Program-made: the position numbers and the translations under genes
Notes under the pieces: generated by a model
Database searches by the model: none
The model's input: only the letters and a program-made list of their open reading frames with translations
Told to the model about the DNA's origin: nothing
Origin: Eledone cirrhosa
Taxonomy: Eukaryota
Assembly (NCBI GenBank): GCA_964016885.1
Contig: OZ024749.1
Coordinates: 22,258,001-22,322,000 of the forward strand
Reading direction: 5' to 3'
DNA: 64,000 nt
Part shown: piece by piece, positions 1 through 64,000 of the stretch
How positions within the stretch are numbered: the first letter of the stretch is position 1
How the letters are laid out: each line of letters opens with the position of its first letter

Positions 1-74
1 GTTGGCAGCCACCATATATATATGTATGGCCTCAGCCGGATGGCTGAAACAGGTAAAAAAGTAAAAGAGTAATA

Positions 75-163
<89 letters not shown>

Positions 164-166
164 ATA

Positions 167-210
<44 letters not shown>

Positions 211-222
211 TATATATATATG

Positions 223-262
<40 letters not shown>

Positions 263-328
263 CATATATATATATATATACATACATATATATATATATA
301 TTTATATATAAATACATATATATATATA

Positions 329-796
329 TGGAGGAGGTTATAGTTCACTTGAAGCATTGTGTAATGAGGTATAAACGTTAGAATATGTGTAATAAGGCCA
401 AGACAATGCAGATATGGACATAGAAACATACCTACACCTTCATGCTTTCTCCCACACACATATACAGGCACGCATATAAAATTTAAAAAACACAACAAAA
501 ACATAAACAAACCCCTCTTAAAGGGAGACTACTCTTTACCCACCTAATTTTAATTCTTTGATATTAAAGTTAGAACTCTATACTATTTCCGGTCAGCATG
601 GCTTCATTGGAAATTTAAGACGCTGGTCTGAGACGTTTACTTCCCTCCGAAGAAGAGATATTATCTCGAAAATTAAGGACATTTAAATAAATTCAAGGTG
701 AAAGACGAATTCTCATCAATATCTCTCACTATTGCATTCTTTTTCTATGTCCATATCTGCATTGTCTTGGCCTTATTACACATATTCTAACGTTTA
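329..796 (+). mobile_element. Short PLE pseudo-LTR remnant (family W) with inverted 5' piece, flanked by (TA)n
   Basis: About 370-425 is the reverse complement of about 743-796; same family as 36775-37160; contains a hammerhead motif at 644-678. Confidence 0.7.
644..678 (+). ncRNA. Minimal type-I hammerhead, core mutated (CCGAAGA)
   Basis: cct-CCGAAGA-a-GAGAT att ATCTC-GAAA-atta-agg; the sister copy at 36938-36972 has CTGAAGA. Confidence 0.55.
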
Positions 797-819
797 TATA
801 TATATATATATATACATAC

Positions 820-850
<31 letters not shown>

Positions 851-1000
851 TATATACATACCTATATATATATATATTTATATATAATATATATATATAT
901 ACATATATATATATATCTATATATATACATACATATATATATATATTTATATTTATATATATATACATACACATATATACATACATATATATATATATAT

Positions 1001-1180
1001 AACAAAGGAATTGTGGTAAGGAACCAGATGGACCATAACGCACCAGAGGACTCAATACTTAGGGTAGTAGAGTGCGAAATAGAAAAAAGTATGACCCCGA
1101 CGGCAGAGCTCAAGCCGTCCATTTAGTCCAGAAATAGCCGTCGAAAAGGCTTGAGCTCTGCCGTCGGGGTCATACTTTTT

Positions 1181-1183
<3 letters not shown>
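1001..1183. mobile_element. Fold-back pLTR mini-element in (TA)n
   Basis: About 1085-1118 is inverted to about 1146-1180; same family as 15569-15710, 42733-42925 and 11350-11385. Confidence 0.65.
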
Positions 1184-1242
<59 letters not shown>

Positions 1243-1267
1243 TACATATATATATATATAAATATAC

Positions 1268-1318
<51 letters not shown>

Positions 1319-1349
1319 CATACAATGCATATATATATATACATATATG

Positions 1350-1380
<31 letters not shown>

Positions 1381-1474
1381 ATATATAAGAAAGATCGAGT
1401 ATCGAAAAATCGGCGCACGAGTTCACGATAAACAAAATTCGATACATATATGTATATATATATATGCATGTATG

Positions 1475-1528
<54 letters not shown>

Positions 1529-1548
1529 TGTATATATATATATGCATG

Positions 1549-1603
<55 letters not shown>

Positions 1604-1648
1604 GTATATATATGTATATATATACATACATGCATATATATATATACA

Positions 1649-1686
<38 letters not shown>

Positions 1687-1712
1687 CATATATATATACA
1701 TATATATATATA

Positions 1713-2268
1713 TGGTGGCTGCCAACTCGTTTTCGAGTACGGCCACTACTTTATATCCATGTAGGAGAACCCCTACTGATGCGCTGAACGAGTGTGACTT
1801 TTTAGTCCAGCCAGCGACTTGAAAACTTTGGTACAAACACTGCACTTGTGACAATTATTGACACATAGTGCTGGGCCCATGGTACCATGTGACGACAAGT
1901 GCAGAGAGATCTCCAGATACAAAGCAATGCCTGTGCCGTGAAGCTTTTATAGTGAGAAAAGGCACTGCACAAAGCCAGTCCCACTCTCTTAACCAAGATG
2001 ATATTTACCAAAAAGAAGAACAAGTCAACATCATTGGATACCATCAGGGTTGCAGGTGTTATATCAGAGTTTTCCTTCTCCTAGAATTCTGCCTTGACAA
2101 AGGCTAAGGGGTCATCTCTCCCGGTGATTTTGGATGGCCATTGGCTCTTAAGAGCTCCTTTTGCCCTTTGACAGGTTTTGTTTTTAGTCCTGCAGGATGT
2201 CCAAAGTCACCCTCCTCACCAAGAAACCTTGGCGGGGTTGCCAGTTTAGTCGCCAACGACCCGACCAT
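1713..2268 (-). mobile_element. Non-autonomous RTE-derived element (~555 bp)
   Basis: Minus strand has an RTE 5'UTR-like motif ctaggagaaggaaaactctga and a 3' end ctcgaaaacgagttggcagccacca running into microsatellite; four copies in the window plus a stub at 1-14. Confidence 0.65.
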
Positions 2269-2276
2269 ATATATAT

Positions 2277-2309
<33 letters not shown>

Positions 2310-2595
2310 CATTTATTTACATTATAATGTACATATATATATATAAGTGTGTGGGGGGGGGGGGGGCGTGTGTATGTATGTATGTACATATTCAATCATA
2401 TCTATATAAACATATGTAAATGTTTATATATTTAAATGTATATATAGATATATTATATTGGGTTGTGTAGGCATTTATGCATGTGCGTATACGCATGTAT
2501 ATTTTCGTGAATTGCGTAGGTGTCTGAATACACGCACTGTTCAACGTTTGTGTATGCATGCTTGTGTATAAATGTCTATAAAGTTTATATTCACG

Positions 2596-2634
<39 letters not shown>

Positions 2635-2637
<3 letters not shown>

Positions 2638-3200
2638 TGGCTGCCAACTCGTTTTCGAGTACGCCCACTACTTTATACCCATGTAGGAGAACCCCTACTG
2701 ATGCGCTGAACGAGTGTGACTTGTTAGGCTAGCCAGCGACATGAAAACTCTGGTACAAACACTACACTTGTGACAATTATTGACACATAGTGCTGGGCCC
2801 ATGGTACCATGTGACGACAAGTGCAGAGTGATCTCCAGATATAAAGCAATGCCTGTGCCGTGAAGCTTTTATAGTGAGCAAAGGCACTGCACAAAGCCAG
2901 TCTCACTCTCTTAACCAAGATGATATTTACCAAAAAGTAGAACAAGTCAACATCATTGGATACCATCAGGGTTGCAGGTGTTATATCAGAGTTTTCCTTT
3001 TCCTAGAATTCTGCCTTGATAAAGTCTAAGGGGTCATCTCTCCCGGTGATTTTGGATGGCCATTGACTCTTAAGAGCTCCTTTGCCCTTTGACAGGTTTT
3101 GTTTTTAGTCCTGCAGGATGTCCAAAGTCACCCTCCTCACCAAGAAACCTTGGTGGGGTTGCCAGTTTAGTCGCCAACGACCCGACCATGGGACAGGTTG
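2635..3200 (-). mobile_element. Non-autonomous RTE-derived element, copy 2
   Basis: Near-identical to 1713-2268. Confidence 0.65.
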
Positions 3201-3374
3201 TATATATATATATATATACATGCATACACACATACACACACATATGTTTGAATATTTATATATATAGATATAATTGTAGGGTTGCAGGTATATATATATA
3301 TATATACATATATACACACTCACACACACACGCGCGCGTACACACACACACCCACACACACACACACACACCCA

Positions 3375-3417
<43 letters not shown>

Positions 3418-3712
3418 CTATATATATATATATATACATACAAGGATGAACAAATCGACATAAAAACATCTCAGTTTTATTCTGTAAAGATCTCAAAGGA
3501 AGATTTGAAAAAAAACAACCCAGAAGACCCTATTCCAGAGTACACATATGAAATAATACTACAGAAACAATATCGATTACCTATTGTAATATATATGCCA
3601 AGGTACAAAAGTAATCAGAACATAAAAAAAATTACTTACATTACCTGTTACACTTGAACTATACCTATACAGCTGTTTCGAATCTCAGAGAAAAACATCA
3701 TCCATTAAATAC

Positions 3713-3750
<38 letters not shown>

Positions 3751-3917
3751 ATACTTTGGGAGGGTCATGTTGCCAATAAGAAACACACGCACCAGTTGCT
3801 TTCACTTCAATTTATTATATATTTATAAATTTATAAATCTACAAATCTACAAACTTATAAATTTCTGGTTGGTTGGTTGGTTCCACAACCAGATAGTTGT
3901 TTATATATAGTCATAGC

Positions 3918-4865
3918 TCTGGTTAGATACCATTAACAACCAAAAACAAATCCTCCATTCCCATTATGCCACCCCATGACTTCCAAACATCTGATCCACC
4001 GAAACTCGGCCATTTTGGACCATACCAAAATCAACATACTGATTGCGGATTTGGTACGGGTGATGAGAAATGTGTGCCGCATGTGCAACCCCGAAGAATT
4101 AGAGAGACACATACAACACTTCATCCACCGTATGCAGTTCTCTGGCTACAATCAGAGAGTAGAATCAGAGTGTATAGAGGAGCCAGAACCAAATGGGAAA
4201 AAATGGTAAATAATGACATAAATGGGACCTGCCCCTTGTATAGGAGCAAATTTTGGAATAGAATAGAAAGAACTAGGAACAAGGCCAATAGAATAAACTC
4301 ATGGTATGATAGCAATAAATACCAGAGTGTAATGTTCATCAATACAACCCCTAGAGGTGAATTAGCTTACAAATTTAGAAGGGCCCTAAATAAACATAAA
4401 CTCAAAATTAAGATAGTAGAAAGACCAGGTACCTCCGTAAAAACACTTATTAGCAAGACATACCCTTTTCAAAGACCCTCATGTATAGATAAGAAATGTA
4501 TAACCTGTAAAATAAGCCCCCATATTAACTGTAAAACTAGAAATGTAGTGTATAGCATAAGATGCACTGAAGGACAATGTAGAAACAAAAAGATAGTGTA
4601 CATAGGTGAGACAGCTCGTAGTATAGGGGAACGGATAAATGAACACTGGCGAGACCTTCAAGATGATAAAGAATCATCTGTACTCTACCAACATGCTAAG
4701 ATAGAACACAAGGGTAAATTAGAGAACATAGAAATAAAAATAGAATCCACACACAGAAAAGATGCAATGTTTAGGCAAATTACAGAGGCAGTAAGCATAA
4801 AAGAATTACAACCAAAATTAAATAGAAAATATGAGTGGAACAGCATCATCACAACTTACAATTAA
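3918..4865 (+). pseudogene. PLE RT C-terminus plus GIY-YIG endonuclease (frameshifted)
   Basis: MQFSGY, PLYR, CxxC linker, NVVYSIRC..YIGETARSIGERINEH, RQITEAV..PKLN. Confidence 0.9.
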
Positions 4866-5073
4866 GGACAAAATGAAAACACACACACACATAGAACAAA
4901 CAACCAACCAACAACATGTAAATAAATAAACAAATAGATAAATGAACACAAACACACAGAGACACCCGGATGTGGCGCATGCGCAAACTGAGCACACATC
5001 ACACACACAGAAACAAAATGGCGTAGGACAGAAGAAAGGAAAGGCACAGAAACAAACAAAGAAAGGAATCCCC

Positions 5074-5118
5074 AGTCACTGAAGAGGTCACAGAGTGTGT
5101 GACGAAAGGTCAATGACT
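5074..5118 (+). ncRNA. Type-I hammerhead of PLE family A (cleavage triplet altered)
   Basis: agtca-CTGAAGA-g-GTCACA gagtg TGTGAC-GAAA-ggtcaa-tgact. Confidence 0.7.
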
Positions 5119-5338
5119 ATATATAAACAACTATCTGATTGTGGAACCAACCAACCAACCAGAAATTTATAAGTTTGTAGATTTGTAGATTTATAAATTT
5201 ATAAATATATAATAAATTGAAGTGAAAGCATCTGGTGCGTGTGTTTCTTATTGGCAACATGACCCTCCCAAAGTATAACAAAATCGGTTTCAACACACGA
5301 TTTCAGATAAAGAATCTTGCTAAACAAATTCAGAAACG

Positions 5339-5469
<131 letters not shown>

Positions 5470-5603
5470 ATTAGAAAGTGAGCAACACAAAATATAACTA
5501 CTCCATTACCAAAGGTTTCTGGATCTCACACACTAACATTCCACCCTCACTTCCAATTTTTAACAGATTTTCAATCTCATTTCATATTTTTTATCCATAA
5601 CAT

Positions 5604-5671
5604 CTCTGTCTGACGACCGATCCAGACGTATATTAATATTGTCTGGGATCCAGAAACCTTTGGTAATGGAG
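5604..5671 (+). ncRNA. Type-I hammerhead in a pLTR remnant (5471-5770)
   Basis: ctctgt-CTGACGA-extended stem II (gatccagac..gtctgggatc)-GAA ACC ttt GGT A-atggag; 5471-5526 is an inverted partial copy. Confidence 0.8.
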
Positions 5672-5814
5672 TAGTTATATTTTGTGTTGTTCACTTTCTA
5701 ATCAAATAGCTCTGTTCTATACATAGAGAACTCTTTTTTCCTTTGCCTTTTCTTCGGAATTACCTAACACACAGACACACACAGACACACACTCACACAG
5801 ACACACACACACTT

Positions 5815-5847
<33 letters not shown>

Positions 5848-6143
5848 TTAAATTAAAGCCCACAACCTATAAGATCTACCTGTGAATTTGTACGTATGAT
5901 AATTGTTGAACTTGTTCCCTTATTCTTATGAAGAACTCCTCTTCCGATGAAGAAGCTTCAATTCTTCCAGTATTGAGTATTTCAATATCTTGGAATTCCC
6001 GCCCCCGTGCCTTGATTTTCAGAAACCGTGGTTGGGGCAGGTTGGGGAAGGTTGGAGGCATTATATAAGTTTAAAATTGACTTTCTTTAGCCAATTTGAC
6101 TTGTACCCCCCCCCCCCCCCAAGTAAGATTTTTTGATTTACAT

Positions 6144-6219
<76 letters not shown>

Positions 6220-6487
6220 TTAAAATAACAGATTAAAGTTTAAGCAAAGAAACGCTGCTTTCACCCTTAACGGGATCTTCTGAAACTAACAAAGTCAATC
6301 TGTGAACGCAGAAGTTAATATTTAAAAAAAAAGTTGTAACCGGAGGAAGACAGGAAGACGATACTTTGGTTCGCGGAAACGTTCCCTGGCAAAGAACGGG
6401 AAAAAACGAATATAATACGTCATTATTTGGATTTTAGTCTTCAATTACGAGCCCTCTTTGGATTTTAGTCTTCAAATTTATTATTAT

Positions 6488-6554
<67 letters not shown>

Positions 6555-6621
6555 TGCTCACACAAGCTTGGCGCTGCGGTCGGGATTTTACATTTCCATA
6601 TATATCTATCTATCTATATAT

Positions 6622-6680
<59 letters not shown>

Positions 6681-6691
6681 AATATATATAA

Positions 6692-6775
6692 CATAGAAAT
6701 GGCTTCTACAGGACAAGAACTGTTTCATTCGGGAGAAATGAAACAGTTCTAGTCCTGTAGAAGCCATTTCTATAT
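6692..6775. mobile_element. Fold-back pLTR mini-element
   Basis: About 37-bp inverted arms around a 7-nt loop; the arm contains a GAAACAG..GTC hammerhead-like half; related fragment at 7450-7487. Confidence 0.6.
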
Positions 6776-6834
6776 TATATATTTATACTCTGTATTGAGT
6801 ATTTTACTTACTCTGGTTACCCCCCCATTGAACC

Positions 6835-6871
<37 letters not shown>

Positions 6872-6934
6872 TATTGAAGTTTGAAAAAGTCAGAAGAATG
6901 AAGAGTGCTCTATGTAAGTTACAGAGCTAAATAT

Positions 6935-7165
<231 letters not shown>

Positions 7166-7186
7166 TGTGGGTGTGTTATATAATAT

Positions 7187-7368
7187 TGGCAGTATCGGTA
7201 GAGAGTCGGACGCCATGCTTTGACGCATCGTTACGGCCCTTGCCATTCTGAGTTCAAATCCCGCCGAGGTTAACTTTGCCTTTCAACCTTACGGGGTCGA
7301 TAAAATAAAGTGCCAGTGGTACACTGGGATAATTGCTGGCCTTGTGCCAAAAGTAGAAACAATTATAT
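7187..7368 (+). mobile_element. tRNA-derived SINE (octopus-type)
   Basis: A-box-like tggcagtatcggtagag, B-box gagttcaaatccc, body actttgcctttca..ggggtcgataaaataa; partial copy at 7388-7445. Confidence 0.8.
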
Positions 7369-7486
7369 TATACTATTCGACAGTGTAGTGGCAATATCGG
7401 TAGAGGGTCGGACACCATGCTTTGACGCATAAAGTTACGGCCCACTGCAATGAAACAGTCTAGTCCTGTAGAAGTCATTTCTATAT

Positions 7487-7531
<45 letters not shown>

Positions 7532-7758
7532 AGGTTATATTTAATTTGTTTGGATACAACAAGCAAAATATTTTTATAACTGATATAAAGCACTCAACAA
7601 ATTATTGGAGATTTCAACCAGAATGGTTGAATTTTTTAAGGGTATGTCAATATTTATTTATAAAACTAAAAGCGCACCATAGTTTGCTCTGGTGGCCCTT
7701 GAAATATGTATAATGAAATAAATATGGGTTTATAAATATAGTTTCCATTTGTTAATAT

Positions 7759-7826
<68 letters not shown>

Positions 7827-8314
7827 AAGTTATATTTAAAATTGTTGGGTTACAACTAGTAAATATTTATAACTGATATAAAAGCACTCGACAAATATTT
7901 GGAGTATATTTACAATATTGTATATATATATATATATATATTTTAATATTGTATATATATATATATATTTATATAAGAAGCAAAGACAATTTCAGTGATA
8001 CGAAACGATTTCTTCAGGTAAACTCCGGTTTCTGGGTGAAAATCCAATTTGAAAATCCAACGAATTTGAGAGGTCCACGTAAACGTTGATATATATATGT
8101 ATGTAAAAGGTAAACAGAAATAACAACACAATCGGTACAGTATATGGAAGGAATATATTAGGTTAACGCTTGAAATACCAGGAAGAGGGTCTTAACGTTT
8201 CGGACTTTTCTAAAAAACCTAGCATTTCGAGCCACTTTTTTCCACATTAAACAGAAGTAACATTCGAACACCAACCAGATGCGAGAAAAACCACAAACCC
8301 CCCATCTCAATTCT

Positions 8315-8352
8315 ACTTTTGAAAAGCATAAGAACTGTGAAACCGGTAAAGG
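8315..8352 (+). ncRNA. Hammerhead variant with U3:A8 core (family C), degenerate copy
   Basis: ctt-TTGAAAA-gcat aagaa ctgt-GAAAC CG GTA-aagg; homologous to 34684-34721 and 50152-50189. Confidence 0.55.
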
Positions 8353-8438
8353 AGACAAATAAATATTCTTAAAAAGACTCCAGTTGCATTTTTGATTGCA
8401 TATTTTTTCCTTATATATATATAAGAGAGATGGTTTTA

Positions 8439-8508
8439 TTCGTTATACGTATTTCGAAGATGTAAGGTAGTTATATAATAACGCCCTTGGACGTTTTCTT
8501 CAGACAAA
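8439..8508 (-). ncRNA. Type-I hammerhead, partly degenerate
   Basis: tttgt-CTGAAGA-long stem II (AAGG/CCTT, GTTAT/ATAAC)-GAA ATACGTAT A-acgaa. Confidence 0.6.
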
Positions 8509-8663
8509 AATACAAACGAGATGTCATTTTCCATTGATATGTCGGATATATTATTCATCTCGCCGACCAGTGCACACACACACACATATATTTATGTTAT
8601 ATGCAATGCATATTTATGTATATGCATATATAAAGACACGTATATATGCATTTATATATATTC

Positions 8664-8772
<109 letters not shown>

Positions 8773-8837
8773 TAGAGAGATTCATATGTATGAGAGAGAT
8801 TCATTTATATATATATTCATATGTATATATATATATA

Positions 8838-9965
8838 GAGAGAATTAGTACATCTACCAACATATGTGTACAGATGTACACTCATGCTAGCAAATATATA
8901 AGTTATGTCTTAGTACCTATGCGGTTCTATGCAGGTGAATGCAGAACAATTATATGAAAGACGTAAAATAAGAAGATTTTAAAAATTAAAAATTAACTTA
9001 CTAAAATTTTCACTCCAACTAATTAGTTTCTGTAATGGGATAAATATAGTTACATAATATATATAACTATAGAGAATTCATTACGGCATCATGGAGTCTA
9101 TTCTCAGCTAAGTTCCCAGGCAATGCGCGGACACTAGGAACCCATATAAAAATAATAATTCAGTAGATGGAAAGAAGCTAGCGAGGACTAAATTCCGGAG
9201 CACTGAAAAAATTCACTGCCTCTGGTCAGTGGCAGATTCTAAAGAATCAATCACGTGACACTGAGGTTAATCAGTTAGGAGCGGGTGGTATTATGACAAG
9301 AGCCTACTACTACCATGAAATAGCAGTAAATTTTGGCCAGTTTTGCTCAACAAATAATTTGGAGATAAATATAGAGAATTAGTACATCTACCAACATATG
9401 TGTACAGATGTACACTCATGCTAGCAAATATATAAGTTATGTCTTAGTACCTATGTGGTTCTATGCAGGTGAATGCAGAACAATTATATGAAAGACGTAA
9501 AATAAGAAAATTTAAAAAATTAAAATTTAACTTACTAAAATTTTCACACCAACTAATTAGTTTCTGTAATGGGATAAATATAGTTACATAATATATATAA
9601 CTTTGGAGAATTCATTACGTCATCAGGGAGTCTATTCTCAGCTAAGGTCCCAGGCAATGCGCGGACGCTAGGAACCTATATAAAAATAATAATTCAGTAG
9701 ATGGAAAGAAGCTAGCGTGGACTAAATTCCGGAGCACTGAAAACATTTCACTGCCTCTGGTCAGTGGCAGATTCTAAAGAATCAATTACGTGTCCGCGCA
9801 TTGCCTGGGAACTTAGCTGAGAATAGACTCCCTGATGACGTAATGAATTCTCTATAGCTATATATATTATGTAACTATATTTATCCCATTACAGAAACTA
9901 ATTAGTTGGAGTGAACATTTTAGTAAGTTAATTTTTAATTTTTAAAATTTTCTTATTTTACGTCT

Positions 9966-9966
<1 letters not shown>
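8838..9966. repeat. Retrozyme-like tandem array R1 (534-bp unit, about 1.8 units on minus plus an inverted segment)
   Basis: 8838-9370 repeats from 9371; inversion at about 9790; hammerheads at 9012-9097 (-, mutated core), 9546-9631 (-) and 9827-9912 (+). Confidence 0.85.
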
Positions 9967-10029
<63 letters not shown>

Positions 10030-10064
10030 CATATGTATATATATATATAGAGAGAGAGATTCAC

Positions 10065-10118
<54 letters not shown>

Positions 10119-10650
10119 CGAGAGAGATTCATACGTATATATATATATTTAATACAATAACAGAGATATTTTAAAGCTAAACTCTGACTGGTAGCCATCT
10201 CACTCAACAAACATTAGGTTATATTTAAATATAAATCCAATTTAAGTGTTTGGGGTGCTAACAATATGTATAATGTGGAAAAACCAGTTGTATTATTTTA
10301 TGAGATATAATTAAAGTTAAAGTATATCTCTCTTTCCAAACAATTGTTTCATTATAAGTTTTCTACAAGTTGGGAGAATATTTTCAGTTTATGTAGAAGC
10401 CTAATATATATTCATGTAAGAATATATTTAGGTGGGCGCTTATAAATGATCAGTGGAAGCCCATTAAACTTAGATATAAGAAAGAAATTCTTACCGCAGT
10501 CAAAAATCGTGTCTGTTAAGTTGCTCCTTCTCGCATCGAATGACCGCCAAATTTGAAATTCCAGCAGTTTTTGACTGAGGAAGTATCATATCGACACGAA
10601 GCGGGAAGGGGAGACAACTTCGATCCACGAAAGGAGGAAAAAAATAATAA

Positions 10651-11098
10651 TATACACGCGGGTTAATTAGTTTTTTCGAAAACATTATCAATCCAACGTG
10701 TTAAGAACTCAATTGAAAATAAAAAAAATAAATATATGCGTGCATAAATTACACACGCATATAGATATTTTCTTAGGCAAAAATCAGAAGTTGTACCCGA
10801 ATAAGAACCGCATCTCATAACCGCCGTAAATACAGAAAGTTATGCTTTAAAGGGCAAATGGGAATGTAAATCTCCGGCCGAATTAAGAGTAAAATATAAA
10901 ACACACGCGGGTTAATTAGTTATTTCAAAACTAATATCAATTCCTCGTGTAAAGAACTCAATTAATTAAAGAAAATAAATGTATGCATGTAATTATATAC
11001 ATAGGCATATATATATATTTTCTTAGGCTAAAAAAACAGAGAAGTTAAAACCCCCAAAAAACACAACATTTCACAACAGTAATAAATACGGAAAGTCA
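10651..11098. repeat. Diverged tandem duplication, ~250-bp unit
   Basis: acacgcgggttaattagtt..aagaactcaatt..tttcttaggc occurs at about 10654 and about 10903. Confidence 0.7.
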
Positions 11099-11101
11099 AA
11101 T

Positions 11102-11150
<49 letters not shown>

Positions 11151-11407
11151 TAAAATAACAGATTAAAGTGTAAGCAAAGAATCGGTGATTATCGAGCCCT
11201 CTTTGGATTTTAGTCTTCAAATTTATTATTATTACTATATATATATATAGCTAGATCCGAACTAAATCAGTCGTATTAGGACAGTAGGGACCTAGCTGAA
11301 CTTATCAAGGAGCACATTCCATATATGGGCATGCAATCAAAACACAGTTATGGTCCAGGTGGTTCCTTACCACACTTTCTTTGTTATATATATATATATA
11401 TATGTAC

Positions 11408-12292
11408 AATATATTTAGAAACACACAGATACATGCGGACACACACATATACATGAATGCATCCACACCCAACCGTGAATTAATGGTGCCAACCTCACCG
11501 ATGTTGCTCAATGAATGACTGGGACAGACCAATTGGGTTGAATTAGACTGAACCAGACGCGTTCTTGAAGCTAGTAAAATGAGGTATCCTCTTGATAAGT
11601 TGGCAGACCTTGCAAGGACTCTATATCTTTATGATGTATTGTTTTTGTTTATGCCACGAAACTACGTACTCGAGGAATCTAGGAACAGTTTAGGTATGAT
11701 ACATTTTATTACTAATTATATCTAAATTTTTAACTCTGATTTCAGTCTAATTCAACCGAATTGGTCTGTCCCAGTCATTCATTGAGCAACATCGGTGAGG
11801 TTGGCACCATTAATTCACGGTTGGGTGTGGATGCATTCATGTATATGTGTGTGTCCGCATGTATCTGTGTGTTTCTAAATATATTGTTCATAACTCCCTC
11901 TGGTCGAGTAATCTTTTGAAGTGTGGTGGCTGCTGGAAAGCTGCCATTACTCATACTTCTCGCCTCCTTCGCCACCTCTTCTACGGCTTCGATATAAATT
12001 CCCCCTCCGCCTCCGTGGTATTTTCTTCGGGGTTATAAGAGGCTTAGCTCTGTTTTTCGACCGTTATATCGCGTGACTATCTCCCCCTCCGCCTTTTGGG
12101 ATTCTTTCTCACGTCGTGTAGACGCCTTCTTGAAGCTAGTAAAATGAGGTATCCTCTTGATAATTTGGCAGACCTCGCAAGGACTCTATATCTTTATGAT
12201 GTATTGTTTTTGTTTATGCCACGAAACTACGTAGTCGAGGAATCTAGGAACAGTTTAGGTATGATACATTTTATTACTAATTATATCTAAAT
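11408..12292. repeat. Rearranged block with inverted and direct duplications
   Basis: 11408-11552 is inverted to 11743-11886; 11562-11726 is directly repeated at 12127-12291. Confidence 0.75.
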
Positions 12293-12325
12293 GTTTCTTC
12301 TCTCTTCATAATGTATATATATATG

Positions 12326-12358
<33 letters not shown>

Positions 12359-12390
12359 GTATATATATGTATATATATATATGTATGTAC

Positions 12391-12465
<75 letters not shown>

Positions 12466-12569
12466 TATTGAAATTTCCGTTGAAAACAGAAAAGGTCATA
12501 GAAGTGAAGAGTGCTCTATGTAAGTATCAGAGCAAAATTTAATGTATAAAAATCAATACAATATAATTA

Positions 12570-12639
12570 CCTCATTACCAGAGGTTTCCCGAATGAGGCG
12601 AATACGAAAGAAACGTCTTCATTCGTTCGTCAGACGAGG
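12570..12639 (-). ncRNA. Type-I hammerhead
   Basis: cctcgt-CTGACGA-a CGAATGA..TCATTCG g-GAA ACC tct GGT A-atgagg. Confidence 0.8.
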
Positions 12640-13310
12640 CAATATAAAACATGGGTAAATACTTGGAAAGTCTCATCAAGAAAAGCAAAAAAACAAAAAA
12701 GATATAGACAAATGAATTAGAATATGAAATATATAATAATCTTTCAAGAAATATAATTAGGTATGTATATGCGCTCACAGATGTGCATATATGTGTATGC
12801 ACATATGTATACGTATAGTGAAAAAGTGTGCGTAAATATATAATTTAGGGCAAATGTATCTGTATGTCTGTAATCTACAGACAGAATAGATACACCATAA
12901 GAATATGAAGGCACGCGCATAAGCACACCTACACACACGTACACTTAGATGCGGAAGTAAAACAGGTAAGGGGGTGTAATAATTAAAGGAAAGTATCAAT
13001 CTCGATATATGTATAAAAATGGAACAATAATTTAGAAAGAAAAAATTAAAGAAAAGAAGACAAAAAAGGTACAAACATACACACACACGTACATCTCACA
13101 AAAGAAACGCAAAGATATACATGCTTATATACACACGCAGACTTACACATCCGTACGTTCGATACGTACACACACACACACATACTTACACTCACGCATA
13201 TTGACCTGTTTGCATGCACACGCATAAAAATGAGTAAGTAGAAAAAGGGGGGAGAAGAAAAAAGGAACAAAACATAAAACCTAGATGTAAAAACACGGAT
13301 ATAAAGACAT

Positions 13311-13372
<62 letters not shown>

Positions 13373-13408
13373 CATATAAGAACAAAAGATTGTCAAAAGA
13401 GCTCCATG

Positions 13409-13479
13409 CATTCTACTATGCGCATTTCAAAAACAAACATCATCATGCAACAATATCTGTGCTTTCATCAGATAAAACA
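13409..13479 (-). ncRNA. Type-I hammerhead in a 130-bp insert between two (TA)n tracts
   Basis: tgttttat-CTGATGA-long GU-rich stem II-GAA ATGCGCAT A-gtagaatg. Confidence 0.7.
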
Positions 13480-13499
13480 TGAAGACACGATATGAAGGT

Positions 13500-13586
<87 letters not shown>

Positions 13587-14656
13587 GTGTGTGTGTGTGC
13601 GCGTGTGTGTGCGTGCGTGTGTGTGTGTGTGTGTGTGTATGTTCGTATATGTATTTGTAGCGAAAAAGTCAATACGGAAAATAGAATAAAATAGAAAAAA
13701 AAACCTCTCCTGACGATATGGCTAGCAGCCATTGCTCGTAGTTCTGTAGGTTTCGTTAGCTCATGAAACCACAGGGTGCAGTTATAATATAATGTGTACA
13801 AACTAAACTAATATATAAATAAATAAATGAATGAACATGCCACTGGTGTTAGTGTTGTTGTTGGTGGCATTAAACACAGGCCATTTATTTACTCAATAAT
13901 CTGGCAACACCTCAAATATGTTACCGTCTATTTTCTAGTCTCCTATCATCGCAGAAACAATCAATATTTCTAGTGAAATAATTCTTCTGTTTTCTTGTTG
14001 ACGAGATCTGCTTCTCTCCATCCAACACACGTGACTGGTCTGATTGTGTTATCAACGGCTGAAAGACTATTCTCAATTCAACCGTACCACCATCTTGATT
14101 TCGTCTTGATGTCTTCTGTTTATTATTATTACTATTATTATTATTTTTTGTAGTATTTTAATTTAGTTTAACAATTCCAAATTATTTTTTGATTTTTTTT
14201 CCATTCATTTCATTTCTTTCGTTTTTCTTTTTTCTTTTTTTGGCATTTTCATTTGAAAATGTTTTGTTCCGAAACTCAGCTTCTGGCAATAAAGCATTCA
14301 CCATCCAACCAACCAAGCACCAGCATGTACGAAACATCACTCCACTATAAAAATCACCACAAAAACAACCAAAGCCACTATAAAAAAAACCCATCACAAC
14401 CCTCTTCATCAACAATTACCAATCTCGGAAATATAGAAGGACTTAATTCTGGGATTAATATGATCGGTTTAACCCATTGAAGGCAGTCCCACATCATGGC
14501 CGCTGATCATTAACTGGAAAGTAGTTAAATAATAAACGAAAGGAGGAAGACTATACATGTTTTGAATGAAGTAAAAAACAAACAAACCCATCCTTAAAAA
14601 AAAAAAAAAAATTCTTCTTCTTCTTCTTCTTCTTCTTCTTCTTCTTCTTCTTCTTC

Positions 14657-15072
14657 TTGCAGAATAGTTAGACCGTTGAACAACATGCTTTGCGGCATAT
14701 AGTTACGGCCCTCTACGCTCTTAGTTCAAATCCCACTGAGGTTCATTTTGTCTTTCAACCTTACAGGGTCAATAAAATAAAGCAGCAGTAATACACTGGA
14801 GTCGATTTAATTGAATTGCCCGTTTCCACGAAATTGCTGGCCTTGTGCCTAAATCACAAACCATTATTATTATTATTATTTTGGATTCGCAGTATCAGTA
14901 GAGAGTCGGACACTATGCCTTGCAGCACAGAGTTACGGCACTTTACGGTCTCAGTTCAAATCCCGTCGAGGTTAACTTTGCCTTTCATCTCTGTGGGGGG
15001 TCAATAAAATAAAGCACCAGTAATGTACTGGAATAATTGCTGGCCTTGTGCTAAAAGTAGAAACAATTATTT
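14657..15072 (+). mobile_element. Two adjacent tRNA-derived SINEs
   Basis: Two copies (about 14657-14870 and 14888-15072) of the 7187-7368 family with gttcaaatccc B-boxes. Confidence 0.8.
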
Positions 15073-15535
15073 TATGCCAGGAATATTGTGTTTAAAAGTG
15101 TTATTGGTTAACAACATGCCAAGCAGATATTCCCAGCAGTTTTGATGGAAAACATGACAAAAGAATAAAAGAGCAGTCTTGATGGAATGTGTTGCTGTTT
15201 CTGTAGCAGTATAAACTTTTTAGAAAAGAAGGGAGCTGACCTATCGCCGAACAAAGCTGTCTTGTTCAATGTGTGATATATTCCGGACGACGAATTTGGA
15301 TGTTGCCCCTCCAACGCCTCCACCCATATATATATATAATGACGTGTAAGTTTTTTTGGTAGTTGATTGATTCTGAGGAGTTATTCTTGCAGGAATGGAA
15401 TAGTCTTGTTAGACTATTGAAACGATCGTAAATCCATTAAATACTCTAATAATATTCCATATTTAAACTATCCTTTACACACACATCCATGATTTCATAC
15501 CAACGAAAGAGTTCTAGTCATGTAAAGGCCATTGT

Positions 15536-15570
<35 letters not shown>

Positions 15571-16356
15571 ACGAAGGGAGTGTGGTACGGAACCAGATGG
15601 ACCATAACGCACCAGAGTACTCAATATTTAGGGTAGTAGAGTGGGTAATAGGAAAATGTTTAACCCCGACGGCAGAGCTCAAGCCGTTTCGACGGTTATT
15701 TCTGAACTAAATTAGAATTTTTAGCGTGTTAATAAATAGACGAACTTTTCAATGGGTAATTCCTTATATGGGAAGATTGTAGTTGTCAAAAAGATTGGTC
15801 AAAATTTCTTGTAAACACGATTAAGTTTTTCTTGGTGGTAGGTGGGAGGTGGGGGTGGCTGAACTTGCCTGTAGAACAATGAGGGGTTGGGTGGAACCGC
15901 TGAAGCGTTGAAAGTGAATTCTATACAGCAAATTCTAAGGAGCGTGTATGAAAGCAGGCGAAAAAGAATTCTGGGGGAATTTGAGAGTGGGACGTTATAA
16001 AGTTAAAAGGTTAATAAATTGAGATTAAAAGATAATAAATAAAAAAAAAAATAATCAATAAATTTAAATAGTAACAAATAATAAAAAATAAAAAATCTCT
16101 AGAGTCTAAAGCAGCCGCTATATTTTTAGCTGGTATTGCGTTATCGGGCAATGCTATATAGAATTTACTGGGGTGGGGGTACTGAGGCTACAGAAGCCCG
16201 ATGGGCTGCCTCGGGGTAGACGAAAGATGAAAAATGAAAAGAAAGGGGAGAGGGAGTGGAAGGTAGTGAAAAGAAGAGATAAAGGGAAAACGAAAATAAG
16301 TACATCTACCCATGTATGCTGGGGTTTCTCCTATCTTGTTATATATATATATAAAT

Positions 16357-17489
16357 TTTAGTAAGTAAGTTGATTTTTAATTTTTAAAATTTTCTTATTT
16401 TACGTCTTTCATATAATTGTTCTACATCCCCCTGCATAGAACCACAAAGGTACTAAGACATAACATATATATTTGCTAGCATAGGTGAACATCTGTACAC
16501 ATATGTTGGTAAATGCATTAATTATCTATATTTATCTCCAAATTATTTGTTGAGCAAAATTTGCCAGAATTTACTGCTGATTCATGGTAGTAGTAGGCTC
16601 TTGTCATAATACCACCCCGCTCCTAACTGATTAACTTCAGTGTCACGTGATTGATTCTTTAGAATCTGCCACTGACCAGAGGCAGTGAATTTTTTCAGTG
16701 CTCCGGAATTTAGTCCTCGCTAGCTTTATTCCCTCCACTGAATTATTATTATTTTTATATGGGTTCCTAGTGTCCGCGCATCGCCTGGGAACTTAGCTGA
16801 GAATAGACTCCCTGATGACGTAAGGAATTCTCTATAGTTATATTATGTAACTATATTTATCCCCTTACAGAAACTAATTAGTTGGAGTGAAATTTTTAGT
16901 AAGTAAGTTGATTTTTATTTTTTAAAATTTTCTTACTTTACGTCTTTCATATAATTGTTCTGCATCCCCCTGCATAGAACCACAAAGGTACTAAGACATA
17001 ACATATATATTTGCTAGCATAGGTGAACATCTGTACACATATGTTGGTAAATGTACTAATTCTCTATATTTATCTCCAAATTATTTGTTGAGCAAAACTT
17101 GCCAAAATTTACTGCTGATTCATGGTAGTAGTAGGCTCTTGTCATAATACCACCCCGCTCCTAACTGATTAACCTCAGTGCCACGTGATTGATTCTTTAG
17201 AATCTGCCACTGACCAGAGGCAGTGAATTTTTTCAGTGCTCCGGAATTTAGTCCTCGCTAGCTTTATTCCATCCACTGAATTATTATTATTATTTTTATA
17301 TGGGTTCCTAGTGTCCACGCATCGCCTGGGAACTTAGCTGAGAATAGACTCCCTGATGACGTAAGAAATTCTCTATAGTTATATTATGTAACTATATTTA
17401 TCCCCTTACAGAAACTAATTAGTTGGAGTGAAAATTTTAGTAAGTAAGTTGATTTTTAATTTTTAAAATTTTCTTATTTTACGTCTTTC
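16357..17489 (+). repeat. Retrozyme-like tandem array R1 (541-bp unit, about 2.1 units)
   Basis: Head-to-tail repeat; hammerheads actcc-CTGATGA..GAA ACTAATTAGT T-ggagt at 16807-16888 and 17348-17429. Confidence 0.9.
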
Positions 17490-17720
17490 AGGTTCACCCG
17501 GGAGAGCACTCGATGTTTAGGTTCACTTCTGTGATGAGGTGTAGAGCTATACAAAGTGTAATATATAGAAAGGATAAAAAGGACGATTGATTATTCCTTC
17601 ATTGCATTTATTGATAGGTGACGCGCGTTTCGCGACTGGTCAGCTCAAGATTCAATCTATATCGATCCTACCCGACTCAATAATCCGCAGCTCGACGGAC
17701 CCTCATAAAATGTTATAAGA
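17490..17720 (-). mobile_element. PLE pLTR remnant with mutated long-stem-II hammerhead (17617-17701)
   Basis: Homologous to 63140-63463; GAAACGCGCGTC half intact, left core reads CCGTCGA. Confidence 0.6.
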
Positions 17721-18500
17721 AAATGAAATACATGCTATGTGGTAAAGTCAGAGATTCAAGAGTTTGACAAAATGAGTTGTTTTGATTGATGGGAAGGATC
17801 AAGGCGAAGTACTGGCCTGTAGTGTATATGGGGTGGGTGTGATGGTGAGATGTTGGTGACGGTCGGTGGATGAGATGGCTGTGGTGTGGTGGTGGTTGGT
17901 TGGCCTTGGCGTGTAGAGTATGTGGGGGTGGATGTGATGATATGGTGGGTATGGTTGGTTAGTAGGATGGGCTGTGGTATGAGGTTAGTGGATTGTCACT
18001 AGACGGGTTGGCATGTGTGTGGGGTATGGTATTGGTGCCGTTGTCTATGGTAGCGGCGTTTGTGGTGGTGTGGTGGATGTATTGGTGGCGTCAAGGTCCT
18101 TAACTAGATACATAGCTAGACGCTCTTCGTCTGACAGATACTTTGCATATACTTATACACACACACATATATGTATATATGTGCACACATATTGTTGTAT
18201 AAACACACCCACGACAAAACACACACGCACATCCTTGCCCACACATATCGACACACGCTCACACACAGCCATATGTATATGTACACACATGTATGTGCAT
18301 GCGCGCATGCGGACACGAATATGGAGAGTGGGGAGTATCGGTGGGGGTGGCGAACGACAGAGATGGGCGGAAGGTGAGAGGCGATGTAGAAGGTGTTTTA
18401 CATATATACATACACACACATATGGGTATGGGCACATGGACTCACACTCACGTATACAAAATATACACATACACACTCACACACACGTATACTCACATAC

Positions 18501-18586
<86 letters not shown>

Positions 18587-18758
18587 GTACAGACAACACA
18601 CACATATACACATACGTGCACATACATGAGCTCACCTACAGATACAGTCAGATTCACCCATATACATATATGTAGACGTACACATATACACACATACATA
18701 CACATACATATACACACACACATACACATACACATACACACTCACACACACGTATACT

Positions 18759-18826
<68 letters not shown>

Positions 18827-18829
<3 letters not shown>

Positions 18830-19236
18830 TGGCTGCCAACTCGTTTTCGAGTACGACCACTACTTTATATCCATGTAGGAGAACCCCTACCGATGCGCTG
18901 AACGAGTGTGACTTTTTAGTCCAGCCAGCGACTTGAAAACTCTGGTACAAACACTACACTTGTGACAACTATTGACACATAGTGTTGGGCCCATGGTACC
19001 ATGTGACGACAAGTGCGGAGAGATCTCCAGATATAAAGCAATGCCTGTGCCGTGAAGCTTTTATAGTGAGCAAAGGCACTGCACAAAGCCAGTCCCACTC
19101 TCTTAACCAAGATGATATTTACCAAAAAGAAGAACTAGTCAACATCATTGGATACCATCAGGGTTGCAGGTGTTATATCAGAGTTTTCCTTCTCCTAGAA
19201 TTCTGCCTTGACAAAGGCTAAGGGGTCATCTCTCCC

Positions 19237-19238
<2 letters not shown>
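18827..19238 (-). mobile_element. Non-autonomous RTE-derived element, 5'-truncated copy
   Basis: Matches 1713-2123. Confidence 0.65.
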
Positions 19239-19276
<38 letters not shown>

Positions 19277-19639
19277 GTACAGACAACACACACATATACA
19301 CGCACATATACACATACATGCACATACATGAGCTCACCTACACATACAGTCAGATTCACCCATATACATATATGTAGACGTACACATATACACACATACA
19401 TACACATACATATACACACACACATACACATACCCATACACATACACACATATATATACAGATATATATATACACACACATACACATATGTATACACATG
19501 TGTTCACATACACACACACACATACATATAACTATGCGTACACGCGCGCACACTTATACACCCGTATGTGTAAAAATACTTACACACAGGCACACACATT
19601 ATTATTGGTTGGGGAGTGGAAGTATGTGTTGTCGGTGTT

Positions 19640-20974
19640 GATGAAGTATGGAGTTGTGTTTTAGGGTGTGAAATTCTTTAAGTTTCTCGCCAAAGGATGA
19701 AGCAGTCATCTAGATATCGCTTCCAGTTCCTTTCTATGTGTAAGTGGAGAGTGATTCCAAATTTGTTTAGGACTTTAGTGTAGAAGGTGATTTCCAGGTA
19801 TCCCATGACTAGGTTGGCATAAGTGGGGGCTGTTTTCGTTCCCATAGCGGTCCCAGATTTCTGCCTGTAGGGTTTGTTATTGAAAACGAAATAATTGTTC
19901 TCCAAGATAAATTTGAGTCGCTCTATCACGAATTCTTTTTTGATGCGTTGTGGGAGTTCATTGTGGTAATTATACAGCCAGAATTGGATAGCTTCTCTTC
20001 CTAGGTTGTGGGGGTATGTTGGAGTATAGGTTGACTACATCGAACGTCACTAGTAGGGTTTGTTCAGAAAGGGGCATATTAGGGGGTTGATGGAGCATAT
20101 CTAGGTCGTCCCTTATATAGCTTTTGATGTGTTTGAGAAAAGGCTTGAGAAGGGTATCAATGAAGTTGCTAAGGCGGTGGGTTTCGCAAGCGGGGCCTGC
20201 TATTATAGGTCTTAATTTGAGATCATTGGGTGAGGGGACATTGATGACTATGTCCGTGGCTTCCTTGCATGCCTTACTTATTAATTCGCTTTTATTTACT
20301 TTAGGGATACCGTAGAAAAGGCTGGATTTACTTGTGAAGTCTGTGATGAAGCTGAATTCCTTGTTAGTGAGTCCTTCTTTGTATTGGTTGATCAGAGTTT
20401 TTAGGTTTCTCATAATTTTCTGTTGATTGTAGTGTTCAGCCTTTTCGTAGTATGTTTCGTTTTCCAAAGTGGAGAGCGCTAAGTTGATATAGAATTCTGT
20501 CTCCATTAGGACTACTGTACTCCGTTTATCAGCCTCTTTAATTGTAATGGTTCTGTCGGTTTTTAATCTATTTAATTCTTCCCATTCTTTCTTGTTGAGG
20601 TTTGGCTTGTGTTTTTGTCTGTGCAAGTGTTGGTAAGGGAAGTTTGTGATGTGCTCACAGAATTCGTCCAGGATTTTATTTTTACCTTTTGATGGAGTGT
20701 AATTGCTTCTATTTCTGGCTAATGATTCATCCTCTTTGTACTGGTCGAACATTTCTTCACTGAGTCGTAACTTTCTACAGAAGTCTGTGATGTCTTCCTT
20801 TATTTCATAGTAGTTAGGACGTAGTGGGGTCGGTGTGAATTTAAGACCTTTGGAGAGTAAGTTGATAAGGTTGGGTGTTGGTTCTGCACTAGTTAGATTG
20901 ATAATTTTTATTACTCTCGGTTTCTCCTCCCTGTCTTGTGTTATTTTGTTTGCCTGTACCTGTGTGCTGTGTCT
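19640..20974 (-). pseudogene. PLE reverse transcriptase
   Basis: IINLTS..LLSKGLKFTPTP, IKEADK, FYGIPKVNK, LRPII, FDVVNLYSNIP, GTAMGT..APTYANL, WKRYLDD; one frameshift near 20010. Confidence 0.92.
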
Positions 20975-22338
20975 AAAAAATGGTTGGGGTAGAGGGGTTG
21001 TCTGCTGATGTTAAGTGGTCTCCTGTGTTTGTTATATTCCTTGTTGTTGTAAAATGTGGTTCGGGTTCGTGGTTGTAGATTGAATGGGGTGTTCCTGTAT
21101 GGATGTGTGTTTCTATGTGCCATGTTGGATTGTGGTGTTATGGATGTGTGTTTCTATGTGCCATGTTGGATTGTGGTGTTATAGGTGGCCTACGTTGTAG
21201 ATTGTATCGTGTGGTGTGGGTTTGTTGTGTATTGTGGAAGCGAGAGTTGAGAAAATGGAAATTACCTTGCTGTCCCCTTGAAGCGGGGAAGTTGTTACAT
21301 CTATCATGGTGGTGGTATCTTTTCCCTATGTTTGACGATGAGGCATCCGCGTAGTAGTTGAGTGATTTGGTATGGTGTCTCCTTGAAGGGGGAAAGTTGT
21401 AAATGTCATTCTGGGGGAGATGATTTCTAGGGTTTTTGTTCCTTATTATGGTAGCGAGGTTGGTAAGTTCATCTTCGGTGTGGTGCTTCCTTCTTCTTTT
21501 GTTAGTGGTTGGGGGGTTTGCGAATGTTTGTGCGGTTCAGTTATGGGTTTTCCTATTTTTATGAACGGGTTATTGGAGCTGTAATCCGTTTGAAAAGTCG
21601 ATTCATAGTGTAGGAACCAAGCGGCACTTTTTTCCCAGCGTTGAAGGGATTTCAGTTCTTCTCTGCTGCAGTCCCCTTTCAATAATTTAGAGATCTTCTC
21701 TACCTTGGGGCCTTCAGTATTATTGTTGATTTCCAGGAGGATCTCTTCATCGATGGTTTTGATTTTTTCCTCATTTGGCTGGGCCCTCAATTTAAGAAGT
21801 TCAATTTCTATCTTCATTTTTTCCAATGCCATTCTTTCCCTAAGGTGTATTTGAGGTTCGGGTTCATTTGGAATGGACTTTATTTGTATTTTACGGGGGA
21901 GAGTTAGAGGGGTTGAGTTAAGCCATTTTTCATATATATCTCCGCTTTGTTGTGATTTTGTATCATCTTCCAGAATGAGAACTTTCTGTCTCTGAGGGAT
22001 TTGTTCCATTTTGGAATTGTTCGAATTTTCAGTTTGTATGAATCAATCTCACATTGTTCTTCGTTGGTTTTTCCTGGGTTGGTAGTAGTGAACATAGTTT
22101 GGATAGTATCGCAAAGGTTTTGAAGTTTATCGCCGATTTCGGAGGGTTTGTATCCGGTGACGGTTTCCTCATTTGTGGAGTCAAGTTTGTCGACCAGCAC
22201 AGAGAGGTTGGTGTTAATTTTATTGAGTTCCTGTAGAATCTCTTCATTTGCCTTGATAAGAGTTGTATCTGTTTTTGTTGGTATTTTCTGTATCTCGTGT
22301 GAGGATATGATATTTAAAAGAATAGAGGTGTAACTCAC
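20941..22338 (-). pseudogene. ORF1 of PLE family D (predicted coiled-coil plus low-complexity tail)
   Basis: Consecutive ORFs 22338-21904, 22009-21446 and 21123-20941 joined by frameshifts and a 41-bp duplication; E/K/L/I-rich heptad-like stretches. Confidence 0.65.
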
Positions 22339-22461
22339 GAGTTATGATATATTGGTAAAAGGAAAAGAAAATGCTGACAAATTGTTCCCAGTGAAAAATA
22401 GTTTAATTAGGAATAAGTAAAAATTATTAATAGTATTGGTTAGTATTCAGTTTTGGTTTTA

Positions 22462-22502
22462 AGTTTTTACCGGTTGCGCATTTCTAATGCTTTTCAAAAA
22501 TA
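22462..22502 (-). ncRNA. Hammerhead-like variant (UUGAAAA / GCAA core)
   Basis: ttt-TTGAAAA-GCATT aga AATGC-GCA ACCGGT A-aaa; the same core occurs at 46934-46974. Confidence 0.45.
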
Positions 22503-22864
22503 ATTTTCAGATAGAGCGCCCGTGATGTTTGCTCTAATCTGATTAGTTTCGGAAATTCTACCTGTTTTATGTAAAAAATGTGGCTCCAGATGTATGAAAA
22601 AATTCTTGTGGTTAAAACAATTTTGATTGGTCGGTAGAGGTCATGTGAATGTTAAACATTGATTTTGCACCAAATGTAGGTTTGTCTCGGCTGATTGAGA
22701 AGTCACTGAAAAATAAGTCTTTTAAGACAAATATGTGTGTGTGTGTGTAGTAGTAGTAGTAAAGAGGTTCGTTGTTGTGATAATGGTCAGCAGGGATGTG
22801 TGTACGAACCGCAGCCTGCTGACAGGTCAACAGTTCAGATGCCTATTAAGACAAGCGCGCGCGC

Positions 22865-22910
<46 letters not shown>

Positions 22911-23247
22911 CAGAGTAATTCTTGGTAGAGGGATCGTGCAGTAGGAATGTGTCTGTATGTGTGTGGGGGATATTTTAACATGTTAAAATATATTTTTCAG
23001 CTCTTGTCTTATACGGAGAAGTGTGTGTGTGTGTGTATATGTCTCTTTGTATCTTAATGTACGCGTGTGTATGTGTGTGTGTATATATATGTGTATGTGT
23101 GTGTGTGTGAATATGTGTGGGTGGACCAGTATTTTTGTGATACTGGTAAAAATGGTGTACATTATTCGATATTTTCAGTAAAAACGGTACTCTCAATAGA
23201 ACATCAAAAACCTTAATAATAAAAGGTGTGAAATGATATATAGTATT

Positions 23248-23318
<71 letters not shown>

Positions 23319-23319
23319 T

Positions 23320-23377
<58 letters not shown>

Positions 23378-23427
23378 AATATATATATATATAAATATAT
23401 ATATAATATATATTTTATATATATATT

Positions 23428-23458
<31 letters not shown>

Positions 23459-23489
23459 GTATATATAAATATATATATATTTATATATG

Positions 23490-24180
23490 AAGAAATTTCT
23501 TCATATACATGGAACCCCCCCCCCCCCCCCCCGCCACCACCACCACTATGATGGTGGCAGGAGGGATGAAGAAAAAACACACACTGGATAGTTCTAAATT
23601 GTTAGCAGCTGCAAGATATAAGCTGACCACAACACCAACAACACTACCAAAATAATGGTAGAGGTCAACTGTACTGAACAATAGCAAGCAAAAACACTAC
23701 AGGGAGCCTCACCTCAGAAAGAATTCTATAGACTTCTGACTGAGGAATGCTCTCAGAACTGACCAATGGGTAGTTTGACAATTTTTTTGCTATTTTGTTC
23801 CTTTAACACCTTGTCCCTTCTACCAGTTTATCAATTGGTTATGCTAACTCCAACAATAACAACACTTAGAATGAGGAATGTTCTAATAACTGACCAATGA
23901 GACGAGAAGAGTACCTTTGACACTGAAATTCGTTTGTTTGAATTCATATGACTCCAGTTCCTCAGTGAAATAACAACCCAACAAGGAAGTGGGCATATCA
24001 GAGTATTGACAATATTATAATATTATACACCCCAACAACATATGTACTTGTCTATACCATACTAATTCAAACTGCCTGAAGAGGTCACAGCCAAAGATGG
24101 CTGTCACTGAAATATATATAGCAGTAATAAACGAGGCTAAATTTTAATCATTTGACTTTTATTTAACTTTATTTTATATT
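23490..24180 (+). mobile_element. 3'UTR/pLTR fragment of PLE family Z with hammerhead at 24071-24125
   Basis: Homologous to 49110-49747; actgc-CTGAAGA-GGTCACAGCCA aaga TGGCTGTCACT-GAA ATATATAT A-gcagt. Confidence 0.85.
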
Positions 24181-24186
24181 TATATG

Positions 24187-24301
<115 letters not shown>

Positions 24302-24522
24302 TTAAATATATATATATATATTTATATACATATATTATATATATATATATATATATTTTTTATACCCTTTATTATTTCCTTACCTTATAAAATTATATGT
24401 TTTTTCACAAAAAAGTATTCTGTCTCTTATATATTCCATGTGCCATTACCAACCTCAATTTTCTCTCTCTCTCTATATATATATATATTTATATATATAA
24501 ATATATATTTATATTTATATAC

Positions 24523-24589
<67 letters not shown>

Positions 24590-24591
24590 AT

Positions 24592-27986
<3,395 letters not shown>

Positions 27987-28007
27987 GACGATGCCAGCCG
28001 AACAACA

Positions 28008-28451
28008 GACAGTAGGGAGGGGTGTGATATGAGGGAGAGTTAGCTGTTATTTCTAGCAGGTTTAGTGACCTCATAGAGGATATGTGTTTTCTAAATTTAA
28101 GACAGTAAGGAATGGTGTGATATGGGGAAGAGTTAGCTGCTGTTTCTAGCAGGTTTAGTGACCTCATAGAAGATATGTTTTCTAAATTTAAAACAGTAGG
28201 GAGGGATGTGATATGGGGGAGGGTTAGCTGCTGTTTCTAGCAGGTTTTGTAACCTCATAGAGGATATGTGTTTTCTAAATTTAAGACAGTAGGGAGTGGT
28301 GTGATATGGGGGAGAGTTAGCTGCTGTTTCTAGCAGGTTTAGTGACGTCATAGAAGATATGTTTTCTAAATTTAAGACAGTAGGGAGGGATGTGGTATGG
28401 GGGAGAGTTAGCTGCTGTTTCTAGCAGGTTTAGTGACCTCATAGAGGATAT
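28008..28451. repeat. Minisatellite, ~92-bp unit x5
   Basis: gacagtagggag..gttagctgctgtttctagcaggtttagtgacctcatagagg repeated five times. Confidence 0.9.
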
Positions 28452-29306
28452 TATTGTTCATCATTATCTATAAAAGGCAGATTGTTGTTGTTGTTGTGTG
28501 TGTGCACATGTTCCATGTTTATACATTTGCATAATTTCAAACCGATTCGACTCAAAGTCTGTCAGAATCCACGTACGTTGAGAGGTTTTAAAAAAGATTT
28601 ATCGCTTGTTGTTGAATAAATGTATCTGTTGCTTTTGAATAATTGTCGTTTCCTATGAAATGTAATAATTGTTTTTACTTTTTTGGCACAAGGCCATCAA
28701 ATACCCAGTACATTACTGGTACTTTATGTAATAATAAATGTTCCCTCTCTCTCTCCCTCTCACTCTCTTCTCTCTCTCTCTTCGGCAATCACGCACGTTG
28801 TTTAATTGCTTTAAATGTTGTTAATGAATAGTCGTGTATTTGTGGTTATAAATCGCGCACGTTGTTTATTTGCTTTAAATTTTTTTTGATCATTTGAAGT
28901 GAGTGTGTGTTTGTATGCGTTTGTAAATAAATCAGTAAGTTTGAAGTATAAAAGAGAAAGTAGCAAAATGGGTGGGTTGTAGATAAAGGAAAGCAGATGA
29001 TATGAGAGAGTAAAACGGACACTATCACCATCAAGCTTGGAAAGAGAAAGTAGCAGAAAGTATGAAGTTGTATAGATTTTGAATGGTAATGGATATAGTT
29101 TAGCACTTTATATGAGAGAGAAAATCGTAAAATATTGAGTTTTAGCTATATTTTGCGTAATTGTGGGTGAAATTAAAAAAATGATCTGTGCCAAGACGCA
29201 ATCGAAGCTATTTCGAATACTGAATTGTAAATTTCAATTGAAGAAATTCTATATCGTAGATTTCTACAACAAAGGAGCATGTCCATACACAGAGCTTTAT
29301 AGATTA

Positions 29307-29378
<72 letters not shown>

Positions 29379-29399
29379 TTATATATATATTTATATATA

Positions 29400-29487
<88 letters not shown>

Positions 29488-29488
<1 letters not shown>

Positions 29489-32400
29489 CGGCGATGAATT
29501 AGTTTTGAGAGGGGTTTGATATGAAATCGTGTGTCTAAACAAATATTGTTATACTTGGGGAGGGTCATATTTGTGTAATATTGCCAGAATTAATAACAGA
29601 ACACACTAACTGTTTGGTTGGTTTTCGCTTTTCGCTTCTGTGTCTTTTATATCGGTAATCTAATTTATTCGGTCCTCAATGTTGCCATTGACTGACCAGC
29701 GGTCAAAAATAATACAGATACAATATAGACACAAACACATATATATAGTTTATCAAAGTTCTTTCCTTGCAAAGTTCTTTCCTGCAACATCGTCAGTGGT
29801 GCTATTGTTTCCTCCCGTTACATTGTATTTTCTACACCATCTTTATTTAGTCTGTTTATATATTTATTTATTAGTTTATTTTATTTTGTCTTCTTTGCGC
29901 ATGCGTTTGCGTGTGTGTATAGGTGTTTTGTTTGATGTGTGTTCGTGATTGGGTGACTGTGTATTGGTTAATGTATTCTATCTTTACTAGTGTGTGTTTA
30001 TATGTGTTTGTTGTTATTGTGCTTGTGTATGTATTTATTTATTTATTTATCTATTTATTTATTTATACTTCTCTTAGGTCAGTGTTGTTTGTTTGGGTGT
30101 TGTTGTTATTCCATTCATTCTTTCTGTTTAGCCTTGGCCTTCTAATTTCTATTTCACTGGCCTCTCTGATTTGCCTATCTGCTGGGTCATTTCTATGTTT
30201 AGATATTATTCTAATTTCTATGTTGTCTATGTTACCGTCGTGTTGTTGTCTGGCATGTTCGTAGAGTACTGACCCGTTTTTTCGTCCTTTTAGTTCCCCC
30301 CAGTGTTGGTCTATCCTTTCACCTATGCTACGAGCTGTCTCGCCTATGTATTTTGTTGTCATGTTTCTGCAAGTACCCTCTGTGCATCTTATGCTATAGA
30401 ATACGTTTCTAGTTTTACAGTTTATCCGGGGGTTCACCTTACATATGATACATTTCCTATTAGTACAATGGGTTTTCTTAAAAGGGTAGGTTTTGCTGAT
30501 CAGGGTTTTTATGGTGGTTCCTGGCTTTTCTACCACCTTAATCTTTAAGTGGGTCTTTCTCAGGTCTTTCTACACTGGTTAGCTAATTTCCCTCCAGGGG
30601 TAGCGTCCACAAACATGACACTCTGGTATCTCTGGTTGTCGTACCATGAGGTGGCTTTCCCTATCTTATGTCTAGCCCTATCTAAGCTATTCCATGATTT
30701 GCTCCTGTATAATGGGCAAATTCCTTTCATGTCCAGTTCTATGAGGGTCTTATACTTCTCCATGGCTCCTCCGTATACTCTGACTCTATCTCTTTGGTTG
30801 TAGCCAGAGAACTGCATGCGGTTGATGAAGTGTTGCATGTGTCTTTCCATTTCTGTTGGGTTGCACATACGTGACACATTCTTCATCCCTCGTACCAAAT
30901 CTGCGATCAGAATATTAAACTTAGCACTACTGGACATTGCTGAGTTTTGAGTATCAGGTATTTGGAGGCCATGGGTTTAGCATAGTGTGAGTGAAGAATT
31001 TGGGCTCTCTCGTCTATAGTGTTAATCCAGAGTTCCGTGTCTAATACAGGTAGTCTATTGTTAGGGTGTTTGGAAGGGTAGTCGATAGTTACAGTTATAC
31101 TCTGGTGTATGGAATTAGCTATCTGCTGGATGCTTTCCATTGTGCTACGTTCTAAATCAAACTTGTTAGTGCTCTCTAGTGGGGATGTTCTTATAACTAT
31201 ATTGATATCGTCTACGTAACGAGAGTACATGATGAGGTCTATGGAGCTTTCATTAAGGAGATCTTTAAGTCTCCTTTCCCACCATACCATGAAAAGGTTG
31301 GCAACATCACCTGCTATGTTGATACCAATGGCTGCTCCCTCATTTTGGGTGTAGATCTTCTTGTTGAACTTGAATATGTGGCCCTTTAGGGTAGTTTTGA
31401 TACTAGCCCCTATTGCATGTGGGACCATTTTTCTTACCTGATCATTGTTTTGGGGGGTCCGTATAGCTTTGGTCAACCCAATCCACCTTCCCATGGGAGT
31501 CTTTTTAGCCATTGAGGTTATGGTGGGGGGTCTACCTCTTATGGGTCTACTGGAGCAGAAACGTCTAAGGTCATGGCTGTCTAGGTAGTCAGTGTCGTAG
31601 GTAAGTCTAAGTAGGAGACCCAGTTCGTCTGTGTCGACGTCGCAGAACTCCACCTCACTCTCAATGATCATCTCCACACATTTTTCCACAGCAAAATCAA
31701 TGTTAATGGATGGCTACAATGATACCACATCCATGCTGCCTATTATGCAGTTGGATAGGTTCGTGTTTTTGTTGCACTCACTGATTCTGCTGAGGAGGTC
31801 CTCTGTACTGTCACATACATCTGGGGACATCTTGATTATGGGGCGTATAACCATTGAGAGGAAGTAGGAGATCCTGTAGTTGCTAGCTATATTTGCTCCG
31901 CATACGCGTCTTGTTGGTGGTCCTTTGTCGGGTCGTCGACTATCTTGTGGTCTTTGCGGAGCCTATACAAGTGTGGTATGCCATTGTTAGACGCCTGGAA
32001 GTGGTTGGCAGTGCGTCTGCTTGGCTTTAGGATGACGGTCCACATCATCATGTGAGGGTTGAGGATTTTCTCTCTCCCATCATGTGTTTGCTGTGCAATT
32101 TCGCTCGTGTTGCTGATGTGGGGTTGCATAGCCTTGATGTAGTTCGGCATGCTATCTATTGACATCCTACCAGACTTATCCGTGGGTAGACATACTACGT
32201 CACCATCCCTTGTGCGCTGCTTGAGGCTAATCAAGCCTTCTACAGGTTTCCTCTCAAGTTGTTGGGCCTCTGGTCTGCTCTGTCTCTTAGTATACCGGTC
32301 TACTATTTGTCTAATCTTATTTCTAGCTATGGTGAACTGTGCCTCTGTCTCGTCATCTATTTGTTGTGGTATGCAAACTCTTTTATTAAAGGGTAACCTC

Positions 32401-33359
32401 GTAGGATAGATATTACCCATCTTATATGTTTTGTCAGCTGGGTTGAAAAATAGTTTCTCTAAGGGGTTGTCATTATATCTATCGTCATAGTTGTGTGTGT
32501 TGCTATTATTGTTATTATGGTGGTTGTTGTTGTTCCTATCATTAGCATTATTATTATTGTTATGATTGCTAGATTTATTGTTGCTGTGTTTGTTAGATGT
32601 ATTGTTGTTATGATTGCTAGGTGTATTGTTGTTGTGATTGTTAGATGTATTGTTGTTATGATTGCTAGATGTATTATGCTGTGATTGTTAGATGTATTGT
32701 TGTTATATTGCTAGATGTATTGTTGCTGTGATTGTTGTTTACTTCACCGTTATTGTTGTTGTTACTGTTATTTCGACCATTGTGGTTGTTACTTGTATTA
32801 TGTTTCTTGTTTTTGTTGTGTCTATCATTAATGTTGCTACATGTATTATTTCCATTATTACCACTGTGGTTGTTGTTGTTGTTGTTGTTCATATTGTTAC
32901 CGTTATTGCTACTGTGGTCGCTGTTGCTGTGTCTGTAGTTAATGTTTCTATTATTATTATTATTGTGGTTGTTGTTGTTGTTCTGTCTATCGTTAGTATT
33001 ATTACCATTATTACTATTTCTCGCTCTCCTGCTATTGTTATTGTTATGGTTATTACTATTATAGTTGTTATTTCTATACTCAGAGTTATTATTTATATTA
33101 CTACTACCGTTATTATTGTTGTTGTTGTTGTTTACTTTTGCATTCCAACGTATTTGATAAACTATATATATGTGTTTGTGTCTATATTGTATCTGTATTA
33201 TTTTTGACCGTTGGTCAGTCAATGGAAACATTGAGGACCGAATAAATTAGATTAACGATATATAATACACAGAAGCGAAAAGCGAAAACCAACCAAACAG
33301 TTAGTGTGTTCTGTTATTAATTCTGGCAATATTACACAAATATGACCCTCCCCAAGTAT

Positions 33360-33365
<6 letters not shown>
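29488..33365 (-). mobile_element. Penelope-like element family B with inverted 5' pLTR
   Basis: 29546-29755 is inverted to 33155-33365; the tail encodes [15 protein letters not shown]; hammerhead (with an internal duplication) at 29751-29800. Confidence 0.92.
30063..33152 (-). pseudogene. PLE RT plus GIY-YIG polyprotein, frameshifted, with an Asn-rich insert
   Basis: LPTDKSGR, LRKDHK, GAAIG, YSRYVDDI, LPVLD, HYAKPMAS, MQFSGY, YIGETARS. Confidence 0.92.
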
Positions 33366-33444
<79 letters not shown>

Positions 33445-33446
<2 letters not shown>

Positions 33447-34490
33447 AAAAACATGGGGAGAAGAATACTGCATGGTTGCACATGGATTACATATTATAAA
33501 ATTAGTCCCTCATCAGTGATTTGCCAACGATCATTGGTATTTCATCGAATTAAAAATCATATACCTCAGGTTGGCGCGAGCAATAACTAAAATAAGCTAT
33601 TGGGACAAGTGAGTCGCGTAAAGCGAGTGAGACAAGTAAACAACATAGAAGGAAAAGCTAACCGAAGATGGGAAGAAAAACAAGCAACATGGTTATCCGA
33701 TCAACATAAGCTGGGTGAATTTCATGAGCGCTCAGAAAACTGACCTTTCGCTGTGAATGGGATGTGAGAAAGAAAGAATCCCACTCCTAGCGAACGGGAA
33801 GAAGTGAGAAGGGAGAAACAAAGAGTGAGTGAGTGGAAGTGCGAGGAAGAGGTCAGTCGAGAGAAAGTGTTAACTGACAGAGGGGACGAAAGAAGGTAAG
33901 AGAAACAGAGAGAACGGGGGAGTAGTAAGAGAGAAAGAGAGAAACAGATAATCGCAGTTTAGGTAATATATATGAAAAACATGGGGAGAAGAATACTGCA
34001 TGGTTGCACATGGATTACATATTATAAAATTAGTCCCTCATCAGTGATTTGCCAACGATCATTGGTATTTCATCGAATTAAAAATCATATACCTCAGGTT
34101 GGTGCGAGCAATAACTAAAATAAGCTATTGGGACAAGTGAGTCGCGTAAAGCGAGTGAGACAAGTAAACAACATAGAAGGAAAAGCTAACCGAAGATGGG
34201 AGGAAAAACAAGCAACATGGTTATCGGATCAGCATAATCTGGGTGAATTTCATGAGCGCTCAGAAAACAAACCTTTCGCTGTGAATAGGATGTGAGAAAG
34301 AAAGAATCCCTCTCCTAGCGAACGGGAGGAAGTGAGAAGGGGAGAAACAGAGAGTGAGTGAGTGGAAGTGTGAGGAAGAGGTCAGTCGAGAGAAAGTGTT
34401 AACTGACAGAGGGGACGAAAGAAGGTAAGAGAAACAGAGAGAACGGGGGAGCAGTAAGTGAGAAAGAGAGAAACAGATAATCGATATATA
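33445..34490. repeat. Tandem dimer, 528-bp unit
   Basis: tgaaaaacatggggagaagaatactg starts at 33445 and 33973; units are highly similar. Confidence 0.9.
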
Positions 34491-34683
34491 TATCTCTATA
34501 TATAAATATATATTAGAAAGTGAGGTTTTTTTTACAAAATGAAAAATAACCAAGGTGTCCTACACGAGTGAAAGTATAAAGAAAAAGAGATGAAATCGAA
34601 AATGCAACTAGAGTCTTATTTTTTTAAGAAATATATATATTTCTCAGATGTGAGAAAAACCACAGACCCGCCATCTCAACTCA

Positions 34684-34721
34684 CCTTTTGAAAAGCAGAA
34701 GAACTGTGAAACCGGTAAAGG
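34684..34721 (+). ncRNA. Hammerhead variant with U3:A8 core (family C)
   Basis: cctt-TTGAAAA-GCAG aagaa CTGT-GAA ACCGGT A-aagg, inside fold-back pLTR 34575-34798. Confidence 0.7.
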
Positions 34722-34793
34722 AACCAAATAAATATATATATTTAAAAAAAAAATAAGACTCCAGTTGCATTTTCGATTTCATCTTTTTTTCTT

Positions 34794-34873
<80 letters not shown>

Positions 34874-34965
34874 TATTTATATAAATATATTTATATATAT
34901 ATATTTATATATATATATATATATTTATATACATATTTATATATATATATATTTATATATATATA

Positions 34966-36012
34966 AATGGAATAGAATGAAACGAAATTTCATTTCTCAC
35001 ACTTAGTACGGCACTTACTTAAATGTATGTATGTATACGTACATACATATATGTATACAGACGTACAGTAGCATGTATATATATATACATACAGGCACAC
35101 ATACATATATGCACGTATCAGTTTACCGAACATTTATTATAATGCTCGGTTTGTTCGTTTGTAAACAAACAAACACCCTTAATTACGCCGTACAGTGTTT
35201 AGGCAACCACGTCACCTTTTTGTTCAACACTGACACAGGAACGATGTACTAGTTTCAAGCTTATTAGCTATCGTCAGCACCGTATACCTTTCTGCCAGAT
35301 GGTTGAACGTCCGAAAGAAGATACTTTCCTTATGAAAATTAACGGCTGAGCAGCCTAATTTGCATATCGAGTGAGTTCAGTCGGCCAGGCGCACCGAAAA
35401 CGATAAATGGAATAGAATGAAACGAAATTTCATTTCTCACTCTTAGTACGGCACTTACTTAAATGTAAGTATGTATGTATACGTACATACATATATGTAT
35501 ACAAACGTACAGTAGCATGTATATATATATATACATACAGGCATAACATACATATATGCACGTATCAGTTTACCGAACATTTATTATAATGCTCGGTTTG
35601 TTCGTTTGTAAACAAACAAACAGCCTGAATTACGCCGTACAGTGTTTAAGCAACCACGTCACCTTTTTGTTCAACACTGACACAGGAATGATGTACTAGT
35701 ATAATAAATGGCTGTTTGTTTGTTTACAAACGAACAAACCGAGCATTATAATAAATGTTCGGTAAACTGATACGTGCATATATTTATGTGTGCCTGTATG
35801 TATATATATACATGCTACTGTACGTCTGTATACATATATGTATGTACGTATACATACATACTTAGATTTAAGTAAGTGACGTCTAAGAGTGAGAAATGAA
35901 ATTTCGTTTCATTCTATTCCATTTATCGTTTTCGGTGCGCCTGGCCGACTGAACTCAATCGATATGCAAATTAGGCTGCTCAGCCGTTAATTTTCATAAG
36001 GAAAGTATATAC

Positions 36013-36016
<4 letters not shown>
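34966..36016. repeat. Diverged R2-subfamily array with inversion
   Basis: About 440-bp unit; hammerhead on - at 35241-35283 (acggtg-CTGACGA..GAAACTAGTA-catcgt); orientation switch at about 35700. Confidence 0.85.
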
Positions 36017-36523
<507 letters not shown>

Positions 36524-36649
36524 TATATATGTATATATATATATATTTATATATACATATATATATATATATATATTTATATATATTTATATATATATAT
36601 ATTTATATATATATATTTATATATATATATATTTATATATATATATATT

Positions 36650-36740
<91 letters not shown>

Positions 36741-36774
36741 ATATATATATATATATATTTATATATACATATTT

Positions 36775-38082
36775 ATGGAGGAGGTTATAGTTTACTTGAA
36801 GCATTGTGTAATGAGGTATAAACGTTTGTATATGTATAATAAAGCCAAAACAATGCAGGTATGGACATAGAATAAAGAATGCAAATGCAAAAGATATTGT
36901 TGACAATTAGTCTTTTACCTTAGATTTATTTAAATGTCCTTAATTTTCGAGATAATATCTGTTCTTCAGAGGTAAGTAAAACTGTTAATCCAGTGTTCTA
37001 AATAGCTTGCCAAGTCATGCTGACAGGAAATGGTAGAGAGTATCTGTTCTATCTTTAATGCCAAAGTGTTTAAGAGTAGGTGGATAAAGAGTAGTCTCCC
37101 TTTAAAAGTTTTTTTTTTTTTTTTGTACATGCCTGTTTAAATGTGTTGGAGAATGCATGAAGGTGTAAGTGTGCGTGTGTGTGTGAGTGTGAGACGATAT
37201 GTCTATACGTAAATGTGGGGGATAGATGTTATCTCGTGTTAGAATTGGTTTTGTGTGTGTATGTGTGAGAGAGAATAAGTGGAGGTGTAAGCCTGTGTGT
37301 GTGTGTGGGTGCGTGCATGTGTGCGCGTGTGTGTGTGGAGTGTGTGTAAATATGGGGCTAGAAGCTCGATCAAGTTATAAATTGGGTGTTGAGTTCTAGT
37401 CTATTATTGATTGGTGGTTGTGTTTTGTCTATAATTAGTGCTTCCTTAATTCTAAGATTGCCGAGGTTTCTTTCCTTGGTTTCTATCCTAACTGTTATGG
37501 TTTTGTCGGTGTTTTTGCATTTAACTAGGTGTTTCTTAAATGAGGAAGCGTTAGTATTGAGGTGTTCTTTTATTTTTATGTGGAGTGGTCTGGTGGTGAT
37601 ACCTACGTAGAAGTTGTTGCATTTGTCACACTCTTGTCTGTATACGACGTAAGCCTGGTGGTATAGGTCTGTGTCGTTGATGGGGCAGTTGGCTAGTCTG
37701 CAGCAGTTGTCATGTCTGGTGGAGTGTCTTTTCGTTAGCTGTCCGCGTAGAGAAGGACCTGGGTGGGCCAGTTGGATATCTAGTCCCTCTCGTCAGATAG
37801 CTCTGCGGATGGCTGTTGTTGTTTCTTCACAGAAGTGTGGGAGCTTCAGGAAGCAAGTGTTAGTGCCTCGGGTGTGGTGTCCTCTGTTCTTTCTGGCACG
37901 GTTTGTGGTGGATGTCGTGTATCCGTTCAGTTTGAGTACTTCCAGGAAATGTGTGGTGTGTGTGTCTCGGTCTCTAGCGTCGGTGAATTTGTTCCGGATA
38001 CGTGCCAGTTCGTTCCTTATGTATCCGAACTTAGCGCCGGCTGGGAGGGCCGATCTGAAATGTACGAACAGGTCCCTGCTGG

Positions 38083-38087
<5 letters not shown>
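36775..38087 (-). mobile_element. 5'-truncated PLE family W with hammerhead at 36938-36972
   Basis: pLTR homologous to 329-796; coding remnant upstream; both ends in (TA)n. Confidence 0.85.
37370..38087 (-). pseudogene. PLE RT thumb plus GIY-YIG endonuclease (no start codon, absent from the ORF track)
   Basis: Manual translation: DLFVHFRSALP..LNGY..CRLANCP..YVVYRQECDKCNNFYVGITTRPLHIKIKEH..RIKEALII..PPINNRLE. Confidence 0.85.
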
Positions 38088-38153
<66 letters not shown>

Positions 38154-38220
38154 CAAGGTTAGCAAATAAGGAAAATGTTTCAAAATAAATTTTTAAAAAT
38201 TAACTTTACTTACTATGGTT

Positions 38221-38304
38221 ACCTTTACCGAATCGGTTTCGAATCTCAAAAATAAACGGAGACCATACGGCCTTCGTCGCAAAGAAAGATTCTCGTCAGA
38301 AGGT
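38221..38304 (-). ncRNA. Type-I hammerhead with ~40-nt loop II (pLTR family X, 38150-38713)
   Basis: acctt-CTGACGA-GAATCT..AGATTC-GAA ACCG att CGGT A-aaggt; the pLTR end is repeated at 38633-38713. Confidence 0.88.
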
Positions 38305-38711
38305 TCTTTTCATTCGAAGAATATAAAATTCTTGAATTTAAATTACGAACTAGCGCTACCCAAAACTGTTCCCGAGATGAGAGTAAATGAAGTGGAATCA
38401 ATTTTTTCAAGGGCCGAAAGTAAAGATAGAGGCAGAGGGAAGTAGGTCAATCGGCTACCACTATCACTGGCAGCAGTCAGAACGACCAACATTTTTCTCA
38501 ACATAGAGGAGTATAGTAATAATAGGATATGTGTTCCTACACGCACAAGGCGCTAAGGGACACATGTATTGTCCAACCATATGGCAATGTGGTTCAATGG
38601 CAGGTTAATAAATTAACGAGCCAGAACATATATAATCAAGGTTTAGCAAATAAGGAAAACGTTTCAAAATAAAATTTTAAAAATTAACTTTACTTACTAT
38701 GGTTACCTTTA

Positions 38712-41700
38712 CCTTCTTCAGATGGGTTAAGGATGAGGAGTGAAACCGTACACCGGATCTCCCTGCAACAAGTCTTAACACCCCGGCGGGCAGGCGCTGC
38801 AAAATAACACCCAGGAAACAATCCTTGCATACCAGACCCAGCATCAGACAAACAGATGCGACAAAAAAAAAAAAAAAAAACCACCTGCCAGAGTTACCTC
38901 CCTTGACCTGCTGCAAAATCAAAACAAACTATTTTTGCGAGCAATGAACCTTGATGTGGATTTAACCCCCAAAACTCTTTCCGAGCAATATAAGGAACAC
39001 TTTTGATTATTTATGCCCTTGAGAAGCCCAACTGGGCGAAACGTACGTAGGTGCTGTTTTAAATAAACATGTTTTAACGGTCTATTCTCCGATTTTTTAC
39101 TTTCCCACGTGCTTACGCTCTGCTAACTCTCTAGCCCACTAAATATTAACACTTCGAATATTTAATACTGCCGGCCTAGTATCGAGCGCCTAGTATCGAG
39201 CACCTTTGGCATACGCTACTTGGCAAATAACTATATGTATCACCTATGCTCCCCTTTTTTCTCTTTCTCGATACGTAAATACTGTATTACCGTGCTCCTT
39301 TTGTAGAGCATCTCACCTTATTTGCCATTATGTTGGAGAACCAGCCGTTACCCATGTCTGTCAAGTGTATCCCCTTACCCAGCAGAAAAACCTACCTTAA
39401 ACTGCTTATAGACGCTACTAATTCGTTTATACGGAGAGTCAGATGGAAGGCCTACCACCTGAATAAGAACACCCGTAACCTTCCTGAACCCAAAGAGAGG
39501 TATGGCTTCAAAACATACCGAAACCCACCGCACAACACCTTACTGGACTCCTTTGAAGAGGACCTGCTGAAAATGATCAAAAACGTTAAGTTCAGAAAGA
39601 AACACCAATGCAGCAATCCATTCTTAACGTCCCTTGATACACTAATAACTAAGATCAAGAATGACCCGCACCTCTTCGTCACCTCCGACAAACCAAAAAG
39701 CTGTACAAGATGGACGCGAGAAAGTATAAAAAATTCATCTATAAGGAACTACACAAAGACTACAAAAAGACACCCTCTAGTACCCTAAATGACATAAATA
39801 GAGTAGGGAAGGATATAGTCACCAGCTTAGAAATAGAAAAGTACACTAACCCGTACGTCCCTCTGACGCCTAAGTTCTCTCTTAAGGATCACAAATATGA
39901 CTTTAATGAAAGCCCCTCTATTAGACTAATATGCCCCTCAACATCAGATATAGGTAAGATTAGTAAAGTGATCCTCGACAGAGTACTACTGGAGCTTAAT
40001 AGAAAGGCTAAGGTCTGCCTCTGGGGCAACACCGACCAGGTCATAAATTGGTTCACCGAGTTGCCGGATAAAGCCACCTTGAAATTCATCCAGTTTGATA
40101 TAGATAGTTACTACGCCTCTATCTCCCCCATACTCTTAAATAAGGCACTTATCTTAGCTAGATCTAACACTAGCCTCACTAAAAAAGAAATAGACATAAT
40201 TCTAGCGGCGCGTAGAACCATTATCCAGTTCGAAGGCTCCCACTGGACCAGAACCAACCGTCCTGATAACTTCGATGACACGATGGGGTCCAGTGACTCA
40301 GCGCAAGTAACTCACCTGGTCGGGATATACCTCCTACATAAGCTTAGGGAAGAGATACAGACCCTACAAGGCGGTGTATATAGGGATGACGCCCTGTTTA
40401 CCGTTAGGAACCATAGTCCCCGTAGGATAGAGAACCTTAACAAACATATACACAGGTTCTTCAAGTCATACGGCCTATTCGTAACTATGGACCTCAACCA
40501 CAGGGTTGTCAACTTCCTGGACGTGACACTGGAGTTGAGTACAGGCTTATACAAGCCATACCATAAGCCTGGAGAGTGCCTCTCTTATATTAATTATGCC
40601 TCAAACCACCCTAAGCAGACTCTCAACTCTATAGTCTATAGTATCTCACATAGAATCTCGAGGCTATCCGCCAATGAGGATATCTTCAACCAAGCGACAG
40701 ATTACTACAATAGGGCCTTGATAAGCGCCGGATTTAACCGAGGAATTTCCTACAGCCCTAACGCTAGCTCTAGAAACCATCCCCTCATAAAACAAACGTT
40801 ATAGAAAGCCATACCTATAACCGATCACGCGGCGACCTCGTTGAAGTCGGATATAATAGAATAGATAACCGCACTAAAGATCACGACCCCGGCGACGGTG
40901 AACACTGTAGATTACTCGAACTATTCCCCTATTACAAAACCAACAAAGGCAACGGCCTACTACCAACGCCTTCAAACCAACATGTTCGTGTACATAAACA
41001 TGGAAGAGGTAAGAAGAGTGCACCCGAGCATAAAGTGAAAGGGGCACCGAACGGGCGACTGCGCATTAACACACATAAGAGCGGTCACCTAGATGGAACC
41101 ACCCGTAGCAAAAGTACAAGGACACGGAATCACCACCGTAACGTCCTATGGTCCCCCCCTACTCTCGGAGTGTGGCCTCCAACATACCCCGGATGTTCTT
41201 CGAAGCCTTAGAGAAGAACTTCCCGCCCAACCATAGGTATAGAAAAATTCTTAATAGGAATAATATAAAAATATCCTTCTCTACTACTCCTAACCTAGCA
41301 GACATCATAGGAACAACGAACCACAGTAAGATGACCAAGACACAGCACCTCGACACAGACGCACCTACACCTGACAATAACTATATCGGCCTTAACAACT
41401 CCCTGGCAGCATCCAATAGTGTTGACAACGGCATCCGCAGACGCAACCAGCATAACCGTGAAATGACTGGGGAACATGCAGGACATGACGTGCGGAATAA
41501 CAATCGCAGCACCCCGCGTGCTGTGGGTTGTAATTGTGCTAACGACCGCTGCGGTAGCGTAGGTAACAACGCAGGCAGCAACAATGATAGCCTTACCGTG
41601 GGAAATAGACGGAACCGCGACAGAAATTGCAACTGCCGCGACAGAGGACGCTGCCCCCTTAGAGGATACTGCTTGACTGATAGGGTTATATATAGATGCA

Positions 41701-42610
41701 CTATTACTAGCCACAATAGCGTTAAACATTATATAGGTGCTACGTCCGGCCCGTTCAAAATTAGGTTTCGAACACATCTCCACTCTTTCACAAATAGAAA
41801 ACTAAGGCACTCCACTTCGCTCGCGGACTACATCACATCACTAAAGGACTTAAACATCAGCTTCTCCACGCACTGGGAGATTGTCGATAGGGCTGCACCG
41901 TACAAATTCAAGAGGAAATGCGATCTTTGACTCATGGAGCTCTACCACATTATAACTGCACCCCACGAACTCATCAACAGCAGAGCTGAAACAGCGATAA
42001 GTTGTACACATCGCTTAAAAATATCCTTCTTCAGATGGGTTAAGGATGATGAGTGAAACCGTACACCGGATCTCCCTGCAACAATTCTTAACACGCAGGC
42101 GGGCAGGCGCTGCAAAATAACATCCAGGAAACAATCCTTGCATACCAGACCCAAGCTCAGACAAACAGATGCCGCAAAAAAAAAAAAAAAAAATTGTCCG
42201 GGAAAGACTGCCCTAAGAGCGGCCAGAGTTGTTTCCCTTGACCTGCTGCAAAATCAAAACAAGCTATTTTTGCGAGCAATGAACCTTGATGTGGATTTAA
42301 CCCCCAAAACTCTTTCCGAGCAATATAAGGAACACTTTTGATTATTTACGCCCTTGAGAAGCCCAAATGGGCGAAACGTACGTAGGTGCTGTTTTAAATA
42401 AACATGTTTTAACGGTCTATTCTCCGATTTTTTACTTTCCCAAGTGCTTGCGCTCTGCTAACTCTCTAGCCCACTAAATATTAACACTTCGAAAATTTAA
42501 TACTGCCGGCACTAGTATCGAGCACCTTTGGCATACGCTACTTGGCAAATAACTATATGTATCACCTATGCTCCCCTTTTTTTCTCTTTCTCGATACGTA
42601 AATACTGTAT
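38712..42610 (+). mobile_element. Full-length-architecture PLE family Y (partial tandem, ~575-bp direct repeats)
   Basis: 38712-39287 is repeated at 42026-42610; hammerhead variants at 39015-39054 and 42350-42389. Confidence 0.92.
39354..42056 (+). pseudogene. PLE RT plus GIY-YIG polyprotein, disrupted
   Basis: CIPLPS..FIRRVRWKA, LKDHK, IRLICP, FDIDSYYASI, MGS, YRDD, FLDV, PYHKP, CNCR..CPL..VIY..YIG..FKIRF..H, CDL*LME..LINSR..CTH. Confidence 0.92.
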
Positions 42611-42623
42611 ATTTATATATATA

Positions 42624-42925
<302 letters not shown>

Positions 42926-42938
42926 CTATATATATATA

Positions 42939-45900
42939 TCTGTTTGTTCATCGACCTGCGACGGCAATTGCGTGCGTTTGTTAAATGGTAAAGTCGTGGC
43001 GTGGACTCGTCGCAGGTCGAATGATTTATCGGAGGGATTATAAAACGCAGAGTTCCAGGCTGCTGCTTTATGTGTACTATTGCTATTGTTATTGTTAGTT
43101 GTGTTGTTTCTATTTCTATTTCCACCAACAGCCTCATGGTTGTTTCTATGTCTCTCATAATTACTCCTGTCTCTTTCCACTGGCTCATTGTTGTTATCTA
43201 CCCTATTTTGTGTGTCTGTGTGTTCGTCTTGGTTATTCTCTTTGTCCTTAGTCTCCCTTCTCCTTTTAATCCTATTAATTTCCCTTATTTCTGTGATTTC
43301 TGTGCTACTGTCATTACTTGTTTTCTGTGCCTGTGTGTTTGTTAAGATTGTGGTGGTGGTGAGAGACATTGAATGCGTGTGTGTTGGTGTTGTTGATGTG
43401 TGCTGTTGTTGATGTGTGTTGTTGTTGTCTCCGTGTGTGTTATTGTTGTTGTGTGTGTTTTTATTGTTGTTTGTGTCTGCGTGTCTGTTGTTGTTGTTTC
43501 TGGGTATGTTGTTATTGTTGTTGTTGTTGATGTGTGTGTTGTTATTGTTGTTTGTGTCTGTGTGTCTGTTGTTGTTGGGATGTGTGTTGTATATGTGTGC
43601 GTATATTGTTGCTTTTGTTTTTGTTTTTGTTTTTGAGGCTCCAGCGTAGTTTTGTAAATGATTTTTCTATTTCTGACAGACAACTAATCATATTTACCTT
43701 CTTGAATGTCGCAAATTTCGGGGGTAAACATAACACAGACATCTCATCGTTATCTATTCTTGCGTTACCATATATATTTGTGTTGTTGTTGTTGTTGAAC
43801 TCTTCTGTTAATGAGGTGTCGGTCATATTTATACCGTCAATTTTGTCGGGATATCTATTGGTATTCTCTATAGTATCCTGATTTAGCTTTATCTGCTTAA
43901 GCCACTTAAGTTTCTTGTTAAAGTGCTTATCACTTTCTTGAGTAATGTACTGTTCTTCAGGGCGTATAAGGCTTATAAATATTAGTTTCTCTCTTGGTGT
44001 GGTGATCCTAGCTATTCCTTGTATTAAAAATAGCACTAGTACACATAAAGCAACAGCCTGGAACTCTGCGTTTTATAATCCCTCCGATAAATCATTCGAC
44101 CTGCGACGCGTCCACGCCACGACTTTACCATTTAACAAACGCACGCAATTGCCGTCGCAGGTCGATGAACAAACAGAAGCACAATTTAGTATAGCTAGAT
44201 CCGAACTTAGAAATATTATAGAATAGTATAGCACGAAGCATAATAGAATGGAGGCCCAGCAACTGGGAGAAAAATCTGCAAATGGCTTGCGTAAGCTCAT
44301 GCAGCGCTCACGTAATGGAGAGATAGCATGCTTTCCAACAGACAAGTCTGGCAGAATGTCGGTTGACAGCCTGCCAAACTACATCCAGGCAATGCAACCC
44401 CATATCACTAACACAACAGAGGTAACACCACAGGAGCATGAGGATAGAGAAAAAGCCCTCAATGCCCATATGGTGATGTGGACGAATATAATGCAGCCCA
44501 ACAAAAGGACTGCCAACAACTTCCAGGCCTGGAACAATGACGTGCCGGCGTCGTATGGGCTTCGAAAAGACCATAAAACGGTCTGTGACCCTGTCGCGGG
44601 ACCACCAACACGGCCAGTCTATGGAGCTAACATTGCTAGTAACTACTGACTGTCCTACTTCGTCTCCCTGATCATACGTCCCATCATTGAAATGTCCCCA
44701 GATGTATGTGACAGCACGGAGGACCTCCTCAGCAGAATCGGCGTGAGTAACCGATCTGGGGACCTAACAAACTGCATAATAGGCAGTATGGATGTTGTGT
44801 CCCTGTATCCATCTATTGACGTGGATTTTGCTGTGGAGAAATGCGGAGAAATGATCAGTGAGAGCAAGGTTGAGTTCCGTGGGATTGATACCAGTGAGCT
44901 GGGACTCCTACTTAAGCTTACCTATAGTAATAGTTACCTAGACACATATGACATTAGCAACCTGTGCCCTACAAGACCAGCAAGAGGCAGACCGCCTACC
45001 ATTACCTCAATGGCCAAGAAAACCCACACAGATAGATGGAACGGGTGGACCAGAGCCATACGAACACCCGAAAACCACGATGAACTGAAGAAAATGATTG
45101 CACATGCGGTAGGGGCCAGCATAAAACTAAACCTTAAGGAACATATGTTCAAATTTAATGGAAAAACATATGCCCAAGAGGAAGGAGCAGCCATTGGTGT
45201 TAGCATTGCAAGCGACATAGCTAACTTATTCATGGTATGGTGGGACAGTAGACTTAAACTTAAACTTAAAGAACAATTAGAAGACCCCTTAACCCTGATA
45301 ATGTACTCCCGCTACGTTGTTCATATAAACATCGTAGTTAAGACACCCCCACTAGAGAACAGTCAGGAACTAGAGAAAAACACAATGGAAAGCATCCAGC
45401 AAATAGCAAACTCCATCCACCAGAGCATTAGAGTTACTATAGAATACCCAAGTAAACACCCCAACCATCGATTACCTGTACTAGACACAGAGCTCTGGTT
45501 AGATACCATTAACAACAAAAAAACAAATCCTCCATTCCCATTATGCCAAACCCATGACTTCCAAACATCTGATCCACCGAAACTCGGCCATTTCGGACCA
45601 TACCAAAATCAACATACTGATTACGGATTTGGTACGGGTGATGAGAAATGTGTCCCGCATGTGACACCCCGAAGAACTAGAGAGACACATACAACACTTC
45701 ATCCACAGTATGCAGTTCTCTGGCTACAATCAGAGAGATAAAATCAGAGTGTATAGAGGAGCCAGAACCAAATGGGAAAAAATGGTAAATAATGAAATAA
45801 ATGGGACCTGCCCCTTGTATAGGAGCAAATTTTGTAATAGAATAGAAAGAACTAGGAACAAGGCCAATAGAATAAACTCATGGTATGATAGCAATAAATA

Positions 45901-46851
45901 CCAGTGTGTGATGTTCATCGATACAACCCCTAGAGGTGAATTAGCTTACAAATTTAGAAGGGCCCTAAATAAACATGAACTCAATATTAAGATAGTAGAA
46001 AGAACAGGTAGCTCCGTAAAAACACTTATTACCAAGACATACCCTTTTCAAAGACCCTCATGTATAGATAAGAAATGTATAACCTGTAAAATAAGCCCCC
46101 ATATTAACTGTAAAACTAGAAATGTAGTGTATAGCATAAGCTGCACTGAAGGACAATATAGAGACAAAAAGATAGTGTACATAGGTGAGACAGCTCGTAG
46201 TGTAGGGGAACGGATAAATGAACACTGGCGAGACCTTCAAGATAATAAAGAATCATCTGTACTCTACCAACATGCTAAGATAGAACACAACATGCTAAGA
46301 TAGAACACAAGGGTAAATTAGAGAACATAGAAATAAAAATAGAATCTACACACAGAAAAGACGCAATGTTTAGACAAATTACTGAGGCAATAAACATAAA
46401 AGAATTACAACCAAAATTAAATAGAAAATATGAGTGGAACAGCAACATGACAACTTACAATTAAGGACAAAATTAAAACACACACACACATAGAACAAAC
46501 AACCAACCAGTAACATGTAAATAAACAAATAAATAAATGAACATAAACACACACAGACACCCGGATGTGGCGCATGCGCAGACTGAGCACACAACACACA
46601 CACAGAAACAAAATGGCGTAGGATAGAACAAAGGAGAGGCACAGAAACAAAGAAAGGAATCCCCAGTCACTGAAGAGGTCACAGAGTGTGTGACGAAAGA
46701 ACTATGACTATATATAAACAATTATCTGGTTGTGAAACCAACCAACCAGAAATTTATAAATTTATAAATTTATAAATATATAATAAATTGAAGTGAAAGC
46801 AACTGGTGCGTGTGTTTCTTATTGGCAACATGACCCTCTCAAAGTATAACA

Positions 46852-46853
<2 letters not shown>
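42939..46853 (+). mobile_element. PLE family A, long copy with 5' inversion
   Basis: 42939-44035 is the inverted N-terminal region (CLPPKFA..EIEKSFTKLRW, Thr/Asn-rich); 42939-43079 duplicates 44037-44177; pLTR with hammerhead at 46665-46709. Confidence 0.92.
44036..46464 (+). pseudogene. PLE RT plus GIY-YIG, disrupted
   Basis: FPTDKSGR, YGLRKDHK, MDVVSLYPSI, GAAIG, YSRYVVHI (catalytic DD lost), YIGETARS. Confidence 0.92.
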
Positions 46854-46883
<30 letters not shown>

Positions 46884-46889
46884 ATATAT

Positions 46890-47089
46890 AAATCATATCA
46901 GAGCAAACAGCACGGACACTCTATCTCAAAATTAGTTTTGAAAAGCATTTACAAATGCGCAACCGGTAAAAACTTAAAAACTTAAAACCACAACTGAATA
47001 CTAACTCATACAATCACTAATACTCTTTTATTCCTAATTAAACCATTTTTCAACTGTGAACAATTTGTCAGCATTTTCTGTTCCGTTTA

Positions 47090-47093
<4 letters not shown>
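46890..47093 (+). mobile_element. Solo pLTR of PLE family D with hammerhead-like variant at 46934-46974
   Basis: Reverse-complement homolog of 22350-22530. Confidence 0.75.
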
Positions 47094-47161
<68 letters not shown>

Positions 47162-47168
<7 letters not shown>

Positions 47169-49840
47169 AAGTTAAATAAAAGTCAAATGATTAAAATTTA
47201 GCTTCGTTTATTACTGCTATATATATTTCAGTGACAGCCATCTTTGGCTGTGACCTCTTCAGGCAGTTTGAATTAGTATGGTATAGACAAGTACATATGT
47301 TGTTTAGGTGTATGATATTGTCAATACTCTGATATGCCCAGTTCCTTGTTGGGTTGTTAATTCACTGGGGAACTGGATACACTCAGGCGTGATGCTAACT
47401 ACCCCAGGACGGACAACCCCAACCGCAGGACACGTGGGGGGGGGGGGGGGGGGGAGGAAACGGGCGACCACCCCACGATGGATCTCCCGGGGCAGACAAC
47501 AACCACCCCACAAATCCGGGCCGTGAAGATAACAGAAAGTATAGAGCCCAAAAGGGAAGCAACAGTGCGGAAACCACCAGCAAACCAACAAATCTCCAAC
47601 AAATCACGAAGCCCCCAACCCACACATATAGGAGGAGACACCGACAAATCACGTGGTACAACCCACCCTACTCAGCGGCCCTAAAGAAAAGCTTGGCCCG
47701 ATTGTTCTTTGGAGCACTTGACAAATGCTTCCCGAGGGACCACAGATACCACAGGATCTTCAACAGACACACTGTGAAGCTTTCGTATTCCACCACGAGA
47801 AATTTGGCCCAACACATAGCTAGCATCAACAGAAGTAGGCTTAAAAACCACACACAACCAGAAGATGGCAATACAAACACTCAGCAGAACCATGTGAAAG
47901 GAGGGAAGGGGGGACCCAGAGCCCACCCAAGAAACACAAACAGACCCAAGGACCCCCCACCGAGCATGGGGGAAGACCAACATGTAACACATAATGAGAA
48001 TCCTAATCTAAGCACGCAGAGGCCGCCCACCCTCTGCAACTGTAGAAACCCCGAATCATGCCCCCTTGCTAATGAATGTCTCAAGAAGAACATAGTGTAC
48101 GGTTGTAGGGTTAAAACCCCCAACTCCGAACACCTCTACATAGGAGCCACATCAACGAGCTTTAAGGACCGCTGGTACAACCATCGCCATTCATTCAAGA
48201 AGGAGGCCAAAAGGAAAAGCACAGCTCTCTCCGACCTGATCTGGAAGCTTAAGCTGGACAGGACCCCATACTCTCTGGCCTGGTACATAATCAGGAAAGT
48301 ACCACCCGATAAAAGGGGATCTTGCATATGCAAACTATGCCTGAACGAGACCCTTGAGATACTAAGAGTTGGAAGCGGCCTGATAAACCTCAGAACCGAC
48401 TTCTTCGGGACATGCAGACACCTTAGAGCCGGGACCTTTCTCAAAATATATGGACAGTAGCAACACAAGAAGATGTGAACTCCCCTCAAGCTATAGGGAC
48501 TTCTACAGAACATGAAAACACCTCTCGGCCAGACCTCCCTCAAGCTATATGGACAATTACAACACCCTAGGTTGTGAACTCCCCTCAAGCCATAGGGAAC
48601 AACCCAGGCGGAGCAGACACCATGATAGCCTAGAGACAGAATCGGACACAGCCATAATAATCTGGCCAACATCTATAACACAAACACTTTTAATTTACCA
48701 GATTTCTGACTTTAAAGTTCCAATCTTAAATCTTGATTTCTCTATATTAATTTGTTATTTGTTTTCTGCCCTCTTCACTGTATAACCTTATATTTATATT
48801 TATTTTAAGTTGAGATAGATTATAACACAAACACATTGAATATCTCATCTTAACATCTTGTATCATACCAATCTATCCAACATATTCTGACCTTGAGATT
48901 GGTTATAGCACACACACACACACACTTTATCCTACATTATTTCTCACTTCTCCATATACATTATCATTACTTTTTCACCAATCTCTCATTTACTCTTTAT
49001 TCTTTATTCTCTATTTATTTATTTATTTTCAAATTACACAAATTATATTAATTATTTTATTTTATTATATTATTTATTTATCTTCTGTTTTCTTCATTTA
49101 TTGCCTTATATTTCTTCATATACATGAAATAACCCCCCCCCCCGCCACCACCACTACGGTGGTGGCGGGTGGGATGAAGAGAAAACACAAACTGAATACT
49201 TCTAAATTGTTAGCAGCAGCTGACCACTACAACAACAACAGTACCAAAATAATGGTGGAAGTCAAATGTACTGAACAATAGCAGGCATAAACACTACAGG
49301 GAGCCTCACCCCAGAAAGAATTCTATAGACTTCTGACTGAGGAATGCTCTCAGAACTGAACAATGGGAAGTTTGACACATTTTTTGATATTTTGTTCCTT
49401 CAACACATTGTCCCTTCTACCATTTTATCAATTTTTAAGCTAACTCCAACAATGACAACACTAATAACTGACCAATGAGAGGAGAAGGGGACCTGTGACA
49501 CTAAAATTCGTTTGTTTGAATTCATATGACTCCAGTTCCCCAGTGAATTAACAACCCAACAAGGAACTGGGCATATCAGAGTATTGACAATATCATACAC
49601 CTAAACAACATATGTACTTGTCTATACCATACTAATTCAAACTGCCTGAAGAGGTCACAGCCAAAGATGGCTGTCACTGAAATATATATAGCAGTAATAA
49701 ACGAAGCTAAATTTTAATCATTTGACTTTTATTTAACTTTATTTTACACTACTCCGGAGTAACCAAACCAACCTGCGCACTTCGTCGAGTGCTCCAGCCT
49801 GCATACTGAGGTGTTGGTATACAACCAACATAAACTCAAT
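47162..49840 (+). mobile_element. 5'-truncated PLE family Z with inverted 5' pLTR
   Basis: 47162-47379 is inverted to 49528-49746; hammerheads at 47213-47267 (-) and 49641-49695 (+); about 1.3-kb 3'UTR. Confidence 0.9.
47693..48460 (+). pseudogene. GIY-YIG endonuclease domain of PLE family Z
   Basis: IFNRHTVKLSYS, CNCR..CPL..C..NIVY..YIG..FKDRWYNH..STALS..IW..CKLCLNE..LIN..CRH. Confidence 0.9.
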
Positions 49841-49876
49841 ATATATATATATATATATCTATATATTTATATATAC

Positions 49877-49911
<35 letters not shown>

Positions 49912-49912
49912 C

Positions 49913-49956
<44 letters not shown>

Positions 49957-49957
49957 T

Positions 49958-49988
<31 letters not shown>

Positions 49989-50151
49989 ATTTATATATAT
50001 ATATATATTTATGTGTATATATATATATATGTATGTGTATATATATATATGTATTTATGTATATATATATATATATATAAAGAAAAAGAGATGAAATCGA
50101 AAATGCAACTGGAGTCTTATTTTTTTTTTAAATATATATATTTATTTGTTT

Positions 50152-50189
50152 CCTTTACCGGTTTCGCAGTTCTTCTGCTTTTCAAAAGG
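50152..50189 (-). ncRNA. Hammerhead variant with U3:A8 core (family C)
   Basis: cctt-TTGAAAA-GCAG aagaa CTGC-GAA ACCGGT A-aagg. Confidence 0.75.
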
Positions 50190-50417
50190 TATGTTGAAAT
50201 AGAGAGTCTGTGTTTTTTCTCACATCAAAGATTAGAATTGGAGAATTTGTCACTACTCTAAAACAATAGCATACGGTCTTCAAAATGCTTTTAATTAAGC
50301 ATAACTTGTATTGCAAAATACATTATATATACATCCATATATATATTGCTATTTCAGAGCTCCAATTCTAATATATATATACATATATATATTATTGGCA
50401 ACATGACCCTCCCAAAG

Positions 50418-50532
<115 letters not shown>

Positions 50533-50586
50533 ATATATATTTATATATACATATATATATACATATATATATATATTTACATATAC

Positions 50587-50659
<73 letters not shown>

Positions 50660-50685
50660 CATATATATATATATATATATATTTA

Positions 50686-52078
<1,393 letters not shown>

Positions 52079-52116
52079 GTGTATATATATATATATATAT
52101 ATTTGTGTGTACACAT

Positions 52117-52149
<33 letters not shown>

Positions 52150-52150
<1 letters not shown>

Positions 52151-52968
52151 AGGTTTACATATACATAAAGTTATAGATATATATATGTTGCAACCGGTCA
52201 CTTTTAAGCTCTATGAAGAATTAATAAATTAAATAATCAGACCAATATATTATAAATCATGTCCTTAGAATTATTAGATAAAATATATACTATTTCCTCT
52301 TCTAATTAGCATAATTAAACATAAAAAATCAATTAGACCAAGCCATAAGAAGAAAGGCTCTTATGAAGAAATCTCCGACAAATAATCGAAAGTGGCCTCT
52401 TCGCGGTGGCCCCAGTAGATTATTTATCCAACATTTCGACAGCATGTAGAAACCGACTAAATATATCATCAACCATACACAATTAGGTGTAAAATTAAAC
52501 TTAGAAGAAATGTGTACATACCGTAATTATATCTCTACCATGGTTTCATCCGTATTTTTAGACATCCAAATAATAGGAATGTCTTGAGTTAGGATTCATC
52601 AGGAGACAAACTCAAAATCAGACATCTAGTTTTCTCATCCGATCGCGCCAAATTTAGATTCAAAAATGGCTAAGGATCGGTATGTGGCTGTGGTCAAGCT
52701 AGAAAGGATGTGATTGGTTGCTTACGGCAGGTAGGCTTGCTGCTAGAAAGCGCAGCCAAATATCGCCAAATTGAATCTCAACCTAACGGGAGATTATTAA
52801 ATATAAATGTTTACATATACATAAAGTTATAGATATATATATATGTTGCAACCGGTCACTTTTAAGCTCTATGAAGAATTAAAAAATTAAATAATCAGAG
52901 CAATATATTATAAATCATGTCCTTAGAATTATTAGATAAAATATATACTATTTCCTCTTCTAATTATA
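52150..52968 (-). repeat. Retrozyme-like element R3 (656-bp unit, 1.25 units) with hammerhead at 52530-52608
   Basis: 52155-52308 repeats at 52811-52966; tgtctc-CTGATGA-ATCC..GGAT-GAA ACCATGGT A-gagata. Confidence 0.82.
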
Positions 52969-52982
52969 ATATTTATATATAT

Positions 52983-53017
<35 letters not shown>

Positions 53018-53066
53018 AATATATATATATTTATGTGTATATATATATATATATGTATATATATAT

Positions 53067-56000
53067 ACTCTTTTACTCTTTTACTCTTTTACCTGTTTCA
53101 GCCATCCGGCTGAGGCCATGCTGGGGCACCGCCCTTGTTGCTACACATTTTATCTTCAGCTTGTATAGGTTGGCCACTGGTGTAAGAGCGAGTTTGTTGC
53201 TGCTGCCCTTAGGTTTCGCTCGTGTCTTGCTGTCGGCTCATCCGGGATCCTGGATAACAAGGTGTCGAGATGTTTCTTGAAGACATCCACCTCCACGTCA
53301 TGCAAGTCTCTCAGATCCCTCGGCAGCCTGTTGAAGAGTTGAGGGCCCTTGAATCCCAGGCTATTGCAATAGCTGGTCCTTATTCTAGATGAGATGTGGA
53401 AGACGGGACCTTTGGCACCACCCAGTGACGTCCTGTTCGACGGTTGGTCCAGCTCCCAATGCCAAAGTTTGGTGCTAGTCCCTCCAGGATTTTCCACATG
53501 TAGTTCACTGCGTATCTCTCTAGTCTTCGCTCCAAGGAGTAGAGGTTCAGTTCCTTTAGCCTCTCCCAGTAGCTTGTCTCCCTCATCTTGGCAATCCTCT
53601 TGGTGTAGCTTCGCTGGATTGCCTCAATCTCCGTGGTTAGTTTGACACTATGGGGTGACCACAACTGGGAGCAGCAGTCCAGCCGGCTTACGACAAATGT
53701 CCTCCATAGTGTCAACATGGTGTCTCGATCTCTTGTCCGGAAAGTCCTCAAGATCCAGCCAGCGAGTCGTCTGCACATTGTCGCCACTTTCATGATGTGT
53801 GAAGAAAAAGATGCATCATCGCTCATGTCTATGCCCAGGTCTCGTATCGATTTTGACACGGGGAAATCAGTCCCTCCTGGTCCTGTGTAGTTGTGTTCCA
53901 CTATATTTGTGTTTGTAGGTTTGTTTGGAGGTTTGTATTGTAGGGCTTGGAATTTGCCAGCATTAAACTGCATGTTGTTTTCTTCCACCCATTTGTATGG
54001 CATCCAGATCCTGCTGTAAAAGGGCAGCGTCAGCCGGGTTTTTGATTGCCTGTGCTACCTTAGTGTCATCAGCATAGCTAGTGAGGGATGTTGTTGTATG
54101 TACTACAGAGGGCATGTCTGAGAGAGCCACCAAAAAACAGTAGTGGTCCCAGGACTGTCCCCTGGGGCACCCCACTTGTTATTGGTGTTTCCTTTGAGAG
54201 GGCCCCATTTCCTGCGACTGCCTGGCTTCTGTCCCTTAGGAAGCCATGCAGCCATTCCGCTACTTTTCCAGTTATGCCGAGTCCGTGTAGTTTGTGACAT
54301 ATCATTCCGTGGTCGACCTTGTCTAAAGGCCCTCGCAAAGTCAAGATATATCACGTCCACATGTGAGCTGTCTAGTAGTTGTATCAGTACCCAGTCGTAG
54401 TGATGTAGCAGCTGTGTAAGGCAGCTTCTTCCTGGGCGGAAGCCATGTTGCGTGCTAGTCAGGCGGTCATTTTCCTCGAGGAAAGTGATCAGTTTCTTTC
54501 TGATGACTCGCTCCATGACCTTACTGATATGCGACGTCAGGGAGACTGGCCTATAGTTTTTGGCCTCCGCTCTGCTACCTTATGGATAGGGCATATTGTG
54601 CCTTCTTTCAGCTCCCTGGGTAGTACCCCGCTAGCCAAGGAGCTTCTGAAGAGCATCTTCAGTGGAGTTGCTAAGGCCCGCTTACATATTTTTAAGAGAA
54701 TTGCTGGGAATCCATCAGGTCCAGCAGCCGAGTCTTTTCTAATTTCATCAATGGCGTACACCACATCCTCCTCCCATATGTCTATGTGGTTGATGGTTGC
54801 CATTTCTTCATGTAGTGTTGTGGCATCAAAGAACTCCTCTGGCTTCGTTATTTGCATGTGCCTCAGTGGACATGTGAAGACACTTTTGTACTGTTCGTTC
54901 AGTATTTCACATATCTCTTGGGGGTTTTCGGTTAATGAACCGTCCGTATGGAAGAGTGGCCCAATCTTGCAGTGTACTGAGGCAGTTTCTTTTGCAAATT
55001 TAAAGAAGGCCTTAGGGTTTGTTTTAATGTTTTCTATGGCCCTGTTCTCTTTCTTTGCCCTCTCATTCTCATGGGAAAGTTTGAGTGCAATCTCGGTGTC
55101 AAGTAGTGCACGTTTCAAATAGGATTCCTTCTTGTTTTTGTTTTGTTGACTATTCAACTGGTTTGAGAGTTTAGTTCTATGTCTCATAAGGATTTTCCTA
55201 TCTCTGAGAATAAGTTTTTTGTGTCTGTTTGCCTCTTTCTCCGGGACAAACCTTTTGCATATAATGTGTATTGTTGTCATGAAGTGTTGAAATTGTGTGT
55301 TAGTGTCTGGTGTGGCGGTGTTTTCACTCCATGTTTGCTTCCGGATTTCTCTCTTAATCTTTTTCCAGTTAGCCTTGTAGAAGTTAAGGCTGGATAGCGT
55401 CCCGGAGCTTCTTGTTGGTTTTGTCTCTCTTGGTTTCTTGGACCACATATCATTAGCTCTACTAAGTTATGATCCGAGAGAATTGTTGGTGTCACCCTTA
55501 CATTGTGGATGAGCACTTCGTTGTTTGTAAAACAGAGGTCCAGGACATTTTCGCCTCTTGTTGGGAGGAGTATTGCTTGCTCCATGAACAGCCTGTGTGT
55601 GAGGGCCAGCAGGGATTCCGTCTGTCTCTGTTCTATTGACGTCATTCCAGGGAGGAAGTGGCCCTCAGGCCATTTCACCTTTGGTAGGTTGAAGTCTCCC
55701 AGCAGTAGGATGTTGAGACCCTGGTCCAGTTTATCAAGGACCTCTTCTATCCTACTTAAACTATCCTCAAATTTACCCTCATGACTGGGGGCATCGGGAG
55801 GCCGATATGTGACACATATTACTGTCTGTAGTTGCTTCATATGTATTATCAGTGTGTCACAGACTGAGTTTGAATGTGTCAACAGTACAATTGGTGTGAC
55901 ATCTTCACGGATATACAGAGCAAACCTACCATGAGTTCTCTCCTTCCTGTCCGAACGAAATACAGTATATTTCGGTATATGTATTTCTGCATCTGCTATA

Positions 56001-56603
56001 CTGCTTGTCAGGTGCGTTTCGGTTAGTGCCATGCATAGTGCTTGATTGCTTATGGCTAAGTCTCCCAGGTAGGAAATTTTACTCATGTTACTGAGTTTCA
56101 CCAGGCCTCTGACATTCAGCAGCAGCACTGGTGTGACTTTTGGGGTGCCAGTAATGGCTGTCGGTATGACACCTGGTCTGGTGTCAGCGGCGGCCACTCT
56201 GGGTCCCTTAACTGTGGTGGTCTCGAGTGCTGGTGTGGATGACCCTGGCTCTGGAGACGATGCAGCCAGGTCAGCTGTCCCACAATCTTCTCTGCCATGA
56301 CTCAAACATTTTTCTGATCTGCTGCTGCCATCTGTATCTCGTCGGCATGTGCGTGCCTTCTCCTTGTTGGTGCGGCACGCGCGACATCAGCATACTTCTG
56401 GAGCGGCTTATTTCGGCTTTGGCTGGGGCATGTTGCGCGAGTATGATGGGCACAGTTCGTTTGAGACCTAGGGTGGGCGAATCTGCATCCCATCCCTATC
56501 TCTCCATGCCAGCATATCCCGTTCTTGAAAAACTTGCACATTACTTGGGTATTTTTACTCCCAGTGTCTCGGTGCTTTCTGTTCTTTCTTTGAACAGTTG
56601 TCC
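53067..56603 (-). mobile_element. CR1-group LINE (CCCH-finger ORF1 end, APE endonuclease plus RT ORF2), frameshifted
   Basis: LLNVRGL, LTETHL, YRPP, GDFN, SDH; QHGF, VPQG, YADD, SLERR; ORF1 CKFFKNGICWHG..CRFAHP; 3' tail (GTAAAAGA)n; 5' end lost in the gap. Confidence 0.93.
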
Positions 56604-56803
56604 NNNNNNNNNNNNNNNNNNNNNNNNNNNNNNNNNNNNNNNNNNNNNNNNNNNNNNNNNNNNNNNNNNNNNNNNNNNNNNNNNNNNNNNNNNNNNNNNN
56701 NNNNNNNNNNNNNNNNNNNNNNNNNNNNNNNNNNNNNNNNNNNNNNNNNNNNNNNNNNNNNNNNNNNNNNNNNNNNNNNNNNNNNNNNNNNNNNNNNNNN
56801 NNN
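56604..56803. other. Assembly gap
   Basis: 200 N. Confidence 1.
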
Positions 56804-56879
56804 TAAATGTATATATAAATGTATATTTATGTATATATATATATATATATATATTTATGAAAAAAAATATATATATATT

Positions 56880-56926
<47 letters not shown>

Positions 56927-57253
56927 GTATATATATATATTTATGTATATGTATGTATATATATTTATGTATATATATATATATATATATTTATGTATAT
57001 ATATATATTTATGTATATATATATATATATTTATGTATATATATATATATTTATGTATATACATATATATGTATATATATATGTATATATATATATTTAT
57101 GTGTATATATATGTATATTTATGTATATATATATAACTATTTATGTATATATATATATATATATATATTTATGTATATATATATATTTATGTATATATAT
57201 ATATATTTATATATATATATATATTTATGTATATATTTATGTATATATATATT

Positions 57254-57407
<154 letters not shown>

Positions 57408-57408
57408 C

Positions 57409-57450
<42 letters not shown>

Positions 57451-57593
57451 TAATTTATGATAAACATTTACATGTTTTAGTTGCAATAAATGTTTATCAT
57501 ATATTAATTTATACTGCTCAGAAGCGATTCTTAGAGCTGAAATAATTGTAAATGACCCCATTGAGTGTAAACTCATATTATATATATATCTCC

Positions 57594-57735
<142 letters not shown>

Positions 57736-57740
57736 TTATG

Positions 57741-57791
<51 letters not shown>

Positions 57792-57818
57792 GTATATATA
57801 TATCTATCTATATCTATG

Positions 57819-58661
<843 letters not shown>

Positions 58662-59339
58662 ATTAGCCAAGACTGGTATTGCTGCAAATATAATTTGGTT
58701 TGGCTCGAAGTACCGAAATAGTCGTAGAATTAAATAACGTGAATCTCATATAATAATAATGACACTGTTGTTGGTGGTGTTGTTAATGGTGATGTTGATG
58801 ATGGTGTTGGTGCTGATGTTGGTTATGTTAGTAGTGGTGCTGTTAGCGGTGGTGGTGGAGATGGTTTTGGTGGTGGTGTTGGTGATATTGGTGGTGGTGG
58901 TGTATGGTGGCGGTGGTGGTGTGTGTGGTGGTGGTTTAAGAGTGGTGGTGGTGGTGTGTTGTGTGTGGCGGTGGTTTAAGAGTGGTGATAGTGGTGTGTG
59001 GTGTGTGGCGGTGGTTTAAGAGTGGTGGTGGTGGTGTGTGTGGTGTGTGGCGGTGGTTTAAGAGTGGTGGTGGTGGTGTGGTGGTGGTGTATGGCAGTTC
59101 ACACTTGAGTCACGATTTAGTCTGAAACAGCTGAAGGTAAAACACCCTCCACACTTGCACCTCAATCTCGCTGTCTATCTCTTCATATGTATGTATATAT
59201 GTATGTATGTATATATATATGTATGTATATATATGTATATATATATATATGAATGTATATATATATGTATGTATATATATATGTATGTATATATATGTGT
59301 ATGTGTATGTATATGTAAATGTATGTATATGTATGTATG

Positions 59340-59373
<34 letters not shown>

Positions 59374-60024
59374 GACGCTAACATCTCTGCTGATACATGG
59401 GAAAATATTGCTGCTGATCGTAATAAATGGAGAAAGACTGTATATGAGGGAAAAGTTGCCTTTGAGGCATCTCGAATCGCACACGAGAAAGTAAAGCGGG
59501 ATGTGAGGAAGGGCATTGCTGTTGCACTTCCAGACGGCGAGGGTCCTCCTATGGTGCTGACATGCAGCGTCTGTGCGAGACTCTGCCTAAGCAAAGCTGG
59601 ACTCGAAAGTCATCTTCGCAGTCATAAAGTAAGACCAGTGGTTGACTACCAGGCTGCTGTTGGAGATGCTACTCATAATTGTTTCTACTTTTTGGCACAA
59701 GGCCAGCAATTATCCAGTGTATTACTGGTACTTTATTTTATCGACCCCGTAAGGATGAAAGGCAAAGTCAACCTCGGCGGGATTTGAACTCAGATCGTAA
59801 AGGGACGTAACTATGCTGGAAAGCATGGCGTCCGACCCTCTACTGATACTGCCAATCCGCTACTCATAATGCTTGCCAAACATGTGGTAGAGAATGTAAA
59901 TCAGCAGGAGGGCTCAAGCGACATGCAAAAGTACACGAACTCCAACCACAGCCGACTATTCCCAGTGAATGTTTTGGTTGCCGACTCTGGGCTAAAAAGC
60001 CACATTCGATCGCAGCGCTGTTAG
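59374..60024 (+). pseudogene. RTE-clade LINE C-terminus with C2H2 fingers, interrupted by a SINE
   Basis: [32 protein letters not shown]; continues CQTCGRECKSAGGLKRH after the SINE. Confidence 0.8.
59680..59858 (-). mobile_element. tRNA-derived SINE with 12-bp target-site duplication
   Basis: Family of 7187-7368; TSD gctactcataat at 59668-59679 and 59859-59870. Confidence 0.9.
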
Positions 60025-60129
60025 TTGCTATCGTGTGTGTGTGTGTATAGATATGCTTATGTGTGTGCGTGTGTGTGTATATATATATGTATATGTATAT
60101 TCTTATTGTTGTTGTCGTTATTATTATTG

Positions 60130-60164
<35 letters not shown>

Positions 60165-60382
60165 GTTATTAATGTATGTGTGTGTGTATATGTGTGTGTG
60201 TATATGTGTATGTATGTGTGTATGTATATATATATATATATATATTTTTTTTTTATTTTCTTTTTATTTATTTATTAATTTTTTTTTCTCCTCGTACAAT
60301 GGCCATACTCGATAACGAGGGGGCAGCCATCATCATGTATATATATATGTATGTATATATATATATGTATGTATATATATGT

Positions 60383-60413
<31 letters not shown>

Positions 60414-60416
60414 TGT

Positions 60417-60447
<31 letters not shown>

Positions 60448-60560
60448 TGTATATATATATATGTATATGTATGTATATATATATATGTATATGTATGTAT
60501 ATATATATATGTATATGTATGTATGTATATATATATGTATATGTATGTATATATATATAA

Positions 60561-60788
60561 TGCGACACAGGCATTGCTTTATATATGGGGATCTCTCTGC
60601 ACTTGTCATAACAGGGTACAATGGGCCCAGCAATATGTGTCAATAATTGTCACAAGTGTAGTGTTTGTACCAGAGTTTTCAAGTCGCTGGCTGGACTAAA
60701 AAGTCACATTCGTTCAGCGCATCAGTAGGAATTCTCCTACATGGATATAAAGTAGTGGCCGTACTCGAAAACGAGTTGGCAGCCACCA
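60561..60788 (+). mobile_element. 3' part of the RTE-derived non-autonomous element
   Basis: Reverse complement of 1713-1938, followed by (TATG)n. Confidence 0.65.
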
Positions 60789-60945
60789 TGTATGTATGTA
60801 TGTATGTATGTATGTATGTATGTATGTATGTATGTATGTATGTATGTATGTATGTATGTATGTATGTATGTATGTATGTGTGTATGTGTGTATGTGTGTA
60901 TGTATGTATGTGTGGATGTGTGTATGTATGTATGTATGTATGTAT

Positions 60946-62293
60946 GTTCTTCTGGTTTTATAATTTCACAACGTTTTACCAATAGAGAGAGAGTCGGTTT
61001 CTAATATAGTCAGAGGACTCTCTCATTGGAATTTACACAACATCAACTAGGTAGATATGTATGTATGCATGCATGTGTAGATATGGATGTTATTGTATGT
61101 GTGGATGTGTATGTTTTGAGTTGTATGTGTGCATGTGTATATGCTTTGTGTCTGTACATGCGTATATGCAGTTATTAGATGCAAATTTTTTGGAATGTTT
61201 TACATATTTTTACTGTTCCATTAATGGATTGTATTTGTAGTTTTCTAACTAGTTGTGTTCTTTCTGTTCCTGTGAAGTCTAGCTTCTCAAGATTTGCATT
61301 GAGGCAGTTACTAACATACCCCTGTGCCCCAATTATCACAGGCATAAATCTGAAGGTGTAATATGTATGTATGTATGTCCTGGTTTTATAATTTCACAAA
61401 TTTTTGTCAATCGAGAGATTGTCGGTTTCTAACATAGACACAAGACTCTCTCATTGGAATTTACACAACATCAACTAGGTAGATATGTCTGCATGCATGT
61501 ATGCATGTGTAGATATGGTGGTTATTGTACGTGTGGATGTGGATGTTTTGAGTTGTATGTGTACATGTGTATATTTTTAGTATTGGTACACGTGTATATG
61601 CAGTTATTAGATGCAACATTTTTGGAATGTTTTACATATTTTTACTGTTCCATTAATGGATTGTACTTGTAATTTCCTAACTAGTTGTGTTCTTTCTGTT
61701 CCTGGGAAGCCCAGCTTCTCAAGATTTGTATTGAGACAGTTACTAGCATATCCCAGTGCCCCAATAATCACAGGTATACATCTGAAGGTATAATCAGGGT
61801 GGAGAATCTGCAGATTTCTCATCAGTTCTGCATAAATAATATTCTCCTTTTCGCTAATCTTTAATATTATATTGTCATCTGCTGGGCACCTAACTTCCAC
61901 TACTGTTCATGCCTTCTTTTCCCTGTCCCATATCATAATATCTGGTCTGTTATGCCTGCATTTTATTGAGGTTTTTACTGGAACATTCCACGAGTACTCT
62001 TTTATATTATGTATATGTAAGTCTTCCAGATTGCTGTAGCTTTTAATATGTTTATTATCCGGGCTATCTTTTCTATGGATTGCATTGTACAGTGTTTTGG
62101 CCACTCATCATGCCTCATAGGTAGATCGTACCGCGATGACATCCTTGGACAGCTGCTTATGAGATTGGTGACATCTTCGATGTTAATTCTGCAGAGTCTG
62201 CACTTGTTATCACATCTAGGTGTTTTGCCTGCATCCCTATCTTTTGTGAATCAGGTATTTCGTGTTGATTTCTTGTTCTTGGATTGCAAAAGC
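60946..62293 (-). mobile_element. Two tandem 3' fragments of an R4/Dong-like RLE non-LTR retrotransposon
   Basis: CRLC..ISSC, RHD, RPDIMIWD, IPVIIGALG in 61607-62290; diverged second 3' end at 60946-61362; each abuts (TATG)n. Confidence 0.82.
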
Positions 62294-62563
62294 GTATATG
62301 TATATGTATATATATATATATATAATGTATATATATATATATATATATAATATATATAATGTATATATATATATATATAGATTACATAAGTATCAAAGTT
62401 AAAATCATTTAAATCATTTAATCGCTGACAACTGTTTCTTCCAAACTTAAGCTTGAGGTCCTCGGAGCATTATCAATGTTTGTACATATAATTAACCTCC
62501 TATTCAATTGAAGAATCCTACAGATACATATATATTGATGATGTGGACAACAGTTTCATGTTT

Positions 62564-62635
<72 letters not shown>

Positions 62636-62920
62636 GCACGCACACACACACACACACACACACATGCCCCCCACACCCATACCCCCCCCCCCCACATATA
62701 TTGAAATTAACCGGTGTTGTTCTGCGATGAAGCAGCAGAAATCGGATTAATGACGGTTGTATAGCGATCACTTAATGTGACAGGAAAGTATTCTGGAATC
62801 AGAGCGGACTAATCAGATTCAGTGCGGGACAACGATATGTGAAGAAAGCAAACGATATTGATTAATAAACATTAATAATCATTAATAATAATTAATAAAC
62901 ATTTATACTTATTAATAATA

Positions 62921-63030
62921 ATAATTGTTTCTACTTTTGGCACAAGGCCAGCAATTATCCCAGTGAATTACTGGTACTTTATTTTAACGACCTCATAAGG
63001 ATGAAAGGCAAAGTTAACCTCGGCGGGATA
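62921..63030 (-). mobile_element. SINE 3' fragment
   Basis: Matches the body of the 7187-7368 family; another fragment lies at 28657-28730. Confidence 0.7.
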
Positions 63031-63076
63031 ATCTCTTTCTCCCACTCTCTCACTATCTCTCTGTCTCACCCTCTCT

Positions 63077-63116
<40 letters not shown>

Positions 63117-63117
<1 letters not shown>

Positions 63118-63458
63118 CCAGGGAGTGTAACTTGGAGTTACTGTAGGTTCACCCAGGTGAGCACTCGATCTTTAGGTTCACTTCAGTGTCGCGGTGTAGA
63201 GCTAGACAGAGTGTATTATAGTGAAATAAGATAACAAGGACGATTTGTTACTCCTTCATTACGTTTATTGGTTGGTGACGCGCGTTTCGGCACTGATCAG
63301 CTCAAGGTTCATTCCTTGTTAAGAAGTCTGACGAGCCGCAGATTACAGAGTCGGGTCAGATCGATACAGATCTAACCTTGAGCTGATCAGTCGCGAAACG
63401 CGCGTCACCAACCAATAAACGTAATGAAGGAGTAACAAATCGTCCTTGTTATCTTATT

Positions 63459-63463
<5 letters not shown>
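63117..63463 (+). mobile_element. Fold-back pLTR element with long-stem-II hammerhead at 63325-63409
   Basis: 63218-63309 is inverted to 63374-63465; CTGACGA-60 nt-GAA ACGCGCGT C. Confidence 0.75.
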
Positions 63464-63552
<89 letters not shown>

Positions 63553-63556
<4 letters not shown>

Positions 63557-63671
63557 GGTATTAAATTAACAATGAAAATAAAAACAGCAAAGTCAAGTTA
63601 ATTTACCTATTTATATGAATAGGTAAAATAACTTGACTGCGTTGTTTTTACTTTCATTGTTAATTTAATAC
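63553..63671. repeat. Imperfect fold-back (~55-bp arms)
   Basis: gtattaaattaacaatgaaa..tttacctatt pairs with aataggtaaa..tttcattgttaatttaatac. Confidence 0.75.
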
Positions 63672-63897
63672 GTTATATCTGACTCTGTATCTAAGGAATT
63701 AACGCAGTGGAACACGGAACTTTTCTATGGATTTCAATCGATTCTTCGCCATCAGATTACATTGAGTTCTATCTACGGTTCTGACCCTACCACCAAGGGT
63801 AGACCACACTGAAAAAAATAAATATATATATTATTTATGTAAAGGAACCTTTGTTCCAAACTACAGAACGAAAAAACAGAAACATTACAACTTAACA

Positions 63898-63967
63898 CCT
63901 GTCTGATGTAAACACGTTAAAGGGTTATTATGCAATAACTTAGATGTCTTGAAATGCGCATAACAGG
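63898..63967 (+). ncRNA. Type-I hammerhead (A9U change)
   Basis: cctgt-CTGATGT-long stem II-GAA ATGCGCAT A-acagg; same stem III as 13409-13479. Confidence 0.65.
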
Positions 63968-64000
63968 ATTATACAATAATACATGAAATAGTCTCTACTG

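Follow-up and report, generated by a model that had tools for sequence, protein, structure and literature searches.

Do the inner ends of the inverted pLTR copies that accompany Penelope-like elements (PLEs) record the place where a hammerhead ribozyme cut the template RNA in vivo? The question was raised by an inverted arm in Eledone cirrhosa DNA, for which the initial annotation had proposed that RT starts internally on the 5' pLTR and runs off the 5' end of a ribozyme-cut RNA, leaving a genomic footprint of cleavage. It bears on a role of the hammerhead in PLEs that has been called unclear (PMC8557442). All counts given here refer to one 64-kb window, that is, the whole stretch of DNA analysed. 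End positions carry a negative sign when they lie past the scissile bond and a positive sign when they lie short of it.

The window is microsatellite-rich animal DNA dense with PLEs and with hammerhead-bearing tandem repeats. The RT of the family B copy B1 matched Pfam RVT_1 with an E-value of 0.00058, below the curated cut-off, the GIY-YIG endonuclease (EN) gave E 0.00027 and 21.6 bits against a cut-off of 22.6, and an RT fragment of the family A copy A2 had no match in Pfam. The RT motifs GAAIG and YSRYVDD align with 14 homologues; RT and EN lie in one chain in full-length homologues, and the ORFs in the window are broken by frameshifts. The RT-EN linker reads CIDKKCITC and CTNRKCIIC, the CX2-5CxxC pattern of Neptune, and the (TA)n flanks point to microsatellite targeting; such a linker between RT and EN and microsatellite targets have been described as features of the Neptune clade (PMC8557442). 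Families A and B also show a pLTR with a hammerhead, an inverted 5' copy, and a one-sided tail. Judged from their sequences, they are EN+ Penelope-like elements, Neptune-like by linker and target. The named relatives of the family A RT are Octopus vulgaris predicted proteins and one Holothuria protein. Long asparagine-rich inserts occur in the N-terminal ORF region of both families (31887-33150 in B, 42926-43700 in A), and similar inserts have been described in Adineta Penelopes (PMC3846280).

The focal element, A1, and its sister copy A2 consist of the following parts:

3747..3914, minus strand: A1 inverted arm, a pLTR copy reaching from outer start site 1 (+167) to a point 1-3 nt beyond the predicted hammerhead cut
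3915..5340, plus strand: A1 body, a 5'-truncated Neptune-like PLE with an RT thumb remnant, CxxxxCxxC linker, GIY-YIG, 3' pLTR, and tail
5071..5118, plus strand: A1 3' pLTR hammerhead, whose triplet CAA does not conform to NUH; the body cDNA passes through it
5281..5340, plus strand: A1 tail, an interval of about 60 nt that separates outer start site 1 from site 2 and that, with the preceding bases, encodes the ORF start MTLPKYNKIGF...
44027..46852, plus strand: A2 body, family A, terminating at start site 1
46662..46709, plus strand: A2 minimal type I hammerhead, intact-looking and read through, predicted cut 46704|46705 (CUA|U)
42940..44026, minus strand: A2 inverted arm, an ORF-internal piece with neither end at the pLTR landmarks; a counter-example

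The A1 arm is the reverse complement of the element's own 3' pLTR (5114-5280), with 2 differences in 167 nt. Its outer end adjoins (TA)n and its inner end is joined to the 5'-truncated body, which itself runs to 5340, about 60 nt past the start point of the arm. The inverted piece of family A had been said to stop within 3 nt of the CUA|UGACU site, and the A1 arm does end 1-3 nt past the cut, a figure measured against the A2 version (CUA), the A1 3' pLTR itself reading CAA|ugacu, which is not a cleavable NUH. The join corresponds to position 45488 in A2 coordinates and is the sole 7/9 match, among 2263 A2 body positions, to the 9-mer spanning the cut (+2 to -7). This unique match suggests a homology-guided join by a cDNA that was already across the scissile bond. 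The argument needs an A2-type donor; a donor with the CAA version could not have been cut. In the A1 3' hammerhead (5109-5118), the four bases preceding the cut form the reverse complement of those four that follow; the resulting small hairpin, which destroys the NUH triplet, is possibly a template-switch scar. The inversion centre of A2 (44025-44045) is a short palindrome, and its arm and body overlap by 152 nt.

Family B is represented by two inverted insertions:

33153..33364, plus strand: B1 inverted arm, inner end at -2..+1 relative to the predicted cut; the only case compatible with exact run-off
29488..33152, minus strand: B1 body, almost of full length and including the 3' pLTR and the tail; its hammerhead has a weak helix I and a duplication in helix II
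50688..50834, minus strand: B2 inverted arm carrying the tail, stopping at +57, short of the hammerhead; a counter-example
50829..51975, plus strand: B2 body, terminating at start site 1

The statement that the inverted piece of this family starts right after the predicted cut agrees with the B1 inner end, which is compatible with the exact cut because its two upstream-matching bases can come from the reading frame of the body. Helix I is absent from the predicted fold of both family B copies, which have only 2 consecutive pairs there, and this hammerhead is best called atypical because a 2-bp helix I has been described for D. virilis (PMC4209133). The B2 arm has an internal deletion between tail and pLTR (50688-50721).

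As the initial annotation held, the outer ends lie at a fixed point inside the ORF start: the boundary aagtataa(caa)|(TA)n is found at 3747, 33364, 46852, 50422, and 51975. Inverted arms are 97.6-100% identical to their own pLTR and the fixed start sites adjoin (TA)n, most inversions having one start site at one end and a second, farther site at the other. These fixed outer ends support the proposal that RT starts internally on the pLTR, as has been shown biochemically for PAc, the Poseidon element of Anolis carolinensis (PMC11167929). At the head-to-head joins there are 1-6 shared bases or a short insert. The spacing between start sites is about 60 nt in A (5281-5340), 57 in B (29488-29544), 95 in Z (49745-49839), 95 in T (35923-36015), 120 in W (8839-8958), and 165 in Y (36247-36375), longer than the 30-40 bp tail of published PLEs.

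Several other families in the window carry predicted hammerheads or related motifs:

38152..38713, minus strand: family X, a 483-nt unit with a hammerhead (cut 38226|38225) and a direct 79-nt repeat stopping 2-4 nt past the next cut
38712..42609, plus strand: family Y PLE, carrying two pLTRs as well as a hammerhead-like motif of the U3-A8 type, head to head with X through 2 shared bases
34966..35700, minus strand: family T (called R2 in the initial annotation), 1.6 tandem units with one hammerhead read through, ending 7 nt past the next cut and followed by about 9 bases without assignment
35710..36015, plus strand: opposite arm of the 34966-35700 T insertion, inner end at +68
24967..27892, unstranded: second T inversion, about 3 units each way, inner ends at -235 and -147; a counter-example
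16353..17490, plus strand: family W tandem, whose 5' end lies 7-8 nt short of the predicted cut, beside (TA)n; absent from the initial annotation
8839..9966, unstranded: family W inversion, inner ends at -242 and -118; a counter-example
47164..47377, minus strand: family Z inverted arm, identical to its own pLTR, passing the hammerhead to -160; a counter-example
36061..36375, unstranded: family Y mini-inversion, with the arm beyond the hammerhead-like motif to -127 and the partner stopping at +94; a counter-example
5470..5753, unstranded: family V hairpin insertion, whose arm stops about 21 nt past the cut, in helix II

To these is added a hairpin of family S at 63 kb, with inner ends at about -37 and -81. 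Two further ends had been placed near a cut before. The T piece at 35700 does end 7 nt past it (-7), and the X piece at 38713 does stop at -2 to -4, but the latter is not an inverted arm, 38635-38713 being a direct repeat of 38152-38229. A reading of X as the inverted arm of Y was ruled out, X and Y sharing no meaningful DNA similarity (best match 18 nt, E 0.076). At 38700-38725 the unrelated X and Y are joined head to head through the 2 shared bases, with (TA)n at the outer ends only; this join may come from a single insertion for which two different RNAs served as templates, as would be in keeping with a PLE protein that acts as a dimer. Given a short ATATATA at about 38630-38636, the X portion could also be taken for two pieces of separate origin. 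Families T, X, and W consist of tandem units of about 445-540 nt that are non-coding and carry one type I hammerhead apiece; tblastn of 38 PLE-type proteins against 11 units gave no match. The U3-A8 motif of family Y, with a palindromic helix III, occurs at 39011-39055, 42346-42390, and 36115-36160; its predicted minimum-energy fold differs from the hammerhead fold, and a U3-A8 core with palindromic helix III has been described for Schistosoma PLEs (PMC4209133). A copy of W stands tail to tail with a copy of the hairpin family S at 17480-17500, with no (TA)n between them. For the two S copies a common end at the 5' boundary of the core was considered and could not be fixed, since the copy at 17.6 kb extends farther upstream.

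In the pattern scan, CUGANGA/GAAA/NUH cores were found in A2, X, T, Z, W, V, and others, and the folds predicted for A2, X, Z, and W contain helices I and II; the A1 3' pLTR departs from the minimal type I pattern by its CAA triplet and family B by its helix I. These motifs share with the minimal type I hammerheads described in PLEs (Cervera and De la Pena 2014, PMC4209133) the CUGANGA/GAAA/NUH core, a helix II that is long and a helix I that is short, a helix III that is tiny or palindromic, and the U3-A8 variant, the hammerheads here being predicted from sequence alone. Among the curated covariance models, T scored 16 bits (E 0.096) with Rfam Hammerhead_HH9, whose gathering threshold is 52, A2 and X had no Rfam hammerhead match, and a search of the whole window gave no hammerhead among the 150 listed of 282 matches, mostly microsatellite matches. 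Fold z-scores, computed for eight motifs, had modest values (-0.8 to -2.6), and no argument is based on them. Intact-looking predicted hammerheads were repeatedly read through (A2, X, Z, W, and T), so a rule that only dead hammerheads are read through was rejected, being true for A1 only. Such repeated read-through is in line with the poor cleavage of minimal PLE hammerheads in vitro, whose description also states that there is no in vivo evidence (PMC4209133), and with the PAc data (PMC11167929).

Do the inner ends nevertheless cluster at the cut? We listed by hand the outer and inner ends of 31 pieces of the hammerhead-bearing families in the 64-kb window, leaving out families without a recognised hammerhead, and used real or projected cuts and a null in which lengths were drawn from the smoothed length distribution; the landmark and the tolerance were chosen after seeing the data. 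Five of the 31 inner ends (A1, B1, X, T, and W at 16353) lie within 8 nt of the cut, against 0.82-0.91 expected (p 0.001-0.002), and two within 2 nt (p 0.02-0.03). The five belong, counting A1, to five different families, and the inner ends of V, V2, and the S copies, which are approximate, are not among them. Leaving out the focal A1 arm, 4/30 remain (p ~0.01), and leaving out the four ends named in the initial annotation, 1/27 (p ~0.5). In a separate version of the census with 30 pieces, A1 included, four ends fall at -8..-1 (expected 0.35-0.38) and one at 0..+8 (expected 0.41-0.44), and when the landmark was shifted the true cut gave the highest value of 24 offsets (4), the next being 2, at three offsets. 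An excess anywhere in the fold (8/30, expected 3.0) was discarded as a separate signal, being driven by the five near-cut ends; deeper in the fold the count is 3/30 against 2.2. Among the 11 same-family inversions (A1, A2, B1, B2, Y, two of T, Z, W, V, and the 63-kb hairpin), three have an end within 7 nt of the cut (A1, B1, and T at 35700). That the coincidence is not universal was already recognised for Z and W, and the exceptions also include A2, B2 (+57), Y (-127), V (-21), the second T (-235/-147), and the 63-kb hairpin (about -37/-81). The clustering of ends at the cut is probably real, on few cases and with a post hoc landmark, and the link of arm ends to the cut is a new regularity, plausible but thin, in an anatomy that is itself of a known kind.

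What the ends say about cleavage is another matter. RT running off a ribozyme-cut 5' end predicts ends at 0 or slightly short of it, followed by random bases, but three of the four named ends carry templated upstream bases: the upstream pLTR bases that the joined partner could not have supplied amount to 1 nt in A1, 2 nt in X, and 7 nt in T. Only B1 fits the exact cut, in a family with a weak helix I. In vivo cleavage is thus not established by these ends, and the focal A1 junction argues against it. The best explanation, which we hold tentatively as having somewhat less than an even chance of being right, is that of two-ended priming with RT stopping inside the folded hammerhead. The insertions would be ordinary ones of EN+ PLEs and PLE-dependent tandems by two-ended target priming, in which the protein would nick both strands of the (TA)n target and one cDNA per nick would start from the fixed sites inside the ORF start, as is known for PAc and as the outer ends suggest here. 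The two cDNAs would then be joined head to head through the short homologies seen in the sequence. The hammerhead core and helix III, 1-7 nt past the scissile bond, would be one favoured cDNA stop, where RT may stall or be released on the folded ribozyme, its backbone either continuous or cut but held together. If so, the footprint would record ribozyme folding, not cleavage. Against this stand the small, hand-curated, one-window sample with its post hoc landmark and its 1/27 without the named ends, the lack of excess deeper in the fold (3/30, expected 2.2), where helix II should block more strongly, and the B1 and W ends, of which the first fits exact run-off and the second, at +7, a trimmed cut end. 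Moreover, the homology at A1 uses an A2-type pLTR, and A1's own 3' pLTR differs at those bases.

The original reading, in which RT runs off the hammerhead-cut 5' end and the bases past the bond are untemplated additions, slippage, or a short jump onto the held 5' product, seems to us unlikely, if worth serious consideration. B1 lies at the cut within the limits of its microhomology, in an insertion that resembles a twin-primed near-full-length RNA, A1 needs one untemplated T only and X two bases, and the A1 arm stops at the cut while the hammerhead that was read through in its 3' pLTR is dead (CAA); there is also a precedent in R2, whose 5' junctions track the cut of an HDV-like ribozyme and carry untemplated bases (PMC3774820). 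The seven exact upstream bases at T are hard to reconcile with it, as are the 7/9 homology across the bond at A1, found at 1 of 2263 positions, the weak helix I of family B, the 8/11 same-family inversions that end elsewhere, and a PAc element that has no need for cleavage (PMC11167929). More generally, we consider it doubtful that PLE hammerheads cut in vivo and that a minority of insertions record it, the top-strand cDNA reaching the 5'-OH end and sometimes passing a few bases over the nick onto the bound 5' product, with the two cDNAs possibly coming from two RNAs as in the X/Y chimera. If it were true, inverted-arm ends would offer a genome-scale readout of ribozyme activity per family. 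Chance combined with selection, that is, ordinary 5' truncations fixed by microhomology with the hammerhead picked among many landmarks and windows, would account for the single hit among 27 once the named ends are dropped, for the control landmarks that reach 2 hits at 3/24 offsets, and for an arm in a metagenome locus (see below) that passes its hammerhead-like motif altogether; it is at odds with the persistence of 4/30 without the focal case, with the spread over five families counting A1, and with the true landmark being the top of the 24 offsets, and we regard it as rather improbable. Far less credible is that the ends mark a transcription start coinciding with the hammerhead, or that the arm is what remains of an older copy on the opposite strand into which the body inserted. 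PLE promoters do lie in the pLTR (PMC2377424), families A and B have a TATA-like run after the cut, and PAc can nick its own pLTR (PMC11167929); yet the joins are upstream of the TA run, and the D. virilis start lies 46 bp upstream of a 75-bp intron that abuts helix I, far from the cut (PMC2377424, PMC4209133). For the older copy, the part of the pLTR upstream of the cut matches known 3' pLTRs only, and insertion of A1 or B1 into such a copy was ruled out, no older-copy sequence remaining beyond either.

Much of the anatomy has counterparts in known systems, and an inverted arm, a fixed internal start, and a one-sided tail are already published PLE features. EN+ PLEs have been described with a 5'-truncated body, an adjacent inverted pLTR of variable length, a tail at one end, a microhomology or palindrome join, and a microsatellite target (Arkhipova et al. 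2013, PMC3846280; Craig et al. 2021, PMC8557442), and self-priming was proposed for the inverted pLTR (Arkhipova et al. 2013, PMC3846280); the accessible parts of these descriptions do not tie its inner end to the hammerhead (PMC3846280, PMC8557442). In PAc, RT starts at two internal sites, both target strands are nicked and extended, and the protein is a predicted dimer (Frangieh et al. 2024, PMC11167929). The insertions in the window share with PAc two fixed starts inside the ORF start, the one-sided tail, the AT-rich target, and a hammerhead upstream of the start sites; they differ in being Neptune-like and in having start sites about 50-165 nt apart versus 30-40 bp (PMC11167929). PAc mutants that are dead for cleavage still insert as usual, and none of the RNA-seq reads had its start or end at the cut (PMC11167929), so that cleavage is dispensable in vitro, and the main text of that study reports no genomic ends at the cut (PMC11167929). 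R2 offers the same concept, in that its genomic 5' junctions preserve the trace of ribozyme cleavage and show microhomology and untemplated bases (Eickbush et al. 2013, PMC3774820). R2 cleavage has been shown and removes all upstream sequence (PMC3774820), whereas in the window several ends keep upstream bases and most lie elsewhere. The twin priming of LINE-1 similarly involves two opposed cDNAs, one primed from either strand of the target, whose join may show a gap or an overlap like the 152 nt of A2, but starts from the poly(A) tail and a chance internal site (PMC12016303), whereas the starts here are mostly fixed in the pLTR and ORF start. Finally, T, X, and W resemble the non-LTR retrozymes of animals (Cervera and de la Pena 2020, PMC7229834; bioRxiv 10.64898/2026.07.22.740005) in being tandem arrays of non-coding units, every unit having its type I hammerhead, and differ in their unit length (about 445-540 nt versus about 300 bp typically) and in their PLE-type inverted insertions.

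A protein-led scan of metagenome contigs gave 12 related loci, and the corresponding scans for further copies found none in viral contigs and none in prokaryote genome contigs. One of the 12 loci (L010) has an inverted repeat together with a hammerhead-like motif; it is old (82%) and its arm passes the motif by about 160 nt. A 3.4-kb metagenome contig (L002) has identical ends (1-123 and 3319-3441), a family-A-like RT, and a clean hammerhead at 3237, and is either a collapsed tandem PLE or a circle. Family A DNA matched 19 listed sequencing runs in 14 studies, 3 of them with at least half of the words, and no RNA run is among the matches listed; parts of the family (44180-46850) occur in runs labelled with 15 different organisms, a lead on family spread only. 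Within the listings and passages covered, a literature search retrieved no report linking inverted-arm ends to the hammerhead cut. What the window provides is a lead together with a sharper prediction, and it does not answer the question: a map of arm ends at base resolution would be a cheap genomic test, with cleavage giving a peak at 0 and random extra bases and folding a peak at -1..-8 and templated bases. The finding keeps some value because it defines this cheap, decisive genome-wide test of the role of the hammerhead in PLEs.

The window contains further repeats. Other families lie in (TA)n and show no hammerhead by the pattern scan, with copies at 1714-2266, 2636-3187, 18828-19236, and 60563-60787, at 33445-34470, and at 1002-1185, 15571-15712, and 42735-42929, the last of these families having a long internal hairpin. 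The region 53156-56386 holds what we take, from its motifs, to be the remnant of an APE-type non-LTR element, and another RT-like remnant lies on the minus strand at 19970-22042.

Follow-up and report, generated by a model that had tools for sequence, protein, structure and literature searches.

R1, a tandem hammerhead repeat of the metazoan retrozyme kind with Penelope-like insertion features

Results

Layout of the R1 insertions

The window analysed here, a 64-kb stretch of eukaryotic DNA of invertebrate appearance, is AT-rich and dense in (TA)n microsatellites and decayed retroelement frames. It contains two insertions of a repeat referred to as R1 (8838-9966 and 16353-17490), which carry five type I hammerhead copies altogether, named A to E (Table 1). 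Insertion 1 switches orientation at 9790-9792, the bulk of 8838-9966 lying on the minus strand, and at its left junction it grades into (TA)n(GA)n microsatellite sequence. Within insertion 2, the two units share 97.5% identity; each is ~94% identical to the insertion 1 monomer. The GC content of the monomers is 0.34-0.35.

Measured from cut to cut, the complete monomers are 534 and 541 nt long, as an earlier note on this DNA had stated. The same note called the unit ORF-less. This holds for the 541-nt unit, in which no ORF was found (the longest ATG frame has 16 aa on the hammerhead strand and 29 aa on the other strand), and for the 534-nt unit insofar as the open reading frame list has no frame of at least 100 aa within either insertion. 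One CUGAUGA per unit had also been claimed: it is intact in four of the five copies, but the copy at 9012-9097 reads AUGAUGC, and the only full monomer inside 8838-9966 therefore ends in a broken core. If R1 gives rise to a released or circular RNA, the 541-nt monomer of insertion 2 is the best candidate for it.

Table 1. Coordinates of the R1 features in the window.
Feature	Position	Strand	Remarks
Insertion 1, inverted 5' arm	8838..9792	-	~1.8 head-to-tail units
Insertion 1, sense 3' arm	9790..9966	+	hammerhead C and 59-nt tail, then (TA)n
Full 534-nt monomer, cut site to cut site	9017..9550	-	downstream hammerhead (copy A) broken
Hammerhead copy A	9012..9097	-	core AUGAUGC, two core changes; presumed dead
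Hammerhead copy B	9546..9631	-	core intact; stem I with one mismatch; inner hairpin with two mismatches
Hammerhead copy C	9827..9912	+	stem II 9840-9845/9887-9892, U-A at 9844/9888; predicted cut after 9907
Insertion 2	16353..17490	+	two units and 66-nt tail
Hairpin immediately upstream of hammerhead	16761..16794	+	U-A to C-G double change at 16765/16790 among other copies
Hammerhead copy D	16807..16888	+	stem I 16807-16811/16884-16888; core 16812-16818; predicted cut after 16883
Copy D, stem II	16820-16825/16863-16868	+	G-C at 16824/16864
Copy D, inner hairpin	16833-16855	+	
Copy D, stem III	16873-16882	+	palindromic
Full 541-nt monomer	16884..17424	+	flanked by two hammerheads, both cores intact
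Hammerhead copy E	17348..17429	+	core intact; outer stem II pair lost
Tail after last cut site	17425..17490	+	stem-loop just before 3' end; resembles tail at 38152-38225

The hammerhead and its predicted fold

A type I descriptor matched 11 times in the window and never in any of 60 block shuffles, so the hammerhead motif is not a product of chance; block shuffles still contained 12-31 CTGANGA words (10 shuffles). The core elements CUGANGA, GAAA and NUH follow each other in order and are closed by stem I, with an intact core in four of the five copies, and the cut triplet is GUU in all five. Stem I has 5 bp and is able to extend beyond an internal loop. The stem II domain, 51-55 nt overall, is made up of 6 bp, a 7x7 internal loop and a capped hairpin. 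The inner extension previously assigned to stem II, TATAGTTA/TAACTATA, is indeed present and perfect in three of the five copies, but it is set off from stem II by the 7x7 internal loop. This type I topology in tandem units is unlike that of the plant LTR retrozyme, in whose two LTRs the hammerhead is of type III.

Stem III consists of a 10-nt palindrome. It is predicted to form a two-strand duplex of -9.0 kcal/mol, to stay unfolded as a lone hairpin and to pair with a probability of 0.11 in the monomer. A dimer design based on a palindromic stem III has been described for Penelope hammerheads (PMC4209133; PMC6765202).

In isolated copy D, the pairs of stems I and II reach probabilities of 0.99, and the fold of the hammerhead motif has a z-score of -4.0 (0 of 200 shuffles) vs -1.9 on the opposite strand. 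When the whole two-unit insertion 2 is folded, the stem I probability is only 0.05 and 0.01, this stem being mostly outcompeted. The monomers are predicted to be 62-64% paired, with circular folds of -131.3 kcal/mol for the 534-nt form (z -5.1; antisense z -1.7) and -128.9 kcal/mol for the 541-nt form (z -6.7; antisense z -1.3), 40 shuffles being used for each.

Rfam gave no match at the gathering score in the whole window and missed all five R1 copies; below this threshold, four matches were obtained in 16300-17600, with no hammerhead among them. A covariance model built from the five copies had strong matches in the window to those five only, while the long-stem hammerheads at 52520-52622, 12558-12654 and 38209-38319 scored E 0.07-0.56 amid microsatellite noise. 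A scan of viral contigs gave no match. In metagenomes, the core combined with stem II was matched twice; both matches lacked stem I and the stem III palindrome and were rejected as chance.

The C-A opposition next to the hammerhead core

All five copies have a C opposite an A between the core and stem II (C16819/A16869 in copy D); base pair 10.1-11.1, directly beside the core, is thus absent from R1 hammerheads. This is the oddest feature of R1, it was overlooked in the earlier note, and it may slow cutting. It can be read in two ways, as a mismatched 10.1-11.1 pair or as the known extra base after A9 accompanied by a new one, an A ahead of G12. Our search found no published case of C-A at this place; the Penelope variants of Lunse et al. 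and supplements lay outside it and may list one. At this position, U-U is the mispair reported to be tolerated best (PMC3088659), and a C-A is therefore expected to be slower. The axolotl retrozyme HHR_Amex2 is likewise mismatched at the base of helix II, by U-U rather than C-A, and its monomer reached 22% cleavage in an hour (PMC7229834).

Among the best-supported 40 of 191 variant rows from the sequencing runs described below, none changes the core, stem III or the C/A positions, so that the C-A opposition is probably the norm of the family. We consider that cutting by this hammerhead is likely to be slow or protein-assisted.

A stricter reading deserves consideration at this point. The same element could be mobilised by Penelope while its hammerhead is practically inactive alone, owing to the C-A, the GUU site and the competing folds; its structure would then serve as a protein binding or start signal, the tandems would be due to template jumps or read-through, without formation of a circle. 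The C-A of every copy and the low stem I probability in the two-unit context favour such a reading. So does the anole Penelope element, whose hammerhead needs its protein to cleave and can be dispensed with for insertion in vitro (PMC11167929), as do Xenopus retrozymes, for which eight of nine dimers were inactive in vitro and one cleaved (Li, Clavereau and Pollet 2026, bioRxiv 10.64898/2026.07.22.740005). We nevertheless regard it as unlikely. The cleavage of the mismatched axolotl retrozyme and the core and stem III free of variants in the best 40 of 191 rows speak against it, and so do the ends discussed below.

Paired changes in the stems

The stem II forms GTAATG/CATTAC and GTAAGG/CCTTAC reported earlier were borne out, the first in the three copies of 8838-9966 and the second at 16820-16825/16863-16868; the pair concerned is U-A in copies A, B and C and G-C in copies D and E. 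The suggestion that this double change reflects selection fared less simply, since it fails on the window alone and gains moderate support from reads and contigs outside it. In the window, covariation concerns one of 20 pairs and amounts to one event between two insertions. Its score was reached by 40 of 500 shuffles, and at least one such pair by 361 of 500. As a single, non-significant event, it was rejected as proof of selection.

More copies came from four of 12 listed sequencing runs, which were compared with one unit (16610-17150); the small-share runs X5, X7 and X8 were left out. R1 matched 7266 of 12,467,656 reads in X10 (organism A, RAD-seq), 2126 contigs in X1 (organism A, perhaps the very sample the window comes from) and 49 contigs in X4 (organism B), whereas X6 yielded only two contigs, which added nothing. 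Both versions of stem II are present in the reads or contigs of the two organisms. T at 16824 was found in 851 of 1334 X10 reads and accounts for 84% of the depth in X1 and 80% in X4; A at 16864 was found in 115 of 552 X10 reads, with 65% and 85% of the depth, respectively.

The unequal frequency of the two halves of the change in X10 counts against covariation. It should be noted that the X10 library appears to have been cut at AATT, which may explain the mismatch: four of the six read-end pile-ups shown fall on AATT sites, and position 16864 would be sampled with bias because two such sites flank it. Coming from a DNA library and falling mostly on AATT, these pile-ups were rejected as RNA ends. 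In X4, the depth without T at 16824 equals the depth without A at 16864 (25.0 each), which, as far as unphased sums can tell, is what one would expect if G and C were carried by the same contigs.

Two further double changes were observed. In the inner hairpin, 16835 T>C and 16853 A>G occur in 61 of 437 and 74 of 538 X10 reads, at 45% and 42% in X1, and at identical depth in X4 (68.9, 2 contigs). In the hairpin upstream of the hammerhead, 16765 T>C and 16790 A>G occur in 996 of 2006 and 992 of 2077 X10 reads, but are discordant in X1 (58% vs 31%) and X4 (29% vs 63%).

These variants were tested against a structure predicted from the window alone, using the best 40 of 191 variant rows, none of them phased by read. 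Three Watson-Crick double changes were counted against 0.32 expected, a value reached in 71 of 20,000 permutations, and in 33 and 63 of 20,000 under two other settings. When the two rows of the stem II pair noted at the outset were removed, two double changes remained vs 0.31 expected (689 of 20,000; same 40 of 191 rows), and pairing was kept in 12 of 20 changes at paired sites vs 0.32 expected (51 of 20,000). The pair is broken in eight of the 22 variant rows at paired sites among these 40.

Selection is not the only conceivable source of such changes. In a satellite or MITE-like repeat, the hairpins might be palindromes at the DNA level, in which switching of the template from one inverted arm to the other produces the paired changes; the hammerhead would then be a relic. 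Quasi-palindrome repair can yield double changes without selection, and the double change of the window is ~5% likely to arise somewhere in the unit (a hand estimate from 18 shared differences and 143 predicted pairs). We find this origin extremely improbable, since folding is strand-specific, the antisense fold holds one double change with 8 pairs kept vs 9 broken, and the insertion ends are positioned relative to the hammerhead; moreover, eight single changes shift between G-U and Watson-Crick pairs, which DNA palindromes would not favour. Selection on RNA structure thus appears likely, given the extra double changes, the kept pairing and the folding specific to the hammerhead strand, a moderate and unphased body of support.

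Ends, targets and tandem joints

Both insertions end 59 and 66 nt past the predicted cut, each after a stem-loop. Only insertion 2 has a readable 5' end, which follows a short (TA)n run and starts 8 nt beyond a predicted cut; no target-site duplication was seen at this insertion. Insertion 1 has a 5' inversion and microsatellite on both sides; as both flanks are (TA)n(GA)n, any target-site duplication is indistinguishable from the flanking microsatellite. As side observations, a 12-nt word at 16299-16310, ~40 nt upstream of insertion 2, exactly matches the antisense strand of the R1 unit and may be due to chance or be the relic of a short inversion, and the 3' end of insertion 2 directly abuts sequence (17490-17700) related to 63145-63453, with a diverged copy of the hammerhead region at 63328 in antisense orientation.

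A 5' end so close to the cut in insertion 2, and within ~4 nt of its own predicted cut in another hammerhead family (38152-38713), argues against a hammerhead that does nothing by itself. The same can be said of the summed contig depth of X1, which is highest over the cut site (16876-16894).

In six comparisons, the R1 tail proved similar to the tail of the 485-nt hammerhead unit of that family (38152-38713), with 0-10 of 2000 shuffles doing as well. Its similarity to five other families is not significant (71-1963 of 2000 shuffles). A short motif, CTT(T)ATTT, near the 3' ends of four families was discounted as evidence, having been chosen after looking.

Penelope elements are known for inverted 5' copies, a tail and a bias towards (TA)n and other microsatellites (bioRxiv 10.1101/2021.04.23.441226). 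In PAc, the anole Penelope element, reverse transcription starts internally and AT-rich DNA is nicked (PMC11167929). With its tail end, its 5' inversion and its microsatellite targets, R1 appears to share Penelope features, as judged from two insertions only. Its fixed 3' end lies 59-66 nt past the cut vs 85-92 nt in PAc (computed from the PMC11167929 coordinates), and AT-rich targets are common to both. A search for an autonomous partner sharing R1 sequence found none among the Penelope-like copies of the window at E 1e-8, so a Penelope helper can only be inferred.

These typical Penelope features would also fit R1 being the pseudo-LTR (pLTR) of an autonomous Penelope-like element, both insertions being its 5'-truncated partial tandems. 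Most Xenopus retrozyme families stand beside pLTRs in the tree of bioRxiv 10.64898/2026.07.22.740005, and 91% of the R1-matching X10 reads continue into unlike sequence. The readable loose ends, however, look like diverged R1 or ends of AATT-cut fragments (21 of 339 rows, 30 letters each). Complete units join head to tail, and no ORF lies between successive hammerheads at such joints in both insertions and in other samples; a frame for RT and GIY-YIG between pseudo-LTRs is absent from the R1 unit, unlike the Penelope elements of PMC4209133 and PAc (PMC11167929). The tandem joint from 17147 to 16610 was recovered as DNA in 112 X10 reads (23 starts), four X1 contigs and one X4 contig, that is, in three of the four runs compared, which represent other individuals and a second organism. 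Overall, a pseudo-LTR origin seems very unlikely.

Proposed life cycle

R1 is probably a retroelement of the metazoan non-LTR retrozyme kind that lacks autonomy and is mobilised by Penelope, and we propose the following full cycle for it. Transcription of tandem copies on the hammerhead strand would yield a multimer. AT-rich DNA would be nicked by a Penelope-like RT/GIY-YIG protein, presumably supplied in trans, and reverse transcription would start inside the RNA, after the stem-loop ~60 nt past the hammerhead. Such an internal start would give fixed 3' ends, insertion into (TA)n and an occasional 5' inversion. The hammerhead probably cuts slowly, and best as a dimer held by the palindromic stem III; its cutting would set some 5' ends and may release monomers, to be circularised by host ligases. 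Finally, the long stem II domain, with its 6 bp, 7x7 loop and capped hairpin, would be retained as RNA structure, and paired changes would accumulate for this reason.

We give the D and E dimer a roughly even chance of cleaving itself in vitro. A far-reaching version of the proposal, in which the C-A hammerhead works, the inner hairpin is selected in at least two species, the ends record the cycle, the tail hairpin recruits one Penelope RT for several families and cleavage matters in vivo, is doubtful in our opinion. Insertion by the anole Penelope protein did not need hammerhead cleavage (PMC11167929).

Relation to known retrozymes and Penelope elements

By its architecture, R1 appears to belong with the metazoan non-LTR retrozymes, an already described kind. 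It shares with those of Cervera and de la Pena 2020 (PMC7229834) the tandem non-coding units with one type I hammerhead each, a GC content under 45% (34-35% in R1), a strongly self-paired circular fold and the presence of Penelope elements in the same genome. The name "retrozyme family" used for R1 in the earlier note is supported by this architecture. The R1 stem II domain of 51-55 nt differs from the 4-bp hairpin of the PMC7229834 retrozymes. Circles and cleavage were demonstrated for these, whereas R1 is known from DNA sequence and predicted folds.

The R1 unit (534-541 nt) also exceeds the ~170-400 nt of the RNAs tested in PMC7229834, a range that had been correctly quoted as typical of metazoan retrozymes. 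The conclusion that R1 is of unusual size was rejected, since hammerhead repeats of ~500 bp (pDo500, PMC2837043) and consensus lengths of 51-972 bp (bioRxiv 10.64898/2026.07.22.740005) are already published and other repeats of the window measure 464-485 nt. R1 and the retrozymes of that preprint are also alike in co-occurring with Penelope elements. The preprint's test for an active element asks for two consecutive units with complete hammerheads; insertion 2 has them (D and E), while in insertion 1 copy A is broken and copies B and C point apart. The set studied there consists mostly of vertebrates and establishes kinship with pLTRs by homology, whereas no pLTR homologous to R1 is found in the window.

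Like the pLTR hammerheads of Penelope (PMC4209133), that of R1 has a 5-bp helix I, a long helix II, a helix III that is small and palindromic, and, after A9, an extra base with a G-C pair beside it. The further unpaired A before G12 in R1 is undescribed in the texts consulted of PMC4209133 and PMC11167929. With pDo500 of Dolichopoda cave crickets, reported in 2010 (PMC2837043), R1 shares a tandem unit of ~500 bp, one hammerhead and compensatory changes, which concern stems I and II there. pDo500, which was shown to cleave in vitro, forms a long satellite array that takes up ~5% of the genome, whereas R1 here occurs as short dispersed insertions.

R1 thus adds to the animal retrozymes one more family in which selection on RNA structure has moderate support; such selection on hammerhead repeats is not new, having been reported for the cave-cricket repeats (PMC2837043). 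If the C-A variant cleaves, the descriptors used in hammerhead searches would widen, because Rfam misses all five copies. If 5' termini fall at the cut genome-wide and 3' termini follow a shared tail hairpin, retrozymes would be tied to the internal initiation of Penelope elements, and the same pattern would bear on whether Penelope-type hammerheads cut in vivo.

Other hammerhead families and retroelements of the window

Eleven frames of the window were scanned, with GIY-YIG matches in two, RVT_1 in one and endonuclease-RT families in one; one of the three GIY-YIG/RT matches passes the curated cut-off. Decayed Penelope-like RT/GIY-YIG copies lie at 3912-5271, 30063-32687, 44227-46842 and 50828-51965. 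The Penelope-like copies fall into two or more related families, with identities of about 70% and 90%. A LINE-like endonuclease-RT remnant was found at 53380-56386.

A second retrozyme-like family is represented at 38152-38713 (minus strand) by one 485-nt unit with a 74-nt tail. Its hammerhead (38221-38304) has a stem II domain of 52 nt with a standard G-C at the base, and the insertion abuts the pLTR of the Penelope-like copy 38712-42604, in opposite orientation. A third family (24966-27894 and 34971-36005) consists of tandem 464-480-nt units with internal inversions near 26467 and 35702; its compact hammerhead has a U facing a U at the base of stem II and a palindromic stem III. Another hammerhead repeat is present in three copies (23542-24169, 47174-47377 and 49150-49739), two of them running into (TA)n 54-66 nt beyond the cut. 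As a GIY-YIG-like frame (47399-48460, with 33% identity to 41142-41930) lies upstream of one copy, this repeat is probably a pLTR.

Three non-R1 hammerhead families meet (TA)n 54-74 nt past their cuts at four of the eight non-R1 sites examined, the other four having (TA)n at 112-167 nt or no run nearby. Two-copy tandem repeats of ~528 nt (33456-34480) and ~432 nt (60931-61794) have no hammerhead descriptor match; the former contains a CUGAUGA without evident stem II and GAAA. Further hammerhead-like motifs occur at 52532-52606 (-), 63328-63406 (+), 12576-12633 (-) and 5610-5665 (+), with stem II domains of 36-60 nt. Domains of this length are found at five non-R1 sites of the window; a long stem II is not unique to R1, which suggests that it is common among the Penelope-type hammerheads of this genome.

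Follow-up and report, generated by a model that had tools for sequence, protein, structure and literature searches.

The window analysed here is a 64-kb stretch (64,000 nucleotides) of AT-microsatellite-rich eukaryotic DNA, probably from an animal to judge by its repeats. On its forward strand, positions 16353-17490 hold 2.1 head-to-tail copies of a 541-nt unit, the repeat R1. Unit position 1 is defined as the first base 3' of the predicted ribozyme cut; by BLAST of 16884-17424 against the window, the array comprises unit positions 8-541, 1-541 and 1-66. It is referred to below as array 2, and the other R1 array of the window, together with its inverted piece, as array 1. The features are as follows.

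16340..16353, no strand: target microsatellite (TA)7, adjoining array 2 on its 5' side (sequence)
16353..16883, +: R1 unit 1, without its first 7 nt (unit 8-541; BLAST, copy alignment)
16807..16888, +: type I hammerhead 1 (descriptor, folding; activity putative)
16884..17424, +: full 541-nt R1 monomer between the predicted cuts (BLAST, folding)
16899..16908, +: two overlapping donor-like GTAAGT motifs, at +16 and +20 (sequence; splice use putative)
17348..17429, +: type I hammerhead 2, of the same design, U17 = 17424 (descriptor, alignment, contigs, folding)
17425..17490, +: 66-nt R1 tail past the last ribozyme, where the unit would continue with TATA (tail concept from excerpts of PMC11167929 and PMC8557442)
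17490..17700, -: neighbouring repeat Y, with a hammerhead-like motif at 17610-17649 (Rfam, BLAST, contigs)
8831..9792, -: first R1 array, unit 299-541, 1-541 and 1 to about 182 (BLAST to 190), ending at (TA)n (BLAST)
9790..9973, +: inverted, 5'-truncated R1 piece, unit 428-541 and 1 to about 63, with one ribozyme, ending at (TA)n (BLAST, descriptor)

The R1 copies in array 2 are 96.7-96.8% identical, and its two units differ by 14 substitutions at 531 aligned sites. Tandem Repeats Finder made no call of the R1 array at a period limit of 500, which is below the 541-nt unit. Sequencing contigs were available from three runs on one sample in one study, and the head-to-tail joint occurs in 9, 10 and 13 contigs of these runs. 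An assembly artefact is rejected, with copies 2.6% apart that carry polarised private changes and a joint that is present in contigs. The monomer has 34.8% GC and is non-coding; its longest stop-free stretch in six frames is 52 codons.

At each of the 14 differing sites in array 2, one allele matches array 1. Between the two arrays there are 18 fixed substitutions and four indels and no polymorphism in common, although three of the substitutions and one indel rest on a single array-1 copy. Each array therefore descends from one unit type, followed by decay; such descent could equally have come about by repeated copying of a circle or from the transcript of a source array that was itself homogeneous.

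The R1 hammerhead motif and its predicted folding

A type I hammerhead descriptor matches 16 times in the window, whereas 30 block-wise dinucleotide shuffles yield 0.07 matches on average. In array 2 the descriptor search places two motifs, with predicted cuts after 16883 and 17424. Hammerhead 1 has a 5-bp stem I (ACUCC/GGAGU), the core CUGAUGA at 16812-16818, GAA, a 6-bp stem II (16820-16825 with 16863-16868) enclosing an inner hairpin, and U17 at 16883. In hammerhead 2, stem II is down to 5 bp, its sixth pair lost to a private G>A at 17366. Stem II and its loop, inner hairpin included, span 51 nt. Stem III, ACTAATTAGT, is a perfect palindrome at 16873-16882 and 17414-17423.

The motif thus contains the elements of a type I hammerhead, namely CUGANGA, GAA, A15.1-U16.1, an NUH triplet and stems I-III. 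This picture is complicated at three points, of which the long stem II loop with its inner hairpin, present in all five window copies, is one. Instead of the G10.1-C11.1 pair, a C.A apposition adjoins the core and the G-C pair lies one step out; the same nucleotides can be read as two inserted bases between the core and the first stem II G-C pair, and they are found in five of five window copies. In addition, hammerheads cleave more slowly after GUU than after GUC or GUA. The R1 cleavage triplet is the off-consensus GUU, again in all five window copies; GUU is listed among the active NUH sites in excerpts of PMC3138052. For the hammerheads of Penelope-like elements (PLEs), the excerpted PMC4209133 stresses the G10.1-C11.1 pair next to the core, and gives an extra base after A9 as typical. 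A precedent for the C.A is the axolotl HHR_Amex2, an active ribozyme whose helix II has a U.U mismatch at its base and whose cleavage is better in dimeric form (PMC7229834, excerpts). Of 89 contig variant rows, the 40 listed include none that changes the core, C17360, A17410 or U17424.

The preliminary description had seen a second R1 array with two intact ribozymes around a full monomer. Array, monomer and both motifs are there, but 'intact' applies only with the GUU triplet, the C.A and the 17366 G>A in mind. The predicted cuts lie 541 nt apart, in keeping with its proposal that cleavage after 16883 and 17424 would release a 541-nt monomer.

Rfam, RF00163 (Hammerhead_1) included, gives no match in the window at the gathering score; at E<=5, the R1 motifs are absent among 34 matches in 8000-18000. 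This may reflect the 45-position Hammerhead_1 model, which makes no room for the long R1 stem II. An exact R1 ribozyme pattern has no match in metagenome and viral contigs. Off-consensus hammerheads of this kind, and a donor-like motif after the cut, may already have been catalogued.

When constrained to the hammerhead, the two R1 motifs fold at -18.5 and -15.1 kcal/mol (the threshold for the class is below -5). In a single ribozyme, folding energies favour an inactive pairing between core and palindrome by 2.5 kcal/mol. Two ribozymes together behave differently in the models: stem III is more stable as a duplex (-9.0 kcal/mol) than as a hairpin (+1.5), and a double hammerhead in the array transcript (-172.1) is better by 4.6 kcal/mol than two single ones (-167.5). 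The unconstrained minimum, at -175.4, is 3.3 kcal/mol below the double hammerhead. Stem I is extendable past a small internal loop in the fold of the array transcript. The suggestion that the palindromic stem III allows dimer cleavage is thus borne out by the folding energies; cleavage as a dimer is plausible and would probably be slow. Among Xenopus retrozyme dimers predicted to be active, one of nine cleaved in vitro (bioRxiv 10.64898/2026.07.22.740005, excerpts). The monomer as a whole has a fold z of -5.6 when linear and -4.5 when circular.

Ends, insertion and the RNA template

The three R1 3' ends, at +66, about +63 and about +182, all lie no more than 3 nt from one of the unit's TATA/ATAT runs, and 7.6% of unit positions qualify as such places. 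(TA)n abuts both array-1 3' ends and the 3' end of family X, another hammerhead repeat described below. Array 2 is preceded by (TA)7 on its 5' side, and on its 3' side it meets repeat Y tail to tail. Compared with the Y copy near 63113, the one at 17490-17700 lacks its final ~30 nt and the (TA)n, and this missing end appears to the left of 17490 in 85-97 contigs per run. The simplest reading is an insertion of array 2 into the (TA)n of Y, with the right-hand part lost at or after insertion. Position 17490 would mark the start of reverse transcription. No target-site duplication is visible at the R1 insertions, which end in (TA)n or at the deletion; in non-LTR retrozymes such a duplication, where there is one, is longer than 4 bp.

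Repeat Y (17490-17700 on the minus strand, and 63113-63469) has a minimal hammerhead-like motif of its own, which scores 18.5 bits with Rfam Hammerhead_1 (E 2.2, under gathering). Its second copy, 63113-63469, is inverted head to head and has (TA)n on either side.

PLE insertions are described, in excerpts of PMC8557442 and PMC3846280, as partial tandems with inverted 5'-truncated copies, tails and a bias towards microsatellites. R1 resembles them in all of these respects: both arrays have the tandem and the tail, array 1 has an inverted copy and 3' ends at (TA)n, and (TA)7 lies 5' of array 2. There are also differences. The R1 tail measures 63-182 nt, that of PLEs 30-40 nt in the excerpted literature. 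The anole PLE primes without target homology, whereas R1 ends at TA runs; reverse transcription of the anole PLE initiates inside uncut tandem RNA, past the ribozyme (PMC11167929, excerpts).

These ends bear on the template. The different phases in which the arrays start had been taken as expected from copying a circle. They are not diagnostic of one: the 3' ends track TA runs, the variation at the 5' ends and the inverted copy are ordinary PLE truncation (PMC8557442, excerpts), and internal starts of reverse transcription are known, so that differing phases are expected without a circle. Nor can reads across head-to-tail RNA junctions separate a circle from its precursor, because the genomic array has the same junction.

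Overall, a circle and an uncut linear multimer stand at about even odds as the R1 template. A specific linear version, rated just short of an even chance, has the arrays copied from a partly cut multimer with a ribozyme-made 5' end and uncut inner ribozymes. It agrees with 3' ends that follow TA runs, with the use of unprocessed RNA and an internal start past the ribozyme by a PLE in vitro (PMC11167929, excerpts), and with two 5' ends near a cut site: array 2 begins 7 nt after one, and a family X copy begins 2-3 nt short of one, which hints weakly at 5' ends that are in some cases set by cleavage. The other 5' ends in the window are distant from the cut (+299 in the first R1 array and +428 in its inverted piece), and the array-specific alleles common to all copies fit repeated rounds on one circle equally.

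A second tandem hammerhead family lies at 24966-27985 and 34814-36015, with a 464-480-nt unit, U.U at the base of stem II, an ACTAGT palindrome and a GUA cut. It forms head-to-head inverted arrays of up to 99% identity, with (TA)n at the ends checked. R1 is the older of the two, and less suited to deciding between a circular and a linear template. With 16 hammerhead matches per 64 kb, this genome would be well suited to that question in PLEs.

R1 as a probable retrozyme and its relation to PLEs

By its sequence, R1 falls under the definition of a non-LTR retrozyme. It has at least two consecutive units that each carry a complete type I hammerhead motif, as the class demands, with GC below 50% and a self-paired monomer. 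At 541 nt the unit exceeds the 150-450 bp of PMC7229834 and is within the 51-972 bp of bioRxiv 10.64898/2026.07.22.740005 (excerpts of both). The class is defined as lacking LTR, PBS and PPT; self-comparison of the window reveals no LTR layout around R1. With animal non-LTR retrozymes as described in the same two sources, R1 shares tandem non-coding units with one type I hammerhead each, low GC, a structured monomer and, to judge by the PLE-type ORFs of the window, an apparent co-occurrence with PLEs. Unlike them, as far as the excerpts go, it has a 541-nt unit, a GUU triplet, a 51-nt stem II with inner hairpin and a donor-like motif after the cut. The R1 monomer is also predicted to trap its core, whereas most animal retrozyme circles are predicted to leave it free.

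Non-LTR retrozymes, already described in many animals, have been proposed as non-autonomous PLE derivatives (bioRxiv 10.64898/2026.07.22.740005, excerpts), a case already published mainly on phylogeny and co-occurrence. The tandem units, single hammerhead per unit, tail, (TA)n junctions and inverted copy in array 1 make it highly probable that R1 is such a derivative, non-coding and moved by a PLE RT/GIY-YIG protein. The locus adds support at the level of insertions: PLE end structures on an ORF-free ribozyme repeat. Among PLE derivatives, Chlamys MRC1 is similar in being non-autonomous and in its multicopy head-to-tail insertions. Most Chlamys are without canonical hammerheads, unlike R1, and Chlamys non-autonomous elements resemble their autonomous partner at the 3' end, while R1 has no partner linked in the window (PMC8557442, excerpts).

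R1 itself is excluded as an autonomous PLE, as there is no RT + GIY-YIG ORF in or between its units; the absence of an ORF is one of its differences from PLEs. PLE-type ORFs do occur in the window, with Pfam matches to GIY-YIG (E 2.7e-4) and RVT_1 (E 5.8e-4) that are both under the cut-off, and with atlas neighbours at 0.97 of which 18-28% of members carry GIY-YIG or HTH_animal. These RT and GIY-YIG ORFs are broken. Broken RT + GIY-YIG fragments with a CX4CxxC linker lie at 3912-5284, 45488-46855, 29309-32357, 44164-46447 and 50829-52186, and are candidates for the R1 helper family.

An alternative is that R1 derives from an autonomous PLE as its pLTR or 3' end, and that the arrays are heavily 5'-truncated partial tandems that have lost the ORF. 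The end structures match PLE insertions, and the ribozyme is PLE-like: the pLTR hammerheads of PMC4209133 (excerpts) likewise have a short stem I, a long stem II, an extra base after A9 and a palindromic stem III, as R1 does with its stems I and II of 5 and 6 bp. Some contigs switch to other sequence at 17164, and the unit is unevenly covered, which points to parts common to other repeats. Even so, this alternative is quite unlikely: both arrays run from a ribozyme through a whole unit to the next ribozyme with no ORF, and sensitive BLAST finds no R1 match beside the PLE-type ORFs of the window and no R1-homologous pLTR in the 64 kb.

Whether the RNA itself matters to R1 can be judged from its variants. 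One stem II pair is G-C in array 2 and U-A in array 1, a compensatory change; G17365T and C17405A are both majority alleles in contigs of the three runs on one sample. A covariation count on the five R1 copies is not above shuffles (48/500). Family-level variants, collected from the 23 in-unit changes among 40 listed contig variants (of 89 rows) and the 18 between-array substitutions, cover 35 distinct sites and break four predicted pairs where 10.1 would be expected; for the 25 private changes the count is 11, with 9.3 expected. With three sites private to the reference copy dropped, family variants break 4-5 of 32 in array-2 reference folds, against about 9.5-10 expected (P 0.009-0.017); in the array-1 reference fold they break 6-7 of 32, which is not significant (P 0.06-0.12). 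The sparing of the fold by family variants is therefore a moderate signal, with sites that are not independent and a result that depends on the reference. Together with the compensatory change and a monomer z of about -5, it is evidence for selection on R1 at the RNA level, and adds to the retrozyme case a sign of its own: spreading variants spare the RNA fold and private ones do not.

These signs also weigh against a second alternative, in which R1 is a satellite or dead relic duplicated at the DNA level, with the ribozyme an inactive passenger. Such a relic would agree with the off-consensus U17 and C.A, with damaging changes in two of three array-1 ribozymes (one with two core changes, C3>A and A9>C, another with a stem I change), and with pairwise differences of 2.5-9% within arrays. 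The last value means that the R1 insertions are not recent. The relic is nonetheless very unlikely in view of the dispersed short arrays in both orientations, the microsatellite junctions, the inverted end, and the compensatory change and structure-sparing family variants. For a retrozyme, the off-consensus ribozyme bears on how much activity such elements need.

The proposed life cycle of R1 would begin with transcription of a tandem array, in which two neighbouring ribozymes would pair via the ACUAAUUAGU palindrome, with slow cleavage after GUU. The resulting monomer would fold with stem I closing both ends, its core trapped in an inactive fold, and a host ligase may join it to a circle. A PLE protein would nick (TA)n DNA, and reverse transcription would initiate inside the RNA at a TA run past the ribozyme. 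For array 2, 2.1 units would have been copied, and at the 3' junction the neighbouring Y would have lost its (TA)n and ~30 nt at or after insertion.

The donor-like motif after the cut

Together with the off-consensus ribozyme, the donor-like motif after the cut is a point of R1 that merits follow-up. Besides the double motif in the monomer, GTAAGT is found at 16361 and 17440; the 4-nt duplication behind the double GTAAGT is confined to this array. In family X, GTAAGT lies at +13 after the cut. The preliminary description had taken a GTAAGT about 15 nt downstream, as in family X, to echo PLE pLTR introns. The motif is indeed present, but R1 and X are similar just after the cut (71% over 51 nt, E 3e-4), and, since they are homologous over the donor stretch, the two donors count once and X gives no independent support.

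Across the hammerhead families of the window, a donor-like motif within 25 nt after the cut is found in four of seven, against a background of 5% (P 2e-4), or in three of six with R1 and X counted once (P 2e-3), both for a motif set chosen post hoc. A 5' UTR intron is known in the pLTR of Penelope and Chlamys-3 (excerpts of PMC4209133, PMC8557442, PMC3846280 and PMC11167929). In D. virilis Penelope the intron's 3' end lies in helix I, as described in this literature, whereas in R1 it is the donor-like motif that lies after the cut. One plausible acceptor exists, at R1 unit +94. Contigs on 16950-17820 contain six joints, none of them a GT-AG skip or a return from the donor; contigs show presence only, and PLEs keep introns, so this outcome carries no weight.

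It is conceivable, if unlikely, that active R1 keeps a working U1/spliceosome signal after a slow GUU hammerhead, and that splicing or U1 binding, in competition with cleavage, decides between circle and retrotransposition template. If so, a donor after the cut would be a shared design of the PLE-derived families of this genome, and R1 would be a naturally occurring U17, C.A hammerhead in high copy number, with selection holding down its rate. The donor block may equally be a protein-binding signal or a signal for the start of reverse transcription, as several 3' ends lie just after it.

The other hammerhead families are varied. Family X, at 38712-38145 (minus strand), has a ~484-nt monomer, a ~80-nt tail and one hammerhead, in which stem II is closed by G-C and the GUA cut falls at 38226; weak homology to R1 is found after the cut and around unit 203-283. 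Further families lie at 52981-52142 (minus strand, cut at 52536; a ~658-nt unit with a partial repeat), at 13417 and at 12576 (both minus strand), and in two of these three the cut is followed, at 5 and 15 nt, by a donor-like motif. The family at 47162-49746 and 23495-24176 has a CUGAAGA core and stem III ATATATAT, lies downstream of a PLE-type ORF and includes an inverted copy; two of its copies end at +56 at (TA)n.

A PLE-like element at 38712-42610 (plus strand) has a broken RT/endonuclease ORF (39279-41930) between direct repeats of ~590 nt, which are 90% identical and extend over the start of the ORF; the repeat carries a degenerate, minimal-hammerhead-like motif near its 5' end. Tandem repeats of ~528, 432 and 91 nt at 33445-34483, 60931-61794 and 28007-28452 show no hammerhead descriptor match. 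A run of N is present near 56600-56800, and 53156-56386 on the minus strand is a LINE-type element, broken, in which Exo_endo_phos_2 (E 2.9e-12) marks an AP endonuclease domain.

What the first reader, a model, noticed from the sequence alone, without database searches (positions are those of the whole stretch)
52150..52968. Retrozyme candidate R3: 656-nt unit with terminal redundancy
ORF-less, flanked by (TA)n, with ~155-bp direct repeats at the ends that do not contain the ribozyme. The canonical hammerhead (6-bp stem I, ACCATGGT stem III, GUA) lies mid-element. That permutation is what copying 1.25 turns of a circular RNA would give.
Basis: partly seen in the sequence, partly recalled or inferred. 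Interest (0 to 1): 0.75.

Follow-up and report, generated by a model that had tools for sequence, protein, structure and literature searches.

The report
Hammerhead retrozyme with ribozyme cut-site scars
This is one copy of an abundant, protein-free jumping repeat of a known kind (animal retrozymes) that carries a predicted self-cutting RNA motif; the ends of its sister copies indicate that a Penelope-type enzyme likely copied one RNA from two fixed start points, sometimes falling off exactly where the RNA would cut itself and usually reading on, probably round a circle.

Summary
Observation confirmed. A minus-strand, ORF-free 656-nt unit plus a ~165-nt terminal repeat sits in (TA)n, with one type I hammerhead mid-element. 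It belongs to a dispersed family (617 hammerhead-motif matches; subfamilies 70-96% alike; stem II covaries). Copies are not random circular permutations: 244 of 290 arms end 3' at one of two fixed TA-rich sites 105 nt apart, and 5' ends vary. Back-to-back insertions pair one arm from each site (60 of 60 classifiable pairs). This is the Penelope 'tail' and two-start-site signature, so the terminal repeat reflects where copying started and stopped. No coding element is attached. Key evidence: 15 copies stop exactly at the predicted cleavage bond, against 1-2 at two control positions. Their long partner arms stop there too (6 of 6), so both arms likely copied one cut RNA. Most copies read through the site (887 exact matches), and repeated passes were equally alike at insertion. 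That fits a re-ligated circle but does not exclude uncut tandem RNA. No RNA data were available and no autonomous partner was found. Earlier scan notes report the same two-armed pattern for other families in this genome. New member of a known kind.

The parts
52145..52968 (-). Whole insertion: a single arm of about 1.25 units, 5' end near 52966-52968, 3' end at family site B merging into (TA)n
   Evidence: L001 row
52798..52966 (-). First (5') pass of the terminal redundancy, unit positions q3-171
   Evidence: 96.4% to the second pass
52142..52308 (-). Second (3') pass of the terminal redundancy
52530..52608 (-). Type I hammerhead: stem I 52603-52608/52530-52535, CUGAUGA 52596-52602, stem II with internal loop and distal helix, GAAA 52544-52547, palindromic stem III 52537-52544, GUA; predicted cut between 52536 and 52535
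   Evidence: motif scan; covariation; family 5' ends pile up at this bond
52145..52156 (-). Site B: fixed family 3' end (inferred RT start site), used by this copy
   Evidence: 99 of 290 arms end here
52245..52258 (-). Site A: the other fixed family 3' end (inferred RT start site); internal in this copy
   Evidence: 145 of 290 arms end here
52157..52244 (-). Interior of the 105-nt Penelope-type 'tail' between sites A and B
   Evidence: present on exactly one arm in 60 of 60 classifiable inverted pairs
51976..52144 (.). (TA)n target on the 3' side, at the end of a neighbouring Penelope-like fragment
52969..53068 (.). (TA)n on the 5' side; no target-site duplication can be resolved

Best explanation
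It is a non-coding, hammerhead-bearing mobile repeat (a non-LTR retrozyme) that is likely copied in trans by a Penelope-like reverse transcriptase/endonuclease from an RNA that is predicted to self-cleave and probably re-ligates into a ~656-nt circle. Steps: (1) A multi-unit source is transcribed (inferred). (2) The hammerhead cuts after GUA/GUC (inferred from covariation and from 5' ends at that bond). (3) Most cut monomers are ligated to circles, by analogy RtcB (inferred, least certain). (4) The enzyme nicks (TA)n, and both target strands prime on the same RNA, one at site A and one at site B, helped by UA-rich pairing (fixed ends and A+B pairing shown; enzyme inferred). (5) Each cDNA runs a variable distance, across the cleavage junction if the RNA is continuous or off its end if it is cut, and the arms are joined with short overlaps or filler (shown in sequence). 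The window copy is a lone site-B arm that ran about 1.25 units.
For: Family: 617 hammerhead matches, 883 matches of a 3'-proximal 32-mer, controls 0. Fixed 3' ends: 145 A + 99 B of 290 arms, 220 of these 244 followed by TA runs. Inverted pairs: 60 A+B, 0 A+A, 0 B+B, 27 of 87 unclassifiable because an arm is broken (one locus is counted twice and one of its calls is doubtful). This matches the PLE tail at one end and two internal RT start sites on both strands (PMC8557442; PMC11167929). Hammerhead covariation: 87.6% of cells paired, 8 of 21 pairs change on both sides, slid controls 31-48%; a 690-nt subfamily carries the permissive GUC triplet. Cleavage-site scars: 15 of 68 matches are 5' ends exactly at the first base after the cut, against 1-2 of 24 and 1 of 14 at two control positions, p about 2e-5. 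Ten of the 15 have an inverted partner: 6 stop 4-24 nt short of the same bond, 4 are too short to reach it, none reads through. Read-through dominates: 887 exact matches, 84 of 100 listed. Passes were equally alike at insertion: odd-one-out counts terminal 54, internal 67, partner 62 in 34 three-way comparisons, p 0.49; tandem passes differ 3.0%, opposite arms 2.7%. A PLE-like RT is abundant in the genome (28,158 first-look candidates).
Against: No RNA evidence of expression, cleavage or circles. No autonomous partner with a homologous terminal repeat was found. The family is star-like: only 54 private variants are shared between passes against 638 single ones, with no A>G over T>C excess (6 vs 6 in both classes), so the same-molecule test has little power for read-through copies. 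An uncut transcript of a young homogeneous tandem source would give the same equal divergences; multi-unit loci exist, and HHR cleavage was dispensable for an anole PLE in vitro. The motif alone does not fold as a hammerhead in silico. The tail is 105 nt, not the 30-40 nt described. Covariation counts are not corrected for phylogeny. Most sampled loci were chosen for carrying the ribozyme or a 32-mer, and most come from contigs C1-C2.
Confidence: 0.65

Rival explanations
1. Same non-autonomous Penelope-type element, but the usual template is an uncut linear head-to-tail transcript of tandem source loci. Cleavage happens in a minority of RNAs and only truncates them; circles are not needed.
For: Explains read-through, fixed 3' ends and A+B arms equally well. 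Uncleaved RNA was the dominant substrate of the anole PLE in vitro. The weak stem III implies poor monomeric cleavage. Multi-unit arrays exist, including one of about 46 units.
Against: Internal passes are not more diverged than the partner arm (67 vs 54 vs 62), so old diverged tandem sources are not the templates; the large array has units 4-6% apart. No second pile-up of 5' ends marking a transcription start was seen apart from TA-microhomology positions (small sample). The ribozyme is conserved with covariation across subfamilies.
Confidence: 0.27
2. The repeat is the terminal (pLTR) remnant of a longer coding Penelope-like element, and copies are 5'-truncated fragments of it.
For: The same end signatures and a hammerhead are typical of pLTRs; retrozymes are reported to derive from pLTRs.
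Against: Arms extend upstream into further head-to-tail units (84 of 244 are longer than one unit), not into an ORF. PLE protein hits in 1.2-kb upstream flanks of 290 arms are scattered, in either orientation, with no recurring junction. The unit has no DNA similarity to 12 loci of the PLE family in the window.
Confidence: 0.05
3. Copies spread at the DNA level (satellite amplification or recombination between TA runs), without reverse transcription.
For: One ~30-kb array shows higher-order duplications of near-identical units.
Against: Dispersed copies, polar 5' truncation, strict A+B inverted arms and 5' ends at the RNA cleavage bond are marks of an RNA template.
Confidence: 0.03

Closest known systems
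Metazoan non-LTR retrozymes (Cervera and de la Pena 2020, PMC7229834: passages and parts 2 and 4 of 6 read; Li, Clavereau and Pollet 2026, 10.64898/2026.07.22.740005: parts 1-3 of 5 read)
   Same: Non-coding, low-GC head-to-tail unit with one type I hammerhead per unit and a short palindromic stem III; no LTR; proposed PLE mobilisation from circles; monomers, dimers and multimers.
   Different: The unit is 648-690 nt, above the 170-400 nt invertebrate circles though inside the 51-972 bp range of the 2026 preprint. Stem II carries a 48-59-nt insert. Most copies are partial arms, and the window copy has only one ribozyme. Circular RNA is not shown here. The parts read do not describe fixed start sites, A+B arms or cleavage-site 5' ends.
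EN+ Penelope-like elements and their tail (Craig et al. 2021, PMC8557442, passages; Arkhipova et al. 2013, PMC3846280, passages; Frangieh et al. 2024, PMC11167929, parts 1-3 of 4; Cervera and de la Pena 2014, PMC4209133, passages)
   Same: 5' truncation, partial tandems, head-to-head inverted arm, tail at one end only, microsatellite targets with no readable TSD, hammerhead, two internal RT start sites.
   Different: No RT/GIY-YIG ORF. The tail is 105 nt rather than 30-40. The start sites are UA-rich and can pair with the target, whereas the anole start sites are AC-rich and not homologous to it. That study found no strand difference in start site and no reads ending at the hammerhead, while here arms pair strictly A+B and some copies end at the cut.
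Plant LTR retrozymes (as summarised)
   Same: Terminal direct repeats around a 600-1000-nt non-coding unit with a hammerhead.
   Different: There the type III hammerhead lies inside true LTRs with PBS, PPT and 4-bp TSDs. Here the type I ribozyme lies outside the repeat, and repeat length varies from copy to copy.

Membership tests
Non-LTR retrozyme | Type I hammerhead with conserved core in the repeat unit | tested here: met
   (Rfam did not detect it)
Non-LTR retrozyme | Non-coding unit | tested here: met
   longest stop-free stretch 65 aa; no recurring ORF upstream of 290 arms
Non-LTR retrozyme | Head-to-tail copies with two or more ribozymes | tested here: met
   met for the family (spacings 648-675; 684-690; array); not for the window copy, which has one; 3 of 98 arms in the least biased set span two sites
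Non-LTR retrozyme | Self-cleavage of the RNA | tested here: inconclusive
   indirect only: 15 5' ends at the predicted bond vs 1-2 at controls; no assay
Non-LTR retrozyme | Expressed as circular RNA | not testable with these tools
   no RNA data; circular fold z -1.1 to -6.3 in 8 monomers, 12 shuffles each is only suggestive
PLE-mobilised non-autonomous element | Two fixed 3' ends with the tail on one arm; 5' truncation; inverted and tandem arms | tested here: met
PLE-mobilised non-autonomous element | Autonomous PLE partner sharing terminal sequence | tested here: inconclusive
   PLE-like RT abundant, but no similarity to the one family compared; other families not surveyed
Autonomous PLE | RT plus GIY-YIG ORF between pLTRs | tested here: not met
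Plant LTR retrozyme | Type III hammerhead inside fixed LTRs | tested here: not met
   type I, outside the repeat; repeat length varies

The most novel reading that the evidence does not exclude
The family is a genomic record of the Penelope/retrozyme cycle. One enzyme complex primes both target strands on a single RNA at two obligatory, non-interchangeable sites. The hammerhead cuts that RNA in vivo, leaving copies whose two arms both end at the scissile bond, and most templates are re-ligated 656-nt circles copied by rolling-circle reverse transcription. The papers read propose this route but do not show it.
Probability: 0.5. Interest if true: 0.7.

Novelty: new member of a known kind. Interest (0 to 1): 0.5.

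Why it matters
The class is known and its PLE link is already proposed. What is open in the papers read is what the hammerhead does in Penelope-type elements (called unclear in PMC8557442; dispensable in vitro, with no reads ending at the site, in PMC11167929) and whether circles are the templates. Here the 5' ends at the cleavage bond, the co-termination of both arms there and the strict A+B rule give in vivo footprints of cleavage and of single-RNA, two-strand priming. They define a small substrate (one 656-nt RNA, two start sites, a TA target) for a direct test.

Tried and rejected
Rfam: no hammerhead hit. Sequencing runs: no RNA holder listed; the three runs laid were contigs of unrecorded kind from one sample and say nothing on expression. 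Nearest-neighbour versus intra-copy distance: biased by taking minima over short stretches; discarded. The first three-way count (89/90/65) and the directional-recurrence test (1042 vs 275) were distorted by gap placement at unit positions 649-650; the three-way count was redone with direct alignment, and the recurrence test was not redone and is not used. RNA-editing marks, a lead from earlier notes: no A>G/T>C asymmetry. Empty-site search to ask whether the TA runs pre-exist or are added by the RT: no clean empty site among 175 insertions. TSD of the window copy: not resolvable. Partner search: other short-stem CCATGG hammerheads (16 matches) are mostly unrelated and not tied to a homologous PLE. 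Pfam gave only a weak GIY-YIG hit for one of five window ORFs (E 0.024), so no PLE clade is assigned. A sequence look-up among earlier scan notes found nothing. Literature searches listed no paper describing this family or cleavage-site 5' ends in retrozyme copies; subscription papers and all supplements were unseen and may bear on that.

Full report
Observation. The element lies on the minus strand, 52968 to about 52145. Its ends repeat over 169 columns at 96.4% identity (52798-52966 and 52142-52308), offset 656-658 nt. A type I hammerhead starts at 52602: 6-bp stem I, CUGAUGA, a 4-bp proximal stem II with a 48-nt insert, GAAA, a palindromic stem III and GUA, with the predicted cut between 52536 and 52535. 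It lies outside the repeats. The longest stop-free stretch is 65 aa, and (TA)n flanks both sides. Rfam misses the motif, and the motif alone does not fold as a hammerhead at minimum energy. Unit positions below (q) count from 52968; q434 is the first base after the cut.

Family. The genome is 3.0 Gb; the unit gave 4,203 first-look candidates, and the best 40 are 94-100% identical. The ribozyme core has 386 strict and 617 relaxed exact matches, and a 3'-proximal 32-mer has 883; reversed controls gave 0. Subfamilies are 70-96% alike, with units of 648-690 nt. In 20 hand-picked diverse ribozymes, 87.6% of cells pair and 8 of 21 pairs change on both sides (4 of 5 in proximal stem II), against 31-48% paired in slid controls (relatedness not corrected). 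One subfamily has GUC in place of GUA. Eight monomers folded as circles scored z -1.1 to -6.3 against 12 shuffles each, which is weak support only.

Ends of copies. From loci L001-L060, L077-L166 and L179-L218 I obtained 290 de-duplicated arms. Of these, 145 end 3' at site A (q59-67), 99 at site B (q164-176) and 46 elsewhere (mostly broken by indels or later insertions). TA runs follow 220 of the 244 A/B arms, 5' ends spread over the unit, and 84 of 244 exceed one unit. In the least biased set (98 arms chosen by the 32-mer on contig C1), the median length is 236 nt, 64 are paired, 35 reach the ribozyme site, 30 pass it, 22 exceed one unit and 3 span two ribozymes. Of 87 head-to-head pairs, 60 are A+B, none A+A or B+B, and 27 have an unclassifiable arm (tails inspected, where one locus is counted twice with one doubtful call). 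Junctions show short overlaps or fillers. This is the Penelope pattern: 5' truncation, partial tandems, an inverted arm and a tail at one end only, explained by two internal RT start sites with both target strands extended. So the copies are not free circular permutations; the window copy is a lone site-B arm that ran 1.25 units.

No coding parent. PLE protein queries hit the 1.2-kb upstream flanks of the 290 arms only sporadically, in either orientation, with no recurring junction. A PLE-like RT from the window has 28,158 candidates in the genome, but 12 loci of that family share no DNA similarity with the unit and carry a different hammerhead. The partner is unidentified.

Cleavage footprints. 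A pattern ending at q434 and followed by a non-family base gave 68 matches. Read by eye, 15 are 5' ends exactly at q434 (one could be q432), and the rest read through, most of them the GUC subfamily. The same design gave 1-2 stops of 24 at q431 and 1 of 14 at q429; binomial p is about 2e-5. Exact read-through matches number 887, about 20 of them in one array. Ten of the 15 have an inverted partner: six end at q438-458, four are too short to get there, and none crosses the site. Two further pairs from other samples behave alike (434/440 and 434/443). In the background, 84 of 100 listed arms at q452 pass on beyond q396, so 6 of 6 stops has a chance of about 0.16^6, or 2e-5 (hand calculation). 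I infer that both arms copied the same RNA, and that in these cases it was linear with a ribozyme-made 5' end.

Circle or uncut multimer. Most arms cross the cleavage bond, so most templates were continuous there. If old tandem loci were the templates, the upstream pass should be the odd one out. It is not: 54 terminal, 67 internal and 62 partner differences in 34 three-way comparisons (p 0.49), with tandem passes 3.0% apart and opposite arms 2.7% (which corrects a gap artefact). This fits repeated copying of one circle, but also a young homogeneous tandem source. Private variants shared between passes are few (54 against 638 single) and show no A>G asymmetry. No RNA data could be tested. I put the PLE-mobilised retrozyme identity near 0.9, and the circle as main template near 0.65-0.7 of that.

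Comparison. The family meets the sequence criteria of metazoan non-LTR retrozymes; circular RNA and cleavage are untested. The parts read do not show cleavage-site 5' ends or the A+B rule, and the anole study found no reads ending at its hammerhead. Earlier notes of this scan describe the same two-armed pattern in other families of this and other genomes; I saw them after reaching this reading and do not count them as support. Verdict: new member of a known kind with informative mechanistic scars; interest 0.5.

Noticed in passing
window 50690-51975 (+): Broken Penelope-like fragment (C-terminal GIY-YIG-like ORF by recall of motifs) with its own minimal hammerhead at 51732 and a short inverted terminal arm at 50690-50760. 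The retrozyme sits in the TA run at its 3' end.
   Followed up: partly
window 44227-46850 (+), 5079 (+): Related PLE family with a frameshifted RT-EN ORF and a minimal hammerhead at 46670; its RT has 28,158 candidates genome-wide.
   Followed up: partly
window 47399-48460 (+); 24076, 49646 (+), 47262 (-): A second PLE-like family with a different hammerhead-like motif in three copies.
   Followed up: no
window 38170-38310 and 38650-38730 (-); 13400-13480 (-): Two further hammerhead-like motifs beside (TA)n. The one at 38299 has a downstream stretch repeated about 480 nt upstream and may be another retrozyme family.
   Followed up: no
L249-L252 (G000:C1 92.986-93.016 Mb): About 30-kb array of roughly 46 units with a site-A end and an inverted site-B arm; higher-order duplications show later satellite-like expansion.
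   Followed up: partly
L254, L255, L239-L241: 690-nt GUC-triplet subfamily, apparently young (adjacent units differ at 5 of 690) and often multi-unit.
   Followed up: partly
L260, L263: Arms that start at site A, jump internally at a short microhomology and still end exactly at the cleavage bond.
   Followed up: partly
window 52640-52725 and 52515-52527 (-): Conserved CCAAT-like, E2F-like and 5'-splice-donor-like motifs (labels from recall) flank the ribozyme; possibly an internal promoter.
   Followed up: no
L192 and L211: The same inverted junction (q103/q568) at two loci 76 Mb apart.
   Followed up: no
window 53090-56400 (-): Degenerate LINE-like element (endonuclease and RT-like frames, label from recall) right of the finding.
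   Followed up: no
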